Virus record (IMG/VR): IMGVR_UViG_3300032223_001832
Location: 1 to 64,000 of that record
Origin: a virus
DNA: 64,000 nucleotides
Strand: one strand, 5' to 3'
The position numbers and the translations under genes are program-made. The notes under the pieces are model-generated. The model was not told the origin of the DNA. It made no database searches and saw nothing but the letters and a program-made list of their open reading frames with translations. Positions 1 through 64,000 of the stretch are shown piece after piece; the first letter of the stretch is position 1; every line of letters starts with the position of its first letter.

Positions 1-2
1 CT

Positions 3-248
3 AACCCAACAGTAACTGCTGGTGGAGGATACACAACTCCTGCTACCTACACAGGTAACGGTGGTTCTGACCGCTACTCAGCTATCTTCATTGGAGATAA
101 CGCATTCGGTCACGCAATCTCACTTCCAGTCGAACTCCGCGATGGCGGTATCCTCGACTTCGGTCGCGAGCACGCACTTGCTTGGTACTCAATCTTCGGT
201 CTTGGTCTTATCACTGACCAGTCTGTAATCATTGCAGAAACCAACTAA
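3..248 (+). CDS. Major capsid protein, C-terminal fragment (5' truncated)
   Basis: Open frame from nt 3 reads ...YSAIFIGDNAFGHAISLPVELRDGGILDFGREHALAWYSIFGLGLITDQSVIIAETN*, resembling N4-gp56-like capsid C-termini. Followed by a hairpin and head genes. Missing from the ORF track. Confidence 0.85.
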   Translation, partial: NPTVTAGGGYTTPATYTGNGGSDRYSAIFIGDNAFGHAISLPVELRDGGILDFGREHALAWYSIFGLGLITDQSVIIAETN

Positions 249-273
249 TTACAACTAAATAGTAAATGGAGAT

Positions 274-291
274 GGGGGCCGAAAGGCCCCC
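274..291 (+). terminator. Hairpin after capsid gene (terminator-like)
   Basis: GGGGGCC-GAAA-GGCCCCC with no U-tract. Confidence 0.6.
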
Positions 292-330
292 TCTCTACCA
301 CCCCTACTGATATTAAATTGGAGAATATAA

Positions 331-696
331 ATGGCTAAGGCAAAGCCCACTGATGTAACAGGTCGTGTACGTGAGCAGCTTCTTGAAGATAATGCTCAAG
401 CACAGGCAGACCGTGCAAGCGAAATGTCCATGGCAACAGCTCAAGCTCAAATTAAGTTAGAGACAGAAGTTATTGACGCCACTGTCCCAGACCGCCAAAC
501 AGTTATTGTTGATGAGGTCGTAACAGTTGGAAATCCTGCAGACGAATTTGTAGAAATTCGTGTAATCGAGACTATTGAAAATATGACTCTTGGTGCAGGA
601 AATAACTATAATTTTAAAGCTGGACAAAAGTACAAGGTAACAAAAGATGTAGCTCAGCACTTGCGTGAAAAAGGCTATCTAGCTGGAGTTATCTAA
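331..696 (+). CDS. Head-associated hypothetical protein
   Basis: 121 aa, RBS GGAGA, directly after the capsid gene. Confidence 0.7.
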   Translation: MAKAKPTDVTGRVREQLLEDNAQAQADRASEMSMATAQAQIKLETEVIDATVPDRQTVIVDEVVTVGNPADEFVEIRVIETIENMTLGAGNNYNFKAGQKYKVTKDVAQHLREKGYLAGVI

Positions 697-710
697 ACAG
701 TAGCTTGAAG

Positions 711-744
711 AGTGGGCGGGCTTTCGGGCCCGCTTATTCGTTTG
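711..744 (+). terminator. Intrinsic terminator
   Basis: AGTGGGCGGGC-TTTCGG-GCCCGCTTATT stem followed by CGTTT. Confidence 0.6.
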
Positions 745-800
745 TACAGACTTTTTAATAGATTAATGACATGATTTAGTAAGTAACAAAGGAGGCGTAA

Positions 801-1874
801 GTGGCTGCAATTGGAGACCTGCTTTCTAGAGTACGTCTAGAGCTAGGTGACCAGCAGACTCAATTTACGTTTACCTCTGTCGGTGACGGTGTAACAAAGT
901 CCTTTTATCTAGAGGCAAAACCTGTAGAGATTTCTACACTCTACGTAACAATTAATGGAACCGCTGTTCCTTATCGCGATATCGCGCAAGTACCTCAGTA
1001 CAGCCTAGAAGCTAGTACGGGAATTCTTACTTTTGTAACCGCCCCAACCAATAATGCTATAGTCGTTGTTCACGGTACTCAGGACCGTTACTTCCTTGAC
1101 TCAGAGCTAACTGGGTTTATTAACACTGCTGTCACTCAGCACTCATACAACCGCACAGATGCGTTTGGTAGTGCAATTACTATGCTTTCAATTCCACCTG
1201 TTGAAGAGTACCCACTAGCCATTCTTGCTTCTATTGAGGCTCTTTGGGTTCTTGCTACCGACTCAGCATTTGATATCAATATCTCTGCGCCAGACGGGGT
1301 AGTAATCCCCCGTAATCAGCGTTACCAACAGCTTACTGGAATTATCGCTCAGCGTTGGGACCAGTACCACCAACTTTGCTCAGCTCTAAACATCGGACTT
1401 AACCGCTTAGAGATGGGTACGCTTCGTCGTGTATCTCGTCTTACAAACAAGCTTGTTCCTATCTACATGGCTCAAGAAATTGACGATAGCCGCAAGCCAG
1501 AGCGCGTTTATATTCAGAACGACCTTCTTGGACGTACCCCTCTTCCAGAATACTCTGGCGTGTACGACATCCAAGTAACCCAAGGCGATTCTTGGAGCCA
1601 GCAATTTAACTTCCCATTCGACGTTACTGGCCTTGACTTTAAAGCTCAAATCAGAACTTATCCAAATGCACCTTCGCTGTACGCCACATTTACCATCAGC
1701 AAGATAGACCCAGCAAACGGTCTCATTCAGCTCACTTTGGACCCATCTGCTACAGCATACTTACCTACACGTGCTTTTTGGGACCTTCAAGCTACTCAAC
1801 CAGGAAACGACGCTTTTGAGCAAACCTACATTAAGGGGCAAGTATTCGTGCAGCAGCAGGTGACCCTTGACTAA
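801..1874 (+). CDS. Head-tail adaptor-like virion protein with C-terminal BppU-like domain
   Basis: GGAGG RBS. N-terminal 'LLSRVRLELGD' adaptor-like start. C-terminal 'DIQVTQGDSW..F..AQIR..WDLQ..TYIKG' Ig-like domain. Confidence 0.6.
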   Translation: MAAIGDLLSRVRLELGDQQTQFTFTSVGDGVTKSFYLEAKPVEISTLYVTINGTAVPYRDIAQVPQYSLEASTGILTFVTAPTNNAIVVVHGTQDRYFLDSELTGFINTAVTQHSYNRTDAFGSAITMLSIPPVEEYPLAILASIEALWVLATDSAFDINISAPDGVVIPRNQRYQQLTGIIAQRWDQYHQLCSALNIGLNRLEMGTLRRVSRLTNKLVPIYMAQEIDDSRKPERVYIQNDLLGRTPLPEYSGVYDIQVTQGDSWSQQFNFPFDVTGLDFKAQIRTYPNAPSLYATFTISKIDPANGLIQLTLDPSATAYLPTRAFWDLQATQPGNDAFEQTYIKGQVFVQQQVTLD

Positions 1875-2169
1875 CGTATATCCTCAAACACAGCCCGTAA
1901 TTGTTACGGTCAATCCCACAACCCCACCCCCTGTTAATGTCACAACCATTACCGCGGGAGCCATCAATCAACCCATCGTTGCATACCATCACGTCCAAGG
2001 AGTTGTCTCCAAGGACTGGGTCATACCTCATAATTTAGGTTGGTACCCTAACGTTACAGTTCAAGATTCCACTGGTACCATGGTGGAAGGCGAAATCACG
2101 TATACAAACCCGAAAACCCTTACGGTCCACTTCTCATCAGCCTTTAGCGGTAACGCCTACCTTTCATAA
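1867..2169 (+). CDS. Small virion structural protein
   Basis: 'WVIPHNLGWYPNVTVQD...FSGNAYLS' domain typical of phage fibre-associated proteins. Confidence 0.7.
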   Translation: MTNVYPQTQPVIVTVNPTTPPPVNVTTITAGAINQPIVAYHHVQGVVSKDWVIPHNLGWYPNVTVQDSTGTMVEGEITYTNPKTLTVHFSSAFSGNAYLS

Positions 2170-2180
2170 GGAGATAGTGA

Positions 2181-3551
2181 ATGTCACGTAGTTTTCTAAC
2201 GCCGATTAACCTTAATCAGCTTGAGCTTCAGAATGCCCGAATTCAAAATCTGTCTACAACACAGATTAACGCAATCGGCTCACCTGTATCAGGTCAGGTC
2301 GTATATGACAATGTAGTAAACCAACTTAAGGTTTACGAAGGTTCTGGCTGGGCACCTGTCGGTGGAGTTGCTACTGGTTCTGGCGCGCCTTCATACACAC
2401 CACAGTCAACAGGTTCCCTTTACCTTGATTTAACCAACAACGTTGTTTACGTTTCTAACGGAACTTCGTCTTCTGCAAACTGGGTTTACTCACAACCTCG
2501 CGGTACAGCAGGAGATATTGCTAACTTAGGTCTTGCAAACGCGGGTGGAACTTCAGTACGAGTAGCTAATGCTGACCACGTACACCGCCACATTGATGCG
2601 GACCACTCAGGAATTCACCTTAACGCCCTTGCTACTGCAACTGGCGATTACTCAATGGGAACATACAAGATTACAAGTCTTGCTGACCCAGTTAACGCTC
2701 AAGATGCAGCAACTAAGAACTACGTTGATGGTGTTGCACAAGGCTTAAACGTACACGACGAAGTACAAGTTGCTACTACAACTAATCTTGTTGCTACATA
2801 TACAGCTGGTGGAGCAGATGCTTCTCAGGGAACTGGTATTGGTGCAACTCTTACTCTTACAGCAACTGGTGCTCTTACAATTGATGGCGTCACTGTTGTA
2901 CTTAACGACCGCATCCTTGTAAAGAACCAAACTACTGCTCTTCAAAACGGTATCTATAAAGTAACAACAGCTGGTGCTTCAGGCGTCTCTGCAGTTCTTA
3001 CTCGTGCAACAGATTCAGATAACCACATTCCTGGTCAAGTAACTGCGGGTGACTTCGTATTCATTGTAACTGGTACAACCTACGCTACAACAGGTTGGAC
3101 CCAGTCAAACCAGGGTACAGCTACAACACCGCCTAGGGGAATTAAGATTGGCACAGACGCCATCAACTTCTCTCAGTTCTCTGGTGTTGGTACTTGGACA
3201 AACGCTACTAATGGCGCCCTTACTTTCAGCGGAACTACTATCGCTGTTGCCCCTGGCCTTGGTATCACAACCACAGCTCAAGGAGCAGCAGGAGCTGCTA
3301 CTACTAACCAAGTAGCAATCAATACTGACGTAGTAGTACGCAAGTACGCCACAACTATTGGTGACGGCTCATCTACCTCTATTACTGTAACTCATGCCCT
3401 TAATACGCGTGACGTTACTGTAGGCGTTTTTGATGCCGCAACTTACGCTGAAGTCACGTGCGATGTCACACACACAACAGTGAACACTCTTACTTTGACG
3501 TTCTCACTTGCCCCATCTTCTAACTCGTACAGAGTGGTTGTACACGGATAA
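2181..3551 (+). CDS. Fibre-like virion structural protein
   Basis: G/T/A-rich. 'DPVNAQDAATKNYVD' and 'DRILVKNQT...NGIY' fibre motifs. Confidence 0.75.
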   Translation: MSRSFLTPINLNQLELQNARIQNLSTTQINAIGSPVSGQVVYDNVVNQLKVYEGSGWAPVGGVATGSGAPSYTPQSTGSLYLDLTNNVVYVSNGTSSSANWVYSQPRGTAGDIANLGLANAGGTSVRVANADHVHRHIDADHSGIHLNALATATGDYSMGTYKITSLADPVNAQDAATKNYVDGVAQGLNVHDEVQVATTTNLVATYTAGGADASQGTGIGATLTLTATGALTIDGVTVVLNDRILVKNQTTALQNGIYKVTTAGASGVSAVLTRATDSDNHIPGQVTAGDFVFIVTGTTYATTGWTQSNQGTATTPPRGIKIGTDAINFSQFSGVGTWTNATNGALTFSGTTIAVAPGLGITTTAQGAAGAATTNQVAINTDVVVRKYATTIGDGSSTSITVTHALNTRDVTVGVFDAATYAEVTCDVTHTTVNTLTLTFSLAPSSNSYRVVVHG

Positions 3552-3754
3552 TGAGTCGTCAGAGCTTAACCCCTGTAAACATACCTGCTCTTCCAGCTAA
3601 CCCGACGACCCCTACGCCGCGAGCTGGAGACATGTACTACAACACAGGTATTAACTCTATGTTTTATTACAATGGAACTACGTGGCAGGTTTTCGCCTCT
3701 GGTACTGGAAACTCTGCCCCTGATATATCTAATTTTGGATGGTGGTCTGAGTAA
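3551..3754 (+). CDS. Small structural protein
   Basis: TAATG coupling. 'GDMYYNT...FYYNGTTW' fibre-type repeat. Confidence 0.65.
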   Translation: MSRQSLTPVNIPALPANPTTPTPRAGDMYYNTGINSMFYYNGTTWQVFASGTGNSAPDISNFGWWSE

Positions 3755-4089
3755 TGGGCGCGATAGTTGAAGATTTTGGAGACCACTACGTCTCCTCCGC
3801 AACTGACTACACGAACGGCTACGGGATAGCCTATGCTGATGTCGGTTATCTGGTAGACGTTATTGCAACAAATCTTTCTGGTGATGACGGCGTTATCTAT
3901 ATTTACGTAAAGCACATAGGAGACACTGTCTACACCCAGTATTCTTGGATTTGCTACAACTTACCTTTGCCAAGTCAGAATTCTTATACAACCCCTAAGT
4001 TTGCTATTAACTTAGGAGATACCCTGTACGTCGCTGGCTCCGCTGGCATTAGCTTCCATGCTCAGGGCATGGACCAAATAGTCGCCTAG
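3754..4089 (+). CDS. Putative virion structural protein
   Basis: Translationally coupled. Beta-rich, 'LNLGDTLYV'-like C-terminus. Confidence 0.6.
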   Translation: MGAIVEDFGDHYVSSATDYTNGYGIAYADVGYLVDVIATNLSGDDGVIYIYVKHIGDTVYTQYSWICYNLPLPSQNSYTTPKFAINLGDTLYVAGSAGISFHAQGMDQIVA

Positions 4090-4097
4090 GAGGATAA

Positions 4098-4505
4098 ATG
4101 GCACAAGGATACGCATACCCTGTAGGCGCGACTGCCACCAGCGGCACAGCTAAGACGGTCACCGTTTCTATCTCCTCTGCAAACACGGCTGTTACGGTGT
4201 TTACCGCTACTAAGAAAACATCTGTTAACTCAGTTCTGGTCACCAATAATGACTATGGCATCTTGCCTGTAAAGCTGTATATAAATAACTTAGAGATTAA
4301 CTCTGTTCGTGTTTTAAAGACAAAGTACGCAGTACTACCATTGACCGCAACTGACACCCGTATCGGTGACCCAGCTGACCCAACACATGACCGTAACAAG
4401 GTCAACACAGAGTTTATCCTCCAAACTGGAGATGTGCTAAAGGCTGTTTGCCCTATAGCAAACGCAGTAAACGTGACTGTGACTATGTCAGAAGGGGTTA
4501 AGTAA
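4098..4505 (+). CDS. Putative virion structural protein
   Basis: GGAGGA RBS. Same beta-sandwich type as the upstream gene ('LQTGDVLKA'). Confidence 0.6.
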   Translation: MAQGYAYPVGATATSGTAKTVTVSISSANTAVTVFTATKKTSVNSVLVTNNDYGILPVKLYINNLEINSVRVLKTKYAVLPLTATDTRIGDPADPTHDRNKVNTEFILQTGDVLKAVCPIANAVNVTVTMSEGVK

Positions 4506-5083
4506 TGATTGTAACTCAAACCTTCAACTTTCAGTTTCTTGTAGGCGGAGCTTACACAGTAGATGGGGTAAACAACGGCCCTATCACCTTGCAAAGAGGC
4601 CTTACTTATAAGTTTCAAATAGACGCCGTAGGTCACCCGCTTTACATTCAAACTACTGGAAACGGCTATGTCTCAGGTAACGTCTGGCAGTCTGGCGTTA
4701 GTGGGAACGGCACAGAGTCAGGCACTCTCACCTTTACTGTACCTGCGGACGCTCCAGATACCCTTTACTATCAGTGTCTTTACCACCCAATCATGTTTGG
4801 TCGCATAACGATTGTTGACTCCTCTGTGGGTCAAAGCTTTATGACGGTTGACCCTTATTCTGACACCCTTGAGGACTTAGTAGACAAAGTTTTTTATGGC
4901 GTTAAGCAGGATATCCAGACTGGCGCTGCTTCTATAGATACTATTGCTGGTGACGCAACAGTTCGTTTGCCTGACCAGTACTCTTTAACAGGAAACGATT
5001 ATATTAACTGGATGTGGAGCTATAATAGGTTCTTGTACAGTTATGACCCTACGACAGGACACCTTTTGATGGAGGTATTGTAA
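4505..5083 (+). CDS. Virion protein with cupredoxin-like domain
   Basis: 'GHPLYI' and 'YYQCLYHPIMFG' supply the H...C-x2-H-x2-M type-1 copper ligand pattern. Confidence 0.65.
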   Translation: MIVTQTFNFQFLVGGAYTVDGVNNGPITLQRGLTYKFQIDAVGHPLYIQTTGNGYVSGNVWQSGVSGNGTESGTLTFTVPADAPDTLYYQCLYHPIMFGRITIVDSSVGQSFMTVDPYSDTLEDLVDKVFYGVKQDIQTGAASIDTIAGDATVRLPDQYSLTGNDYINWMWSYNRFLYSYDPTTGHLLMEVL

Positions 5084-5084
5084 A

Positions 5085-8000
5085 ATGGCCCAGATTCTAG
5101 ACCTAGGCAAGATTCGCTTTAACTGGGCGGGTACCTATAGCTCAGGCACCTCTTACTCTTACAACGACCTTGTTAAGTACGGCCCTAACTTATACGCGTA
5201 TGTTGCTACTGCAGCTTCTGCTGGAACTGTGCCAACAGATACCTCAAAGTGGGTAAGTGTTACTCAGGGTGTTCAGTACCGCGGAGTTTATACCAACAGC
5301 ACTAAGTACTACGTAAACGATATTGTTTTTGACGGCACGAGCACATGGATTGTAGTAACAGAGCACACATCAGTAAGCAGCGGAGCAACAACTTCATCTA
5401 ACGCTTACGTGCAAATGATTGCCCTTGGACAGCCTGGCCTTCCAACACAAACAAACAACGTTAATAAAGTATTAACTACAGACGGAAACAATCCTTCATG
5501 GACTGGTTCTATCAAGATGAACAAGTCTTACTTTGGTGTTACTCAAGGCACAGGCGCTTACACATTTGAATCTAGCGCAGCACTTACAGACTCTGTTTCA
5601 GTGTTCACCGCTTCATCATCTAACTTTGTTCAGCTTCCTGTTGCAAACGTCTCTAACGGAGCTAACGCTTCTACAGACTTTATCGCCTACACAGCAGACG
5701 GAACTAACGACTCTGGCTGGGTTGATATGGGTATCACTAGCAACAACTTCTCAGCTGCTACCTTTGGTATTACTGGTCCACATGACGGTTATATCTTTAT
5801 GTCTGCGCCTCGTATTGCGCCTAAGAACGTTACAGCTGCAAAAGTTATCGGAAGCGTAGCAACTCTTACAACAGATACTACCCACGGTTACACAGTAGGT
5901 AACGTTGTTAAAATTGAAGGCGTAGCTGATGGCGGTGGAACAGGTCTTACAAACGGACTTGTAACCGTAACAGCGGTAACCTCAACTACATTCTCATATG
6001 CAACAACAGTGACACCGTTTGCTCAGGTTAACTTGTCTCCATTTGGAACAACATACAAGCCTAAGGGTAACGGTAACTTAGTATTCGCAACAGACCGTAC
6101 AGGTCTTTCAAACTCAATCGTTTTTGCTGCTGGTGGGTACGATTCTGGTACAACCCAGATGTCAATTACACCTAACCAGACCGTAAACGTTGCAATCACA
6201 ACAGCGTCTACTTCAGCTACTACAGGCGCTCTTACAGTATCTGGCGGTGCTGGTATCACTGGTGACTTGTGGACAAACGGAACTACACATATTGGTGGCG
6301 TGTTCTACGCAGGTAACAACACTGCTGGTGCATGGGCTGCCTCTAACCTTCTTACAGGTATCGCTGGTGTTGTCGAAGTTACATCTTCATCTAACAGTTA
6401 TGGACAAATTGCGTTCCACAACCGCGATGCTTCTTCATCCGTAGACTTTATTGCTTACCCAGATAACGGTAACGATAGCCACGGCTGGATTGACATGGGT
6501 ATGACTGGTTCTACATTCAACCAGTCTACATACGGAATCACAGGCCCTAACGACGGCTACCTCTTTGTAGATGCTCCAGTTGGAAGTACAGGTTACGGAA
6601 ACCTTGTACTTGCTACAGGTAGCCAAGGTACCCGTAACCGCATCGTATTCGCTGCTGGTGGTTTTGCTTCTGGCCATACTCAGATGGAAATTGTTCCTGA
6701 CACAGCAGTTAAGATTAACATTGCTACTGCTTCTACTTCCGCTACAACAGGTGCGCTTGTTGTTACAGGCGGTGTAGGTATCACAGGTGACGTTAACATC
6801 GCTGGTAACATCACATTCGGTGGAACAGGAACTAACGTTTCTACAGCTAACTTGGCTGTTAACGCTCCGCTTGTCTTTACTGGTTCTGGCTCAATTGTTT
6901 CTACAAATGACTTGGGTATTGTTACTGAAGGTAAGTACTCAGTAACTAACATCCCTGTTCAAACTGTAATTAACAAGGCGATTACAAACAACGTAGCAAC
7001 CTTGACAACCCTTCTCCCACACGCTTTTGTCACAGGAGATTCAGTTGTCGTAGCTAATATCGACGCCACATTTAACGGAACCTACACAGTTGCTTCAACA
7101 CCTTCTACAACAACATTTACATATGCTAAGACTAATGCTAACGTTGCGTCAACAGCTATCGGACCTGTTGCATACACAGTAACTGTTAAGGCACTTTCTT
7201 CTAACGTAGCAACCCTTACCACTTCAGTAGCCCACGCTCTTACAGTCGGTACTCAGGTATTCGTTGCTGGTGTTGATTCTACATTCAACGGTCAATGGGC
7301 AGTAACAGCAATTACCTCTAACACCTTTAGTTATGCGGTTACTGCGTCTAACGTATCAAGCACATCTGCTACAGGTACAGCCACTTACTACACATCAGTT
7401 TCAACGGCTTCTGTAGGAGCTGCTACACGTACTCGTTGGTCTGCTTGGACTAAGAAGGCTGCGGATGGTATTTGGAACCTTGTTACAAATATCAGCACAC
7501 TTCCAACCACATCTATTAACTATAACCAAAATACCTACCTAACAAGCAATCCAAACGCTACTCCAGATATTGCTTATGACCAGGTTAAGCTTGGTGGTAT
7601 TACCATTCAAGGTTCTGGCGCCAGCTACGGAGCACCTTACGGTTCTCTTGTCTTTACTGGAAATATCACATCTCCAGCATGGACTACAACTGGTCTCCGC
7701 CACATCGGTTCAAGCGCTTCAACCCTAACTGATACATCTTCTTCAGGTACAGTTGCAGCGGCTTACACCAACACCTTTGGTTCTAACGTAACTGTTGCAG
7801 CTTCTTCTGCAACAACATACACAGACTATGCAAACGCATACTTTGGCGGAACTACAGCTGGTACTAACGTAACCATCACTAACAACTGGTCAATCTTGAC
7901 TGCAGGTGCGGTAAAGGTCGGTGGAGCTCTCAGCGTAGTTGGTAACACAACTCTAACAGGAACTCTTCAGGCTAACAGCAACGTAGCTGTTGGAAGCAAC

Positions 8001-8654
8001 GTCTTCACAGTAGCCTCTGCTACAGGTAACACTGCTATCTCAGGTACTTTGACTGCAACAGGCCTTGCCACACTAAACGGTGGTATCGCAGGTGGTTCTT
8101 CAGCCAACATCACCATCAACACTAACAAGTTTACAGTTGATGCTACAACAGGTAACACTGCGGTTGCAGGTACTTTTGGAGCGTCAGGTAACACGACTGT
8201 TGGTGGAACTCTTAGCGTAACAGGCTTGGCATCCTTCCCAGGTGGTATCAGCGTAACTGGTACAGAGCGCTTTACTGGTCGCTTTGACGTTCAGGAAATG
8301 CGTGAAGACATCTCTAACGTTACTTTGTCTTCAGGTACGTTAACAGTTGACTACTCAGTAGCTAACGTTTACTACAGCGCAACCGCCCCTTCAGCGGCGT
8401 TTACAATCAACCTTACTAACGTCCCAACAGATAACGATAAAGCTATCTCTATCTCAGTTATTCAAGTTCAGGGTGCAACAGGTTACATCCCAAGCACATT
8501 CCAGATTGATGGCGCAAGCCAGACAATCAAGTGGGCTGGTGGCTCTGCTCCTTCACCTACCTCTACATCGGGTAAGCTTGATATCTTCAACTTCTCACTG
8601 CTACGTACAGGTAGCGCTTGGATTGTTCTCGGCTCAGCTAACCTGAACTACTAA
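5085..8654 (+). CDS. Long tail fibre / large virion fibre protein
   Basis: 1189 aa, T/G/S/A-rich. Duplicated 'DFIAY.D.G.D..GW.DMG' domain and repeated 'STSATTGAL.V.GG.GI.GD' fibre motifs. Confidence 0.8.
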   Translation: MAQILDLGKIRFNWAGTYSSGTSYSYNDLVKYGPNLYAYVATAASAGTVPTDTSKWVSVTQGVQYRGVYTNSTKYYVNDIVFDGTSTWIVVTEHTSVSSGATTSSNAYVQMIALGQPGLPTQTNNVNKVLTTDGNNPSWTGSIKMNKSYFGVTQGTGAYTFESSAALTDSVSVFTASSSNFVQLPVANVSNGANASTDFIAYTADGTNDSGWVDMGITSNNFSAATFGITGPHDGYIFMSAPRIAPKNVTAAKVIGSVATLTTDTTHGYTVGNVVKIEGVADGGGTGLTNGLVTVTAVTSTTFSYATTVTPFAQVNLSPFGTTYKPKGNGNLVFATDRTGLSNSIVFAAGGYDSGTTQMSITPNQTVNVAITTASTSATTGALTVSGGAGITGDLWTNGTTHIGGVFYAGNNTAGAWAASNLLTGIAGVVEVTSSSNSYGQIAFHNRDASSSVDFIAYPDNGNDSHGWIDMGMTGSTFNQSTYGITGPNDGYLFVDAPVGSTGYGNLVLATGSQGTRNRIVFAAGGFASGHTQMEIVPDTAVKINIATASTSATTGALVVTGGVGITGDVNIAGNITFGGTGTNVSTANLAVNAPLVFTGSGSIVSTNDLGIVTEGKYSVTNIPVQTVINKAITNNVATLTTLLPHAFVTGDSVVVANIDATFNGTYTVASTPSTTTFTYAKTNANVASTAIGPVAYTVTVKALSSNVATLTTSVAHALTVGTQVFVAGVDSTFNGQWAVTAITSNTFSYAVTASNVSSTSATGTATYYTSVSTASVGAATRTRWSAWTKKAADGIWNLVTNISTLPTTSINYNQNTYLTSNPNATPDIAYDQVKLGGITIQGSGASYGAPYGSLVFTGNITSPAWTTTGLRHIGSSASTLTDTSSSGTVAAAYTNTFGSNVTVAASSATTYTDYANAYFGGTTAGTNVTITNNWSILTAGAVKVGGALSVVGNTTLTGTLQANSNVAVGSNVFTVASATGNTAISGTLTATGLATLNGGIAGGSSANITINTNKFTVDATTGNTAVAGTFGASGNTTVGGTLSVTGLASFPGGISVTGTERFTGRFDVQEMREDISNVTLSSGTLTVDYSVANVYYSATAPSAAFTINLTNVPTDNDKAISISVIQVQGATGYIPSTFQIDGASQTIKWAGGSAPSPTSTSGKLDIFNFSLLRTGSAWIVLGSANLNY

Positions 8655-8672
8655 TTAAAAGGAGAATAGCAA

Positions 8673-9644
8673 GTGCCATTCTTCGCTTCAGAACGCTACA
8701 TAGGCGGTCTTCTTGGTCGTGGCGGTGGTATTAAGCCGTACCTAAACCGACAAGTAATTACTCGCGGCTACCTTGCTGCTGGGTATAAATCTTCTGTAAC
8801 TTGGAAGAACGTTGGGTATGTTGACGCATCCAATGACACTTGGACAAGCCTTGGTGATTTACTAGGTTCTGGCGGCGGCTATGTTGGTGGTAACCACGAT
8901 TTAAACATCCACTATGTGTGGGGTACCTCAGCTACTATTCAAACTAATACAGCCAACTACTCTAAGTACAACATGCGTACGCACGTAGGTACTGGTGACG
9001 CAACTGGCCCAAATACTTGGATGGATGCCGAAGGTATTCAAGACAATAACCTTTTAACAGGTGGCGCTAATAAGTTCTGGGTTGTGTCTAGCGGTGCTAC
9101 TGTTATTTCACGCTATGACACATCCAGCAACACCTTCTCTTCAGGATTAACCACAGGTTACGCTTCAGCAAACTTTACTGCTTACCATTATGGAGAACAG
9201 TGGGGATATTGGTGGGGAGCTGCTCCAGACACTACAGCATCTAACCGCCTTAAGTTTGTTTACTCTACTGAAACCCAATCTACTCCATCTAACTCTCCTG
9301 CCTCAGAAGCTACTCAAAAGGGTTGGTCATCTAAGCTAGGGTACGGTTACGGTGGAAACACTGGCCAAATTACAGCTCGTAAATGGAGTTATGCTACAGA
9401 GTCTGTGTCATCAACTGTTAACAAGCCTATTACCTCTGTAACCGTTCAAGAAGAGAACTTTGATATGGGTCAAGACCACAACTACATGCTAGGCATGTAC
9501 GACGGCACTAACGGTGTTCAAAACAACAGAGCGTGGCGTTGGAACTATGCTACAGACTCTGGTTTTGAAGGCAGCTCAAGTATGCAACCTTCTGCTTCTG
9601 GTATTGCTGGACGTTCATCTGGCGATTGCGCTTGGAGAAACTAA
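8673..9644 (+). CDS. Beta-propeller-like virion protein, paralog 1
   Basis: Kelch-like 'GY.AAGY' repeats; clear similarity to the next gene. Confidence 0.6.
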   Translation: MPFFASERYIGGLLGRGGGIKPYLNRQVITRGYLAAGYKSSVTWKNVGYVDASNDTWTSLGDLLGSGGGYVGGNHDLNIHYVWGTSATIQTNTANYSKYNMRTHVGTGDATGPNTWMDAEGIQDNNLLTGGANKFWVVSSGATVISRYDTSSNTFSSGLTTGYASANFTAYHYGEQWGYWWGAAPDTTASNRLKFVYSTETQSTPSNSPASEATQKGWSSKLGYGYGGNTGQITARKWSYATESVSSTVNKPITSVTVQEENFDMGQDHNYMLGMYDGTNGVQNNRAWRWNYATDSGFEGSSSMQPSASGIAGRSSGDCAWRN

Positions 9645-10601
9645 ATGCCATATTTTAACTTAACAAGCCACGGTGGCGGCACAGGTATTATCGGCGGACG
9701 TGCTCCAGGACTTAAGCCTTTTCTTACACGACAGATTATTGCTCGTGGTTACGTTGCTGGTGGTTACGCTAACAGCAGCCCTTGGACTGACGTAAGCTCA
9801 ATCAATGCCTCTACAGACGTGGCAGGTAGCCATGGAAACCTTTTAGGTTCAGCTGGCGGATATATTGGCGGAGGTTGCAGCCTTACTACAGGTTACGCTT
9901 TTGGTTCGGGCGGTATGGGTAACTACTCAACAGCTTCTCGTTTTAACATGGTAACAAAGACTGGTCAGTCTGATATGTCCATGCCTTACACAGTAGGTGA
10001 CTGCGAATCTATTCAGGACAATGCCCCAGGCACAGGTGGCGCTAGAGGCCTTTGGATTAACGGTAACTCCTCAAGCGGCGGCATGAAGCTTACAGTCGCT
10101 ACTGATACTTATTCTGGTTTTAGCACTTCTCTTTCTCAAGCAGGAACAGGCGCAAGCTCCCACATGACTGAGCTCTGGGGTATTTGGTGGGACGATAACG
10201 CCACTAACCGTAAGTTTGTATTTGCTACTGAAACTGAATCAGCCAACGGTGGTGCAGCAGGTTTTTATGGTCAACAAAAAGGAATCTCAACCAAACTTGG
10301 CAAAGGTTACGCTGGTAACGAAGGTAGCTATAATGCAGGCAACAACCTTCGTATTTGGAACTACGTAACTGAATCTCTAAGCGGAACTGTTGGTAAGCCT
10401 ATCGGTAACTCTGGTGAAGAGAACTTTGACATGGGACAAGACCACCAATATATGCTCGGAATGTACAACGGCGCACAAAATAACCGCGCTTGGCGCTTAA
10501 ACTATTCAACAGATTCAGGATACGAACTTGGAACTTCTGGGCAACCATCCGCTCCTGGTTCAGGACGCTCTTCAGGTGGATGTTCTTGGTGCTCTGTTTA
10601 A
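9645..10601 (+). CDS. Beta-propeller-like virion protein, paralog 2
   Basis: Shares 'EENFDMGQDH.YMLGMY', 'QNNRAWR.NY.TDSG' and 'GRSSG.C.W' with 8673..9644. Confidence 0.6.
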   Translation: MPYFNLTSHGGGTGIIGGRAPGLKPFLTRQIIARGYVAGGYANSSPWTDVSSINASTDVAGSHGNLLGSAGGYIGGGCSLTTGYAFGSGGMGNYSTASRFNMVTKTGQSDMSMPYTVGDCESIQDNAPGTGGARGLWINGNSSSGGMKLTVATDTYSGFSTSLSQAGTGASSHMTELWGIWWDDNATNRKFVFATETESANGGAAGFYGQQKGISTKLGKGYAGNEGSYNAGNNLRIWNYVTESLSGTVGKPIGNSGEENFDMGQDHQYMLGMYNGAQNNRAWRLNYSTDSGYELGTSGQPSAPGSGRSSGGCSWCSV

Positions 10602-10610
10602 TGCTAAACT
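10602..10610 (+). promoter_or_regulatory. Extended -10 promoter for the accessory cassette
   Basis: TG-C-TAAACT just after the stop codon at 10601. The same TGnTAnnnT pattern occurs at 32040, 45769, 49025 and 53992. Confidence 0.45.
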
Positions 10611-10638
10611 AACCCCCTTAACTTATTAGGAGATTAAT

Positions 10639-11430
10639 ATGGACGATAGACTACTACCAGCTCAAATCGATACTAAACGATATGACCTCACAGGTAAGCA
10701 AAAAGAACTTGCTGAGTTTGCTATGGGATACGAACACGCGCAGTCTGAGTTTAAGACTAAGCACTTTGTCGGTAATGCCCAAATTACTCCTTACCAAAAG
10801 TACAAGCAGTTCTTGTTAGAGCTTCGCACCCGTGAAGAGTCCATTGAATTGATGCTTATTCAACTTGAGATTAAGAAAGCTGAAATAGCTGTAGAGTTGG
10901 AAAAGGGCGAGCAGTCTAACCTTCCTGCTTTTAAGAACCTTTGCGCAATGAACGCTCGGGATAAAGAGCGTGAATCTCTACTAGTTGAGCGCCGTTTACA
11001 ACAGGCAATCTTTGAGCGAGACCAGTACGTTCGACTTTTAGAAGAGATGTATACAACAGGTGAAGCCTATCTCCCTGACGGCATGGACCTAAAAGACGCA
11101 ATTACTGACGTTTATTTGGACGCTCAACTTGAACGTGACCATTGGATTACTCGCCTTAGCAAGCAGGCGGCATTGGACCTTTTGGCCTACGGTCAAATTG
11201 GCACAGGAAACATGGAAGCTATCACCATGCTTTCAGACATTGACGCTGCCGAGGTTATTAACGTAGCTATTGGTTACTCTAACCGTCTTAAGAATGAAAT
11301 GGTAAATGTAGAGCAAAAAGTATTAGAAGAGATTAAAGACACTGGGTTAAAGTCGCTCGATATCCACGCTACTAGAAGTAACGCTTTGAACAAGTCTCTT
11401 AACGTTAGTGAGAAAAAGGCACTTAACTAA
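10639..11430 (+). CDS. Coiled-coil hypothetical protein
   Basis: 263 aa, helical, E/L/K-rich; AGGAGA RBS. Confidence 0.7.
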   Translation: MDDRLLPAQIDTKRYDLTGKQKELAEFAMGYEHAQSEFKTKHFVGNAQITPYQKYKQFLLELRTREESIELMLIQLEIKKAEIAVELEKGEQSNLPAFKNLCAMNARDKERESLLVERRLQQAIFERDQYVRLLEEMYTTGEAYLPDGMDLKDAITDVYLDAQLERDHWITRLSKQAALDLLAYGQIGTGNMEAITMLSDIDAAEVINVAIGYSNRLKNEMVNVEQKVLEEIKDTGLKSLDIHATRSNALNKSLNVSEKKALN

Positions 11431-11819
11431 TGTACTACGCTGTATTTTTAGATGATTACTTAAAAGTAAAAGATTACTTTGAGTGGCAAGAACTAGGCAG
11501 AGCTTACCTATCTGTTATCTTAAAGTACGATAACGTTCCTGATATAGACCACGTTGAACTTACCGAAGACGAAGCCTACGCTTTTATTTTCTCTGAGATT
11601 CCAGAAGGGTACTCAAAGATTACTGTTCGAGAGAACACACATATTTGGGATAGACTACAAGATAAGCCTCTAGAAAAGAGCCCACAGCTTGATAGAATGG
11701 GTAACGTTATGGAGGGCGTATTTAAATATAAATACACTGTTACGGAAGAAGATTTGGAGAATGCGGCGTCTTTAAACAAAAAGATTGCACAATGGATACC
11801 TTATGGAGAAACCAACTAG
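11430..11819 (+). CDS. Hypothetical protein
   Basis: TAATG-coupled, 129 aa. Confidence 0.65.
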   Translation: MYYAVFLDDYLKVKDYFEWQELGRAYLSVILKYDNVPDIDHVELTEDEAYAFIFSEIPEGYSKITVRENTHIWDRLQDKPLEKSPQLDRMGNVMEGVFKYKYTVTEEDLENAASLNKKIAQWIPYGETN

Positions 11820-12516
11820 TATTCAATTCATCCTTAATGATGAAGACCTGCCTGATATTTATGAGGCACCTAAACCAGCTAAATCTCAGTTCCCTGATTG
11901 GTATAAAGACGCGTCTCCTACCATAAACCGTGAAGAAGTAAAAATACTTCCAAACGGTAAACGCAACGGTACGTATAAAAAGTGCATGCCTTTTATGGAT
12001 GCTATGGCGTCTGGTTATATTGTCACCTTGCCTTGCGACGTGCTTGTAGTAAAAGACCCAATGGGTAACCAAGCATTTCAATGGACGGTTGACGGCAACG
12101 TTGTCGCTACCCATAGTAAGTCAGAGCACCCAGGTTTTCCCATACCTGATGGGTACAACCAGACAGTATTTACTTGGCTCGGTCACCACATTATAAAAAC
12201 CCCTAAAGGAACTAGTTGCCTGTTTACTCACCCACTAAACCGCAATGACCTACCTTTTAGAGTTGTTAGTGGTGTGGTGGACACTGATGCCTACCTTGCC
12301 CCTGTGGATTCACCATTTTTAATTGAAAAGAGCTTCACTGGTATACTTCCTCAAGGAACACCTATCTGCCAAATAATTCCTTTTAGACGAGAAAGCTGGG
12401 TTTCAGCTGTAGCCCATCTAACCAAGAAGGAACTAAACAACTGGATGAACAGGTACATGAGCAAGCTGGTCTCAGCTTATCGGGCTTCTGTTTGGTCTAA
12501 AAAGGAGTACAACTAA
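11803..12516 (+). CDS. DUF6065/dUTPase-fold-like protein, paralog 1
   Basis: 'KKCMPFMDAMASGY', 'SGVVDTD' (resembles dUTPase motif III), 'GTPICQIIPFRRE'. Confidence 0.55.
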   Translation: MEKPTSIQFILNDEDLPDIYEAPKPAKSQFPDWYKDASPTINREEVKILPNGKRNGTYKKCMPFMDAMASGYIVTLPCDVLVVKDPMGNQAFQWTVDGNVVATHSKSEHPGFPIPDGYNQTVFTWLGHHIIKTPKGTSCLFTHPLNRNDLPFRVVSGVVDTDAYLAPVDSPFLIEKSFTGILPQGTPICQIIPFRRESWVSAVAHLTKKELNNWMNRYMSKLVSAYRASVWSKKEYN

Positions 12517-14162
12517 TGTTTAGCGTACCGTTAAACCCAAAGCTTAACCCAGAGCAGATGGAAGAGTTTATTAAGTTCCTGTCTGATTACAAGGACTACA
12601 TCTACGACTTCTACTTTACCTGCCGCATCCCACCGTTTACTCAAGATGCTATGGGAGACGTGTTTACTCAAGGTGACGACGACTGGACTTATCTTATTGA
12701 GCTAGCCCTATACATTCAGAATGAGACTGGAGTTACCGCTTCAGCAGTCTTTAACAATACTGAAGTTCGTCCGTCTCAAGATAACCTTGACTTGTTTATA
12801 TTAAACTTTCGTCAACTTTATAAAGCGGGCATCCGCTCAGTCACTATCCCACACACTCACTGGATGGCCACTGGTCAGATTAAAACCGCTTTCCCTGAGC
12901 TATTCGTAAAGAACACCATCCTTCGTAATGTAAGCGAGCCTCGTGATATTGAGAAGCTAGCCCAGGCTGGCTTTGACTACATCAACTTGGACCGCGACCT
13001 TATGCGCGACCATGACAAGTTATTGCGCTTTAAGAAAGCTAAGGAAAAGTACGGAGTAAAGATTTCTCTTCTTGCTAATGAAGGCTGCCTTGGTGGCTGC
13101 ATCATGATGGACGAACACTATCAATTTAACAACACTCGTACCGATGGACCTCAGTATTTTACTGACCCTATCAGCCGCGTCTCTTGTATGAAGTGGGATA
13201 GACAAGATTCAGCCGTAGCCCTAAAGACCGCGAACTTTCCACCCTGGCGTGAAGACTGGGAGGAGTTCCTAAACGACTTTGGTATTGACGTCATTAAGAT
13301 GCACGGCCGTGAGTCGACTACCCGCTTGCGCGAAACCATGGACATCATCAAGAAGTACGCTGCTGGGGAAGAGATTCTCTATGAGCACTTTAATGATTTC
13401 ATTGAAGAGAAGAACATGGTGGATAAGCCCATCAATATCTGGCGCAATAAAATCAAAAACTGCAAGTTTGATTGCTGGGACTGTGGGTACTGCGACAAGA
13501 TTATCCAAGCCAAGTACGGTAATAACATTGACGCAAAAGTCGACTTTGTCGTACAAGCTTTGGTGGACGCGGTTAACAAACATGTTCACATTCATCACAT
13601 CCCTGGGTTGACCAGTCAGCGCGTTCAGTCATTGCTTAACGTATTGGCGTCCAAGTCGACCACTTACCTAGAGGTTGGTTCATACCTAGGGGCTACAAGC
13701 TCATCCGCGCTAATGGATAATACCCTTAACGCTTACTTTGTAGACCTATGGGAAGAAGACATCCAACCAGCCGAAGCTAACATTGAGCTCCCGCCTAACA
13801 GTCGAGCTCAGTTTGAAAAGAACATTGCCCCTTATGTAGGCGACAGTGCAATCCACGTAATACAGGAAGATATGCTGGCGGTAGACACCTCAGCTATCCA
13901 GAATGTAGACCTGTTCTTCTATGACGGTCCGCACGATTACGCAAGCGTCTATAAAGCAATCCTCCACTATAAAGATACGTTTGCTAAACAGACAGTCCTA
14001 GTAATGGATGATGCTAACTGGACAGACACTGTGCTTGCCACAGATGCTGCCCTAAAAGATGCGGGATTAAAACCCGTGTACACTAAGAAAGTGCTAAACG
14101 CCGTTGAATCAGCCAAAGACTGGTGGAATGGTTTATATATTGTAGTAGTTAACAAGGAGTAA
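12516..14162 (+). CDS. Peptidase-U32-family Fe-S protein fused to a class I SAM methyltransferase
   Basis: N-terminal part: 'INLDRDLMRD', 'LLANEGCLGGC...EH...C', 'IKMHGRE', 'CKFDCWDCGYC'. C-terminal part: 'YLEVGSYLG', 'VDLW', 'FFYDGPH', 'VMDDANW' (Methyltransf_24-like). Confidence 0.75.
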   Translation: MFSVPLNPKLNPEQMEEFIKFLSDYKDYIYDFYFTCRIPPFTQDAMGDVFTQGDDDWTYLIELALYIQNETGVTASAVFNNTEVRPSQDNLDLFILNFRQLYKAGIRSVTIPHTHWMATGQIKTAFPELFVKNTILRNVSEPRDIEKLAQAGFDYINLDRDLMRDHDKLLRFKKAKEKYGVKISLLANEGCLGGCIMMDEHYQFNNTRTDGPQYFTDPISRVSCMKWDRQDSAVALKTANFPPWREDWEEFLNDFGIDVIKMHGRESTTRLRETMDIIKKYAAGEEILYEHFNDFIEEKNMVDKPINIWRNKIKNCKFDCWDCGYCDKIIQAKYGNNIDAKVDFVVQALVDAVNKHVHIHHIPGLTSQRVQSLLNVLASKSTTYLEVGSYLGATSSSALMDNTLNAYFVDLWEEDIQPAEANIELPPNSRAQFEKNIAPYVGDSAIHVIQEDMLAVDTSAIQNVDLFFYDGPHDYASVYKAILHYKDTFAKQTVLVMDDANWTDTVLATDAALKDAGLKPVYTKKVLNAVESAKDWWNGLYIVVVNKE

Positions 14163-14164
14163 TA

Positions 14165-15079
14165 ATGCCGTCTTTATTGGTTCTTTTTTCAGAGTGGTAC
14201 TACATCTTGATGCTTGGCACAGTGTTGGTGCTTTCGTTTTACGCACGTAAGTATGATGTGTTTCAGCCGTTGTACGCTGGAGTATCTAAGGTATTTAAGT
14301 CTAAGAGGGCGGTTATTGCCGTAACATCTGCTATCTCTGGCGTACTACCTATCAATGGTCGAGTAGTTGTATCAGCGGGTATTCTAAACACAATAGCCCC
14401 TTCCGACGCTGAAAAACGTAAAAAGTACGCAATCATTGATTACTTAGCCACACACCACTTCTACTTCTGGTCACCTTTGGAGCAAACAGTTATTGTTCCT
14501 ATGGCCGCCCTTCACATTTCATATTGGACTTTCCTAGGTCGTACTTGGGCCATTTTGGCTACTGCTATAACCTGCGCCCTTTGGTACATTTTTGGTGTTC
14601 TTAAAGAAGACGATGTAGAAATCAACTTCCGCACAGAACGTGTCCGTCAAGATATGAATGCTCGTGAGGAGTTCCGCAAGGGAGTAAAGACATTAGCACT
14701 AGTTACAGGCCTTTTGATGGCAGGTAACTTTGTAGGCTACCACCATGCTGCGTTTGAGCACCTGTTTAATAATGCTCAAAAGACTAGCCTTTTGATTGTT
14801 GTTCTTCTTGCTTCTTTTGCTATTAGCTGGTTGCTCGGCAGTAGTGAGAAGTTCTCAGGTCTTATTGGAATTTCTGCAGCAGCTTTTGGTCTTCAGTACC
14901 TACCGTTGTTGTTTGCCGTTAACTGGGGTGGGTACTTCCTGTCCCCACTTCATAAGTGCATGTTGCTAGGTCGTCAAATCTTTGGCGCAAGCCTTAAGGA
15001 TTATTACAAGGTTCTTGTGGGAGTAGTTGCTATGGTCATTATGGTTGCTATTGTCCACACTTACACAACAGGTCTTTAA
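14165..15079 (+). CDS. Multi-pass membrane protein, transporter-like (IT superfamily/DUF401-like)
   Basis: Many hydrophobic segments. 'SGVLPINGR', 'FWSPLEQ' and 'GYFLSPLHKC' resemble a two-repeat ion-transporter architecture. Confidence 0.6.
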   Translation: MPSLLVLFSEWYYILMLGTVLVLSFYARKYDVFQPLYAGVSKVFKSKRAVIAVTSAISGVLPINGRVVVSAGILNTIAPSDAEKRKKYAIIDYLATHHFYFWSPLEQTVIVPMAALHISYWTFLGRTWAILATAITCALWYIFGVLKEDDVEINFRTERVRQDMNAREEFRKGVKTLALVTGLLMAGNFVGYHHAAFEHLFNNAQKTSLLIVVLLASFAISWLLGSSEKFSGLIGISAAAFGLQYLPLLFAVNWGGYFLSPLHKCMLLGRQIFGASLKDYYKVLVGVVAMVIMVAIVHTYTTGL

Positions 15080-15774
15080 TGAAGAAGATTGAATTTATCC
15101 CCAACTCAGAGCATACTGGTCAAGCTTTAAATCCCCCTGCTCCGAGTAGGGGGTTTATTCCTCAGTGGTATAAAGACTCTACTCGCTACACAACAGGTAA
15201 TGACCTTACCTTTAGTAACGATGGGGAACCAAATAAAAACTACAAACTCTGTGTACCTTTTCTAGACATTATGACTTCGGGGTACATCATCGAACTTCCT
15301 TACGATGTCCACGTAGAGAAAATTGGTGACCGTATTGCCTTTAACTGGAACGATGCACCAGGCTTAGTATCAGCTAGACGAAACCTTAAAGGCATGCCTC
15401 GTCCAGCAGGTTGTTTAGACCAAGCTTATGCTTGGACTTTCTTTTGGGGAGTTAAAACACCCGTAGGTTACAGCGCGATTATCACGCACCCATTTAACAG
15501 ACATGATTTACCATTTATAACAACTAGCGGAATTGTTGAATCCGATAATTTTAGCCAGGGCGGGGAGATACCGTTCTTCCTTAAAGCTGACTTTGAAGGC
15601 ATGATTCCTGCTGGAACGCCTATTGCTCAGGTAATTCCTTTTAAACGAGAAGACTGGGTATCTGAAGCAAAAGAGTATGATGACACGTTCTTTCAGCAAC
15701 AGGTTTACGCGCTCCATAGAAACATTACTGGGGCGTACAAGCGTCTATTTTGGCGCAAGAAGAACTACGACTAA
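15079..15774 (+). CDS. DUF6065/dUTPase-fold-like protein, paralog 2
   Basis: 'KLCVPFLDIMTSGY', 'THPFNRHDLPF', 'IPAGTPIAQVIPFKRE'; paralog of 11803..12516. Confidence 0.55.
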   Translation: MKKIEFIPNSEHTGQALNPPAPSRGFIPQWYKDSTRYTTGNDLTFSNDGEPNKNYKLCVPFLDIMTSGYIIELPYDVHVEKIGDRIAFNWNDAPGLVSARRNLKGMPRPAGCLDQAYAWTFFWGVKTPVGYSAIITHPFNRHDLPFITTSGIVESDNFSQGGEIPFFLKADFEGMIPAGTPIAQVIPFKREDWVSEAKEYDDTFFQQQVYALHRNITGAYKRLFWRKKNYD

Positions 15775-15812
15775 ACCCTGCGCTTTAATCCCGTATGCAA
15801 GATAATGGGGTA

Positions 15813-16337
15813 ATGCGTTCCTATAAGCCAGGTGGCCGCTTTGATGCGGACTTTGAAACCGACGATATCCTTAAAGGTATTGACGCTGACCTAAAAAATC
15901 CAGTAGGAACTCATGCGCTTTGGTATATCTGGGACGACACAAACTCCCACGTTGACCCTATCTATGACGTTGGTGCAGACCCCGCTTTGGGTGTTGGCTA
16001 TGGCCGCACTTGGAGAGGGCCATACAAGCTTCCAGTAATCCGTGCTATTTGGAGTCAGGGAGATGTTAAAACCTCTGAAATCGGTTACTACAACGATGAT
16101 ACTTTGCATCTTACTCTTAACGCACAAGACATCGAAACCATAGCCCCAGGGTTCTTTAAGATTCCAGAAATTCAATTACGAGGACGTTTGATTTGGAAGA
16201 ACCAGGTTTACCGCCCATACGGAATTCAGCAACGTGGTATTGTTGCTGAACGATACACAATCGTAACTGTTGAGTGTATCCAGGTAATGCCTGAAGAAAT
16301 GATTAACGACCCTCAATTCCAAGCCTATGCTAACTAA
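15813..16337 (+). CDS. Putative head-closure/neck protein
   Basis: Position before the tail genes; beta-rich; start assigned at MRSYKPGG. Confidence 0.5.
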   Translation: MRSYKPGGRFDADFETDDILKGIDADLKNPVGTHALWYIWDDTNSHVDPIYDVGADPALGVGYGRTWRGPYKLPVIRAIWSQGDVKTSEIGYYNDDTLHLTLNAQDIETIAPGFFKIPEIQLRGRLIWKNQVYRPYGIQQRGIVAERYTIVTVECIQVMPEEMINDPQFQAYAN

Positions 16338-16345
16338 GGAGCTTT

Positions 16346-16627
16346 ATGGCAATCGTACACCTCAATAAAACAGTAACTACTGCCGTTACTGCGTTAACTA
16401 CTTTAGATTCAATTACAGAATACACAGCAGTGTCTATTCAAAACAATGACTCAGCTGCTATCTATGTAGGAGACGCTACAATTTCAACTTCGGGTGCAAA
16501 CAAGGGCCATACTGTAGCTAACGGGACTACCTTTCAAATTTGGCTTCGTGCTAACGATACTATCTATGCTATCTCAGCAGCAGGTACTGCAGCTAACGCT
16601 GTGTCGGTTCTTTACTCACAAGTCTAA
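16346..16627 (+). CDS. Small structural protein
   Basis: AGGAG RBS; 'SIQNND...IYVG...IYAIS' small beta protein. Confidence 0.6.
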   Translation: MAIVHLNKTVTTAVTALTTLDSITEYTAVSIQNNDSAAIYVGDATISTSGANKGHTVANGTTFQIWLRANDTIYAISAAGTAANAVSVLYSQV

Positions 16628-16628
16628 A

Positions 16629-16778
16629 ATGCCTTTTAAGTCTCAACAGCAAGAAAAGTGGATGTGGGCAACCCATCCTCAGATGGCCCAGCAATGGGAA
16701 AAGCACACACCCAAGGGCAAGACGTTGCCCAAGAAAGTAGGTAAGCATGGCGGTAAAAAAGGCAGCAAAAAAGCCTAA
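16629..16778 (+). CDS. Small basic protein
   Basis: MPFKSQQQEKWMWATHPQMAQQWEKHTPKGK..., Lys-rich. Confidence 0.65.
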   Translation: MPFKSQQQEKWMWATHPQMAQQWEKHTPKGKTLPKKVGKHGGKKGSKKA

Positions 16779-16926
16779 GCTTGGTTCTGGAAAGCGCTTC
16801 GAAGAAATTGAAGAGAAAGCTAAGAAGTCTGGAGCTAAAAACCCTGGAGCTGTAGCTGCAGCTGCAGGTATAAAGAAGTACGGCGTCAAGAAAATGGAAA
16901 AAATGGCACAGAAGGGAAAGAAATAA
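16747..16926 (+). CDS. Small basic protein
   Basis: MAVKKAAKKPKLGSGKRFEEIEEKAKKSGAKNPGAVAAAAGIKKYG... (59 aa, not in the ORF track). Confidence 0.7.
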   Translation: MAVKKAAKKPKLGSGKRFEEIEEKAKKSGAKNPGAVAAAAGIKKYGVKKMEKMAQKGKK

Positions 16927-17117
16927 TGTGCGCTACATGTGGTTGCATGAAGAAGGCCGATAAGAAGCAGGACGCAAAGCTTATGAAGGGTATGACCCCT
17001 AAGCAAAAGGCGGCTTTTGAAAAGGCTGACAAGAAGATGGATAAGAAGAAGCCATCTCGCAAGAAGGACGAAGAGCTAGATAAGGCTCTTGCCAAAAAGG
17101 TCAAGAAAAAGAAGTAA
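16926..17117 (+). CDS. Small basic protein with N-terminal CxxCxC
   Basis: MCATCGC followed by a Lys/Asp-rich tail; TAATG-coupled. Confidence 0.7.
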   Translation: MCATCGCMKKADKKQDAKLMKGMTPKQKAAFEKADKKMDKKKPSRKKDEELDKALAKKVKKKK

Positions 17118-17121
17118 GCTT

Positions 17122-17145
17122 AGGCCCCCGAAAGGGGGCCTTTTG
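17122..17145 (+). terminator. Intrinsic terminator
   Basis: AGGCCCCC-GAAA-GGGGGCCT followed by TTT. Confidence 0.8.
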
Positions 17146-17220
17146 CTTTATGCTTTAACTAATTCCGTGCGGAATTAAAGCTCTACCCTGCGTTGTAATT
17201 TGCCCTCCATTAGGAGACCC

Positions 17221-17382
17221 ATGTACAGTACTACCATGATTATCGAACCAATGGATTATTTAGCCAACATTGATGATTCTGTTAGTAACGAGTATGAGAA
17301 TCAGCATATTATCTTACGTGTGGTCGGGGCTTACTTACTAGGGAAAGCTCTGATTTATGTCTTTAAACACAGAAAAGCTTAA
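17221..17382 (+). CDS. Small hypothetical protein
   Basis: AGGAGA RBS before ATG 17221; C-terminal hydrophobic stretch. Confidence 0.45.
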   Translation: MYSTTMIIEPMDYLANIDDSVSNEYENQHIILRVVGAYLLGKALIYVFKHRKA

Positions 17383-17695
17383 CCCCGTTATTGCGGAGTT
17401 CTCCGTAGAGCTATCCGCACGCCTTACACCTGTTCTTAAAGAGATGGCTTCCCGTTCTGGTTGGCCGCAACACATTGTCGATGCCTTGCGTGTAGAGGTG
17501 GGCAATGATTATATGGTTCACGTCACACATCCAGGAATTTCAGATGATGAGGTCGACGTCCATGAGTATGGATTTAAAGGTCCAGTTAACTCAGTCATTC
17601 GGGTATTCATGAACCGATATAAAAACTATGCCTCAGAGCTATTGGCTCAAGAGTTCGCTCAAAAGATGTTTGATGCACTGGAGGTGTCTTTCTAA
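17357..17695 (+). CDS. Putative neck/tail-completion protein
   Basis: 'HEYG' motif; position before the tail terminator. Confidence 0.5.
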   Translation: MSLNTEKLNPVIAEFSVELSARLTPVLKEMASRSGWPQHIVDALRVEVGNDYMVHVTHPGISDDEVDVHEYGFKGPVNSVIRVFMNRYKNYASELLAQEFAQKMFDALEVSF

Positions 17696-18318
17696 TGGGT
17701 AACCCATTTATCATTGCAGAAGACGATGCCCTTAAAGCTCATCTTCAAGGTATGGTCGTCGCAGACGAATCAAATAGAAACCGCCAAGTAAAAGCGTGGT
17801 TTGGCTACCCAGACGTTGAAGTCCGTCAATTAACTTTTCCATTTGTAACGATTGATTTAATTGATATTAGCCCAGCAAACGAACGCCAGACGTCGGGGCG
17901 TCTTGCAGACGGTAATTACCTAGGTACAGCAGTACCAGTTCAAAACCATTATTACACTTACGACGTACCAGTGGCCTATGACCTTGTTTATCAAATTACT
18001 ACCTATGCGCGTAACCCACGCCACGACAGAGCAATCATGTTTCAGATGCTCGATAAGTTTCCATCAAAGTACGGATACCTTGTAGTACCTGAGCAAGTTG
18101 GCTCAAACACTACAAGTCGTTCTATGTTTCTTGATGGGTTTGCCAAGAGAGATGCGGTAGAAGGTGAGACTGGAAATCGCCGTCTTTTGAGGAACATTTA
18201 TACTGTACGAGTGATAAGCCAAATGCTACCAGCTGCGGCTCAAGCTATTGCAGTACAAACTGTAAATGTAAACACTACTACACCGCATATCCCGTCCCGA
18301 TACGTACCGATTCACTAA
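17695..18318 (+). CDS. Tail terminator/completion protein
   Basis: 'FPFVTIDLIDI', 'PVAYDLVYQITTYAR'; directly before the sheath. Confidence 0.65.
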   Translation: MGNPFIIAEDDALKAHLQGMVVADESNRNRQVKAWFGYPDVEVRQLTFPFVTIDLIDISPANERQTSGRLADGNYLGTAVPVQNHYYTYDVPVAYDLVYQITTYARNPRHDRAIMFQMLDKFPSKYGYLVVPEQVGSNTTSRSMFLDGFAKRDAVEGETGNRRLLRNIYTVRVISQMLPAAAQAIAVQTVNVNTTTPHIPSRYVPIH

Positions 18319-18353
18319 ACGTAACCTAAGAATAAAAATAAGGAGATAATCTA

Positions 18354-19877
18354 ATGGCAACATTCTCACGCCCTGGGGTATACGTTCAAGAGACGTTGAA
18401 CCCTATTGCACCATTGTCAGGCCCTAATGCTGACTCAATCGGTGCATTCATGGGTGCTTCAGACAAGGGTCCAGAAGCACCTACTTACATCTCATCTTGG
18501 AGCCAGTACACATCTATCTACGGTGGATGGAACTCAGTAGCATCTAACGTTCTTCCTCTTGCTGTTTATATGTTCTTTACTAACGGTGGAAGCGGCGCAT
18601 ATATCAACCGCGTTACAGGTTCAGGAGCAGCTGCTGCTACTCGTACCCTTAATGACACTGCTGGTACACCTCACGCTACTTTAGTTGTTAGCGCAAGCAG
18701 CAAAGGCTCATGGGGAACCAACATCAACGTAAGCGTAACCGCTTCAACTATTACTGGTTACTTTAACCTTACTGTCTACTACGGTGGAACCACTTCTGCA
18801 AACATTGTAGAGCGTTGGACAGATATCACAATGGATACTACAAACGCTCGCTATGCAGTATCCACAATTAACGCAGGCTCAACTTACATTACCGTAGCAG
18901 ATGGTGGCTCAACAGCTTCAGGCGCTACCCGTAACCCTGCAGTCGCAGCTAACACAACTCTTACAGGTTCAGGTCTAGACGGCGGTTCAATTACAAACTC
19001 TACATTTATCTCTGACCTAAATACTGATGGAACATCAGCATGGGACGGAATTAAACAAACACTTATTCTTAACATCCCAGGATACACAGACGCAGCAACT
19101 GTAAACGCAGCTATCGCATACGCTGAATACCGCACAGATGTGTTTGTTGTAGTTGACGGCCTTAATGACACAGTAACTGCTCAGCTTGCTGCAGCAGCTA
19201 CCTACACAGTTTCTTCTCGTGCAGCTGTCTACTACCCACAAATTACTATCCCAGACCCAACCGCACAAGTCGGTTCATCTTCAGGTCTTACAAAGACAAT
19301 TGGAGCTGGCGGAGCAGTAGTCGGTTTGTATGCAGCAACTGACGCATCACGTGGTGTGTTCAAGGCACCTGCAGGTTTGCAAGCAAAGATTGCTGGAGCA
19401 GTAAGCGTTCCATCTCTTACAAATACAGACCTTGATAACCTAAACACAGCGTCTGCCCCAGTCAACGCTATTAAGTACACACCTGGCGCAGGAATTGTTG
19501 TTATGGGTGCACGTACTCTTAAGCAAGGCTATGTGGACCGTTATGTTCCAGTACGCCGCACACTTATTTACTTGGAAAAGTCTCTTACTGACCTAACTCA
19601 GTTTGCAGTCTTTGAGCCAAATGATGCTCGTCTATGGCGCCGCCTAAACGCTTCAGTAAGCAGTTTCTTAACTGGCTTCTGGAACCAAGGTGGTCTTGCG
19701 GGAGCTTCACCTTCTCAAGCATTCTTTGTGAAGGTTGACTCTGAAAACAACCCACAAGCAAGCATCGATAACGGATATGTAACAATTGAAGTTGGTGTTG
19801 CTCTACAGCGTCCAGCTGAATATGTTGTAATTAAAATTGGTCAGTTTGACGGTGGAACCACCGTTACTGTAGCGTAA
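18354..19877 (+). CDS. Tail sheath protein
   Basis: 'RPGVYVQE', 'RGVFKAPAG', 'GARTL', 'YVPVRR', 'VFEPND', 'RPAEYVVI'. Confidence 0.95.
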   Translation: MATFSRPGVYVQETLNPIAPLSGPNADSIGAFMGASDKGPEAPTYISSWSQYTSIYGGWNSVASNVLPLAVYMFFTNGGSGAYINRVTGSGAAAATRTLNDTAGTPHATLVVSASSKGSWGTNINVSVTASTITGYFNLTVYYGGTTSANIVERWTDITMDTTNARYAVSTINAGSTYITVADGGSTASGATRNPAVAANTTLTGSGLDGGSITNSTFISDLNTDGTSAWDGIKQTLILNIPGYTDAATVNAAIAYAEYRTDVFVVVDGLNDTVTAQLAAAATYTVSSRAAVYYPQITIPDPTAQVGSSSGLTKTIGAGGAVVGLYAATDASRGVFKAPAGLQAKIAGAVSVPSLTNTDLDNLNTASAPVNAIKYTPGAGIVVMGARTLKQGYVDRYVPVRRTLIYLEKSLTDLTQFAVFEPNDARLWRRLNASVSSFLTGFWNQGGLAGASPSQAFFVKVDSENNPQASIDNGYVTIEVGVALQRPAEYVVIKIGQFDGGTTVTVA

Positions 19878-19891
19878 AGGAGAAATAACCA

Positions 19892-20512
19892 ATGTCAATC
19901 CCAAATACCGATTTCGGTTCTACCATTGCGACCGACCCGTTACGCTCGTTTCGGTTCTACGCAGAGTTCTCGCTTCCTAACGAAAAGACTACCCCTACAG
20001 GTGCAAAGGGCGCTCTTAGCGCCAAGATTGTAGATGGATGGGTAGGAGGCTTTGCAAGTATTGATGGTCTTAACATCAATACTCAAGCAATCCCTTATCG
20101 TGAAGGTGGCTTCAATACTACTGTCCACCAGATTCCTGGTATGACAACTTTCCAACCTGTTACGTTCTCTCGTGGCGTTATTGCTGGAAATGACCAAGCT
20201 ATGACCTGGATGCGCGGTATGTTTGCTGCAGCAGCTGGTAATGGTATTTCTTCTTCAGCAGCTAACAGCTTCCGCGTAAACATCACTGTTTACGTACAGA
20301 ACCACCCAGACGCTGGAACATCTAACACTGATAAAATGGCGTTTAAGATTCACAATGCGTGGATTACAGGCCTTAACTACTCAACGCTAGATGCTACTAA
20401 CGGAGCTATTTTGTTCGAAACAATGACCCTCACACACGAAGGTCTTTCAGTGTTCTTCACAAGCGCTGATGGAACAAAGTCCGCTGACGGAACAGCAATT
20501 TCTTCCCTCTAA
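19892..20512 (+). CDS. Tail tube protein (T4 gp19-like)
   Basis: 'DPLRSFRF', 'YREGG', 'PGMTTFQPVTFSRG', 'NAW', 'ETMTLTHEG'. Confidence 0.9.
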   Translation: MSIPNTDFGSTIATDPLRSFRFYAEFSLPNEKTTPTGAKGALSAKIVDGWVGGFASIDGLNINTQAIPYREGGFNTTVHQIPGMTTFQPVTFSRGVIAGNDQAMTWMRGMFAAAAGNGISSSAANSFRVNITVYVQNHPDAGTSNTDKMAFKIHNAWITGLNYSTLDATNGAILFETMTLTHEGLSVFFTSADGTKSADGTAISSL

Positions 20513-20537
20513 TAACACATACATAGGAGAATAAAAC

Positions 20538-21332
20538 GTGTCAGAAGTTATAACAGATGCAGCATTAATTCAACAATTAGCTTCAAAGGCGATGGAGGAG
20601 CCTGCAGCAGTCATTAAGACTGAGGCTCCTTCAGCGTCTGAAGTACAACTCCCAGGTGGTTTTATAGAACAGAATGGTGAATTGATTACTACAGCAGAAG
20701 TTAAAGAGCTTACAGGAGCTGACGAAGAAGCTATTGCGCGAGCAGGCTCTTCTTCTAAATCCTTTAACGTTCTTTTGCAACGTGGCCTAGTAAAGCTTGG
20801 CAGCCGTGATGTTAGAAAAGAAGACTTAGAGAACCTTTTATCTGGTGACCGCGACTCAATTCTTTTGGGAATCCGTCGAGTTACTTTTGGAAAAGACCTT
20901 AAGTTGGCAGGTCGTTGCGGCAGCTGCAACAGCGAACAAACCCTTGTAATTGATTTAATTAAAGATGTTCCAGTCAAGGCTCTAGAGAACCCTATCGAAG
21001 ACCGAGTCTGGGATGTAGAAATTTCTTCAGGAGTAGCTCGAGTAGCTCTTCCTACAGGAACAGTTCAGAAGAAGCTTGTTGAAAACGTAGATAAGACGTC
21101 TGCCGAAATTAATACACTTCTTCTCACAGGCTGTATTTTGTCTGTAAACAACCGTCCTTCGTCTGGAGCGTTTACCGCACTAAACCTAGGTATGGCTGAC
21201 CGCAGCAAGATTATTGACGAACTTCTAGAACGTAACCCAGGCCCACGCCTTGGGGAGGTGAAGAAAGCTTGTCAGGCATGTGGTGAGGATATCGCTCTAC
21301 CGCTTAGCTTGCTAGATTTGTTTCGCTTCTAA
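20538..21332 (+). CDS. Baseplate hub/tail assembly chaperone (T4 gp26-like)
   Basis: 'V.LPGG', 'ELTGADEE', 'GDRDSILLGIR', two CxxC; lies between tube and tape measure. Confidence 0.75.
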   Translation: MSEVITDAALIQQLASKAMEEPAAVIKTEAPSASEVQLPGGFIEQNGELITTAEVKELTGADEEAIARAGSSSKSFNVLLQRGLVKLGSRDVRKEDLENLLSGDRDSILLGIRRVTFGKDLKLAGRCGSCNSEQTLVIDLIKDVPVKALENPIEDRVWDVEISSGVARVALPTGTVQKKLVENVDKTSAEINTLLLTGCILSVNNRPSSGAFTALNLGMADRSKIIDELLERNPGPRLGEVKKACQACGEDIALPLSLLDLFRF

Positions 21333-21477
21333 CGATGCAGACTACGAAGAACTATTAGACCAGTACGAAGTTTTAACAAGAACTTTTACTGGTTGGTCTT
21401 TAGCAGATATACGTAACTTGTCTGTTAGAGATAGAAGTAACTGGATTGAAAGAGCTCAACGATACAATAGGAGGTAG
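21316..21477 (+). CDS. Start-less +1-frame extension of the chaperone (gp51/gpT-like)
   Basis: Reads ..ADYEELLDQYEVLTRTFTGWSLADIRNLSVRDRSNWIERAQRYNRR*, bounded by TAG at 21313-21315, with no usable start codon. Confidence 0.65.
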   Translation: MCFASNDADYEELLDQYEVLTRTFTGWSLADIRNLSVRDRSNWIERAQRYNRR

Positions 21478-21479
21478 TT

Positions 21480-23654
21480 ATGGACAGTAAGTCCAGCATG
21501 AACCTTGGTGGCGGAAACGTCAGCAACCAAATTGTTGATGCGCTGCGCCAATTAACAACCTTTTCTAGCGCAGTTGACACTTCCCTTAAGCCTCGTTTGC
21601 AAGGCGTACTTAATCTTGTTACTCAGATTGGCCATGAAGTTGGTAAGTGGAATGCGGGTGGGGCATCTGGCGCAGGGGCTGGAGCTTCTAGCGGCCGTGT
21701 AGCACCCGCACCTCCAAACGTAGGAGGCCACGGAGGAAACGCTGAATCTACAAGCGTTGCCCCAACACCTCCAGGAGCTAGTGCAACTAGCGGTGGAGGC
21801 GGAGGATATGGTGGCTACAAGATTGCCGCTGCAGCTGCGGCTGCTCCTATTGCTAGAGCTCTTAATGAAGCAGCAACAATAAACGCTGGAAAGAACACTC
21901 AGCTATTCCATCAAGACATGTACACCAACAATGCGCGTTCTTGGGGTATGGGAAACATGCAAAATACCCACTTCATTGACGCTAATGGCAATGACACTAC
22001 TTACAAGATTGCACCGCACAATAGCGTAGCTGGTCAAAACAACAACATAACTAATATTCAAAACACCCTTAACCGTAAGGGAACTATTCTTGACCCTCTA
22101 GACACAGCGCGTATGCTCGCTACTCTTGGTCAAACAGGTATGGCTGGAGCCACTAACCTTAACCAGCTATTAATCGGTCAAGCGCAAATGACCAACATTC
22201 TCCCTGGAACATCCATGGTTCAGAGCATGCAAGCTGCTCGCGCTATGCAACAGGGCAGCAACGTAAACAATCTTCGTGGAGCTTTTGGCATCAACATCCG
22301 AGGTCAAGACGGCTCTATGAAATCTGTGCCGCAGGTAGTTGATGAGATTTGGCGTAAGTTAACCCAAGGTAAAAAGGGAACTACTGCTATCTCTAAGCAG
22401 GACATCCTTCTTGCTGCAGAGCCAGGTAACTCTATTGACTCCATGCTTAACCAGTACTTTAACAACGACAATATCTTACGTCAGCAAGTTCTTGAAGGGC
22501 TTATGGTCAAGGCTGACACTGGCGGCAACATCCCACTTGCAGATGTTTCTAAAAAGACTTTGCAAAAGCTTGGATATAGTACTGCGGCAATGAACGCCCA
22601 CAGCAACAAAACAGCCCAAGACTCACGCAATATGCAACAGATTGCTGGTTCTGCGATGGCTGGGTACGCGTTTAGTGAAAACGTGGACGCTAACTTAGCC
22701 AAAATTGCTGACGCTCTTACTCCACTTCGTGACATTGCGTCATTCTTGGGCGGAGCCTCAAATGGTATTGGTTCTATCTTAAAGCTGGTCAATAACCCTG
22801 TTAGTTCTATTTGGGGCATGATTACAGGTAAAGCTACTGGTGGACCTGTAGACGGTAAGACACCATATATCGTAGGTGAAAAGGGACCTGAGCTCTTTGT
22901 TCCTTCTAACGATGGGACCATCATCCCAAACCATGACCTTCCAGGTGGAATTAACCGAGAATCTGGCGGAGGAGTTTCTAGCAAAGGTGCTTCAGGTAAA
23001 GCTTTAGCTTTATCTTTGCAAAAGTACTTAATATCTGCAGGTCTTCCAGCAAACTCTGCCACAGGTATCGTAGGAAATCTTATTGCAGAATCTGGTCTTC
23101 GTACAACCGCAGTAGGCGACAACGGAACCTCTTACGGGCTTGCTCAATGGCACGCTGGTCGCTGGGAAAACCTAAACACCTTTGCCGATAAACACAAAAT
23201 TGCAGCGTCCTCTATGGATGCTCAAGAGCAGTTCTTAATTAACGAACTTAAAAATAATAAAGGATTGTGGAAGACATTAACTAATAGTAAAATTAGTGAA
23301 GGCGATGCAGCTGCTGCATTTATGCGCAAGTTTGAACGTCCACTAGACCAAAGCGACCGAGCAGCTGCTGCACGAGCAGCTCTTGGAGCAAACGCTATTG
23401 CTGGAAAATGGGACCCAACTATTACCCCAGGTGGTAATTCAGGAGCACCAACTTCAGGGTTTAGCAACTCTGCTTACCTAAACAGTTGGAATAACGCTGG
23501 AGCACATGTTGCTAACGCAAGCAATGGCGGTAATACCCATAACTACGGCGGAGTTCAAATCACAGTTAATGGTGCAAACCATAGCCCAGAAGCTCTTGCA
23601 AACGCATTAAAGGCAATGCTAGCTGACCCGAACGCAATGTTAGGACAAGCATAA
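21480..23654 (+). CDS. Tape measure protein with tail lysozyme domain
   Basis: A/G/N-rich. 'GGPV...YIVGEKGPELFVP'. C-terminal 'GIVGNLIAESG...GLAQW...FERP' (Phage_lysozyme2-like). Confidence 0.85.
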   Translation: MDSKSSMNLGGGNVSNQIVDALRQLTTFSSAVDTSLKPRLQGVLNLVTQIGHEVGKWNAGGASGAGAGASSGRVAPAPPNVGGHGGNAESTSVAPTPPGASATSGGGGGYGGYKIAAAAAAAPIARALNEAATINAGKNTQLFHQDMYTNNARSWGMGNMQNTHFIDANGNDTTYKIAPHNSVAGQNNNITNIQNTLNRKGTILDPLDTARMLATLGQTGMAGATNLNQLLIGQAQMTNILPGTSMVQSMQAARAMQQGSNVNNLRGAFGINIRGQDGSMKSVPQVVDEIWRKLTQGKKGTTAISKQDILLAAEPGNSIDSMLNQYFNNDNILRQQVLEGLMVKADTGGNIPLADVSKKTLQKLGYSTAAMNAHSNKTAQDSRNMQQIAGSAMAGYAFSENVDANLAKIADALTPLRDIASFLGGASNGIGSILKLVNNPVSSIWGMITGKATGGPVDGKTPYIVGEKGPELFVPSNDGTIIPNHDLPGGINRESGGGVSSKGASGKALALSLQKYLISAGLPANSATGIVGNLIAESGLRTTAVGDNGTSYGLAQWHAGRWENLNTFADKHKIAASSMDAQEQFLINELKNNKGLWKTLTNSKISEGDAAAAFMRKFERPLDQSDRAAAARAALGANAIAGKWDPTITPGGNSGAPTSGFSNSAYLNSWNNAGAHVANASNGGNTHNYGGVQITVNGANHSPEALANALKAMLADPNAMLGQA

Positions 23655-23655
23655 A

Positions 23656-24894
23656 ATGGCAGTTAAAAAACCAACAAAACCAGCAACTACAACTTATGGC
23701 GCCACAGCGCCCGTCTACGGTGGGGGATATGGCTACACTAGTTCAGGGCAGTATGGAGCTTCCGCGCCTGTGTATGGCGGTTATGGCGGATATAACGTTA
23801 GTGCAGCAGTGGCTACTGTTCCAAGCCCACCTGACAAAAAAGTACCACCTAAAACCCCTGTAACGTTAAATCGTTTAACCCCAGACGGTTTTAAATTTAA
23901 TTTGCCTCCTCACTCTTATAGTTTGCCTTTGTTACCTGATGCTATTAATTTGCCAATATATGGCGATAAAAAAAGCGCAGTAAAGTTAAGTGGCGTTGAG
24001 TACCAACAGTACGGAATCAATGCTTACTCTAATGTAACCACTAACAAAGATAAAACCACTGACACTCAGTGGTATCAACGCGTTCAATTAGGCAAAGACC
24101 ATAACAAACTTAGCCATGGAGCTCGCCGAGGCATTATGTGGTTTTTCAACTCTTCTGACCAGATTTCTGGTGGAGGCGCTTCTGAAGGTTATAGTGCACC
24201 TGCTCAAGCTACAACAAATATTACTACAAACCCAAAAAGCCCTGGCAAGGTGACCGCTCAACAGTCACCAAACAACCCTGAGCTTTACAATTGGGGTTTT
24301 CAATTCTTATGGAATCCTACAGATATTTCTGTAGCAATGTCCCGTAACAATGACGTAACCCCTACAGCCGCAGACCGTTTTACAACCGTAGCGGGCATGT
24401 TCCCTGGACAAGAAACTATTTCTTTTACTCTGCAATTAGACAGAACTTGGGATTTTGCATGCTTTAAAAAGTACAGTGGGAATGACAATAATTTAGTTGA
24501 TTTTTACAGCGGAAATGAGTACGAAAACTCAAGCAGAGTTGTCTCAATGGTAGACAAAATTCGTGAACTTAAAAAACTAGGTACCAACCATGACATTGAG
24601 TATCTTCTTAGAGCAATCAACGGTAACGGTGATAGTTCTAGAAACGATATCTGGCAAAATGGTTTAAAGCGCCAAACAGCAGATATTGGGTATTTACAGC
24701 CTAACGCAATGGCTGTAAGATTTGGCCCAACAATTGACAGCATGTCTTATGTAGGGTGGATTAGCAGTTTACAAATCCAACATACAGCTTTTACAGAAGA
24801 TATGATTCCAATTAGAAGTACTGTTCAAATTTCAATGGATTGCTTTGCCGCGTCCTCATTGGTCTCCAGCAACTACCCAGAAAAGAAGAAATAA
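23656..24894 (+). CDS. Baseplate tube-initiator-like protein
   Basis: 'FQFLWNPTDI', 'YVGWISSLQIQHTAFTEDMIPIR'. Confidence 0.65.
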   Translation: MAVKKPTKPATTTYGATAPVYGGGYGYTSSGQYGASAPVYGGYGGYNVSAAVATVPSPPDKKVPPKTPVTLNRLTPDGFKFNLPPHSYSLPLLPDAINLPIYGDKKSAVKLSGVEYQQYGINAYSNVTTNKDKTTDTQWYQRVQLGKDHNKLSHGARRGIMWFFNSSDQISGGGASEGYSAPAQATTNITTNPKSPGKVTAQQSPNNPELYNWGFQFLWNPTDISVAMSRNNDVTPTAADRFTTVAGMFPGQETISFTLQLDRTWDFACFKKYSGNDNNLVDFYSGNEYENSSRVVSMVDKIRELKKLGTNHDIEYLLRAINGNGDSSRNDIWQNGLKRQTADIGYLQPNAMAVRFGPTIDSMSYVGWISSLQIQHTAFTEDMIPIRSTVQISMDCFAASSLVSSNYPEKKK

Positions 24895-24898
24895 TCAA

Positions 24899-25180
24899 AT
24901 GACTATTTTTATAAACTCTCGGTATGAGTACTCAAACGTAGATTACGTATCTACTAAGCCAAACGGAACACCTAATCCAATTGTTTTTTATTCGTTTTCT
25001 AATTTGGGATTAATTAACTACTTTCAGCACGTTTACGTAGAAGGAGAGCGCTTAGACCAATTGGCGTTTAAATACTATGGAAACCCTGAAGCTTGGTGGA
25101 TGATTCCTGAGTACAACCCAGAAATTAGTGATTTTACAAACATTGTTCCAGGAACTGTGTTAAGGATTGTAAATGCGTAG
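24899..25180 (+). CDS. LysM-like baseplate protein (tail X/gp53-like)
   Basis: 'EGERLDQLAFKYYGNPEAWWMI..YNP....PGTVLRI'. Confidence 0.85.
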   Translation: MTIFINSRYEYSNVDYVSTKPNGTPNPIVFYSFSNLGLINYFQHVYVEGERLDQLAFKYYGNPEAWWMIPEYNPEISDFTNIVPGTVLRIVNA

Positions 25181-26519
25181 TTATGTAAACGTTGTCTTCC
25201 CTGAGTTATCAAATAACCCAGCAAGACTGTACTCAGCAACTATTTACCAAAAAAAGTACGAACACGAGGTTGCTGTTTTAAAGTTTAGAGATTGGGGCGT
25301 TGAATACGATTCTGTTGCATCTGGTGCTTTAGTATCTATTCATATTGGGGCACAAGGCAGTGAACGATTACTGCACGGATACGTCCACCACGTAAAAGTA
25401 AACAGAACCCCAGGAACATTTTTTACAGAAGTTACTGTGGTTGGGGCATCCTTTACCATGAAACAACAAACTCAAGCTGTGTATCGTAATTTGACGGCAG
25501 ATGCTGTAATTAAACAGATTGGTCAAAAACACGGCTTTGTTGTCAAAGCTACACCTCATCCCAGAGTGTACCCACAGATTACGCAGGCAGGGCATACAGA
25601 CTGGGAAATGTGCGTTCGTCTAGCTAAACAATGCGGCTACACTTTGCGTACAGAAAACACAGAACTTTACTTTGAGCCTATTCTCAAAGAGTTTACTGAA
25701 ACAAGAAGCCAAGCTCCTAGATTTGTTATGCGACATGAGAGCAGCCATGAAGGCTCAACCATTTACTCGTTTACACCTATGATTGGTGAATCTTTACCTT
25801 TTGAAGACGCTTTTAAATCCGCAGTTGCTATTGCAGGTGTGGATAAAAACTCGTCATCAGTTATGTCCGTGACTCAGCAAACACGAAATAAGAAAACTCG
25901 CAAAAAAACAACTCCTGAATTCTTTGACCGTTTTGCTACGGATATTGTTGCTATGGACCCTGAAACAGCTCAACACGAAACTGAGGCAGCTGAGCACAGA
26001 AACACTTTTCCTTATAGAGCAACCGTAGAAGTTTTGGGCGACCCAACCCTTCATCCTAATATGCCTGTGTATTTAGATGGATTGGGCACTGACTACACAG
26101 GTCATTGGATTATTTTAGGAACAGAGCACAAGGTAGTAGAAAGCGGTAAAAACGTACAAGTCTTTACCACAATTCTTCATGTTGGAATTGACTCTTTAGG
26201 AGAAGCTGACAGATGGACAGACAACAATGTTGTTAACGTTCCTGCTGGAAAACGCTCTAGAGTAATTCAGCCTAACGTGTTTCAGTCTAATGTTAAACCC
26301 CAAACAAAGCTGTTAACCACCCACAAAAAGATTGGACCTCAACAGTCCGCTCCATTTGGCAATATTAAAAATAGAGCTATGCCTACTGTAAACGGTGTAC
26401 AAGCCACAGGGTCTAAGTGGAAAACTAATACGGCTTCACTAGATAATATAATTTACCACTCAGACCAGACACCAGCAGTAGTCAAAGACAGGTACAGAAA
26501 GGCGGTCTCTCGTGGGTAA
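25173..26519 (+). CDS. Baseplate hub protein (gp27/gpD-like)
   Basis: 'IGQKHGF', 'QAGHTDWEMCVRLAKQCGY', 'GDPTLHP....LDGLG..YTGHW'. Confidence 0.8.
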   Translation: MRSYVNVVFPELSNNPARLYSATIYQKKYEHEVAVLKFRDWGVEYDSVASGALVSIHIGAQGSERLLHGYVHHVKVNRTPGTFFTEVTVVGASFTMKQQTQAVYRNLTADAVIKQIGQKHGFVVKATPHPRVYPQITQAGHTDWEMCVRLAKQCGYTLRTENTELYFEPILKEFTETRSQAPRFVMRHESSHEGSTIYSFTPMIGESLPFEDAFKSAVAIAGVDKNSSSVMSVTQQTRNKKTRKKTTPEFFDRFATDIVAMDPETAQHETEAAEHRNTFPYRATVEVLGDPTLHPNMPVYLDGLGTDYTGHWIILGTEHKVVESGKNVQVFTTILHVGIDSLGEADRWTDNNVVNVPAGKRSRVIQPNVFQSNVKPQTKLLTTHKKIGPQQSAPFGNIKNRAMPTVNGVQATGSKWKTNTASLDNIIYHSDQTPAVVKDRYRKAVSRG

Positions 26520-27003
26520 TGAAGATAAAAGATTTTATGGCATTTACAACGGCATCTGCACAGACAACGACGACCCAGACAATCTTTATAAGATTAAACT
26601 TCAAGTACCTCAGATACTTGGGGAAGAGATAACTGAATGGGCGCCACCTTGCCTACCAGTAATGTCAGACGCTGAGCACAATGACCACGTTGCCCACACA
26701 GCAGCACAGGTTGCAGCACTTCTCACATCCCACTCAATATCAGGTACTACTAGTGGCGCTTCTGCGGGAACTGCCCACACCCATACGTTTTCTGCTACCG
26801 CAGCCCATGCGGGTGGTTCGGGCTCCTTAAAGCACCCACACATGACCAGTTCAGACCCTTTGATGACAGATGGCTCCGAATTAGGTTTAACCGCGGCCGA
26901 GCACACGTATCACCGTAAAGTTCCAAATGTAGGTCAAAAAGTATGGGTTATGTTTGTAGCAGGAGACCCTAACTTTCCAATATGGATGGGAGTTCATTTC
27001 TAA
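26512..27003 (+). CDS. Baseplate spike gp5/gpV OB-domain protein with His-rich insertion
   Basis: 'FYGIYNG...DNDDPD...KLQVPQILG...WA.PC' and 'VPNVGQKVWVMF.AGDPNFPIWMG'. Confidence 0.8.
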   Translation: MGNEDKRFYGIYNGICTDNDDPDNLYKIKLQVPQILGEEITEWAPPCLPVMSDAEHNDHVAHTAAQVAALLTSHSISGTTSGASAGTAHTHTFSATAAHAGGSGSLKHPHMTSSDPLMTDGSELGLTAAEHTYHRKVPNVGQKVWVMFVAGDPNFPIWMGVHF

Positions 27004-27413
27004 TGCAACAAGCAATATCTTTGCCGTTTTCGTTTAACAGCTCTGGGTATTTGTCTACTACCTCAGACGAAAAAAAGATTTGGCAAGACCGAGTACTTCT
27101 TGCCGTGATGACCTCTACCCTTGAACGCGTAATGCTCCCAAACTATGGAACTAAAATAAAAGAATTTAGCCTAGAAAATTTGAGCACAATTGCGTCTAGA
27201 ATTGAAGAACAAGTTGGCATTGCGTTCGGTACCTGGCTTAAGTCACTTACCTTAGAAAGTGTAAATAGCTTTTTAGATACAAACACAGGATATTTAGATG
27301 TAGAGATTAACTATAAGTTAGTTAGTTCCTCAAATACCGAAACAATGGTTGTAAAAACTGGTATCTTTAACCGTTCTGGAGACTTAATAGTGGAGGCAGC
27401 AAATGGCCAATAA
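27003..27413 (+). CDS. Baseplate wedge gp25-like protein
   Basis: 'ISLPF', 'ERVMLPNYG'. Confidence 0.85.
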   Translation: MQQAISLPFSFNSSGYLSTTSDEKKIWQDRVLLAVMTSTLERVMLPNYGTKIKEFSLENLSTIASRIEEQVGIAFGTWLKSLTLESVNSFLDTNTGYLDVEINYKLVSSSNTETMVVKTGIFNRSGDLIVEAANGQ

Positions 27414-29115
27414 TAACTACATACCTTCTATTGACTATACCTCTAGAGACTATGCGTCAATTCGACAGGACCTAGTTAACCTCATTCCAACCTTTGTCCC
27501 TAACTGGACTACTAGAGACCCATCAGACTTTGGTATTGCCATCCTAGAGATGTTTGCATATATGGGTGATGTTCTTAACTACTACATTGACCGTGCGGCC
27601 AATGAAGCTTTTATTACTACAGCTAGTCAACGAGCAAACGTTCTTTCTTTGGCTACTCTTTTGGGGTACGCAGCGACTGACAGTACTGCGTCTACGGTAA
27701 CAGTTAAGTTCACCAACACTAATACCAGTACAGCTTCTGTAACCGTACCTGCTCTTACCCAGATTGCTACAACTAATATCTCAAATGGCGTAACCTCTCA
27801 AGTAATTTTTGAAACAGACAAAGATGTTGTAGTCCCATCTAGCGGAACCAACTACGCGACAGTAACTGCTACCCAGGGTGTAACAGTGTCTAATGAACTT
27901 GTAGGTACATCCACAGGTGCCGCTGGACAGACATTTGTTCTTTCTCAGTTCCCCGTTATTAACGACAGCATGACCTTGACTGTCGGAGGAACTAACTATG
28001 AAAAAGTTGAATACCTTATTGACTACAATGGCTATGACCCAGTGTTCGTAAGTACCACTAACGCTATCGGCCATACGTATATAGTGTTTGGTGACAACAT
28101 CAGTGGTCGAATTCCACCAGCGTCTACACCTATCTACGTAACTTACCGTGTAGGTGGAGGAGTTATTGGAAACGTATCAGCGGGAACAATTAAATACATT
28201 ACTAAATTCTCTACTGGTTCTATTCCAGCAGGCTTGACTGTTATTAATGATAGCGTTGCCGCTACTGGAGGGGCTGAAACAGAATCAACAGACTCTATCC
28301 GAGTAAACGCTCCACTAAGTATTAGAGCGCTTAATCGTGCTGTTTCGTTAGACGATTACGCATCTTTGGCTCTTCAAGTAAGTGGAATTGCAAAAGCTAT
28401 TGCGGCTGGAACTACTTACAATAATATTGTTTTGTACTTTGTACCGTATGGAGATAGCGGACTAGCAGTTGATGGGGTAACTCCGTCTACTATCTTTAAC
28501 GCATACGTACAAGATTTAGCTTTGTTCTTTACGGGTAAAACTCCTGCAGGAACTACAATTACCTATCAGCCACCTGCGTATGCGACTGCAAACGCTATTG
28601 TAAACGTGACTGTTCTGCCAACATACCGACAGAGCATTGTTCAAACAGCGGTAACGGCTGCTTTACAAAGTTTGTTTTACATCGATAACGTGGCTTTCAA
28701 CGACACTATAGCTGTGTCAGACGTGTACTCAACAGTAGCTTCGGTAGAAGGTGTTGCATCTTCGCAAATTCTTAAGTTAGTACGCTCAGATAAAGATTAC
28801 ACATATGTAATCACGAACAAAGCTTCTACAGGAACAGTTGCAACCTTAACAACAAGCACCACTCACAAGTTGACTACAGGAATGACTGTTCAAGTAAGCG
28901 GAGTTGACGCCACCTACAACGGAATCTATGTTGTAACCGCTGTAACCTCAAACACGTTCTCATACGCTTTAACTTCTGCCGTACAGTCAACAACTACAGC
29001 TACAGGTTCGGTTACGAATCTTGTTGTTAACGACATTGTGTGCGGCACTTATGAAATCCCACGTCTTATTACAGGAAGCCTCACAGTTAACACTGTTGGC
29101 GGAATTGTAGGCTAA
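27403..29115 (+). CDS. Baseplate J/gp6-like wedge protein
   Basis: 'DYTSRDY', 'SDFGIAILE', 'FGDNISGRIP', 'YRVGGG..GN', 'RAVSLDDY'. Confidence 0.9.
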   Translation: MANNNYIPSIDYTSRDYASIRQDLVNLIPTFVPNWTTRDPSDFGIAILEMFAYMGDVLNYYIDRAANEAFITTASQRANVLSLATLLGYAATDSTASTVTVKFTNTNTSTASVTVPALTQIATTNISNGVTSQVIFETDKDVVVPSSGTNYATVTATQGVTVSNELVGTSTGAAGQTFVLSQFPVINDSMTLTVGGTNYEKVEYLIDYNGYDPVFVSTTNAIGHTYIVFGDNISGRIPPASTPIYVTYRVGGGVIGNVSAGTIKYITKFSTGSIPAGLTVINDSVAATGGAETESTDSIRVNAPLSIRALNRAVSLDDYASLALQVSGIAKAIAAGTTYNNIVLYFVPYGDSGLAVDGVTPSTIFNAYVQDLALFFTGKTPAGTTITYQPPAYATANAIVNVTVLPTYRQSIVQTAVTAALQSLFYIDNVAFNDTIAVSDVYSTVASVEGVASSQILKLVRSDKDYTYVITNKASTGTVATLTTSTTHKLTTGMTVQVSGVDATYNGIYVVTAVTSNTFSYALTSAVQSTTTATGSVTNLVVNDIVCGTYEIPRLITGSLTVNTVGGIVG

Positions 29116-29117
29116 CC

Positions 29118-31742
29118 ATGGCACGGTATGGAATTGATTACTACCTCGTATCGTATTACGGGTCTGACAACCCCGTTCACTACGACGCCTCTCCATTTAC
29201 AGCAAAATCAAATGGGTACGGTTCCATACAACTAAACTGGGTTAACCCGACAGGACAATGGGCAAAGCTTAAGATTGTTAGAAACAGCTACGGATTTCCA
29301 GTAGATGCTTTTGATGGTATTGAAATTATCACTACTTATAACGGCAACAGCCCAGCAGTTAGCGTTGTTGACAACTTTAACTTAGTTCCTGGAGCTTTTT
29401 ATTACTATTCAATATTTATCTTTAGCACAGTGCAGTACCGTTGGCTAAAAGCAGGAACTGCTACAGGATTATCTGTTAAGAACTTTGGCAATAGCGATAA
29501 GATGTATAACTACTTACCGTCTACTTATAAAATCTCTGACACGTTTGACGCTACCGACTCCGCGGACAACCAAGACCTTTACAACTTCTTGAGCTTATTT
29601 GGGTTTGAGCTAGATTACGAACAATCTCTTACAGAGCTTTTAATTAACCGTTATAACGTTGAAATAGTAAACGGAAATCTAATCCCTTTGATGTTAAATC
29701 AGTTTGGTCTTAAGTTTGAGCCTGAACTTGGATACCAGCAATCACGCGTTCTTTTGCGCAACGGAATTAAATTCCTTCAAAAAAAAGGAACAGCTGAAGG
29801 TTTAAGAGAATACATTAAAGCGTTTAGTAGCTACGCCGTTCCAAACCCTGTGTCTCCCCCAGTACTAACCCAAATTTCTACAGGAGAATACGCCGTAAGC
29901 CCTAGTACTGTATCAACAGCTCCAAACCCAAGTCTTGACGGTTTAACCGTAGGCCACAACATAATGTTGGACTACAACGATTCTTCTTTTGAAGAGGGAA
30001 TGGGAAACTGGATTTACGACCCTGCAGGTTCCCCAGCGACTCTTTCTGCACTATTAGTAGACACCGCAACTACTATGTCTATTACATCTAATGTGGCAAC
30101 TTTAGATATTGGAACGCACAACTACCAAGTAGGTACTGCCGTTTACGTATCTAATGCGCCTATGGCTATATTTAATACTCCATTAGCTCCTGTAACTATT
30201 ACAGCCGTCACCGCTACCACGATTAGCTACGCGTTGACTGCTGCAGATACCCCAACAACTTCAGCTCTAAACTTAACTAACCTTCCACCAACCTATACCA
30301 TTGTTACTCCCTCTCCAGTACCTTGGGCGGAGTCCACTGCGCCAATTTCATTCCCTAATAAGCAAAAGGGAATTTTTGCTGTAAAGAACTCTGGAAGCTC
30401 TAGCCAGACACTTACAGTGCTTTGCGGAACGCCAACATCTGTTTACAAGAGTATCCCTGTAACAGCTAGCTCTTGGTACACATTTAGTTCTTACACTGCT
30501 AAAGGAACTACTGCTAGAACAGTAACTCCAATTATCAAATGGTACGACCGTTTTGGCACATTTTTGTCTACCTCTACGGGAACTGGGGTATCAAACAACA
30601 CAACTGTTTTTTCAAGTTCTTATCGTCCATACGTAAGCGCTCAAGCACCTTCTACAGCGTACTTTGCAATTCCTGGTTTCACTATCGCTTCGGTAGGTGC
30701 AGCGTCTACAAATGAGTACCATTACTTTGATTGTGCTCAATTTGAGTTATCTGTGTCAAACGCTAGCACTAGCGCACCTTCAAGTTTTGACGAAGCCCGC
30801 CAAATCCATATTACCCTTAAAGCAACACGTATTAACGAGCTTTTAAATCCTGACATGGTTTACAGTGGAACTTCGTTTACTCCTTGGTCATACACAGGAG
30901 CTACAGCAGCACAGGACATCTCTAACCCAGAACCTGGAATTCACATTTATAACATTACAGCTTCATCTATATCTTCTAGCGTAGCTACCATAACTGTAGA
31001 CAGCTACCATGATATTAATATAAGCGACAAAATTTATATCCCATCCGTATCTGGAACAGGGGTAACTGCCGCTAATTACACTGGAGAACGCACTGTTACA
31101 GCGGTAGGAAATAACACAATTTCTTTTGCTACCTCTGGAAGCACTCAGGCATCATTAGCAACAACAGGAACTGCTTACTCAGAAGGCCACGCAATGAAGC
31201 TAACTGCTACAGCAACTTCTGTTGTTCTTAAGTCGTACACAACCAACGACCAAATGTGTGGAATTTTTTACCCTAATACTTCATACACATTCAGCATTTA
31301 TGGAATTGTTGGCTCTGGCACAGAACAAGTAACTCCTAAAATTATTTGGCTTAACACAAGCCGTTCAGTTATCAGCACCAGCACAGGAACACCCACAACA
31401 ATTAAAACTTCATGGACTAGAACCTCAGTAACCGCAACAGCCCCAACAAATGCGGCGTACGCTTATGTAGAACTAGACTGGACTACCACTGTAGGTAAAA
31501 CCCTTACTGTAGACCGAGCATTGTTTGAGAATAGCGCGTTTGCTCTAGACTACTTTAGCGGAAGCACAGGACCTGCAGAAGTTGGTTCTTTGTTCTGGGA
31601 AGCTAGCAATACTAACTATGGCCGAAGCCACCTTTACCGTAACCGAGTAGCAACTCAAAACCGTTTGGTAAACGGAGGACTTCGAGATTTTGTACCTCTA
31701 GGTTCAACCTTTGCGTTGTACTTAGCCCAACCACAAACGTAG
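29118..31742 (+). CDS. Baseplate wedge/tail protein I-like with carbohydrate-binding-like domains
   Basis: 'KKGTAEGL', 'DSSFEEG.G.W', two CBM-like 'YTFS.Y...I.W....G..S...AP..A.YA' domains. Confidence 0.75.
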   Translation: MARYGIDYYLVSYYGSDNPVHYDASPFTAKSNGYGSIQLNWVNPTGQWAKLKIVRNSYGFPVDAFDGIEIITTYNGNSPAVSVVDNFNLVPGAFYYYSIFIFSTVQYRWLKAGTATGLSVKNFGNSDKMYNYLPSTYKISDTFDATDSADNQDLYNFLSLFGFELDYEQSLTELLINRYNVEIVNGNLIPLMLNQFGLKFEPELGYQQSRVLLRNGIKFLQKKGTAEGLREYIKAFSSYAVPNPVSPPVLTQISTGEYAVSPSTVSTAPNPSLDGLTVGHNIMLDYNDSSFEEGMGNWIYDPAGSPATLSALLVDTATTMSITSNVATLDIGTHNYQVGTAVYVSNAPMAIFNTPLAPVTITAVTATTISYALTAADTPTTSALNLTNLPPTYTIVTPSPVPWAESTAPISFPNKQKGIFAVKNSGSSSQTLTVLCGTPTSVYKSIPVTASSWYTFSSYTAKGTTARTVTPIIKWYDRFGTFLSTSTGTGVSNNTTVFSSSYRPYVSAQAPSTAYFAIPGFTIASVGAASTNEYHYFDCAQFELSVSNASTSAPSSFDEARQIHITLKATRINELLNPDMVYSGTSFTPWSYTGATAAQDISNPEPGIHIYNITASSISSSVATITVDSYHDINISDKIYIPSVSGTGVTAANYTGERTVTAVGNNTISFATSGSTQASLATTGTAYSEGHAMKLTATATSVVLKSYTTNDQMCGIFYPNTSYTFSIYGIVGSGTEQVTPKIIWLNTSRSVISTSTGTPTTIKTSWTRTSVTATAPTNAAYAYVELDWTTTVGKTLTVDRALFENSAFALDYFSGSTGPAEVGSLFWEASNTNYGRSHLYRNRVATQNRLVNGGLRDFVPLGSTFALYLAQPQT

Positions 31743-31754
31743 TACTATTAGCAC

Positions 31755-32030
31755 ATGTTTCATATTGCTCTCGTAGGTATGTTTGTTGCATTCTTTATTG
31801 CAATCTTTACCCCTGCTCTTGAAATTGCTGCTGTGTTTGTAGGGCCAATAGCTGCAAACTCTGTGTTCGCTCTCCTTGTCTCTTTTGGAGCCAATTACCT
31901 TACCGATACACACGGTGTCAAGTCTTACGTGGTTTACACGGTTGCTGGGGCGTTTCTTGGTGGAGTTTTTGCCGTAGGCGCTGAAAGACTCGCTAATTCT
32001 CGAGCAAACGTTTACTCAGCTAGACAGTAA
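31755..32030 (+). CDS. Small membrane protein (holin-like)
   Basis: 91 aa with about 3 hydrophobic segments at the end of the tail module. Confidence 0.5.
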   Translation: MFHIALVGMFVAFFIAIFTPALEIAAVFVGPIAANSVFALLVSFGANYLTDTHGVKSYVVYTVAGAFLGGVFAVGAERLANSRANVYSARQ

Positions 32031-32048
32031 ATAATCCTGTGCTAGATT
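32021..32048 (+). promoter_or_regulatory. Sigma70-type promoter for the replication module
   Basis: TAGACA-16 nt-TAGATT with an extended TG. Confidence 0.55.
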
Positions 32049-32073
32049 AAGGGCCCCCTACAAGGAGGTCCTA

Positions 32074-32721
32074 ATGGACAGATATTATGTGTTAGTAACA
32101 GGTAACGGAGTTACCACCCGCGCTAATTTAGAAGCGCTTATGGAAGACCATTATTACGCTAATGGCCCTAAGGGTATTTTAGTTTTAGCGTTTAATGGCA
32201 AACCAAGTCAAGGTCAAGTATTTGCAGCCCAGATGGCTAAAGACAAAGGCCTTGAAATTTTAGTATGGAATACCAAAGAAGATGCCGAGGGGCTACCCCC
32301 TTGTACCGTCGTTCAATCTGACAACCCATTAATGTCTGCAGTTGCATACATTGAAGACGACAAAGCAATCGCTTTTGTTTTGTGGTCAGACGAAGACCAA
32401 ATTTCCCACGACACTTTAGCCATCTGCAAAGAGGTTGGCGTTAAGTGCTTTGACTTAACAGACGGACTAAACCCTTTGATACCGTCCGATGAGATTAAGT
32501 ACGAGAAACCCGTACCTGTCCCTAAGCCTGAAGTCGAGGTTGAAGAAGAGGACGAGAACCCCGAAGACGACCTAGACGAGGACGACGAGGATATGGACGA
32601 AGAGGACGAAGTCTTTGAAGCGGTCTTCTTTGGCCTTGAGGCCTTAGCCAAGATGATAGCCAAGGCCGTGGTGGCCGAGCTGGATGCCTCTAAAAAGCCT
32701 CAGAAGGGCTCTAAGGCGTGA
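32074..32721 (+). CDS. Hypothetical protein with acidic linker
   Basis: AAGGAGG RBS; Rossmann-like start 'YVLVTGNG'; D/E tract. Confidence 0.7.
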   Translation: MDRYYVLVTGNGVTTRANLEALMEDHYYANGPKGILVLAFNGKPSQGQVFAAQMAKDKGLEILVWNTKEDAEGLPPCTVVQSDNPLMSAVAYIEDDKAIAFVLWSDEDQISHDTLAICKEVGVKCFDLTDGLNPLIPSDEIKYEKPVPVPKPEVEVEEEDENPEDDLDEDDEDMDEEDEVFEAVFFGLEALAKMIAKAVVAELDASKKPQKGSKA

Positions 32722-33530
32722 TTACAGCCAGGGCGCTAGGTGTCTACGTGTACTTGAAGGCTACAAGCGCCCTAATAAGCGCTGAAAGCCTTTCTGCCAT
32801 CTTTCCTGAGGGACGGGATGCCTTAAGAACCTCACTCAGAGAGCTCAGAGAAGCTGGGCTTATTAAAACGACCAAAGTCAATATTAACGGTCGTATTATG
32901 ACTGTCAGCCAACTTGTGGAGACGGATTACTGGGCCCTAGAAAGCCGCCTTCTACCACTACAGACACAGCTGAATAGCTCATATATACATATAGATAATT
33001 CTATAAATAGTAAACCGAATAGCGAAACAAGTTCGCGGGAGGCTCAAATGGAATATTATGAAACGGAAGAGGAACGCCTCGAGGCTAAGCAAAAGCATGA
33101 TGAGCGCAAGCATCGGGAAAAGATGGAGCAGCACGAGTCACGCCGCCAAGAGCGGATGTTAAAGCGTGACCCAGCGAATGCTGCTGGTTGGTCTTCTACA
33201 GATTCCGCTTTTGAGTTTGCCGAGCAGATGCACAGCATTTGGCACATTCAACCTTGGCAGGTTACTCGTAGTCGTTTTCGTTTTGCTCTTGACGGTAAGC
33301 GCAAAGAGTACAACACCGACGGGGCTATTGAACTTGAGATGATGCAGTTGTACTTTGGGACTATCAAGCATGATACGAAGTTAACTGACCCAGAAATTAT
33401 TTGGAAGCGGTTTATTGTTCAATTCCACAACTTGCTTATCGAGGCAAAGCGTCTTACGGTTACCTCGGAACAGATTGAGGAAATCAAGGCAGAGGCTGAG
33501 AAGTCTCAGGAATGGTTGGATAATGTTTAA
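32718..33530 (+). CDS. Replication initiator (N-terminal wHTH)
   Basis: 'ARALGVYVYL...EGRDALRTSLRELREAGLI'; lies directly before a DnaC-like loader. Confidence 0.7.
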   Translation: MITARALGVYVYLKATSALISAESLSAIFPEGRDALRTSLRELREAGLIKTTKVNINGRIMTVSQLVETDYWALESRLLPLQTQLNSSYIHIDNSINSKPNSETSSREAQMEYYETEEERLEAKQKHDERKHREKMEQHESRRQERMLKRDPANAAGWSSTDSAFEFAEQMHSIWHIQPWQVTRSRFRFALDGKRKEYNTDGAIELEMMQLYFGTIKHDTKLTDPEIIWKRFIVQFHNLLIEAKRLTVTSEQIEEIKAEAEKSQEWLDNV

Positions 33531-34215
33531 TCTAAACGAGGTTAAAGTACGACGCCGTGCTTGGATTAAAGCCGCACGCATTCCTGAAGCACGTGTTGGT
33601 TGGGAGATGGCTGACTGTAAAGATATTTCTCCAACAGACATTGCCAAAATTGAAAAGTGGGTTGCCGCAGTTCGCAAAGGCGTAGTTATCCGAGCAACTG
33701 GTCAAATGACTTGTGGCAAAGGAATTATGTTTTGGGGAACCCCAGGACAAGGAAAAACAACTTTGTCTCTTGCCCTTATTCAAGAGCTTATGCGCACCCT
33801 TTCATTAGAAGAGTTTGACGTTAAAGAAAGCAACGTGCTTATCCGTCCCTGCTACTTTTCTACGTTTAACGACATCCTTGAGCTAAAGAGTTTGCTTATG
33901 GATAAGCTTGCAAATGATGACCAAGAGGTTATCTACGAAGGTATCTTGGGCCAATGCCCTAATGATGCTTTTAACATCAGAGTTCTTATTATCGATGACA
34001 TCGGTAAGGAGCATGCAGGTCTCACAGGTTGGCAGAAGAACCAACTTCACCATATCCTGCGCACTAGATTTAACAACGGTCTACCGACTATTGTTACTAC
34101 CAACGTAGAACGAAAGGATTGGGCTGGTCTTTATGGCGACGCTACAGAAAGTTTTGCTAATGAGGCTTTTACCTACATCCCAATTACATCAGTTAAGGGC
34201 GACCTTAGAAAATGA
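33523..34215 (+). CDS. DnaC/IstB-like helicase loader ATPase
   Basis: Walker A GTPGQGKT, Walker B 'LIIDDIGKE', 'RFNNGLPTIVTTN'. Confidence 0.9.
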   Translation: MFNLNEVKVRRRAWIKAARIPEARVGWEMADCKDISPTDIAKIEKWVAAVRKGVVIRATGQMTCGKGIMFWGTPGQGKTTLSLALIQELMRTLSLEEFDVKESNVLIRPCYFSTFNDILELKSLLMDKLANDDQEVIYEGILGQCPNDAFNIRVLIIDDIGKEHAGLTGWQKNQLHHILRTRFNNGLPTIVTTNVERKDWAGLYGDATESFANEAFTYIPITSVKGDLRK

Positions 34216-34526
34216 AAGGATTCCAAGTGAGTGACGACGCTCGTCTTATACAAGTATTTTTGAGCCAAGCACAGACTCCTGGGCCTGGCATTTATGAAGT
34301 GTCTTCCACAGACAGTGGTAAGTTTATTTGCACTTGTCCTGGGTATAGAGGCCGCTCTACATGTAAGCATATTAAGTTTGTAAAAGAACGTTTAGAGGAC
34401 AACGACGGAACTTATCCTCTTGAAATTTCCACCAAAGCTTCTGAAGAAGAAGCCAAGAAAGCTCAAAGGTCTAATGAAGACTTTAGAGAGTTTATTATCA
34501 AGTACGGGAAAATTGAGGTTTTCTAA
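34212..34526 (+). CDS. SWIM zinc-finger protein
   Basis: 'CTCPGY.GRSTCKH'. Confidence 0.8.
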   Translation: MKGFQVSDDARLIQVFLSQAQTPGPGIYEVSSTDSGKFICTCPGYRGRSTCKHIKFVKERLEDNDGTYPLEISTKASEEEAKKAQRSNEDFREFIIKYGKIEVF

Positions 34527-34934
34527 ATGCGTAAGGGAGATATCAGCAATGAGCTCCCCCAAAGAATATTAGTTACAACAGACGTATTCTTAAATGTAGA
34601 GCTCACTGTTAAAAAGAAGTTCAAAGTAATACCAATAGTAAAAGTAGATAAACACATCAATCGTGCTCCTCTTAGTTTTCTTTACTTGTTTACTATGAAA
34701 AAGGGTGTAACCCTTGAATTAGTTTCTTTTGATTTGGATGAGGAACAGCTCAACCAGATTATGGAAATGCTTGACGGAATGGGTACTAATCCGTTTAGAT
34801 ACTTCACGGCGTACGGTTCTCTCAGCCAACTGGTTGACGAGTTGCCTTATCGACCAGAGGTAGTTGGCGTTTTAGACAAACCTGATAGATTGCTACGATA
34901 CGGACACTGGGGATTGGATTTCAATAGCTTATGA
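34527..34934 (+). CDS. Hypothetical protein (possibly degenerate HAD-like)
   Basis: 135 aa within the replication operon. Confidence 0.6.
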   Translation: MRKGDISNELPQRILVTTDVFLNVELTVKKKFKVIPIVKVDKHINRAPLSFLYLFTMKKGVTLELVSFDLDEEQLNQIMEMLDGMGTNPFRYFTAYGSLSQLVDELPYRPEVVGVLDKPDRLLRYGHWGLDFNSL

Positions 34935-36157
34935 ATAACGAAGCACGTTTACTTAGCAAGATTATTGAAACACGCAATCTTGGTTTAGCTCTTGAGCGCA
35001 GTGTTAATGACACTTGGTTTGCAGACTCCTCGGATAAGAATTTATTTAAGTTCATGCACTCGCACTATGCCGAGTACCAAGAATGTCCTAGTCTTGATGT
35101 AATTAGAGAAAATTTCCCTACCTATTCTGTTTTGCAGGTAGATGACAGCATTGACTATCTTCTTGACAAGATGGTTGAGAGCCGCCGTAAAGTGGCTATC
35201 GTCAATACGATTGGTAACGCATTAGACGAGATTGAAAAGAAGAAAGACCACGAAGCCGCTCTTGTACAGATTGAGCGCGGTCTTATTCGTCTTGAGGAAG
35301 AAGGGCTTAATCGCTCTAACGACCTTGAAATTACAGCAGCAGCTAAACGCGCCAAGAAAGACTATGAGTTTAGAAAAAATAACCCAGGGTTGCTTGGATT
35401 ACCCACAGGCTTTAGAACTATGGACGAAGCGACTTCTGGCCTACAGCCAGGGCAGTTGATTGTTATTGTGGCTCCGCCTAAAACGGGTAAATCAACTCTT
35501 GCTTTGCAGATTGCTATTAACTGTCATCTTGCAGGCAAAGTTCCTATGTTCATGTCTTTTGAGATGAGCAACGCTGAACAGGTAAGCCGTTACTTTGCTA
35601 TGCGTGCCCGTATCAGCCATCGCCGTTTAATGACAGGTACTTTGAACCCTGATGAAGAGGCTCGTTACTACACCAAGGCAGAGAACACAGAGCTTATGGA
35701 AGATAAATTCTGGTTCGTTGACTCAGCCAACGGTCAGACAGTAAGCGCTGTAGCCAGCAAGATTCAAAGTAAAAACCCTGACATCATTTTTATTGACGGT
35801 ACTTACCTTATGATTGACGAGCTTGGGGCTGATGCTGGAACACCGCAAGCAATTACTAACATCACTCGTTCTTTAAAGCGTCTTGCACAGAAAGTTAACA
35901 AACCAATTGTTATCTCTACTCAGGCTTTAACGTGGAAGATGAAGAAAGGCCAAGTAAGCGCAGATTCTATTGGTTACTCTTCTTCTTTCCACCAAGACGC
36001 AGACGTTATCTTTGGCTTACAGCGCGAAGACGAGAACGTAGACGACACTCGTTTGCTTCGTGTTATTGCCAGCCGTAATGGTGGCCTCAGTGAAGTCTCA
36101 TTACTATGGGATTGGGATACAGGACAGTTCCGCGAGGTTACAAACGATGACCTTTGA
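34931..36157 (+). CDS. dnaB: Replicative DNA helicase
   Basis: 'LPTGF..MDEATSGLQPGQLIVI.APPKTGKS', 'SFEMS', 'QDAD'. Confidence 0.95.
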   Translation: MNNEARLLSKIIETRNLGLALERSVNDTWFADSSDKNLFKFMHSHYAEYQECPSLDVIRENFPTYSVLQVDDSIDYLLDKMVESRRKVAIVNTIGNALDEIEKKKDHEAALVQIERGLIRLEEEGLNRSNDLEITAAAKRAKKDYEFRKNNPGLLGLPTGFRTMDEATSGLQPGQLIVIVAPPKTGKSTLALQIAINCHLAGKVPMFMSFEMSNAEQVSRYFAMRARISHRRLMTGTLNPDEEARYYTKAENTELMEDKFWFVDSANGQTVSAVASKIQSKNPDIIFIDGTYLMIDELGADAGTPQAITNITRSLKRLAQKVNKPIVISTQALTWKMKKGQVSADSIGYSSSFHQDADVIFGLQREDENVDDTRLLRVIASRNGGLSEVSLLWDWDTGQFREVTNDDL

Positions 36158-37076
36158 TGAAATGACTGAAACGCTATCCCGACTTGGGGTAGAGGTTTTA
36201 GACAGCCGTGGAGACGAGATTAACGGCTATTGTGCAGCACATGAAGAGCGCACTGGTCACATTGACCATAACCCTTCATGGTGGATAAACGCAGACTCAG
36301 GTGCATTCATTTGTTTTTCTTGTGGTTGGAAGGGGAATGTTTACACCCTTATTCAATACATTGAAAAGGTTGAGTACGCAGATGTAAAAGATTGGCTTGG
36401 GTCTACCGCCAGTTTAACTGCGCGGTTTAATAACTTAAACAAAGTTAAACGCCAACCTATTGAAGAGCCAGTCAAGGTAGAGGAAGCAATGCTGGGGGCT
36501 TACACACAGGTTCCAGTATTAGCGGCTCAAGACCGAGGTCTTTCTCTGGTGCAGTGTGACGCTTATGGGCTTAAATGGAATGCTTACTACGGACGTTGGA
36601 TTATCCCTATTCGTGACCCATTTACTAATAAATTATTAGGATGGCAGGAGAAGGGTCACACAGAACGGTTCTTTAAGAACGTTCCTCCAGGCATGAAAAA
36701 AAGCACGGCTCTGTTTGGTTATGAGAACTACAAAGGCGGTGACATGATTGTAGTTGAATCGCCTTTAGACGTGGTAAGACTAGCTTCTATTGGGATTACA
36801 GGCGGTGTTGCTACATTTGGCGCCATGGTTTCTAAAGAACAGCTAAACCTCATTAGAGGCGCAGACCGCATCATATTTGCTATGGACAACGACGAAGCTG
36901 GTAGAGTGTCCTCACAAGAACTTCTAAAGCTTTGCAATGAGCTAATGACTGAATGTTGGTTTTTCCATTATGGGGACATTGACGTTAAGGATATTGGAGG
37001 CATGAGCAAAGACGAAGTACTAAACGGTTTAGCAAATGCTCGACATTCTGCTAGAGGGGAGAAAGCAATATCATGA
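36147..37076 (+). CDS. DNA primase (Zn finger + Toprim)
   Basis: 'C..H...CFSC', 'VVESPLD', 'MDNDEAG', 'KDIG'. Confidence 0.9.
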   Translation: MTFDEMTETLSRLGVEVLDSRGDEINGYCAAHEERTGHIDHNPSWWINADSGAFICFSCGWKGNVYTLIQYIEKVEYADVKDWLGSTASLTARFNNLNKVKRQPIEEPVKVEEAMLGAYTQVPVLAAQDRGLSLVQCDAYGLKWNAYYGRWIIPIRDPFTNKLLGWQEKGHTERFFKNVPPGMKKSTALFGYENYKGGDMIVVESPLDVVRLASIGITGGVATFGAMVSKEQLNLIRGADRIIFAMDNDEAGRVSSQELLKLCNELMTECWFFHYGDIDVKDIGGMSKDEVLNGLANARHSARGEKAIS

Positions 37077-37147
37077 AAGAGATTCTTGGTTATTTAATGG
37101 TTATTGTTGGCACTTGGACCGCTATTAACTTGTTGAGGAAGTTTTAA
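37073..37147 (+). CDS. 24-aa membrane peptide
   Basis: MKEILGYLMVIVGTWTAINLLRKF; ATGA/TAATG-coupled on both sides. Confidence 0.5.
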   Translation: MKEILGYLMVIVGTWTAINLLRKF

Positions 37148-37695
37148 TGATTATTGGTTTAACTGGGTATGCTCAGTCTGGCAAAGACACAGTAGCGAAC
37201 ATTCTTGTTGAAAACTACGGTTTTACGCGTGTGGCTTTTGCTGACAAGATTCGTGAACTTCTGTACGAAATGAACCCCAAGATAATTGTCGGATACGATA
37301 ACCACACTACAGTCCAACTTATGGTTGACCATGATGGCTGGGATGTTGCTAAGCAGAACCCCGATGTTAGGGCCATGCTTCAAAATATTGGCGTAGGCGC
37401 TCGCAAAGTGTTTGGAGAAGAGTTTTGGATTGCCAAGGCTTTACAAGGCCGTGATTGGTCTATCCCTACCGTGATTACCGATGTTCGGTTTGAAAACGAA
37501 GCTCGTTTACTAAAGAAGTGGAGCCCTGAAGATACCCAACTATGGCGTATTAAACGTTTGGGCATAGGGGCGGTTAATTCTCACGTATCTGAAAAAGAGA
37601 TGGACGGCTACCCTGTTGACCAAATCTTTGTTAACAACGGAACTATTGCTGACCTAGAGGTTTTAATTAAAATAAGGATGAATGGCTTAAAGTGA
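37147..37695 (+). CDS. Deoxynucleoside monophosphate kinase
   Basis: 'IIGLTGYAQSGKDT', 'ITDVRFENE', 'HVSE'. Confidence 0.9.
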   Translation: MIIGLTGYAQSGKDTVANILVENYGFTRVAFADKIRELLYEMNPKIIVGYDNHTTVQLMVDHDGWDVAKQNPDVRAMLQNIGVGARKVFGEEFWIAKALQGRDWSIPTVITDVRFENEARLLKKWSPEDTQLWRIKRLGIGAVNSHVSEKEMDGYPVDQIFVNNGTIADLEVLIKIRMNGLK

Positions 37696-39281
37696 CGTTC
37701 ACTGGCACTCTTTTACCTTATCAACCCGAGGCTGTAGACCGCATGTGCGAGCGCGGAAAGATGCTTGTTGCATACGACCTTGGACTTGGTAAAACCGTTC
37801 TTACTATTGCCGCTATAGAACGGCTTATGGATGAGAACAAAGTTAAAGAGCCAGGTCTTATAATTTGTTTATCTTCACTGAAATACCAGTGGGCTAATCA
37901 GATTGAGAAATTTACAAGTGGTACTTCAAACGCTTTGGTCATTGATGGAACCCCAGCAAAACGCAAAGAACAATACGAACAGGCGTTCGACTGGCATAAT
38001 TCAGGGGTTGACTACATCATTCTCAATTATGAGCAAATTGTTAACGACTGGGACAGCGTTAAGAACCTCCCAAGAGGCTTTGTTGTACTCGACGAAGCAA
38101 CAGCCATCAAATCATTTAAATCAAAACGAACCAAAGCAGTAAAGAGATTAATTAACGCTCCTTTTAGATTTGCTTTAACTGGTACTCCAATTGAAAACGG
38201 AAAACCAGAAGAGCTCTACAGCATCATGCAGTTTGTAGACACCAACCTTCTTGGTCGTTTTGACATCTTTGACAAAACCTTTATCGTTCGTAACAACTGG
38301 GGCGGTGTAGAACGCTACAAAAATTTGTCTACGCTACATGATGCTCTTAAACCTAGCTGTGTACGTAAGTCGCAAAAAGACCCTGACGTTGCCCCTTATC
38401 TTCCTGAGTCTATTCACAAAGAGCCTGTGATGATTACCTTTGACCGTAAAACATCCAAGCTTTACAGCAGAATTACAAATGACCTTATTCAAGAGTTAGA
38501 CGACGCACAAGCTCTATTTGGGGCGTCTTTTAACATTCATGCTCATTACGGCTACGAATCTAAACGCGGTGGCCCTGAGGATGAAATTAGAGGTAAGATA
38601 ATGTCTAAGATAGGTTGCCTTAAGATGCTGTGTTCTCACCCGCAGCTTTTGGTCACCAGTTCTCAAAAGTTTCATCAACTAAACGGAGAAGGGTCCGCAT
38701 ATGCGTCAGAATTGGTTAGTAGTGGTGCTCTCGACGGTGTTACTAGTTCGCCTAAACTGGATTACCTTATCCAGTATGTTAAAGACTTTCTTGAACAAAA
38801 CGAAGCAAACAAAGTAGTTATATTTGCTACTTACGTAGACATGTTAGACATGATTGCTGAGGCTTTAGGTCCTGAGCAATGTCGTTTGTATTCAGGTAAG
38901 TTAGACGCTAAAACTAAAGAGGAGAACAAAATTGCTTTTAATACTGACCCTAATACTCGTGTCCTCATTAGTTCTGACGCTGGCGGGTATGGTGTTGATT
39001 TACCAGCAGCGAACTTACTACTTAACTATGATTTGCCGTGGAGCAGCGGGGCAGCTATCCAAAGAAATGGAAGAATTAAGCGCGCTTCTTCAACGTGGGG
39101 CACTATTGTTATCCAAGACATCCTCATCTCAGGCTCCATCGAAGAACGACAGTGGGAAGCCCTCCAGTTCAAAACCTCAGTAGCAGATGCGGTTATTGAT
39201 GGAGAAGGAATTGATGAAGAAGACGGAATTAACATGTCTATAGGTAGTTTAAAGCAATTCCTATCTGGGGCTATCGTATAG
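37692..39281 (+). CDS. SNF2-family helicase
   Basis: 'DLGLGKT', 'LDEA', 'LTGTPIEN', 'QRNGRIKR'. Confidence 0.9.
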   Translation: MTFTGTLLPYQPEAVDRMCERGKMLVAYDLGLGKTVLTIAAIERLMDENKVKEPGLIICLSSLKYQWANQIEKFTSGTSNALVIDGTPAKRKEQYEQAFDWHNSGVDYIILNYEQIVNDWDSVKNLPRGFVVLDEATAIKSFKSKRTKAVKRLINAPFRFALTGTPIENGKPEELYSIMQFVDTNLLGRFDIFDKTFIVRNNWGGVERYKNLSTLHDALKPSCVRKSQKDPDVAPYLPESIHKEPVMITFDRKTSKLYSRITNDLIQELDDAQALFGASFNIHAHYGYESKRGGPEDEIRGKIMSKIGCLKMLCSHPQLLVTSSQKFHQLNGEGSAYASELVSSGALDGVTSSPKLDYLIQYVKDFLEQNEANKVVIFATYVDMLDMIAEALGPEQCRLYSGKLDAKTKEENKIAFNTDPNTRVLISSDAGGYGVDLPAANLLLNYDLPWSSGAAIQRNGRIKRASSTWGTIVIQDILISGSIEERQWEALQFKTSVADAVIDGEGIDEEDGINMSIGSLKQFLSGAIV

Positions 39282-39290
39282 AATATAGGG

Positions 39291-39440
39291 ATGCCTAATG
39301 CACCTAAGACTCCTACACGTACTATCCGTGTATCTGACAGCCTATGGTCTGCTGTCCAAAAGAAGGCGGCTCAAGAGAAAGTCACCGTTACAAGCGTGAT
39401 AATTGAGGCTCTCGAAGCGTATGTCGGGGTTGACAAGTAA
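39291..39440 (+). CDS. Ribbon-helix-helix DNA-binding protein
   Basis: MPNAPKTPTRTIRVSDSLWSAVQKKAAQEKVTVTSVIIEALEAYV (not in the ORF track); TAGAAT 6 nt upstream. Confidence 0.8.
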   Translation: MPNAPKTPTRTIRVSDSLWSAVQKKAAQEKVTVTSVIIEALEAYVGVDK

Positions 39441-39458
39441 TCTAACCCGTATTAAGTT
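39430..39458 (+). promoter_or_regulatory. Sigma70-type promoter
   Basis: TTGACA-17 nt-TAAGTT. Confidence 0.65.
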
Positions 39459-39482
39459 GGGGCTCCTAAACAGGGGAGAACC

Positions 39483-39887
39483 ATGGAACTTAAAGACATT
39501 AAGAGCAACTTACGTCAATACCTACGCCTTAAAGATGAAATCGGTGTTTTAAGCACTCGACAAAACGAGCTTAAATCACGTCTTACAGAAGCTGTTGATG
39601 AAATTGAAGCTGATGACCGAGGTCATCGAGTACTGGTAGTAGAGGATGAACTTGCGGGAGAAGTGAAGCTAACCCGCCAACGTCGAGTATCTAAAACTCT
39701 TGACATGGAAGTTGCAGAAGACATCCTTACTAAAAAAGGTATTAAAGACACTTGTATTAAGATGGTTCCTCAAATTGATGAGGATGCAATCATGACTGCT
39801 TTTTACGGCGGATATTTAACTGAAGAAGACATTGATAAAATGTTTCCAGCAAAAGTTTCATACGCATTTTTGGTTGATGCCAAGTGA
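39483..39887 (+). CDS. Hypothetical protein (Gam/Gp157-like coiled-coil)
   Basis: GGGGAG RBS; N-terminal coiled coil. Confidence 0.65.
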   Translation: MELKDIKSNLRQYLRLKDEIGVLSTRQNELKSRLTEAVDEIEADDRGHRVLVVEDELAGEVKLTRQRRVSKTLDMEVAEDILTKKGIKDTCIKMVPQIDEDAIMTAFYGGYLTEEDIDKMFPAKVSYAFLVDAK

Positions 39888-40024
39888 CCTACGACTTTAT
39901 GGCACAAGAGTGGTTTGGTAAATGCGGTGCCTGTGGCACTGAGTTGTTTGCCCCCAATAAAGGTGCGTATGTGCTTCAGTACTCAATACATACACATTCT
40001 AAAGACTGCTTAGGTGGTTGGTAG
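39884..40024 (+). CDS. Small Cys/His protein
   Basis: 46 aa with CGAC...HTH..C; overlaps both neighbours by GTGA/TAGTG. Confidence 0.45.
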   Translation: MTYDFMAQEWFGKCGACGTELFAPNKGAYVLQYSIHTHSKDCLGGW

Positions 40025-40491
40025 TGACTGACGATTTAATTGATTCTACTTTTTCTGACCTGGATGAGTACTACCCAGGCAGTAAACGCAAGCGCAAAAA
40101 ATCCGTACCTAAGAAGCCAGAGATAGTTCCTGACGACTCTTGGGATTCAAAACCATTTATGAAAACTCTACCTAACGGTAATGAAGTAGAGATGTTCACA
40201 ATTGGTGCGCTAGCGTCCGCACTAGGTCGCCCCGTAATAACTATCCGCACGTGGATTAAGGAAGGCTACCTACCTGCATCGCCATACCGCTTACCCGCTA
40301 AAAAAGATATTAACGGGGAAGACCACCAAGGCCGACGGCTGTACTCAAGGGCTATGGTGGAAAAGACAATCGAACTCTTTGCTTCGGCTGGACTTCTACA
40401 CATAAAGCGTATAGAATGGCCATTACACCGACAGCTCAGTAATGAGATTGCCGAGGCTTGGAATAACATCCGAGCAACCGAAACTAAGTAA
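40024..40491 (+). CDS. MerR-like HTH DNA-binding protein
   Basis: 'FTIGALASALGRPVITIRTWIKEGYLP...RRLYS'. Confidence 0.8.
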   Translation: MTDDLIDSTFSDLDEYYPGSKRKRKKSVPKKPEIVPDDSWDSKPFMKTLPNGNEVEMFTIGALASALGRPVITIRTWIKEGYLPASPYRLPAKKDINGEDHQGRRLYSRAMVEKTIELFASAGLLHIKRIEWPLHRQLSNEIAEAWNNIRATETK

Positions 40492-40519
40492 ACACTATGA
40501 TAAAAGGATGATAAACCAA

Positions 40520-41188
40520 ATGGCAGTAAACCGTACAGATGAATACGTAGTTGACAACGATGAGTTTGCGAACTCAGATGAACCAATTACAGCGCGTCCA
40601 GCGCAATCAACCAGCACTAACGTTTTGTCAGGCTGGGATGCAGCAACAGTCTCATCAAGTGGAGATTATCCAAAGGACTTTAAGTTCGTTGATGGGGAAA
40701 TCCAAATTGTAAAGTTTCTTGACCCTAACGGTCCCTTTGCAGTTTATAAGCAGCACTACCTTGACCAGATTAAGACTGGAAAGCGTTCTTTTGTATCGCT
40801 AGGTAGCAACGACCCTCTTTGTGTAAAGCTTGGTAGCAAGCCTGAAGAAAAGAAAGCCTTCAGCATTGCTAACCTAAGTGCAGCAGGTGGTCCACAACGT
40901 CAAGTACTTACCGCTAGCCCACGACTTTATAAGTCGTTGCATGCAGCACACTTCTCACCACAGGGTCCTCTAACAAAGAACTACTGGGCAATTAGTCGCA
41001 CAGGTAAGATGCAGACAACCATTTATCACATTAACTCTGTAAAAGCCCGTGACCTCGCTGAGGACTGGGGCATCACCGATGTTGAGGCCATTGAAGCGGC
41101 TATCGCTAACATGGTCCCATTTGACCGCTCCTTTATTAAGGAGAACACTTGGGAAGAACTAGACGCAATCGCGAACTCACTTCTCTAA
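40520..41188 (+). CDS. Single-stranded DNA-binding protein (gp32-like)
   Basis: 'IVKFLD..P.AVYKQH', 'DPLC', 'ISRTG...T.Y'; directly before the DNA polymerase. Confidence 0.65.
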   Translation: MAVNRTDEYVVDNDEFANSDEPITARPAQSTSTNVLSGWDAATVSSSGDYPKDFKFVDGEIQIVKFLDPNGPFAVYKQHYLDQIKTGKRSFVSLGSNDPLCVKLGSKPEEKKAFSIANLSAAGGPQRQVLTASPRLYKSLHAAHFSPQGPLTKNYWAISRTGKMQTTIYHINSVKARDLAEDWGITDVEAIEAAIANMVPFDRSFIKENTWEELDAIANSLL

Positions 41189-41198
41189 CAACTAGGTC

Positions 41199-41257
41199 GC
41201 TGGAGGGCCAGGTCAGTTTCCCCTGGTCCTGGCTCTCTAGCTTTACAGGGGATAAAC
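41199..41257 (+). promoter_or_regulatory. Hairpin with anti-SD loop in the polA leader
   Basis: Stem 41199-41212/41228-41241; loop TCCCCTG is complementary to the SD CAGGGGA at 41246-41252. Confidence 0.55.
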
Positions 41258-43228
41258 ATGAATATCATTACAACAAAAGAACAGTTAGACGAGATGGTCG
41301 CGTATTATCTCAAACAAGATGCTTTTGCATTTGACGTGGAAACCGTTGGAGATTATCGCGGTATTCCAGCAGTAAACGATGTGTTGTGGATTAGCTTTGC
41401 AACATATGGCCGAGGTGACGTAATCCCTATGGGCCACCCTCACGGAGAATTTATATCTGAGTCTTTTCCTTTAACAGGTCAAGGAGAGAAGCGTGTAGCC
41501 GCTGGTCTTCCTGCTCGTGACTCTGATTACTCACGCGATAAAAAGAAAGCTATTAAAGTATTTGGACCTGCCCCTGAACAGTTGTTTCCTGCAGAAGTTT
41601 TTAAGGCCATTAAGCCATTAATGTTTAACGACAAGATTCTTACAATTGGTCACAACTTAGTTTTTGACCTGTCATCGGTTGCTAAGTATTACAAGGGTCA
41701 AATCCCTGATGGACCTTATTTTGATACCCTTATGGCTTCTTTTTTATACAACAACCTTAACCGCGGCAAACTTGGTCTTGACGACTGTTTGCAACGTGAG
41801 CTTGGCTATTCAATGCAAAAGGGTATTGGCCACAAGGTAGAGATTTATGCGTTTAGTGAGGTAGCAAAGTATTCGTATCTTGATGCGAAGTACACGTTCC
41901 TATTGTGGAAAGACTTAGTGCCTAAGCTTGAGGCCGCTGAGGTTAACGTTGTTATGGACTTAGAGATGGATGTTTTAAAAGTCCTATGCGATATGAAACT
42001 TACAGGTGCTCCAATTGACATGGAAGAACTGCAAGAGCTGTTTGATAAATTAAGTCAGGACATCGAGACAGCCAAATCTGAGGTTTATCGTATTGCTGGG
42101 CGTGTGTTTAATATGAACTCCAACAACGAAAAGCAGTACGTTCTGTACGGACCTAAAGAAGAAGGTTGTCGTGGCCTTAAACCTGTACTTCTTACAGGTA
42201 AAGGTGCTAAGAAAGAATCTGACTCTGTTGAGTACACGGATTACTCTGTATCTGCTGAGGCTTTAGAGCCGCTTCGTGAGAAGGATGAACTAGTAGGTGC
42301 GCTTCTTCACTACGCTGATTTAAATAAGTTGATGAGTACTTATGTAATCCCGTACCTTGGTGGTGAAGTTACTAAGACTGTTAACGGCAAATCTAAGACT
42401 GAAGACCGTGAGTCAATGCTTATTAATGGTCGTATTTACGGAGATTTTGTTCAATGGGGTGCCGAGACTGGTCGTTTCTCTAGCCGTAACCCAAACCTAC
42501 AAAACATTCCTAACCCATCAGCCAGTGAGAACGGTCGTCGTATTCGTAATTTGTTTACCGCGCCTGACGGCTACAAGTTAGTTGTTGCTGACTACTCACA
42601 GATTGAGCCTCGCATTATTGCGGCCATGTCTCAAGACCCAATTATGGTTAAGAACTACGTAGATGGCGGTGACATTTATACAACCGTAGGTGACACTATG
42701 GGAGTTGACCGTAAAGCGGGTAAGGTCTTGGTTCTTGCTATGGCATACGGCGTAGGTCCTGACAAGATTGCAAGAAGCATTGGTTGTACCGTGCCTGAAG
42801 CCAAAAAGCTTCTTAACGACTTCTCTGAGAAGTTTTCTTCGGTAGACAAGTACCGCGGTCGCGTAGTGGGTGTAGCCCGTAATAAAGGTTACGTTACGAC
42901 TATTTTAAAACGCCGTCGTTATCTGCCTGAGATTAACTCTCGTCAAGTTGGCTATAGAGCCAGCGCTGAGCGCCAAGCGTTCAACACGCGTATTCAAGGC
43001 TCTGCAGCAGATGTTATCAAGCTTGCTATGATTAGGGCACATAAGATGATTCCATCTGAGGCTAAGCTAATCCTCACAGTTCACGATGAACTGGTTACTT
43101 TGACTCCTGACCATCTTGTTGACAAAACTACAGAAGCTATCCGCGAGGCTATGGAAGGCATTACGCTTATCCCTATCCCATTGATTGCTGATATTAAGGT
43201 GGTTCAGAAGTGGGGCGAAGCTAAATGA
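41258..43228 (+). CDS. polA: DNA polymerase family A with 3'-5' exonuclease
   Basis: 'FDVET', 'HNLVFD', 'TGRFSSRNPNLQNIP', 'DYSQIEPR', 'QGSAAD', 'VHDEL'. Confidence 0.95.
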   Translation: MNIITTKEQLDEMVAYYLKQDAFAFDVETVGDYRGIPAVNDVLWISFATYGRGDVIPMGHPHGEFISESFPLTGQGEKRVAAGLPARDSDYSRDKKKAIKVFGPAPEQLFPAEVFKAIKPLMFNDKILTIGHNLVFDLSSVAKYYKGQIPDGPYFDTLMASFLYNNLNRGKLGLDDCLQRELGYSMQKGIGHKVEIYAFSEVAKYSYLDAKYTFLLWKDLVPKLEAAEVNVVMDLEMDVLKVLCDMKLTGAPIDMEELQELFDKLSQDIETAKSEVYRIAGRVFNMNSNNEKQYVLYGPKEEGCRGLKPVLLTGKGAKKESDSVEYTDYSVSAEALEPLREKDELVGALLHYADLNKLMSTYVIPYLGGEVTKTVNGKSKTEDRESMLINGRIYGDFVQWGAETGRFSSRNPNLQNIPNPSASENGRRIRNLFTAPDGYKLVVADYSQIEPRIIAAMSQDPIMVKNYVDGGDIYTTVGDTMGVDRKAGKVLVLAMAYGVGPDKIARSIGCTVPEAKKLLNDFSEKFSSVDKYRGRVVGVARNKGYVTTILKRRRYLPEINSRQVGYRASAERQAFNTRIQGSAADVIKLAMIRAHKMIPSEAKLILTVHDELVTLTPDHLVDKTTEAIREAMEGITLIPIPLIADIKVVQKWGEAK

Positions 43229-43701
43229 GTTTTTTTGATAAATTTCGTAGAAAGCCAGAATACGTCATGGCTTCTATGGAAGTTCCTATGTCAACTATTC
43301 TTAGATGGTATTTATACGATACCGCTATGGCTGAGGTTAATGAGATTTCAGAACTTATAGGCCTCACTCCAGTAAGTGAAGAGGGAGATTTAAAAGAAGA
43401 AGAAGATAGTGAAAACCGTTTACTAGCTATTTCTACTGTATTTCCTTACTTAGATTCAATTGCTGACATGAGCGCAAATGTATTGACCACTATTCACCTT
43501 AAAGAGTTGGGTGAAAACGGTAATGACGATATGGCAAAGTTTATGGAAGAAGAATTAAATAGCATGAAATCAGTTTACAAAGCGGTTGCTTTATCAACTT
43601 TAGTTGGTGCGTTTTCTATTGCAAACCATCTTCAATTAATTCACATTGATGCGATAGCCGCAGACACAGTAGAAGCAGATATGGAGATGTTCGATGAGTA
43701 G
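43225..43701 (+). CDS. Hypothetical protein
   Basis: Coupled ORF, 158 aa. Confidence 0.65.
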   Translation: MSFFDKFRRKPEYVMASMEVPMSTILRWYLYDTAMAEVNEISELIGLTPVSEEGDLKEEEDSENRLLAISTVFPYLDSIADMSANVLTTIHLKELGENGNDDMAKFMEEELNSMKSVYKAVALSTLVGAFSIANHLQLIHIDAIAADTVEADMEMFDE

Positions 43702-44092
43702 TAGCAATTGGTGGGCTAAGCAGTTAGGTACCAACCCTCCTGCGCCACGCCCAGTTTCACCGCCTGAAGTGTCAGGTACTCATCAACCGCAAATGCCTGC
43801 AGTACCATTGCCACAGTCTTACGCGCCTACACCTAACTATCCTCAAGTACCACAGCAACAATTAGCACCTGTGTGCCCAAGTTGCCGTAGTGGTAATTAC
43901 GGTGGTCCCGCTGGTTATAAGCCTCGTTGCTATGACTGTGGTTATCCAATTGAGCAATCTGGTTCAGGATTAGGTAAAGGCATTACAGGAGGGCCACAGG
44001 CTTCAGGGCCTGCAACTCCTGCTAAGCAAGTAGCAACAGGTGGGTTCAATGGAACCAAGCCTGTAATTGGAGCAGACGGAGGGTTCATGTAA
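43694..44092 (+). CDS. Pro-rich zinc-ribbon protein
   Basis: 'CPSCRSGNY...RCYDCGYP'. Confidence 0.65.
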   Translation: MSSSNWWAKQLGTNPPAPRPVSPPEVSGTHQPQMPAVPLPQSYAPTPNYPQVPQQQLAPVCPSCRSGNYGGPAGYKPRCYDCGYPIEQSGSGLGKGITGGPQASGPATPAKQVATGGFNGTKPVIGADGGFM

Positions 44093-45147
44093 TGGCTGCA
44101 ATATCAGCAGAGTTAGCAAAAGCGTTTAAGGATATTAACAAGAGCATGGGCGAAGGCACCATCGTTCTTGGTTCAGACATTCGTGAAGATGTTATGGGAT
44201 ACATAACCACTGGTTCTATTTCACTTGATGTTGCGCTTGGTGGTGGTTGGCCAATTAACCAATGGCACGAAATTATTGGCGAAGAAAGCCAAGGTAAGAC
44301 AGCTATTGCCCTTAAGACAATTGCTGCTAACCAAGCAAAAGACCCAGAGTTCACTACTGTATGGATTGCTGCTGAACAGTGGGTTCCTAAGTACGCAGAG
44401 ATGTGCGGAGTAGACACGTCTCGCGTGTATATCGTTTCTACAAATATTATGGAGGAAGCCTATGAGGCTGTCATTAAAGTCACCGAAACTAAAGCTGTTG
44501 ATTGCATTGTTGTTGATTCCCTCCCTGCTTTGGTACCTGGGGCAGAGGACGATAAAAACATGGATGAACACACCGTCGGACGAGGAGCACTCCTAACCAA
44601 CAAGTTCTTTCGCAAAGTAGGTCTTGCTTCAAAACGCTCGCTTGTAGAATACGAGCGTCCTTTTGTTGGAATTATTATTAATCAATGGCGTGACAAGGTT
44701 GGCGTTATGTATGGCGACCCACGCACTACACCAGGCGGCAAGGGTAAAAACTATAGTTATTTTACCCGTGTAGATATGCGCCGTGACGACTGGATTGAAG
44801 CTGGTTCAGGAGAAAATAAGCGTCGTGTAGGTCAGGTAATTAAAGCCCGAGTACTAAAGAACAAATCAGCCCCACCTTCACGTGTGGCTAGCTTTGACTT
44901 TTACTTTGCAGAGGGCGGAGAAATCCCTGCAGGAGAGTTGGACTTTGGTAAAGAACTTATTGCTATCGGCAAGTTAAATGGCGTTATAGCCCGTGCTGGA
45001 GCCTACTATCGGTATGGCGAACGGCAATGGCAAGGTGCAGATGCTATGCTTAGCTCAATTCGGGAAGAAGTTGAACTCAAAGAGGCCCTTGAACGGGATG
45101 TACTAGACTCAATTAAAGCTGGGTCTAAGTTTGCATATGAAGAGTAA
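44092..45147 (+). CDS. recA: RecA-like recombinase
   Basis: 'TTGSISLDVALGGG.P', 'GEESQGKT', 'VVDS', 'INQWR.KVG..YGDP.TTPGG'. Confidence 0.95.
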   Translation: MAAISAELAKAFKDINKSMGEGTIVLGSDIREDVMGYITTGSISLDVALGGGWPINQWHEIIGEESQGKTAIALKTIAANQAKDPEFTTVWIAAEQWVPKYAEMCGVDTSRVYIVSTNIMEEAYEAVIKVTETKAVDCIVVDSLPALVPGAEDDKNMDEHTVGRGALLTNKFFRKVGLASKRSLVEYERPFVGIIINQWRDKVGVMYGDPRTTPGGKGKNYSYFTRVDMRRDDWIEAGSGENKRRVGQVIKARVLKNKSAPPSRVASFDFYFAEGGEIPAGELDFGKELIAIGKLNGVIARAGAYYRYGERQWQGADAMLSSIREEVELKEALERDVLDSIKAGSKFAYEE

Positions 45148-45496
45148 GGGCCAAAAAGAGTCTCAGAAGCACGAGGCGCGGTTAGCAAAGAAGTTCGGTG
45201 GTTCCACAGTGGCAGCCAGCGGAGCTTTTTGGAGCCGTAAAGGCGATGTTCGTTCACAAGAGTTATTAATAGAACACAAGTGGACAGGCAAAGCTTCCTT
45301 TACCGTCAAAGCGACAGTTCTGGAAAAGATTGTTAACGAAGCAATCCTTGATACAAGAATGCCTGTGCTAGGTGTGAGTCTCAATGATAAGAATTACGTG
45401 TTGCTTACTGAAGACGATTTTCTAGAAATGCGCCAAACTCTTCAGGAGCACACTTGTACGAAGACGTCGGACATAACGAAGGCTGGAGATATCTAG
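45137..45496 (+). CDS. Hjc-like PD-(D/E)XK resolvase
   Basis: 'E.RLAK', 'SGA....KGDV', 'IEHK'. Confidence 0.75.
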   Translation: MKSKGQKESQKHEARLAKKFGGSTVAASGAFWSRKGDVRSQELLIEHKWTGKASFTVKATVLEKIVNEAILDTRMPVLGVSLNDKNYVLLTEDDFLEMRQTLQEHTCTKTSDITKAGDI

Positions 45497-45771
45497 CCAA
45501 GTGTCATGGCATGGATACTGAACTGTGGTATCCCCCACGAGACAAATCTAAATATAAATCTATTGCAGAGATTTCAAAAGCTGTTTGCTATGGCAAAGAC
45601 GGCTTGCCTGAATGTCCTGTGCGTAAAGAGTGTTTGCTCTACGCAGAGAAGATGGACGAGCAACATGGAATCTGGGGTGGCATGAGCCACCGTGAGCGTA
45701 ACGCATTAAAAAGAAAAGCTGCTAAGGCGGGTCTAAGCCTTGAGGAGTGGATAAATACTCTTAAGTCGTGA
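45454..45771 (+). CDS. whiB: WhiB-family transcription factor
   Basis: Four Cys, 'CPVRKECL', 'HGIWGG', 'ER'. Confidence 0.9.
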   Translation: MYEDVGHNEGWRYLAKCHGMDTELWYPPRDKSKYKSIAEISKAVCYGKDGLPECPVRKECLLYAEKMDEQHGIWGGMSHRERNALKRKAAKAGLSLEEWINTLKS

Positions 45772-45783
45772 TAGGTTACCGCC

Positions 45784-46632
45784 ATGACTACAAAGTACAA
45801 ACCAAGCGGTGCATTAAAGAGTTTTATAGACGTGGCTAAAAAAGACACACGAGTATTAGGTTCTGTAGAACGTTATCTACTATCAAAGCCACGTGATGAG
45901 TCGCGTCGAACAGATGTTCTACACCCATCAGAGATGGCTGGAGATGACTGGTGTTATCGCGCTTCGTACTATCAGCTATTAGGTCATGCGCCTGTCGCAA
46001 AGCGCAAAGCCTCACTTACTTTGTTATCTGTATTTGAAGAAGGACACGCTATTCATGCCAAATGGCAACGCTGGTTTTATGAGATGGGTGTTATGTATGG
46101 CAAGTGGTATTGCAAAGACTGTGAAGAGATGTTCTGGGGCGGTTCAGACTGCCATGAAGGGCCACTTGAGTACCGAGAAGTTCCGCTGTTTTATGAGCCA
46201 CTGCGTATCTTTGGGCATTCCGATGGTTGGCTAGTTGGCCTTGGAGAACCTTTAATGCTTGAGGTTAAGTCAGTAGGTATGGGTACCCTTCGCTGGGAAG
46301 CGCCTGAACTTTTGATTGAGCACGATAATAACTTTGAAGCGGCATGGAAAGCTTTAAAAGCACCATTTAGAAAGCACATCACTCAGGTTCAGATTTATAT
46401 GAAGTTGGCTGAGTTGCTTGGGTATGAGAATGTGCCACAAGAAGCCGTACTTATTTATGAGGCAAAACCTAACCAAGAAGCAAAAGAATTTGTAGTCCCT
46501 AAATCTGATTTTGGTATTACCGAGTTGTTTGAGGCTGCAGAGATGATTGTCAAAGCAGTTAATGATAAGGTTCCACCAGTATGCAATATCGCTACAGATG
46601 GTTGCGCAAAGTGCAGGGGATATAATGATTAA
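45784..46632 (+). CDS. Cas4-like exonuclease
   Basis: 'HPS....C.R', 'G..IH', 'GHSDG', 'EVKS', 'Q.QIY', C-terminal C..C..C. Confidence 0.85.
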   Translation: MTTKYKPSGALKSFIDVAKKDTRVLGSVERYLLSKPRDESRRTDVLHPSEMAGDDWCYRASYYQLLGHAPVAKRKASLTLLSVFEEGHAIHAKWQRWFYEMGVMYGKWYCKDCEEMFWGGSDCHEGPLEYREVPLFYEPLRIFGHSDGWLVGLGEPLMLEVKSVGMGTLRWEAPELLIEHDNNFEAAWKALKAPFRKHITQVQIYMKLAELLGYENVPQEAVLIYEAKPNQEAKEFVVPKSDFGITELFEAAEMIVKAVNDKVPPVCNIATDGCAKCRGYND

Positions 46633-47101
46633 TTTAGTAACTACTGGCGTCAGTGAAGAAGTTATAAAGGTACTTGAGGCCCAAGGGTTGCCTGTAAAGC
46701 GCAACCTAGATATTGAAGTTCCACCGTTTCCACGTGATATTACGATGGTAGACGACCAAGAACTTATGGTTCTTATGACTAACTACATGGAAAACTACAG
46801 CTTTATTCGTACCCAAGTAGCTGCTGCTGCTTTGTCTGAAACAGAAGCAGAGAACGAATACGCCATGGCAGAGGCTAAAGCTTTGCTTACCCACACCTCA
46901 GGCAAGAGCACAGAGAAAGCCACAATGTTGAAGTCTACGGTTATGTCTCTAGATGAGATTCAAGACCTTAGCCGCAAGAAGCTTTATGCTCACGCTTACC
47001 GAAAGATGCTCGAGACAACTATGGATAACTTAGAGCGGTACTACAGTCTTACAAGTCGTGAACTAACTCGTCGCACATCTTCTATGAGGTCACGCTTCTA
47101 G
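46625..47101 (+). CDS. Helical hypothetical protein (possible recombination mediator)
   Basis: Coiled coil ending 'SRELTRR'; UvsY-like position is an inference. Confidence 0.55.
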   Translation: MINLVTTGVSEEVIKVLEAQGLPVKRNLDIEVPPFPRDITMVDDQELMVLMTNYMENYSFIRTQVAAAALSETEAENEYAMAEAKALLTHTSGKSTEKATMLKSTVMSLDEIQDLSRKKLYAHAYRKMLETTMDNLERYYSLTSRELTRRTSSMRSRF

Positions 47102-47640
47102 TGAAGGTTTTTAATAAAGGGGTCGTGGACCCTGCTCAACCTGTGTACATTGGTATTGACCAGTCATACACAGGTTTTGCTTTAACCGCTGTGCAGGGAG
47201 ACTCGTTTTATAGCGAGGTTTACAAGTCCGATAAACACGGCATAGACCGACTTCGCGATATACAAGCACATGTAATGAACTGGCTTCATCAGTTTGACCA
47301 TATAGAAGACGTGGCCATGGAAGGTTATGCGTTTGGTTCACAAATGGCTAATATGCTTGGTGAACTAGGCGGGATGGTTAAGTTGACCCTTTTAGACTTT
47401 GGCATCTACCCATTAATTGTTCCGCCAACCAGCCTTAAGAAGTACGTGACAGGCAAAGGTACAGGTGTGCCTAAAAGTCAAATGCTTTTGCACGTTTATA
47501 AAAAATGGAATGTGGACATCACAGATGACAACGCGGCTGATTCGTATGCTTTGGCCCGCCTCGTGTCGGGGTCGCATACCCTTGCTTATGAAAAAGAGAT
47601 TTATGATAAGCTTCAGGACCCAAAGTTTAGGGAGAGATAA
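47101..47640 (+). CDS. RuvC-like Holliday junction resolvase
   Basis: 'IGIDQS', 'MEGY', 'LKKYVTGKG...K', 'DNAADS'. Confidence 0.85.
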   Translation: MKVFNKGVVDPAQPVYIGIDQSYTGFALTAVQGDSFYSEVYKSDKHGIDRLRDIQAHVMNWLHQFDHIEDVAMEGYAFGSQMANMLGELGGMVKLTLLDFGIYPLIVPPTSLKKYVTGKGTGVPKSQMLLHVYKKWNVDITDDNAADSYALARLVSGSHTLAYEKEIYDKLQDPKFRER

Positions 47641-47810
47641 TGCCTAACTATGACTTTACCTGTCTTACTTGTGATAAGACAACAGAAATTCATATGACCT
47701 ACGATGCCACAGAGCGCCCTGTTTGTGATAAGTGTGGGGAGTTCATGTTTAAATCGTTTACCCCACCAGCAATTCATTTTAAAGGTGGGGGTTGGGGAGG
47801 CCAAGGATGA
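47640..47810 (+). CDS. FmdB-like zinc-ribbon protein
   Basis: MPNYDFTCLTC...CDKCG...FKGGGW (not in the ORF track). Confidence 0.8.
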   Translation: MPNYDFTCLTCDKTTEIHMTYDATERPVCDKCGEFMFKSFTPPAIHFKGGGWGGQG

Positions 47811-48049
47811 GTAAAACACAAGATAAGCAAAAGGCTCGTATGGAAGAGACAAAAGCATTTGTACAACAACGTCGTCAATTACAGTACGAGATTTTAAAAA
47901 ATAACTTTGATGTTGGGGTAAAGCTTTACTTGGACAATAAAGACAAGATGTCTGAGGACGAGATTAATCAAGTAGAAGGTATGATGGCTGAGCAGGAAGC
48001 TGCTCTTGAAAGGATTCGCCTTGAGGCCTATCCGAGCACTGAAGCCTGA
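47807..48049 (+). CDS. Hypothetical protein
   Basis: ATGA-coupled helical ORF. Confidence 0.6.
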   Translation: MSKTQDKQKARMEETKAFVQQRRQLQYEILKNNFDVGVKLYLDNKDKMSEDEINQVEGMMAEQEAALERIRLEAYPSTEA

Positions 48050-48236
48050 TTACACGGGGAATATGGACCATGAGCATGAGATATGCCATGAGTGCCCACA
48101 CTGTGAGTCCAACCTTTGGAATGTAAAGGTCAGTTTTGACGACTATGAGATAGCCCAATACCTGCTCCCTATGGAATGCGCTATCTGTGGTTCTTACGCC
48201 ACTGCCCCTACCCCTTTAGACAGACCAATAGCTTAA
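48021..48236 (+). CDS. Zinc-ribbon protein
   Basis: 'CPHC...CAICG'; GAAAGGA RBS before TTG. Confidence 0.6.
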   Translation: MRPIRALKPDYTGNMDHEHEICHECPHCESNLWNVKVSFDDYEIAQYLLPMECAICGSYATAPTPLDRPIA

Positions 48237-48292
48237 ATTCGTTCATAATTTATTCTGCGGGAGAACACCATTCGTAACCCAAGGAGCATAAA

Positions 48293-48571
48293 TTGACAGA
48301 ACAAGAAGATACCAACGTACTCAGAGTAGGCGCTGGAAGTAATCCCCAAGCTGTAGCCTCGGCTATTGCACACAGTGTTTATGAAACACGCGCAGCTAAA
48401 ATCCGTGCCGTAGGTGCGGGAGCTGTAAACCAAGCCGTTAAAGCCATTGCAATTGCACGTGGTTACACAGCCCCTCGAGGCCTAGACCTAGTCTGTATTC
48501 CTGGTTTTTCAACTATTAAGAGCCATGACGGCGATATCTCAGCTATTGTCTTTGATGTTAAGGCTAATTAA
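48293..48571 (+). CDS. spoVS: SpoVS-family (Alba-like) protein
   Basis: 'LRV...SNPQAVASAIA', 'AVGAGAVNQAVKAIAIARGY.AP.G.DL.C.P.F'. Confidence 0.85.
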   Translation: MTEQEDTNVLRVGAGSNPQAVASAIAHSVYETRAAKIRAVGAGAVNQAVKAIAIARGYTAPRGLDLVCIPGFSTIKSHDGDISAIVFDVKAN

Positions 48572-48632
48572 GGCTGTATTTAATTAGTAAATACCGTACA
48601 TTTAACAGACACCTTAGGCCAAAGGAAACTAT

Positions 48633-48956
48633 ATGAAGACAGATTCAAAGAAGAACCCAGCGCCACTTGCGCCTACTTCTACTGCGCCAGGAAAGGCTCC
48701 AGCACACACTGTTGCTAAGCCTGAAAAAGGAACGCTTGTTAAGAAGAAGAACACAGCTGCTGGCGACCCAACAAAGATGGCTAAACCATCTCGTTCGCAC
48801 ACAACAGCTAATGCACGTGGCGGCGCTCGCTACGGTGTTCGCGTAAAGTTCCAAAAGACAGAAGCACCAGAAGCTGGCGCTACCCAAGGTAACGGACGCA
48901 TTTTGCCATCTGTTATGGGTCAGTCTGCAAACTGGAAAGCTGGCGCGGCTGAATAA
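48633..48956 (+). CDS. Basic disordered hypothetical protein
   Basis: AAGGA RBS; K/A/P-rich; followed by a terminator. Confidence 0.65.
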   Translation: MKTDSKKNPAPLAPTSTAPGKAPAHTVAKPEKGTLVKKKNTAAGDPTKMAKPSRSHTTANARGGARYGVRVKFQKTEAPEAGATQGNGRILPSVMGQSANWKAGAAE

Positions 48957-48978
48957 TTAGCCGACTAAACTACAAATT

Positions 48979-49003
48979 GCCCCGTCGAAAGGCGGGGTTT
49001 TTT
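48979..49003 (+). terminator. Intrinsic terminator
   Basis: GCCCCGTC-GAAA-GGCGGGGT followed by TTTTT. Confidence 0.85.
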
Positions 49004-49066
49004 GTTTCCATAATTACAACCGTGTGATAGGCTTTTGTTGCAATCACGATGGCAACGAGGAGTCAT

Positions 49067-49297
49067 ATGTTAGACGTGTTGAACAAGCACTTGGTAGCAG
49101 CGCCAGCTCTATGCGTCGTTGGCCAGTGGACAAATACATTAACACAAGAAGAACAAGAAGCCTTCACCGCTTTACGCAACAACTCTAAAGTTATTGCTGC
49201 GTCTTTGTATAAAGATTTAAACGATGAAACAGAATTACCCTTTAAACTCACTGCTTTTCGTTCACACATGCGAGGATACTGCACATGTCAAAATTAA
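49067..49297 (+). CDS. Small Cys-containing hypothetical protein
   Basis: GAGGAG RBS; 'C.VG...H.RGYCTC'. Confidence 0.65.
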   Translation: MLDVLNKHLVAAPALCVVGQWTNTLTQEEQEAFTALRNNSKVIAASLYKDLNDETELPFKLTAFRSHMRGYCTCQN

Positions 49298-50487
49298 ATG
49301 CTTTAGGAAAAGCCCTTATTAATGCTGAATTAAATGGGGCAGAGGAGGATATAAAACGCACTAATACTCCTCCAGAGTATCGTGCACGTCTTGACCTTGG
49401 TACTGATGGTGGGTACTTTGTATCAACACCGCGTACCGCTGGTGACCTTCCAGATGCAGTAGAGCTATTTAAAGACTTTGATTTAGACCCAAATGTATGG
49501 ACCGTAGTAAGCGTTCGTAAAAGCCGTTGGCAGACCTTTAACGGTGATTGGTTAGAAGCAGCCCGTGTAAACGTAAAACCCGCAGATGTAGCAACAAACG
49601 TGAAAGACCTGGACTATGACCTACTTGTTAAAGAGATTAATTCCTTTAAGCCAAAGTCTGTACAACCTGTCGCGGGACCACTATATGCTGTCTACGCTAT
49701 CGGCGATACCCAATATGGAAAAGACGCGGGAGGCGGAACTGAGGAGACAATTCAACGAGTGCTCCGAGGCCTTGATGCAGCTGTCGCAAGACATAAAGAA
49801 TTACTTAAGCTCGGACGTCCTATTGGAACTGTCGTCCTCCCACAGCTTGGAGACTGCATTGAAGGAAGCACCAGCCAAAACGGAAAAGTCATTGGACGAA
49901 GCGACCTTGGAGTCACACAGCAAGTGCGAGTTGGACGACGTGTACTCATGGCATGGATTAAAGCATTTGCACCGTTGTGCGAAGAACTGATTATTCCTGT
50001 TGTGCCAGGAAACCATGATGAGCCTCACCGTATCATGATGGTTGACCCAACAGACTCATGGCAGATTGAAGTGGCGTCTGCTGTACAAGATGCGTGTGCA
50101 GAAAACCCAGCACTATCTCACGTTAAGTTTATGTATCCAAAGCCAGACCATGCCACACTTGCGGTGGAATTAGGCGGAACTATTCTTGGTTTTGCTCACG
50201 GTCATCAAGCTAAAGATATGGGTAAGTGGATTCAAGGACAAGCAACAGGTCGTACACCCGTTGGTTCAGCTGATGTTTTAATGACAGGTCACTTCCACCA
50301 TTTTCGCGCAGACCAAGTTGGCCCACGTTTATGGGTTCAAGTGCCTGCCATGGATGGAGGTAGTGCGTGGTTCCGTGACAAGAGCGGATTAGAGTCACCA
50401 ACAGGTATTGTTTCATTAGTCGTGGGAGACGGTTACGACCCACGTCGTGATTTAGCAGTTCTAGCAGGAGAAAACCGCCTACCATAA
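49285..50487 (+). CDS. Calcineurin-like metallophosphoesterase
   Basis: 'GDTQ', 'LGDCIEG', 'PGNHDE', 'AHGH', 'GHFHH'. Confidence 0.85.
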   Translation: MSKLNALGKALINAELNGAEEDIKRTNTPPEYRARLDLGTDGGYFVSTPRTAGDLPDAVELFKDFDLDPNVWTVVSVRKSRWQTFNGDWLEAARVNVKPADVATNVKDLDYDLLVKEINSFKPKSVQPVAGPLYAVYAIGDTQYGKDAGGGTEETIQRVLRGLDAAVARHKELLKLGRPIGTVVLPQLGDCIEGSTSQNGKVIGRSDLGVTQQVRVGRRVLMAWIKAFAPLCEELIIPVVPGNHDEPHRIMMVDPTDSWQIEVASAVQDACAENPALSHVKFMYPKPDHATLAVELGGTILGFAHGHQAKDMGKWIQGQATGRTPVGSADVLMTGHFHHFRADQVGPRLWVQVPAMDGGSAWFRDKSGLESPTGIVSLVVGDGYDPRRDLAVLAGENRLP

Positions 50488-50491
50488 GGGT

Positions 50492-51016
50492 ATGGCAACT
50501 CATCAAAACGTACAAAACCTGGGTGCAGGGGGTATGTATGGAACCAATACTGTTTACGGCGGTGGTGGTCAACCTGTTGCGCGTTCTGAACTCGATTTCC
50601 TTCGTTTAGGTGTAGGTCGTGCTCCACAAGCAGAATATCCAGATGGATACCTTGGAACTATTCGTACGCGCCGTGATGATAGAGGCCGCGATACTTCTGA
50701 CAAAGTATTAAACGCACTTAAAGTTCGTGTAGGTCAGCGTTCATATCAACGTGGTGTTCACCGCGGTGAGCGCATTGACGTACAAGATTATTACTATCCT
50801 GAAGGCCTTGACAATATGCGTGGTATTGCGCGTCAAATGAAAGCCAAAAAAGATGGAAACGTTTACCTCGTTAAACGCAATGTTGAGGACGCCATGGCTA
50901 TGCCCGCCCCTCATCTTCCTAACGATGGTAAAGCTAATATGAGAAGTACATCCCCAATGTCACTTGATAAACGACGCACAGACCAAATGGCTCGCATGCG
51001 TCCAGCTTGGAAATAA
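50492..51016 (+). CDS. Hypothetical protein
   Basis: 174 aa; apparently leaderless (TACCAT 6 nt upstream). Confidence 0.7.
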   Translation: MATHQNVQNLGAGGMYGTNTVYGGGGQPVARSELDFLRLGVGRAPQAEYPDGYLGTIRTRRDDRGRDTSDKVLNALKVRVGQRSYQRGVHRGERIDVQDYYYPEGLDNMRGIARQMKAKKDGNVYLVKRNVEDAMAMPAPHLPNDGKANMRSTSPMSLDKRRTDQMARMRPAWK

Positions 51017-51017
51017 T

Positions 51018-51173
51018 ATGCCAAACTTAGAAGACGACCCAAAAGCTATCCCTGCCGCACCTCGTCAAGAGGTTTTTCATGGAACGCTTGCTGATATTAA
51101 AGCAACGCCTAAACCAAATGCAGATGGACCTGATTCACGTTTAGAAGACCTTAACCGTAAGACTTTCTTTTAA
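51018..51173 (+). CDS. Small hypothetical protein
   Basis: Fills the gap between neighbours. Confidence 0.55.
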   Translation: MPNLEDDPKAIPAAPRQEVFHGTLADIKATPKPNADGPDSRLEDLNRKTFF

Positions 51174-51181
51174 GGAGACCC

Positions 51182-51598
51182 ATGGGATTCATTAGAGCAG
51201 GTATCAACGTAGCTAAAACCGCTGCAAAAGGCGGAACCCCAGAGGATATGGTCAAGGCTGGGGTAAAAGGCTTGGTCCCACGCCGTATGGGTAAGCTAGT
51301 AGACAAAGTTAATATCCCAGCAGGTACTGTGGATAATTCTGTTGCTAAAATAAAAAATACTATTTCAGACGTTAAAGCTGGATATGCTAGAGGCGCGCAA
51401 AATATTAATCATGTAGTAGACAATGGACGAGCTGGCACATTCCACCAAAGCACAGGTAGCATGCCACCCCCACCACGCACAACTGGTGGTCCGTCTACTT
51501 CAGCATTTGATGATTGGAACAACTCAGGTAAAAGCGGTTATACCCCGCCGCCTCCACCACCAGGTTCAGGTGGAAAGATTCCTGGATGGGATGACTAG
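51182..51598 (+). CDS. Pro/Gly-rich hypothetical protein
   Basis: AAGGAG RBS; poly-Pro tracts. Confidence 0.65.
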   Translation: MGFIRAGINVAKTAAKGGTPEDMVKAGVKGLVPRRMGKLVDKVNIPAGTVDNSVAKIKNTISDVKAGYARGAQNINHVVDNGRAGTFHQSTGSMPPPPRTTGGPSTSAFDDWNNSGKSGYTPPPPPPGSGGKIPGWDD

Positions 51599-51960
51599 TG
51601 GCAGGTAAATTTGCAGATGGTGTCTATAACCATCGCCCCTGGACAGCGCCAACAGAAGCTGCTTATCCCCCACAGCAGTATATTGGACCTTTTCAGTCTA
51701 ACGCTGAACGGTTAACTAGCCAGGCGCTTGCTGCATGGTCTATGAGTGGCGCGGAGATTCAAGAGTATGTTCGCCCACCACTGCCTCAGATTAAACTATT
51801 TCCTGAGCGGTTTGGTTACACTGAGCATGAAATTGGTATTGAAGATTTGGTAAACTTGCCACGTAACGTAGCAACTACCCAGCGTGTAGAGTCTGACTTT
51901 AGCCAGACCCCAAATAGCGCACAGTCCACAAGCCGCAACACGTTAGGAGAAAGTATCTAA
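51598..51960 (+). CDS. Hypothetical protein
   Basis: TAGTG-coupled. Confidence 0.65.
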   Translation: MAGKFADGVYNHRPWTAPTEAAYPPQQYIGPFQSNAERLTSQALAAWSMSGAEIQEYVRPPLPQIKLFPERFGYTEHEIGIEDLVNLPRNVATTQRVESDFSQTPNSAQSTSRNTLGESI

Positions 51961-52160
51961 TGCCTCGCAACAATAACGATTTTAATTCAGGACAATCAGG
52001 AGAAGCTGACAACGCCTCACCTGTCGCGTCCCCGAAATCTGGAAGTCTTCATAAAGGTCGCTCAGGTTACTATGAAGAGCACCATTCAAGCACCCGTTAT
52101 ATCGGCGGTTGCAGGAACTGTATGCGTGAAGAAAAATCAGGAAAGCACCCACTAGCATGA
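51960..52160 (+). CDS. Small hypothetical protein
   Basis: Coupled; H...CxxC. Confidence 0.55.
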   Translation: MPRNNNDFNSGQSGEADNASPVASPKSGSLHKGRSGYYEEHHSSTRYIGGCRNCMREEKSGKHPLA

Positions 52161-52390
52161 AGAACGACCCAGGTTTATTTACAGATTCAACTGGCGAAGG
52201 TATGGCAGGAGCTGAAGACGTTAGCCTTGAGACCCAAAAAGACCTTAATCGCACCCAATATAATGGTGATAATGCCTGTACCAAGTGCGGAAATGCCATT
52301 GACCCAGTACAATCATTACTGAACCAAAAGGTATGCCCTTCTTGCGTTCGCAAGTCTCAATACACACGAGTGAAAGGCCGAATGGCATGA
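52157..52390 (+). CDS. Small zinc-finger protein
   Basis: CTKC...CPSC. Confidence 0.6.
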   Translation: MKNDPGLFTDSTGEGMAGAEDVSLETQKDLNRTQYNGDNACTKCGNAIDPVQSLLNQKVCPSCVRKSQYTRVKGRMA

Positions 52391-52596
52391 CCGTAAATAA
52401 TTCACGTTCTGAGAACGCTGGACTACAAGATGGCGCAACTGACGGTAAGTACCGCAAGCGTCGTCCTAACACAGTAGTTGCACCAGGAATGGGTGATGAG
52501 CTTGTTGTCAAGAACCGCTCAGACCTACATCCTTACATGAACTATGGTTTTATTAATTCTGAAGAGCCGTCAAAAGTAAACCCAGCAGGTAATTAA
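52387..52596 (+). CDS. Small hypothetical protein
   Basis: ATGA-coupled. Confidence 0.6.
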   Translation: MTVNNSRSENAGLQDGATDGKYRKRRPNTVVAPGMGDELVVKNRSDLHPYMNYGFINSEEPSKVNPAGN

Positions 52597-52597
52597 C

Positions 52598-53056
52598 ATG
52601 GCGTGGGGTAAGGTATTTGACAGTGTTCAGGACAGGGCAAGTTTGCCTCAACGTCGTCCTTTAGCAGAAGCAAAAAACAAAGAAGATTTGCCTTCTATGT
52701 TAAAAGGCTTTAGAACTAAAGAGATTGACAACACTGTAGGTAATCTTACCGATTTAGCTACAAGTGGAGCTTACAAAAAAGGTAAGTGGAACAATAATGT
52801 TCGTACTATTCAACGCCATGATGAAGAAGGTTATGGTCGTGGTTCAGGCATATTGCCTAATTACGATAGCAAACAGTTTAACCAACTAAGCACAGAATTA
52901 ACTGACGCAACAGCTTCAGGAAAGATTGCACGTCATAACGCAGGTGTTCGTTCACGTCAAGGAACTGACTTTGACCGTGCTACAGGTGAGCATTATGCGC
53001 CATCTAATACACCAGTTATTAAAATAGATTCCAGCAAACCAGGCGGACGCGCATGA
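52598..53056 (+). CDS. Hypothetical protein with SV.DRA..P.R tag
   Basis: N-terminal SVQDRASLPQR. Confidence 0.65.
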   Translation: MAWGKVFDSVQDRASLPQRRPLAEAKNKEDLPSMLKGFRTKEIDNTVGNLTDLATSGAYKKGKWNNNVRTIQRHDEEGYGRGSGILPNYDSKQFNQLSTELTDATASGKIARHNAGVRSRQGTDFDRATGEHYAPSNTPVIKIDSSKPGGRA

Positions 53057-53265
53057 ACGTTCGTCGCAGAGAAAAAGATGAAACACGCGTTTTTAAAAAA
53101 ATGGGTGAAGCCATTGGTTGGGGTCGTGACGAAGGTGTCGCATACAGCAAGCATAATGACGATAGAATAGATTCAGGTAAAGGTGGCGTAGACTACCTTC
53201 AAGCTTTCACACCAGGCCAAGGAATGAACGACGGAAACGTAATCCTTAAGAAGGGTAAGAACTAA
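53053..53265 (+). CDS. Small hypothetical protein
   Basis: Coupled on both sides. Confidence 0.6.
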   Translation: MNVRRREKDETRVFKKMGEAIGWGRDEGVAYSKHNDDRIDSGKGGVDYLQAFTPGQGMNDGNVILKKGKN

Positions 53266-53528
53266 TGGCATCAGTACCAGATAGAGCAAAGAACCCAGCT
53301 CGCGTACATAACCCAGGTACCGAAGGTATCTTGTGGCAAAAGGAAGCTATGCACAAAGTGCATGACCCTCGCGAAGGTGTTCTTTGGGACAAAAGCCATC
53401 AAACTAAAGAAGAAATTGATGAGCGCGATTCAAAGATGCTATCTAAGTATGGCCAAGACGCAATTGATTCTAATAAAGAACACGAAGCTCGCCACGCTGC
53501 TGAGAAAGCAGAGTTTGAAGGTAAGTAA
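53265..53528 (+). CDS. Hypothetical protein with SV.DRA..P.R tag
   Basis: N-terminal SVPDRAKNPAR; internal repeat VH(N/D)P..EG(I/V)LW. Confidence 0.65.
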   Translation: MASVPDRAKNPARVHNPGTEGILWQKEAMHKVHDPREGVLWDKSHQTKEEIDERDSKMLSKYGQDAIDSNKEHEARHAAEKAEFEGK

Positions 53529-53989
53529 TGGGACGCCCAAAAAGAGGTACTAGCTCACCAGAAGGCGTAAAGCTGCCTAGCGGTAAAAAGTTATTTGACT
53601 CAGGTGAAGGTCGTTTTGTAGGTGCTGGCAAAGACCGCGACGGCAATATTTATTTTGACCGTGATAACACTCCTGAAGTACCTCACGGTAAAAAGATTAA
53701 GTTTAACCGTGAAAACGCTGCTCACGTAAAAACACTTAAAGAGAACAAAAACACAATGTTGCACGCTGGCGGTTACTTTTCGTTACCTAAGGGTCAAAAG
53801 CTAAGTTCTTTAAAACCACCTAAGGTTAAGCACATGCCTGCTGATAAGCCTGTAGAAGCACCTGCTCCAACGGCACCTGTGTCGCAAACACCAGCTGCTA
53901 AGCCTATTGAACCCCCTCGCCAAGTACAAAGAGTTCCTCTTGGACACATGAGCGCAGAACAGATTCGGCGACGTAATAACGGCTTGTAA
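53528..53989 (+). CDS. Basic Pro-rich hypothetical protein
   Basis: TAATG-coupled. Confidence 0.6.
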   Translation: MGRPKRGTSSPEGVKLPSGKKLFDSGEGRFVGAGKDRDGNIYFDRDNTPEVPHGKKIKFNRENAAHVKTLKENKNTMLHAGGYFSLPKGQKLSSLKPPKVKHMPADKPVEAPAPTAPVSQTPAAKPIEPPRQVQRVPLGHMSAEQIRRRNNGL

Positions 53990-54007
53990 TATGGTAGGCT
54001 TCTACCT

Positions 54008-54562
54008 ATGTCAGACGCCTCACTTGAGAATGAGTACATTCTCCTTCTAGTATGCAAAACCTGTAAAACCATTGAGGAAGTTCCTTATGCTAAAACAGGC
54101 AAGTACCTAGGGGACGGAAAGTACGACCAAACAGATAATCCTTTTCTAAAGGAAGCTGCCGCTCCACACGAACGCGGTGGGCATTTTGGTGTGCTAACCG
54201 ATATTAATTTTGTGTACTGGATGACACCTAAAGTAAAGACCAGCATCATTGCTCAGATTAAAAAGCAATTTACTGGGGACAGCCCACTAACTGTAGGACT
54301 TGACGCTTTGGGCACAGGGTTCTATGATTTAAAGGACACCTATTCAGCTGACGCCATGAGTTGCTGGAAGGTCCACAACACGCCAAAAGGGCAGTGTTCG
54401 GACTACAAGACTGACCGAAAGCTTCTTAACGCAGGTACCGATAAGGAACGTGCCGCAGAAGGTTTAGGAAAGTCGACAATTAGAGTTCACTTGTGCGATT
54501 TCTGCCCTGTGAAAATGTACAACCAACAGAAAGCCTATCAGGCGAGAGGACTATACGAATGA
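54008..54562 (+). CDS. Cys-rich hypothetical protein
   Basis: CKTC, C..H....C, LCDFCPV; apparently leaderless. Confidence 0.7.
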   Translation: MSDASLENEYILLLVCKTCKTIEEVPYAKTGKYLGDGKYDQTDNPFLKEAAAPHERGGHFGVLTDINFVYWMTPKVKTSIIAQIKKQFTGDSPLTVGLDALGTGFYDLKDTYSADAMSCWKVHNTPKGQCSDYKTDRKLLNAGTDKERAAEGLGKSTIRVHLCDFCPVKMYNQQKAYQARGLYE

Positions 54563-54843
54563 GCGAAGCAAAAGAAGCCGTTACAGCTTTTATTATTGTT
54601 AAAGATGATAAAGGTTTTTACACAGCTATCACTGACCTTGCAACAGAAATTAATATTGAAGATGTTGCTACCTTGCAGGATATTAAGACCGCTTGTACTG
54701 AAATTTTAGATTCTATTAACCAGCAGACAATTGCTGCGTCTGTAGTTTCTCAGCTTATTCAGCTAAACCGCCCTGCACAGAGCGAAGAAGCCGTAGAAGA
54801 AGCCACTGTAGTTACAGATGAGGCCACAGAAACCGCAGAGTAA
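54559..54843 (+). CDS. Acidic hypothetical protein
   Basis: GAGGA RBS; ATGA overlap. Confidence 0.6.
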   Translation: MSEAKEAVTAFIIVKDDKGFYTAITDLATEINIEDVATLQDIKTACTEILDSINQQTIAASVVSQLIQLNRPAQSEEAVEEATVVTDEATETAE

Positions 54844-54859
54844 CCATTTATCGTCCTTT

Positions 54860-54892
54860 ATACCCCCTTTTGGCCAAAAGCCTAGGGGGTAT
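54860..54892. terminator. Hairpin/inverted repeat
   Basis: ATACCCCCT...AGGGGGTAT enclosing the palindrome CTTTTGGCCAAAAG. Confidence 0.45.
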
Positions 54893-54957
54893 TAAGCTTT
54901 TCAGGGGCAGTATCGCACGGGTATACTGTATGTACAGCCTAACGCAAGGAAGCCACC

Positions 54958-55164
54958 ATGTTTATCGAAATGTCTTGCCAATGCAGCGCTTCGTTTCAAG
55001 CAGATTCAGACGAGAGCGAAACACTAGTAATGGTGTGGGCTCATTCATTTGTTAATGCTCATAAAGAATGCGGCTACATGACAAAGCCATCTGTCCATGA
55101 GATGGAAGAAAAGATGAAGCGTTACGACACTATCTACAAGGAAGAACGAGAAAAAGAACTATAA
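54958..55164 (+). CDS. Small hypothetical protein
   Basis: AAGGA RBS; CxC...H..C. Confidence 0.6.
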   Translation: MFIEMSCQCSASFQADSDESETLVMVWAHSFVNAHKECGYMTKPSVHEMEEKMKRYDTIYKEEREKEL

Positions 55165-55171
55165 TAGGCAA

Positions 55172-56101
55172 ATGGATTTCTACGCAGCACTAGTCGCGCA
55201 AGCAGAACCAGTGTCAGTAGAGCCAGCTGAGACTTCTTACTTCAGCACTCCAGGAGCTGGGTTAGACCCCCGCCTTGTTCGTAACGGAAAAATAGTACCT
55301 ACAGTACGTTCGGCAATTATACGTGTTTTATTTGAACACTTGAAAAATCATTACTATAACCCTGAGGCATACCTTCACGTTTGGCTTGCAGGCTCAGCCA
55401 TTTCCTATCAGTGGACTTCAGCTCGTACGCCAGCTGACCTAGACTGCCTAGTCGGCGTTAATTATTTATTATTTAGACAATCTAATCCTAAGTACAAAGC
55501 GCTTAGCGATAAACAAATATCTGACATGTTCAATGAAGATTTCAGAGAGTCGTTGCACCCAAAAACTAATAACTTCTTAGATGCGTTTGAGCTTACCTTC
55601 TATGTAAATGTTGCGCCAGACATTAAAGCAATCAAACCATACGCAGCTTATTCATTGACAAACGATGACTGGGTAGTAATGCCTGAGATTAAAAGCGCAC
55701 CTACTAATAAAGCATGGGAACAGCGTGTGCTACGCGATAAGTCCATGACAGAAGATATTTTAGAACGTTACACTGTAGCTTTAACAGCAATCAGCAGCTC
55801 AACTACAGATACAGCTAGAAAGAATGCTGAAGCTGCATTGAAGCTAGCAGTAGAGCAGGGCGCTGCTTTATTTGAAGATATACACAGCGGTCGCAAAGCA
55901 GCATTTAGCCCAGCTGGTCAAGGATATTCCGACGCAAACAATTATCGTTGGCAAGCTGGAAAAGCTGCTGGTACAGTTCAGGCCCTCAAGAAGTTAAAAG
56001 ATATTAACTCTAGAGGTCGTAAGTCATTTGAAGAATCAACTTACGGAATGGCATTACCAGACGCAAGTACACTGATTAGACGTGCACTAAGCGGGCACTA
56101 A
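55172..56101 (+). CDS. Pol-beta-superfamily nucleotidyltransferase
   Basis: 'WLAGSAISYQW...ADLDCLV' (hGS...DxD) plus a later acidic residue in 'ELTFYV'. Confidence 0.7.
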   Translation: MDFYAALVAQAEPVSVEPAETSYFSTPGAGLDPRLVRNGKIVPTVRSAIIRVLFEHLKNHYYNPEAYLHVWLAGSAISYQWTSARTPADLDCLVGVNYLLFRQSNPKYKALSDKQISDMFNEDFRESLHPKTNNFLDAFELTFYVNVAPDIKAIKPYAAYSLTNDDWVVMPEIKSAPTNKAWEQRVLRDKSMTEDILERYTVALTAISSSTTDTARKNAEAALKLAVEQGAALFEDIHSGRKAAFSPAGQGYSDANNYRWQAGKAAGTVQALKKLKDINSRGRKSFEESTYGMALPDASTLIRRALSGH

Positions 56102-56187
56102 TGTGTAAAGAGTGCGGAGACTGCGCCCGAGAGCATATTCATGACCCGTTAGCAGGGGTAGACGAGGCAGAACAGAGTATTATTTAA
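56101..56187 (+). CDS. 28-aa Cys/His peptide
   Basis: MCKECGDCAREHIH...; TAATG-coupled. Confidence 0.4.
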   Translation: MCKECGDCAREHIHDPLAGVDEAEQSII

Positions 56188-56215
56188 TACCCCAAAGTAG
56201 TTGGAGAAATATATC

Positions 56216-56683
56216 GTGGCAATTTTAATGTTTGTCGATGGCGTTCTTAGAAGCCAGACAGGTTCACCCATCTATCAGGGTTTAGCGATTTATCGACTTT
56301 TAACAGAAGATAACCGTGTTCTACTTATCTGCGAAGATAAAAAGAAAGACGACGTGTGGCTACGCTCCCATAAAATTAATAAGATTGATGATTTAATTGG
56401 TAGAGACATCCCTGCCATTACAGACGAGTTTCCAGAATGGCGGCAAGTTGAATACTGCCGCGGACAAGGTAGTATAGATTTTGTGGTAACGTCCAACCCT
56501 GTATTAGCCAAAAAGCTTTTGGAGGTTGGAATCACTACTATGGTATTCATGCAGCCCACTTACATTACTGAGGGTTTCAGACCAGACAGCAAAGAAGGCC
56601 GCAAGACTTGGGATGACATTGTTGAGGAGATTACCTATCAACAAGAGCATTTCATTGAAGACCCAAGAATCAAACCAAAGTAG
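56216..56683 (+). CDS. HAD-fold protein (first motif-I Asp absent)
   Basis: 'ILMFVDGVL', 'VWLRSH', 'LLEVGITT'. Confidence 0.6.
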   Translation: MAILMFVDGVLRSQTGSPIYQGLAIYRLLTEDNRVLLICEDKKKDDVWLRSHKINKIDDLIGRDIPAITDEFPEWRQVEYCRGQGSIDFVVTSNPVLAKKLLEVGITTMVFMQPTYITEGFRPDSKEGRKTWDDIVEEITYQQEHFIEDPRIKPK

Positions 56684-56688
56684 CAGCT

Positions 56689-58146
56689 ATGCAGCTTATC
56701 TACCTGGGGGCAGAAGTCCCTTCAAATCGTACTTTATTAGAAACTACCTCAGCTACCCATGTTGGCGTGAGCTTTTGGCGTTTGCAAAAACGAGGATTAC
56801 CTGCTAAGGGTTATTTATTAAAAAACTACTTTAACAAGGACTTCCAAATTCATGTGCATCCTGGTATCCCCAAAGATACCCAGCTTGACAGGGTTGAGCT
56901 GGAGGTATTTGCAGCTGAGTACGAAGAGTTTATTGCCCACAACATAGACCGACTCTATACTTTCAATGAAATTAACGCTGACTGGATTGACCAGTCGTTT
57001 GTTGAAGAGCAGCGCCGCACTGTCTGGGCCGAGGTTCCTCCAGCTAAGTTCCAACCTATCTGGAGCCCAGCCACAGGTCTTGCCGCCCTTAATTTATTAG
57101 TAGATGAGTATTTAGATATAGCATTGCCTGGGGATGCCCTGGAGACCGAAACCCAGCTCGCTACGGTTACCAGAACCCACGCTCGATTGAACGGTACTCG
57201 CTACCATGTGCTAGGCTCAGCGCGTCCTGACAACCTACGCCAAGTCGCTGTAGAAACCGCTAGCACCCAGTCATGGCTTAGCCCAATGATAAACGGCGAA
57301 ACGATTGTCTGGGACGGTACAAAGTTGAACCGTTACCCAAAGCGCATGAAGGAACAAGCTAGAGCCAGATACAGAAATGTGTACTTGAAGGCGGGCTTGG
57401 ATGTAGATAAGATTATGGAAGACGACGCTCAAGAGGTATGTCGTCTTGCTGTTTGGTCGTACCAACAATTTGAATCGAGGGTGAATGGCGTGACTAATAA
57501 CGAGTTCTTATATGATAATAACGATGAATTGGTACTCGGAGAAAACGCGGAAAACACCCCTTCCCATATTGATAATAAGGGTGTTCAGACACGGAAACTT
57601 TTGCCTCGTGAAGAGCATGAAATGGGTAACTTACCAGTCTTTGGATACGACGTTTCTACCGTCGTTGAGGACGATGGAACCATCAAAGATGTACAGACAG
57701 TTCAGTCTCAAAGTACCTCACTTAGGTCATGTGACACCTGCTTCGTAGCCTCTAACTGCCCTGCTTTTAAACCTCAAAGTGTGTGCGCTTTTAAGTTGCC
57801 TATTGAGATTAAGACCAAAGACCAGTTAAAGGCACTCATCAATTCTGTTATCGAAATGCAGGGACAACGGGTCGCTTTTATGCGTTTTGCTGAAGAAATG
57901 AGCGGTGGATACGCAGACCCTAACGTTTCACAAGAGATTGACAGGTTATTTAAGTTAATAAAAACTACTAAAGAGTTGGACGACTCACGTGAGTTTATTC
58001 GCATGACGGTAGAGCGACAAGGCTCGGCTGGAGTGCTATCCTCTATCTTTGGCGATAAGGCTCAGGCCTTAAAAGAGTTGCCTGATGGGGGTTTAAATGA
58101 AGAACAAACCACCCAAATTATTCGCCAATCTTTAGAAGATAAGTAA
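56689..58146 (+). CDS. TGT/DpdA-like TIM-barrel protein with C-terminal Cys4 domain
   Basis: 'IYLG', 'GVSFW', 'YHVLG....L....TASTQSW....GET.VWDG' resemble phage TGT-like barrels; 'CDTCFVASNCPAF....C'. Confidence 0.5.
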   Translation: MQLIYLGAEVPSNRTLLETTSATHVGVSFWRLQKRGLPAKGYLLKNYFNKDFQIHVHPGIPKDTQLDRVELEVFAAEYEEFIAHNIDRLYTFNEINADWIDQSFVEEQRRTVWAEVPPAKFQPIWSPATGLAALNLLVDEYLDIALPGDALETETQLATVTRTHARLNGTRYHVLGSARPDNLRQVAVETASTQSWLSPMINGETIVWDGTKLNRYPKRMKEQARARYRNVYLKAGLDVDKIMEDDAQEVCRLAVWSYQQFESRVNGVTNNEFLYDNNDELVLGENAENTPSHIDNKGVQTRKLLPREEHEMGNLPVFGYDVSTVVEDDGTIKDVQTVQSQSTSLRSCDTCFVASNCPAFKPQSVCAFKLPIEIKTKDQLKALINSVIEMQGQRVAFMRFAEEMSGGYADPNVSQEIDRLFKLIKTTKELDDSREFIRMTVERQGSAGVLSSIFGDKAQALKELPDGGLNEEQTTQIIRQSLEDK

Positions 58147-58222
58147 TTCTTCTTATCATATAACAGACCCTAACAAGGGGTTGAAATAGCGTTACCCAGA
58201 AACTACAAAGAAACGAGGAGAT

Positions 58223-60256
58223 ATGTCATTGTCGTTCCGCTTAGGTGAGGACTTCCTAGCAGGATACAGAGGGAAGAAAGTGCCTTGGGGTTACCAAGAT
58301 GCGGCTGGCAATTCGGTGGGAGAAATTACTTTTCTACGAACATACTCTCGACTTAAAGAAGATGGAACCAAGGAGACTTGGACAGATGTATGCGAGCGAG
58401 TCATCAATGGTATGTACTCCTTGCAGAAAGACCACGCGAAGTTAAACCGTCTTCCATGGTCAGACGCTAAGGCTCAAGCTTCAGCCAAAGAAGCTTTTGA
58501 CCGTCTGTGGAATCTCAAGTGGACTCCGCCAGGACGCGGGCTTTGGGTTATGGGAACCCCTCTCGTAAATGAACAGCGCAATTCAGCCGCCCTTCAAAAC
58601 TGTGCTTTTGTCTCTACGAACTCTATGACTAAGAACGACCCCGCTAAGCCTTTTGCTTTCCTAATGGAAGCCTCAATGCTTGGTGTGGGAGTTGGTTTTG
58701 ACGACAAGGGCGCAGATAAAGACTTCACTATCTACCCTTGCGAAACAGGAGAAAATTATGTCATCCCCGACACCCGAGAAGGCTGGGTCGAATCAGTTGC
58801 CGCCCTCATCAATGCCTACCTTAAGCCAGATACGAAGTGCCCTGTATTTGACTACTCAGAAATCAGACCTGCGGGTACTCCGATTAAAACCTTTGGAGGC
58901 ACAGCCGCGGGACACGAACCGCTAGAGCGTCTTCATAACCATATCCGACGAATCTTTGGTGCCCGAGCTGGTGAGAAGCTGACTCGTGTAGATATTGCTG
59001 ATATTGGTAATCTAATAGGAGTTTGCGTAGTTAGCGGGAATGTACGCCGCAGCGCTGAGCTTCTTATGGGCAGAATCGACGACGCAGACTTTCTTAATTT
59101 AAAGAATGCCTCTGCCTTCCCTGACCGTAACTCCTACGATGCCAAGGCTCCTGGATGGGCTTGGATGTCTAATAACTCTGTTGAAGTCTCTGTTGGACAA
59201 GACCTCTCAGCAATCGTAGATGGTATCGCCCGCAACGGTGAGCCTGGGGTTATTTGGATGGATGTGTCTCGTAAGTACGGTCGCTTGGCTGACCCAGAGA
59301 ACAACAAGGACTGGCGCGTTATGGGTTACAACCCTTGCGCTGAACAATCTCTTGAATCTTTTGAGTGCTGTACTTTAGTTGAAACTTACCTTAATCGTCA
59401 TGAGAACTTAGAAGACTTTAAAAGAACTTTGAAGTTTGCTTATCTCTACGCTAAGACTGTTACTCTTTTGCCTACCCACTGGGAAGAAACAAACGCAATC
59501 ATGCAGCGTAACCGCCGTATCGGAACTTCAATCTCTGGTGTAGCAAACTTTGCTGATAACAAAGGTCTCCCTGTCCTTCGTACTTGGATGGATGAGGGAT
59601 ACAAGGTTATTCAGGGATACGACAAGGGCTACTCTGAGTGGCTTGGTATCCGCGAATCAATCAAAACCACAACGGTAAAGCCTTCGGGAACTGTCTCTAT
59701 CCTTGCAGGTGAGTCCCCAGGAGTCCATTGGCCTGTTGGCGGTAAGCACTTCCTTCGTGCTATTAGATTTGCTAACTCTGACCCTATGTTGCCTCTCTTT
59801 AAGATGGCGCAGTATCGCGTAGAGCCAGCGTCGGAATCTCCAGATACAACTTCTGTTGTTTTCTTCCCTGTGGAATCTAATGCGGTACGTTCTGAGAAAG
59901 AAGTATCAATCTATGAGAAAATGGCACTCGCGGCTCAAGCCCAACGCTATTGGTCTGATAACTCTGTCTCTGTAACTATCTCTTTTGACCCTGAAACTGA
60001 GGCTAACGCTATCGACAAGGTTCTCCATATGTACGACGGGCAACTTAAAACTGTCTCTTTCCTACCTAGCGGAAATACCGTTTATCCACAAATGCCTTAC
60101 ACGCAGATTACTGCCGAAGAATACGAGGAGTATCGCATGACTCTCTTTCCTATTGACTTCGCTGGTGTGTACGCAGGTATGGCCGCCGATGCTGTTGGCG
60201 AAGCTTACTGTACGACTGACGCGTGTGAAGTTAAGTTAATTAAAGATAATATATAA
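58223..60256 (+). CDS. nrdJ: Class II (adenosylcobalamin-dependent) ribonucleotide reductase
   Basis: 'PPGRGLW', 'LQNC', 'GNVRRSA', 'NPCAEQ', 'TTVKPSGT', C-terminal 'YCTTDAC'. Confidence 0.95.
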   Translation: MSLSFRLGEDFLAGYRGKKVPWGYQDAAGNSVGEITFLRTYSRLKEDGTKETWTDVCERVINGMYSLQKDHAKLNRLPWSDAKAQASAKEAFDRLWNLKWTPPGRGLWVMGTPLVNEQRNSAALQNCAFVSTNSMTKNDPAKPFAFLMEASMLGVGVGFDDKGADKDFTIYPCETGENYVIPDTREGWVESVAALINAYLKPDTKCPVFDYSEIRPAGTPIKTFGGTAAGHEPLERLHNHIRRIFGARAGEKLTRVDIADIGNLIGVCVVSGNVRRSAELLMGRIDDADFLNLKNASAFPDRNSYDAKAPGWAWMSNNSVEVSVGQDLSAIVDGIARNGEPGVIWMDVSRKYGRLADPENNKDWRVMGYNPCAEQSLESFECCTLVETYLNRHENLEDFKRTLKFAYLYAKTVTLLPTHWEETNAIMQRNRRIGTSISGVANFADNKGLPVLRTWMDEGYKVIQGYDKGYSEWLGIRESIKTTTVKPSGTVSILAGESPGVHWPVGGKHFLRAIRFANSDPMLPLFKMAQYRVEPASESPDTTSVVFFPVESNAVRSEKEVSIYEKMALAAQAQRYWSDNSVSVTISFDPETEANAIDKVLHMYDGQLKTVSFLPSGNTVYPQMPYTQITAEEYEEYRMTLFPIDFAGVYAGMAADAVGEAYCTTDACEVKLIKDNI

Positions 60257-60263
60257 GTTAATA

Positions 60264-60300
60264 GAAAAAGCCCCTCGCTTTCGCGGGGGGCTTTATTCTT
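60264..60300. terminator. Bidirectional terminator at the strand switch
   Basis: AAAAA-GCCCCTCGC-TTTC-GCGGGGGGC-TTTATT between convergent genes. Confidence 0.9.
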
Positions 60301-60450
60301 TGGTAGAGACTCTCTGTTCTCTTTAACCTGATAAGTGAGCGCAGGTACGGCTCTCTCTCTAACTGTGAAAAGCAAGCAAAAGCAGTTAGAAAGGTCATGA
60401 CCGCCCTTAGCATAGAAAGGCTAGATTGCTTTAACGCTCTCTTATCTCTC

Positions 60451-60714
60451 CTAGAAAAACTCGCTGAACGCGCTGTAATTGGCTTCCGCATAGGTTGAGG
60501 CGTGTGCCATCAAATCAACTACATGGTTGTCTCTCTCGCCTATAGTTCTATTAAGATACTCAAGCAAACCCTGTGCGTATTTCTCTACAAACTCTTTATT
60601 GGAAAGCAAGTTCCAGCCTTCTGTCCATTGGTGCTTCTCTCCTTTGATACCGCAAGCGCAGTTCTCTCCACAACAGGTATCTGCCATTGGCAAATCTTGT
60701 TCGTTATCGCACAT
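60451..60714 (-). CDS. Hypothetical protein
   Basis: MCDNEQ...; purine-rich RBS. Confidence 0.6.
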   Translation of the reverse strand: MCDNEQDLPMADTCCGENCACGIKGEKHQWTEGWNLLSNKEFVEKYAQGLLEYLNRTIGERDNHVVDLMAHASTYAEANYSAFSEFF

Positions 60715-60736
60715 CTCTCTCTCCCTCTCTCTCTTC

Positions 60737-60832
60737 TTATTCTTCTTCATCTTCTACCCACTCATCAGGGTCGATATTAGGAGTTGGGTGTCCCCAATCA
60801 GGTTCGGGAAGTATAGGGTCTATAAAGGACAT
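60737..60832 (-). CDS. 31-aa acidic peptide
   Basis: MSFIDPILPEPDWGHPTPNIDPDEWVEDEEE; TAATG-coupled. Confidence 0.5.
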   Translation of the reverse strand: MSFIDPILPEPDWGHPTPNIDPDEWVEDEEE

Positions 60833-61110
60833 TAGATAGCCACCTTATAAAGCACATCACCAGTAATAAGCGTAGGTTTTCCGTTGTCGTCGGTCTTTAC
60901 TATATTAAACTTCACCGACTTCTTGCCTGTAATCTCAAATACTTTAGCCTTAATCCAACGCTTTGCCGCCGAAGGGTTAGAGTGAGCTTCGTAGAAATCA
61001 AATTCGTTTTCGCCTTGATATATTTTATATCTAGTTAGCCATGAGCCACCTTTTTCGGTGTTCTTGATAATCTGAATATGAATACGGCGTTCTTCTTTCT
61101 TTATTGCCAT
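60832..61110 (-). CDS. Hypothetical protein
   Basis: AAGGA RBS. Confidence 0.7.
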   Translation of the reverse strand: MAIKKEERRIHIQIIKNTEKGGSWLTRYKIYQGENEFDFYEAHSNPSAAKRWIKAKVFEITGKKSVKFNIVKTDDNGKPTLITGDVLYKVAI

Positions 61111-61136
61111 TTAGTTTTCCTTTGTTTGTGTAGGGA

Positions 61137-61394
61137 TTACTTACCGCAGACTAGGCAAGTATTGTTTTCAGGGTTATATGGTGTGGATAGTGGTGAAGGA
61201 ACATAGTCGCTCTCTTGGTTAGGGTCAAGCGTAGTCTCAGCGCAGGTAGCGCAACCTCTCCACGCAACTTTGATACCTAACGCTGTCTCTTGCGCGTACA
61301 CATGGTCAATAGCCTTGTTACGCCCATCTATCTTGTCTCTCTCCGCGTCGTAAATCTCTTTACACTCCGCTTGTAGAGTATCTAATACGCTCAT
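61137..61394 (-). CDS. Hypothetical zinc-binding protein
   Basis: CATC...CLVCG. Confidence 0.6.
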   Translation of the reverse strand: MSVLDTLQAECKEIYDAERDKIDGRNKAIDHVYAQETALGIKVAWRGCATCAETTLDPNQESDYVPSPLSTPYNPENNTCLVCGK

Positions 61395-61591
61395 TGTTTC
61401 CCTCTGTTCATGTCTCTCCACGCTTTTTTAAGTATGGACTTATCAGGCATACTCTCCATAATTTCACCTACGACCTGTCTGCCTTTGTCGTTGATACGGA
61501 AGGTTGCTTTAAGGTTCTCATCATACTCTACTTCGATAAGACCTTCATTAAGGAGTTCTACGAGTGTCTCGTCTAATTCTTGCTCGTTCAT
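61391..61591 (-). CDS. Small wHTH-like protein
   Basis: 'LVELLNEGLIEV...FRINDKGR'. Confidence 0.6.
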   Translation of the reverse strand: MNEQELDETLVELLNEGLIEVEYDENLKATFRINDKGRQVVGEIMESMPDKSILKKAWRDMNRGKQ

Positions 61592-61872
61592 TATTGACCG
61601 CCTCTCTTGTCGTACATCTCTAACGCGTGTTCCAGCGTCTCGCAATAGTCGCCTTTGTACGGGCGTAATTCTACCTCTCCTGCCTCATTAAATACATAAT
61701 CCATATTCCATACTACGAACGGGTGTAGCGTGTTACCGCCCCTCACCGCTAAGACTACGAAGGTCTCTCCGTATTGGTAGTAGGCTTTAATAATCGTAGC
61801 ATTGTTACTCATAGTAGCGCCGACTAGGTTAGGTGTTTCTAACTCCATTAGTGCTTCTTGGATATTACCCAT
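61591..61872 (-). CDS. Hypothetical protein
   Basis: Coupled ORF, 93 aa. Confidence 0.65.
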   Translation of the reverse strand: MGNIQEALMELETPNLVGATMSNNATIIKAYYQYGETFVVLAVRGGNTLHPFVVWNMDYVFNEAGEVELRPYKGDYCETLEHALEMYDKRGGQ

Positions 61873-62026
61873 TTGTTTTCTCTCTTTCGGTCTTTACTTC
61901 TGCCATTAGTTGCTTTACATGGAGACGGCGAGCCTGTCTGTTAGTTGAGTAGGCGGTTACTGCCCCACGCTTCTTTTGATAGGGCGATAGATTACCGCCA
62001 TGAGCCTTTATTCTTTTAATTGCCAT
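61865..62026 (-). CDS. Small basic protein
   Basis: MAIKRIKAHGGNLSPYQKKRG...; fills the gap. Confidence 0.55.
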   Translation of the reverse strand: MAIKRIKAHGGNLSPYQKKRGAVTAYSTNRQARRLHVKQLMAEVKTEREKTNG

Positions 62027-62027
62027 G

Positions 62028-62330
62028 TTATGCCTTCTCTCTTAGTAGTTGTAACTCACGCTCTTTGCGCTTGATAGCCTTTGCTCGTCTCATTTCTCCT
62101 GTGGTAAATCCTACTTGACGGGCTAAATCATTAAATATAATTCTAAACTCATCTTTATAGGTTCGTTCTAGTACGGCTTGCGCCCTAGACTCACATTGTC
62201 GCCACGATAAGTCGGGGTTCATAGACCTAATCTTTTCTCTATTAGTCTTATGTTCCTCTCTATGCTTACTGCGTAATTGAGTGCCAGCCTTGCTGTAAGT
62301 CCTACTGCTTAGTTTTAGGTCGTATGCCAT
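62028..62330 (-). CDS. Basic hypothetical protein
   Basis: GGAG RBS before MAYDLK. Confidence 0.6.
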   Translation of the reverse strand: MAYDLKLSSRTYSKAGTQLRSKHREEHKTNREKIRSMNPDLSWRQCESRAQAVLERTYKDEFRIIFNDLARQVGFTTGEMRRAKAIKRKERELQLLREKA

Positions 62331-62632
62331 TGGTAAGACTCCATATTCATATAGATTATCTCTCCCTCTTGTTGAGCCATTTCCTCTAGGGCTATGGCTG
62401 TCCAATCGGGCGCGGTATATGAGTGCGTATTATTAAACGCGTCTATCTCCTCGTTAGTCGGGGCGGTAGTATCGAGCATTGTATATGGGATTTTATGCTC
62501 ATGTAAATAACTCCCGAAGGAATTAGTTAGGACATTGTGGAGTTGGTTGCGCTCTCTGCGACCGATTAGCGCGTCATGTTGAGCCTCGATAGTGATAGTG
62601 AAGGTGAGAGTTCTCTTAGGTGGTCTTGGCAT
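62315..62632 (-). CDS. Hypothetical protein
   Basis: TAATG-coupled. Confidence 0.6.
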   Translation of the reverse strand: MPRPPKRTLTFTITIEAQHDALIGRRERNQLHNVLTNSFGSYLHEHKIPYTMLDTTAPTNEEIDAFNNTHSYTAPDWTAIALEEMAQQEGEIIYMNMESYQWHTT

Positions 62633-62961
62633 TAGTTGTCCTCGCTAATCTCGTTGCCCTGCTCGTCATAGACCGATACGGCGTATGAAGCCTGAAGTGG
62701 GCTGAAGCCATGATGACTTTTAACTATGTCGTCGGCGCACTTTATTAGATAATCCTCGTCGTCGGTAGTATCAGTAAAGACCGAAGTAGTGAGCGAGAAG
62801 TAATCGCCGATAAATAATATGTTGTATGTTTCCATGTTTCCTTCCTTGACTTGGTTAGTAAAGTAATTAACTATCTCAGGGTGGGTCGCATACGCCTTCA
62901 TCTCATCTTGCGAGAGAAGTATGAAGCGGTCGCCATCAAGGTTCTTGCGTGTCTTAATCAT
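62632..62961 (-). CDS. Hypothetical protein (second in-frame start at 62835)
   Basis: RBS AGGAAG before ATG 62961 and AAGGAAGG before ATG 62835. Confidence 0.55.
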   Translation of the reverse strand: MIKTRKNLDGDRFILLSQDEMKAYATHPEIVNYFTNQVKEGNMETYNILFIGDYFSLTTSVFTDTTDDEDYLIKCADDIVKSHHGFSPLQASYAVSVYDEQGNEISEDN

Positions 62962-62980
62962 AGGCAGACTTCCTATTAAG

Positions 62981-63066
62981 GTAGCCCTGCTTAGGTACAT
63001 AGAGATATTACGATAGTATCGTGGTAGCAACCGCTCTCGCTCACGCTATACCCTAAGCAGGGTTAC
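62981..63066 (-). ncRNA. Putative structured RNA, unit A
   Basis: 15-bp closing stem 62981-62995/63052-63066 with one mismatch, plus internal hairpins. Confidence 0.45.
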
Positions 63067-63067
63067 A

Positions 63068-63282
63068 GGGTTTTGATAATCTCTTACTAACGATACAAGG
63101 AAGGCTATATGCGGTCTAGTACCTTTCACATACTAAGACAATGGCGATTTAAGTAGTCCAATCTTTTCAGCGACACAGTTACTAAGATTAGTAACTCCGT
63201 AGTATGCGTAATACCGCTAAGTCGCGCCCACACCTAACACTTATTGCCTTACAACCTATTCGTTAATAGGATTATCAAATCT
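63068..63282 (-). ncRNA. Putative structured RNA, unit B
   Basis: Closing stems 63072-63081/63270-63279 and 63085-63093/63260-63268; nested stems incl. the perfect hairpin 63177-63196. Confidence 0.55.
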
Positions 63283-63299
63283 ATTTAGTTATCAAATAT

Positions 63300-63467
63300 A
63301 TTGGTGAGACTAGGTACAGCGTTTGTCGTATCCGTTGCGGATTATAGGCTACGCCTTCCCCCGTCTTTTCTCGCGGTCTGACTATCGAGGGCTTTCTCTT
63401 TCGAGAATTGTCTCTAAGTGCTACGGCACATAAGCGGTCGGGTCTGACCTATCCTAGCCTCACCAAT
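63300..63467 (-). ncRNA. Putative structured RNA, unit C
   Basis: 15-bp closing stem 63300-63314/63453-63467 (G-U on the - strand); GAAA-tetraloop hairpin 63394-63407. Confidence 0.55.
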
Positions 63468-63476
63468 TCTATTTAG

Positions 63477-64000
63477 TTACCAACTTGCTTGGTAATAGTA
63501 GTCTAACTCTTGGTCGGCATTAGCCAATATCGAGTTAATAGTTTCTACTGTATATTCTAAGTCTTTGTAATACCACTCATCTTTTTCGGTGCTACCGAAG
63601 AAGAAACCTTCGGTCGGTGCGAGTGGGTCGTCAAGCGTAATAGCATTATTATACTTTTTTGCTTGTTGCTCTTTCCACTCGTTCAGAATCATAGTAGGTA
63701 TGTCGGCAGTATTGCTTTCATCAAGGTTAATAACCCTAGTAGTCTCGTCATTAGGTACGGCTTCACTACGATTAGCAAGCGCATTAACGCATAGGTCTCG
63801 TAGTTTTATTAAGTCGTCTTTATCAACTCTAATCCGTTGGCACTCATCTACGCCATTGGCTAACTCTCTGACGAACCACCCATGAATAGCGTTAGCCTTG
63901 CGCCAATAACCCACGCATTTAGCGACCATTACGCTACCTAAGTCGGGCGTTGGCAGGTTATCTAGCCCTGCGCTTTTGAGAGTGGCGAGATAGGTTGGAT
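63477..64000 (-). CDS. Conserved phage protein (5' truncated)
   Basis: 'YWRKANAIHGWFV', 'GFFFGS', 'YYYQASW'; the frame stays open to the window edge. Confidence 0.75.
   Translation of the reverse strand, partial: PTYLATLKSAGLDNLPTPDLGSVMVAKCVGYWRKANAIHGWFVRELANGVDECQRIRVDKDDLIKLRDLCVNALANRSEAVPNDETTRVINLDESNTADIPTMILNEWKEQQAKKYNNAITLDDPLAPTEGFFFGSTEKDEWYYKDLEYTVETINSILANADQELDYYYQASW

Follow-up and report, generated by a model that had tools for sequence, protein, structure and literature searches.

A conserved, almost exclusively viral gene module encoding a predicted divergent U32-like barrel fused to a SAM methyltransferase

To our knowledge, only three functions of U32 proteins are known, and all of them are cellular. 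U32 proteins bind 4Fe-4S clusters through conserved cysteines and have been linked to prephenate-dependent hydroxylation, according to the available portions of two reports (PMC6747719, PMC10990095). Pyrimidine C5 in RNA is hydroxylated by two of the three characterised U32 activities, and TrmR methylates ho5U after the U32-dependent hydroxylation, as stated in the accessible part of a third report (PMC13602947). The initial annotation of the locus described here presented RlhA, TrhP and UbiU/V as Fe-S-dependent, O2-independent hydroxylation factors rather than proteases, and TrhP followed by TrmR as the source of 5-methoxyuridine in Bacillus tRNA; this account agrees with the same portions of the three sources. 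No publication describing a phage U32-like hydroxylase-methyltransferase module was found.

The window, which is the whole stretch of 64,000 nucleotides that was analysed, contains six co-directional open reading frames whose junctions overlap or are separated by 0–2 nt. The genes upstream of this cassette encode tail-fibre and baseplate proteins, and those downstream encode the sheath and tube. The features of the region are as follows.

4505-5083: phrog_677 gene, on the tail-fibre/baseplate side
5085-8654: 1189-aa fibre-like protein, upstream of the cassette
8673..9644, plus strand: upstream paralog 1 of the phrog_1417 family (E 4.2e-35)
9645..10601, plus strand: upstream paralog 2 of the phrog_1417 family (E 1.6e-37)
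10602..10610, plus strand: TGCTAAACT, a string with the TGnTAnnnT pattern, initially called a promoter
10639..11430, plus strand: 263-aa putative coiled-coil protein, phrog_1409 (E 8.2e-35)
11430..11819, plus strand: 129-aa open reading frame between the putative coiled-coil gene and the enzyme genes
11785..12516, plus strand: DUF6065-like paralog A, phrog_7084 (E 2.1e-46); translation may in fact begin at the ATG at 11803
12516..14162, plus strand: fusion protein of 548 aa
12516..13535, plus strand: N-terminal domain of the fusion, a divergent U32-like TIM barrel according to the AF2 model, Foldseek, VIA, hhalign and invariant cysteines
13593..14162, plus strand: C-terminal class I SAM methyltransferase domain of the fusion (Methyltransf_24, PF13578)
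14165..15079, plus strand: 304-aa multi-pass, transporter-like membrane protein of the DUF401 family (PF04165, TIGR00529, phrog_14035)
15079..15774, plus strand: DUF6065-like paralog B, phrog_7084 (E 2e-40), modelled as a dUTPase fold
18354-19877 and 19892-20512: sheath and tube genes, downstream of the cassette

The six tightly coupled genes described initially are real and densely packed. The 263-aa protein has no match in Pfam or the PDB, and the 129-aa open reading frame has none in Pfam, PHROG or NCBIfam. The two phrog_1417 paralogs, putative beta-propeller proteins in the initial annotation, are 47% identical, and the second gave no match among PDB sequences at E ≤ 1.

The conservation of the gene order was surveyed in 80 related viral loci, with denominators giving the loci eligible for each gene. 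Among loci whose upstream DNA extends for 6 kb or more, all 56 have a phrog_1417 member ahead of the fusion. The putative coiled-coil gene is upstream in all 69 eligible loci, and a profile-detected relative of the 129-aa open reading frame occupies the same position in 68 of 72. Downstream, a DUF401 gene is present within 4 kb in 49/62 loci and a DUF6065-like gene in 30/59, being missing from the other 29; one or both of these genes accompany the fusion in 57/59 loci. A DUF6065-like copy upstream of the fusion, in the position of paralog A, is rare (1/75 loci), and tblastn found no DUF6065-like gene in two marine isolate loci. The Ralstonia jumbo phage RP31 carries the core trio in the order coiled-coil, stand-alone U32-like and DUF401. 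There the coiled-coil homolog (E 5.7e-11) is directly 5′ of the U32-like gene, which lacks a methyltransferase, and the DUF401 gene follows directly after it. The co-occurrence of the cassette genes in other genomes is thus established by the related viral loci and by RP31. The fusion gave 121 full-length matches in records of isolated cyanophages (cyanomyoviruses), all annotated as hypothetical, and also occurs on hundreds of metagenomic phage contigs. The module always has tail-fibre genes around it, within a long operon of late type, and in a distant lineage (L095) it is bordered by fibre-like genes. We read it as a conserved enzyme module, almost exclusively viral, rather than a set of virion parts.

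The cassette had been described as interrupting the structural operon. Its location between the tail-fibre/baseplate and sheath/tube genes is correct; however, an interruption is doubtful, because the phrog_1417 paralogs (8673-10601) travel with the cassette in every eligible locus and may be part of the same unit. The cassette had also been assigned its own TGnTAnnnT promoter. The string exists at 10602-10610, yet the window contains 118 copies of the pattern, fewer than the 174 ± 13 that shuffled sequences predict for chance. A sigma-70 scan identified no promoter-like site in either of the gaps flanking the cassette (37 nt and 20 nt), which also leaves the different promoter type proposed at 15784 unsupported. 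No terminator was found at the end of the cassette, and the sole strong terminator nearby is at 17122-17141. The lack of promoter-like sites in the flanking gaps and of a terminator at the cassette end leaves a separate transcription unit unsupported. Overall, the gene set and domain calls of the initial annotation stand, whereas the promoter and the independent transcription are unsupported.

The U32-like TIM barrel occupies residues 1 to ~335 of the fusion protein. Its AF2 model has a pLDDT of 92.7, and the best VIA match is Mk0906 (5d88), with a Z-score of 16.7 and an rmsd of 3.1 over 224/247 aligned residues; the next chain has a Z-score of 13.0. The concern that the domain might not model as a U32 TIM barrel is thereby excluded. 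The same structure, which is the only solved one of a U32 protein, is ranked first by Foldseek (E 5.9e-7). Many glycoside-hydrolase TIM barrels match the model with Z-scores of 11–12.6.

Profile comparison with hhalign gave 66% against four E. coli U32 proteins (UbiU, UbiV, TrhP and RlhA) and 89.3% (E 2.1e-6) against eight canonical U32 proteins, the latter over just 112 columns. A bridging set of six cellular proteins with weak PF01136 matches aligned with the N-domain at 99.7% (E 1.6e-25) over 322 columns that include both cysteine motifs. Two of the six exceed the PF01136 cut-off alone, and two more do so when same-frame neighbouring stretches are added. Between the bridging proteins and canonical U32 proteins the alignment spans 242 columns (96.3%, E 1.9e-9), with the first cysteine and the K-x-x-G-R motif in register, and the bridging proteins match the fusion protein of the window directly by BLASTP (E 2e-11 to 6e-9). 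This family, which has five paralogs in one small genome, stretches the U32 family past the current Pfam model.

Seven cysteines of the N-domain are invariant across 50 diverse homologs, and the conservation of the proposed cysteine ligands is thus borne out. They are arranged as C191-X3-C195-X28-C224 and C316-X3-C320-X2-C323-X2-C326, and E200 and H201 are near-invariant. K261, G264 and R265 show full or almost full conservation and align, in a relaxed hhalign comparison of low confidence and through the bridging family, with the K-I-E-G-R motif, which lies late in the barrel in three of the four aligned E. coli U32 proteins and which we take to define the U32 family. The canonical U32 cluster motif is CX6CX15CX3/4C, and that of UbiU is CX6CX16CX38C, as given in the available portion of PMC6747719. 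This four-cysteine motif is absent from the phage family, in which the spacing differs (CX3CX28C plus CX3CX2CX2C), and only the first phage cysteine aligns with the first U32 cluster ligand, via the bridging family. PF01136 was not matched by the fusion protein at E ≤ 0.1, nor anywhere in the 72-kb record at E ≤ 10, whereas 10 of 14 control genomes were positive. Of 35 homologs compared with Pfam at E ≤ 0.01, none matched any family, PF01136 included. Because PF01136 failed and the canonical cysteine spacing is absent, the N-domain, as judged from profiles and models, is assigned to a divergent U32-like subfamily.

The methyltransferase domain matches PF13578 at residues 385-499 (E 2.2e-10; 41.8 bits, cut-off 26.3), as do 20/25 homologs, and the nearest Atlas clusters of this part contain 81–100% PF13578 members. 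By language model, the nearest clusters are viral and of the Methyltransf_24 type; some come from giant viruses, and TylF has a 20% share in one of them. A TylF match was found in 1/25 homologs and is weak (E 0.013). Among PDB profiles, B. subtilis YrrM/TrmR (5zw3) matches best, though weakly (E 0.06). In this weak alignment the near-invariant D470 and D498/D499 are positioned opposite the D and D-N of YrrM, which are presumably metal ligands. Methyltransf_3 (PF01596) was matched by none of 25 homologs at E ≤ 0.1, and three homologs among the matches listed bear the JGI name “predicted O-methyltransferase YrrM”. An O-methyltransferase subtype of the domain is weakly supported by sequence. The U32-methyltransferase fusion first proposed holds as a TIM barrel with U32 profile links joined to a Methyltransf_24 domain, with no match to PF01136 and without the canonical cysteine motif.

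The protein encoded next to the fusion belongs to the DUF401 family (PF04165 E 7.1e-11, TIGR00529 E 8.7e-11, phrog_14035 E 7.1e-69). Its PF04165 score is 42.5 bits against a cut-off of 24, with the best stretch spanning only profile positions 56-187 of 393; in S-H25 and RP31 the homologs extend over positions 63-385 and 67-384, respectively. The RP31 homolog also matches the CitMHS carboxylate carriers (E 2.7e-6), under the cut-off of that family. The protein of the window has at least five strongly hydrophobic 19-residue segments. The family assignment and the hydrophobic segments agree with the multi-pass transporter initially called; transport itself is a prediction from sequence.

The two DUF6065-like proteins are paralogs with 35.8% identity over 232 aa (E 4e-51), and both match phrog_7084 end to end. 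Paralog A scores 26.4 bits (E 5.8e-6), just short of the 26.6-bit cut-off of Pfam DUF6065 (PF19541); paralog B gave no match to this family at E ≤ 0.1, and only 12–21% of the members of the nearest Atlas clusters carry PF19541. The AF2 model of paralog B (pLDDT 82.6) gave 22 top VIA matches with Z-scores of 9.5–5.4, followed by 4.7 and 3.2. The 22 are dUTPases, dCTP deaminases and three herpesviral entries, which we take to be dUTPase-derived proteins. The best Foldseek matches are dUTPase and dCTP deaminase families as well. With hhalign, the region of motifs III and IV can be aligned to E. coli Dut (30.6%, E 5e-4); the acidic position of motif III is D in 25, E in two and N in one of 28 sequences, and the glutamine of motif IV is present in 24/28. 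The catalytic motifs of dUTPases are numbered I–V and include the glycine-rich motif V; no such C-terminal motif was seen by eye, and the Pfam dUTPase family PF00692 is absent from the matches of the cassette proteins at E ≤ 0.1. The DUF6065-like family thus models as a dUTPase fold, and the two dUTPase-fold paralogs of the initial annotation are confirmed, with the paralogy resting on sequence identity and the fold on the model of the second copy. In cyanophage S-RIM4 and in a haloarchaeal virus, genes for DUF6065 relatives are neighbours of ribonucleotide reductase genes.

From the fold, homology, conserved residues, domain fusion and synteny we infer the metal binding, the chemistry, the role of the transporter-like protein and the substrate. 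By analogy with UbiU/V, TrhP and RlhA, the barrel is expected to bind one or more Fe-S clusters via the seven invariant cysteines and to perform an O2-independent hydroxylation, and the fused methyltransferase would O-methylate the newly made hydroxyl. As the chemistry of the fusion, hydroxylation followed by O-methylation is likely. The DUF401 protein probably imports a small molecule needed for the reaction, which could be a carboxylate, like the oxygen donor prephenate, or a metal. The most likely substrate would be pyrimidine C5 in a nucleotide or in nucleic acid (phage DNA or tRNA), converted to 5-hydroxy-pyrimidine and then to 5-methoxy-pyrimidine, and the dUTPase-fold proteins may be helpers that bind or process nucleotides. 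We hold this complete reading, with a pyrimidine substrate and DUF401 and DUF6065 helpers, only tentatively. Its nucleotide component derives from the dUTPase fold and the motif III/IV alignment of the DUF6065-like proteins, the ribonucleotide reductase neighbours of their relatives and the DUF6065-like gene that follows the fusion in 30/59 loci. The two U32 activities on RNA pyrimidines speak for the C5 position, and the phage reuse of CmoA on DNA offers a precedent. It is quite improbable that the product is specifically 5-hydroxy- and then 5-methoxy-pyrimidine in phage DNA, made at the nucleotide level or after replication by a prephenate-type, O2-independent U32 hydroxylase. The tail-fibre setting in a late-type operon fits a virion-related or late post-replicative role better than dNTP-pool chemistry. 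Against a nucleic-acid substrate, the enzyme has no direct tie to nucleic acid, no tRNA gene was found in the window, and roughly half of the loci lack a DUF6065-like gene. The first interpretation of the locus is borne out for the U32 barrel, the cysteine conservation and the co-occurrence; the protein matches neither PF01136 nor the canonical cysteine spacing, the promoters are unsupported, and the hydroxylation and O-methylation are what we infer.

The same two reactions could instead act on a small aromatic or lipid-soluble metabolite that the DUF401 protein imports, exports or presents, remodelling a host metabolite or quinone; this is possible but doubtful. DUF401, the most constant enzyme partner (49/62 loci), indicates a small-molecule substrate and counts against the pyrimidine reading, and DUF401 also follows the methyltransferase-free U32-like gene of RP31, where it resembles carboxylate carriers below their cut-off. 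In the one cellular genome examined (G011), the neighbours of the cellular relatives include small membrane proteins and PAS histidine kinases, with a molybdenum hydroxylase at 1/4 sites, an arrangement that resembles small-molecule metabolism. UbiU/V-dependent hydroxylation followed by O-methylation in ubiquinone synthesis, described in the available portion of PMC6747719, provides a precedent. However, the quinones of the hosts differ (cyanobacteria, Ralstonia and, by the sheath match, probably Actinobacteria), so that no single lipid substrate fits, no UbiT/SCP2-type lipid-binding partner was found in the products of the six genes, and the dUTPase-fold proteins would be left without a role.

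The fibre-like flanks of the module, in the window as well as in the distant lineage, and the constant phrog_1417 paralogs raise the alternative that it serves to mature or modify the virion or its receptor-binding apparatus, for instance through methylation of sugars or amino-acid side chains on tail fibres, with a TylF-like methyltransferase and the Fe-S barrel acting on the same glycan or protein. The TylF share of one methyltransferase cluster and the single weak TylF match point in this direction. We consider it unlikely, with no glycosyltransferase seen in the cassette or in the scanned neighbours and with neither the 304-aa membrane protein nor the dUTPase-fold proteins having an evident part in fibre maturation; the available portions of the U32 literature name no U32 protein with a protein or glycan substrate (PMC10990095, PMC6747719, PMC13602947). 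A barrel without U32-type redox chemistry, such as a Zn-binding hydrolase or a scaffold, so that the fusion would be a methyltransferase with a targeting domain, is very unlikely. Although PF01136 is unmatched, the cysteine spacing is non-canonical, CX3CX2CX2C could bind Zn and many glycoside-hydrolase barrels resemble the model, the U32 structure scores 3.7 Z units above all other barrels and the profile links to U32 reach 89–99.7%. The seven invariant cysteines and the near-invariant E200/H201 look more like redox metal sites than a scaffold. In addition, the bridging family places the first cysteine opposite the first U32 cluster ligand.

The preferred reading, U32-type hydroxylation followed by O-methylation, places the module in an emerging class of O2-independent hydroxylases, as a divergent branch nearly confined to viruses, fused to a methyltransferase and coupled with a carrier-like membrane protein. 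The module may make a chemical modification new to viruses. If it makes 5-methoxy-pyrimidine in DNA, this modification would be one that the catalogue of known phage bases lacks and the product of the first virus-encoded U32 hydroxylase, present in more than 100 isolated marine cyanomyoviruses and many freshwater phages. A new nucleic-acid base would extend the anti-restriction chemistry of phages; if the product is a small molecule, ocean and lake phages would have a novel form of auxiliary metabolism. Isolates that carry the module exist, among them Syn19, S-RIM2, S-ShM2 and P-RSM1, so its function is directly testable, and the answer will be informative whichever way it falls.

Among described systems, TrhP (YegQ; B. 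subtilis YrrN/YrrO) and TrmR (YrrM), which convert tRNA U34 to ho5U and then mo5U according to the accessible part of PMC13602947, likewise pair a U32-type protein with a SAM methyltransferase for the new hydroxyl. YrrM/TrmR is also the closest, if weak, PDB profile match of the phage methyltransferase and the label of some homologs. In contrast, the phage system carries the domains for both activities in one 548-aa chain, its U32 part fails PF01136 and has another cysteine spacing with an extra four-cysteine motif, and its methyltransferase belongs to Methyltransf_24 instead of Methyltransf_3. It is viral, has DUF401, putative coiled-coil and dUTPase-fold partners, and tRNA is only a possible substrate. 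UbiU-UbiV, with UbiT and UbiG, combine the U32 fold, a cysteine-bound 4Fe-4S cluster, a hydroxylation that precedes O-methylation, and a non-catalytic accessory protein, as reported in the available portions of PMC6747719 and PMC10990095; the phage module would share the Fe-S cluster and the chemistry, and hhalign pairs its N-domain with UbiU residues 45-157. Unlike that system, the cassette lacks both a second U32 paralog and an SCP2 protein, its enzyme and methyltransferase form one chain, and the membrane partner is DUF401.

Mk0906 of Methanopyrus kandleri (U32 peptidase, 5d88) has the closest solved structure to the phage N-domain, but the sequence identity is 10–11% and the phage domain has ~70 more C-terminal residues, which bear CX3CX2CX2C. 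The DUF6065-like protein has the fold of the trimeric dUTPase and dCTP deaminase superfamily and its motif III/IV region aligns with E. coli Dut, whereas it is ~80 residues longer, has a helical C-terminus and leaves PF00692 unmatched at E ≤ 0.1. The DNA 5-carboxymethylcytosine system CmoA-CmoX of Synechococcus phage S-B43 consists of a SAM carboxylase and a C5-methyltransferase homolog, includes no U32 protein and has been shown experimentally, whereas the phage U32 module is known from sequence and models. The likeness between the two lies in the reuse on phage DNA of an enzyme, CmoA, from the prephenate-dependent tRNA xo5U pathway, as described in the available portion of PMC12783734.

The window is a fragment of the genome of a contractile-tailed phage; the whole record has 72,418 bases and a CheckV completeness of 76. 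The six genes of the cassette are co-directional, with overlapping or nearly abutting junctions, and lie between fibre and sheath genes, in agreement with their initial annotation as a tightly coupled group. The cassette and its surroundings are organized as follows:

4505-5083: baseplate-wedge/tail-fibre connector (phrog_677), upstream of the cassette
5085-8654: fibre-like protein of 1189 aa, upstream of the cassette
8673-10601: two phrog_1417 paralogs, upstream of the cassette
10639-11430: cassette, "coiled-coil gene", 263 aa (phrog_1409)
11430-11819: cassette, small ORF, 129 aa (the only cassette ORF without a PHROG match)
11785-12516: cassette, first DUF6065-like protein, 243 aa (phrog_7084)
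12516-14162: cassette, fusion protein, 548 aa (phrog_1458, E 1.1e-166, full length)
14165-15079: cassette, DUF401 membrane protein, 304 aa (phrog_14035)
15079-15774: cassette, second DUF6065-like protein, 231 aa (phrog_7084)
18354-19877: tail sheath (phrog_23), downstream of the cassette
19892-20512: tail tube, downstream of the cassette

The PHROG families matched by the five ORFs are all of unknown function. Because all ORFs except that of 129 aa have such matches, the cassette genes are considered real and recurrent.

The N-terminal domain of the fusion is genuinely related to the U32 family, although divergent, and falls outside the current Pfam model. This assignment is based on structure prediction and profile-profile comparison, since the other sequence-only routes were uninformative. 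Pfam detects Methyltransf_24 and no U32 domain in the fusion, and PF01136 has no match in the whole record at E ≤ 10, whereas 10 of 14 control genomes were matched. Searches of the domain with Pfam, NCBIfam, phmmer against the PDB, and a profile against the PDB gave nothing useful. In a search of 1.84 billion representative sequences, residues 1-345 matched 307 relatives at E ≤ 1e-3, of which 71 also reach E ≤ 1e-30. Many of the relatives are stand-alone proteins of about 330-380 aa, and none of the 35 scanned contains a Pfam family. In an alignment of 50 relatives, C191, C195, C224, C316, C320, C323, and C326 are invariant, and D31, N80, E189, E200, H201, K261, G264, and R265 nearly so. The AlphaFold2 model calculated from this alignment is a confidently predicted alternating beta/alpha barrel (pLDDT 92.7, pTM 0.91). 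Its closest Foldseek match is the U32 protein Mk0906 (5d88, E 5.9e-7), with methylenetetrahydrofolate reductases ranked behind it. An independent all-against-representatives structure search identified 5d88 with a Z-score of 16.7 and an rmsd of 3.1 for 224 of 247 residues; the next chain had a Z-score of 13.0.

Profile-profile comparison of the domain with four E. coli U32 proteins (66%, E 5.5e-5, 112 columns) and with eight canonical U32 domains (89.3%, E 2.1e-6) aligned the same 112 columns. Cellular proteins bridging the two groups emerged when 61 genomes from a single phylum were scanned with PF01136. Five are weakly matching paralogs (19.7-28.7 bits, cut-off 22.4) from the 1.5-Mb genome G011, and a sixth weak match comes from another genome. 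The six bridging proteins align with the phage domain over 322 columns, including both cysteine motifs (99.7%, E 1.6e-25), and match the fusion directly in BLASTP (E 2e-11 to 6e-9). They also align with canonical U32 domains over 242 columns (96.3%, E 1.9e-9), with the first cluster cysteine and the K-x-x-G-R motif in register. The cysteine pattern of the phage domain, CX3CX28C and CX3CX2CX2C, differs from the U32 motif CX6CX15CX3/4C given in PMC6747719. The membership in the U32 family proposed initially is thus retained on the evidence of the barrel, the profile links, and the invariant cysteines, despite the missing PF01136 match and the non-canonical cysteine spacing.

The five U32-like paralogs of G011 share 45-57% identity and are distributed over four regions (L120-L123). 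A conserved partner of 376-439 aa without a Pfam family is positioned beside them at three of the four sites. Also encoded nearby are PAS histidine kinases and proteins of 180-188 aa, two out of three of which have three or four hydrophobic segments; one of the four sites includes a molybdenum hydroxylase. These neighbourhoods look like an undescribed multi-gene system.

The presence of a methyltransferase fused to the U32-like domain was confirmed by a Methyltransf_24 match (PF13578) at residues 385-499 (E 2.2e-10). PF13578 was found in 20 of 25 aligned fusion homologs, TylF weakly in one, and Methyltransf_3 in none. The full-length family profile has two matches at E ≤ 1 among all PDB sequences, the better of which is B. 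subtilis YrrM/TrmR (5zw3), a weak match with E 0.06. In this alignment, the near-invariant D470 and D498/D499 are placed opposite acidic and Asn positions of YrrM. In language-model space, the domain neighbours viral Methyltransf_24 clusters; Methyltransf_3 makes up 46% of one of these and TylF 20% of one. Three homologs carry the JGI label "predicted O-methyltransferase YrrM". From these sequence relationships, the domain is plausibly an O-methyltransferase. Separate ORFs of about 190-215 aa that match the fusion profile are located 1.5-3 kb downstream of the module in four related loci: L010 (12680-13261), L011 (11045-11644), L015 (8287-8868), and L042 (11228-11875). They are presumably stand-alone methyltransferases.

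The dUTPase fold proposed for the two DUF6065-like proteins, which are 35.8% identical, was borne out by the model of the second paralog (built from 28 relatives in viral loci, pLDDT 82.6). The 22 best structural matches of this model (Z 9.5-5.4) are dUTPases, dCTP deaminases, and, in three cases, dUTPase-derived herpesviral proteins; the following matches have Z-scores of 4.7 and 3.2. Foldseek gave a concordant result. The stretches G-I-x-D/E-x-D and G-T-P-I-A-Q align with motifs III and IV of E. coli Dut in hhalign (E 5e-4); the acidic position of motif III is D/E in 27 of 28 sequences, and the Gln of motif IV is present in 24. DUF6065-like relatives were identified in 50 phage records, of which, judging by organism name, 49 are haloarchaeal tailed viruses and one is a cyanophage; the haloarchaeal proteins are about 28-37% identical to the window copy. 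In both genomes examined, Halorubrum tailed phage 5 and cyanophage S-RIM4, the gene adjoins ribonucleotide reductase genes. A dCTP deaminase gene near the module of Ralstonia jumbo phage RP31 was rejected as a linkage, being 3.7 kb away and a single case. The 304-aa membrane protein scores 42.5 bits with the DUF401 profile (cut-off 24) and has at least five strongly hydrophobic segments. Among 201 genomes from a single phylum, two contain DUF401 and both of these lack PF01136, a sample too small for conclusions about a cellular pairing of DUF401 and U32.

Related loci were collected from IMG/VR with a single-protein query, and the ORFs of the 80 best-matching loci out of 297, many of which are closely related to one another, were scanned with profiles built from the window proteins. 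A scan with the stand-alone homolog P0138 as query gave no match.

Gene content around the fusion gene in related loci (counts among eligible loci of the best 80 of 297)
Coiled-coil gene, upstream: 69/69
Small ORF family, between coiled-coil gene and fusion: 68/72
phrog_1417 paralog(s), further upstream: 56/56
DUF401, ≤4 kb downstream: 49/62
DUF401, adjacent: 44/72
DUF6065-like gene, ≤5 kb downstream: 30/59
DUF401 and/or DUF6065-like gene, downstream: 57/59
DUF6065 copy, directly upstream as in the window: 1/75

The genes of the six-gene unit thus co-occur in these loci, with the upstream DUF6065 copy being rare. Related phages have between one and three phrog_1417 paralogs upstream of the module (L003-L082). 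The fusion matches 126 isolate phage records, 121 of them over the full length, and all but three of the 126 are marine cyanomyoviruses; identities are 43-46% among the full-length matches listed. Isolates with the module include Syn19, S-RIM2, S-ShM2, and P-RSM1. The order phrog_1417, coiled-coil gene, fusion is retained in S-RIM2 and S-H25, and in the latter DUF401 is one gene further. In RP31, a coiled-coil homolog is followed by a stand-alone U32-like gene and an overlapping DUF401 gene. The core of the module therefore consists of the coiled-coil, U32-like, and DUF401 genes, with the methyltransferase and DUF6065 genes as frequent additions. The U32-like family is nearly confined to viruses. 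A pattern-based scan of limited reach, covering a single genome for each species, found it in only three short MAG contigs; the divergent G011 relatives were obtained by another search.

A distant U32-like branch of about 430 aa without methyltransferase is encoded by three phage contigs of 58-168 kb (L095, L099, L100), where its gene follows a series of three to five paralogs of about 220 aa. In L095, the U32-like gene is positioned between two genes resembling that of the long fibre protein of the window. In marine cyanomyoviruses, a gene for a 165-166-aa protein overlaps the end of the fusion gene (L091 of Syn19, 7692-8189; L001 of S-RIM2, 10701-11201). The Syn19 annotation "DNA endonuclease V" (denV) was rejected as a link to DNA, since the S-RIM2 ortholog (55% identical) is annotated "tail fiber protein" and has instead a sub-threshold 2OG-Fe(II) oxygenase match (E 3.6e-4). 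Both labels look wrong, and it is possible that a gene of O2-dependent oxygenase type adjoins one of O2-independent type in these phages.

The proposal that the cassette has its own promoter and forms a separate transcription unit was not supported. The TGnTAnnnT string is present at 10602-10610; however, it occurs 118 times in the window, more rarely than in shuffled sequences (174 ± 13). No sigma-70 site was detected in the flanking gaps of 37 and 20 nt, and no terminator at the cassette end at 15774. The one strong terminator-like hairpin of the region is at 17122-17141 (8 pairs, 7 of them G-C). Just 5' of it, at 16747-17117, are two small, very basic Lys/Ala-rich ORFs of 59 and 63 aa, which could encode DNA-binding or internal virion proteins.

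Other genes of the window code for a family A polymerase, RecA, DnaB, and a primase, and the phage has its own T4-type dNMP kinase and class II ribonucleotide reductase (37147-37695 and 58223-60256); no tRNA genes were found in it. The sheath is most similar to those of Streptomyces phages (38-39%), so that the phage may infect a freshwater actinobacterium and not a cyanobacterium. This affinity contrasts with the cyanophage isolates related to the module.

In PMC6747719, PMC10990095, and PMC13602947, prephenate-dependent hydroxylation without O2 is linked to the Fe-S proteins UbiU/V, TrhP, and RlhA. If the fusion works in an analogous way, it would first hydroxylate its substrate and then O-methylate that position, and DUF401 might supply a small molecule, for example a carboxylate such as prephenate, or a metal. 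As the substrate we tentatively favour a pyrimidine, in a nucleotide or a nucleic acid, that would be modified at C5. One reason is that C5 of a pyrimidine is also the site hydroxylated in two of the three U32 activities known (PMC13602947); another is that phages already redirect CmoA, an enzyme of the xo5U pathway, to DNA (PMC12783734). Further arguments for this choice are that TrmR is, weakly, the nearest solved methyltransferase and that the partners have a dUTPase fold and relatives adjoining ribonucleotide reductase genes. Other observations fit better with a small-molecule substrate, which is rather unlikely, or a virion-related role of the module, which we consider somewhat less probable still. 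The module always has tail-fibre genes around it, the partner that accompanies it most constantly is a carrier-like membrane protein, and about half of the eligible loci lack DUF6065 genes. Moreover, the G011 relatives neighbour PAS histidine kinases, small membrane proteins, and one molybdenum hydroxylase.

A literature search, with most subscription journals and supplements outside its range, found no paper on a phage U32-like protein, DUF6065, or the module. Kimura et al. distinguish 12 U32 subfamilies, and the phage branch could already be among those left unnamed.
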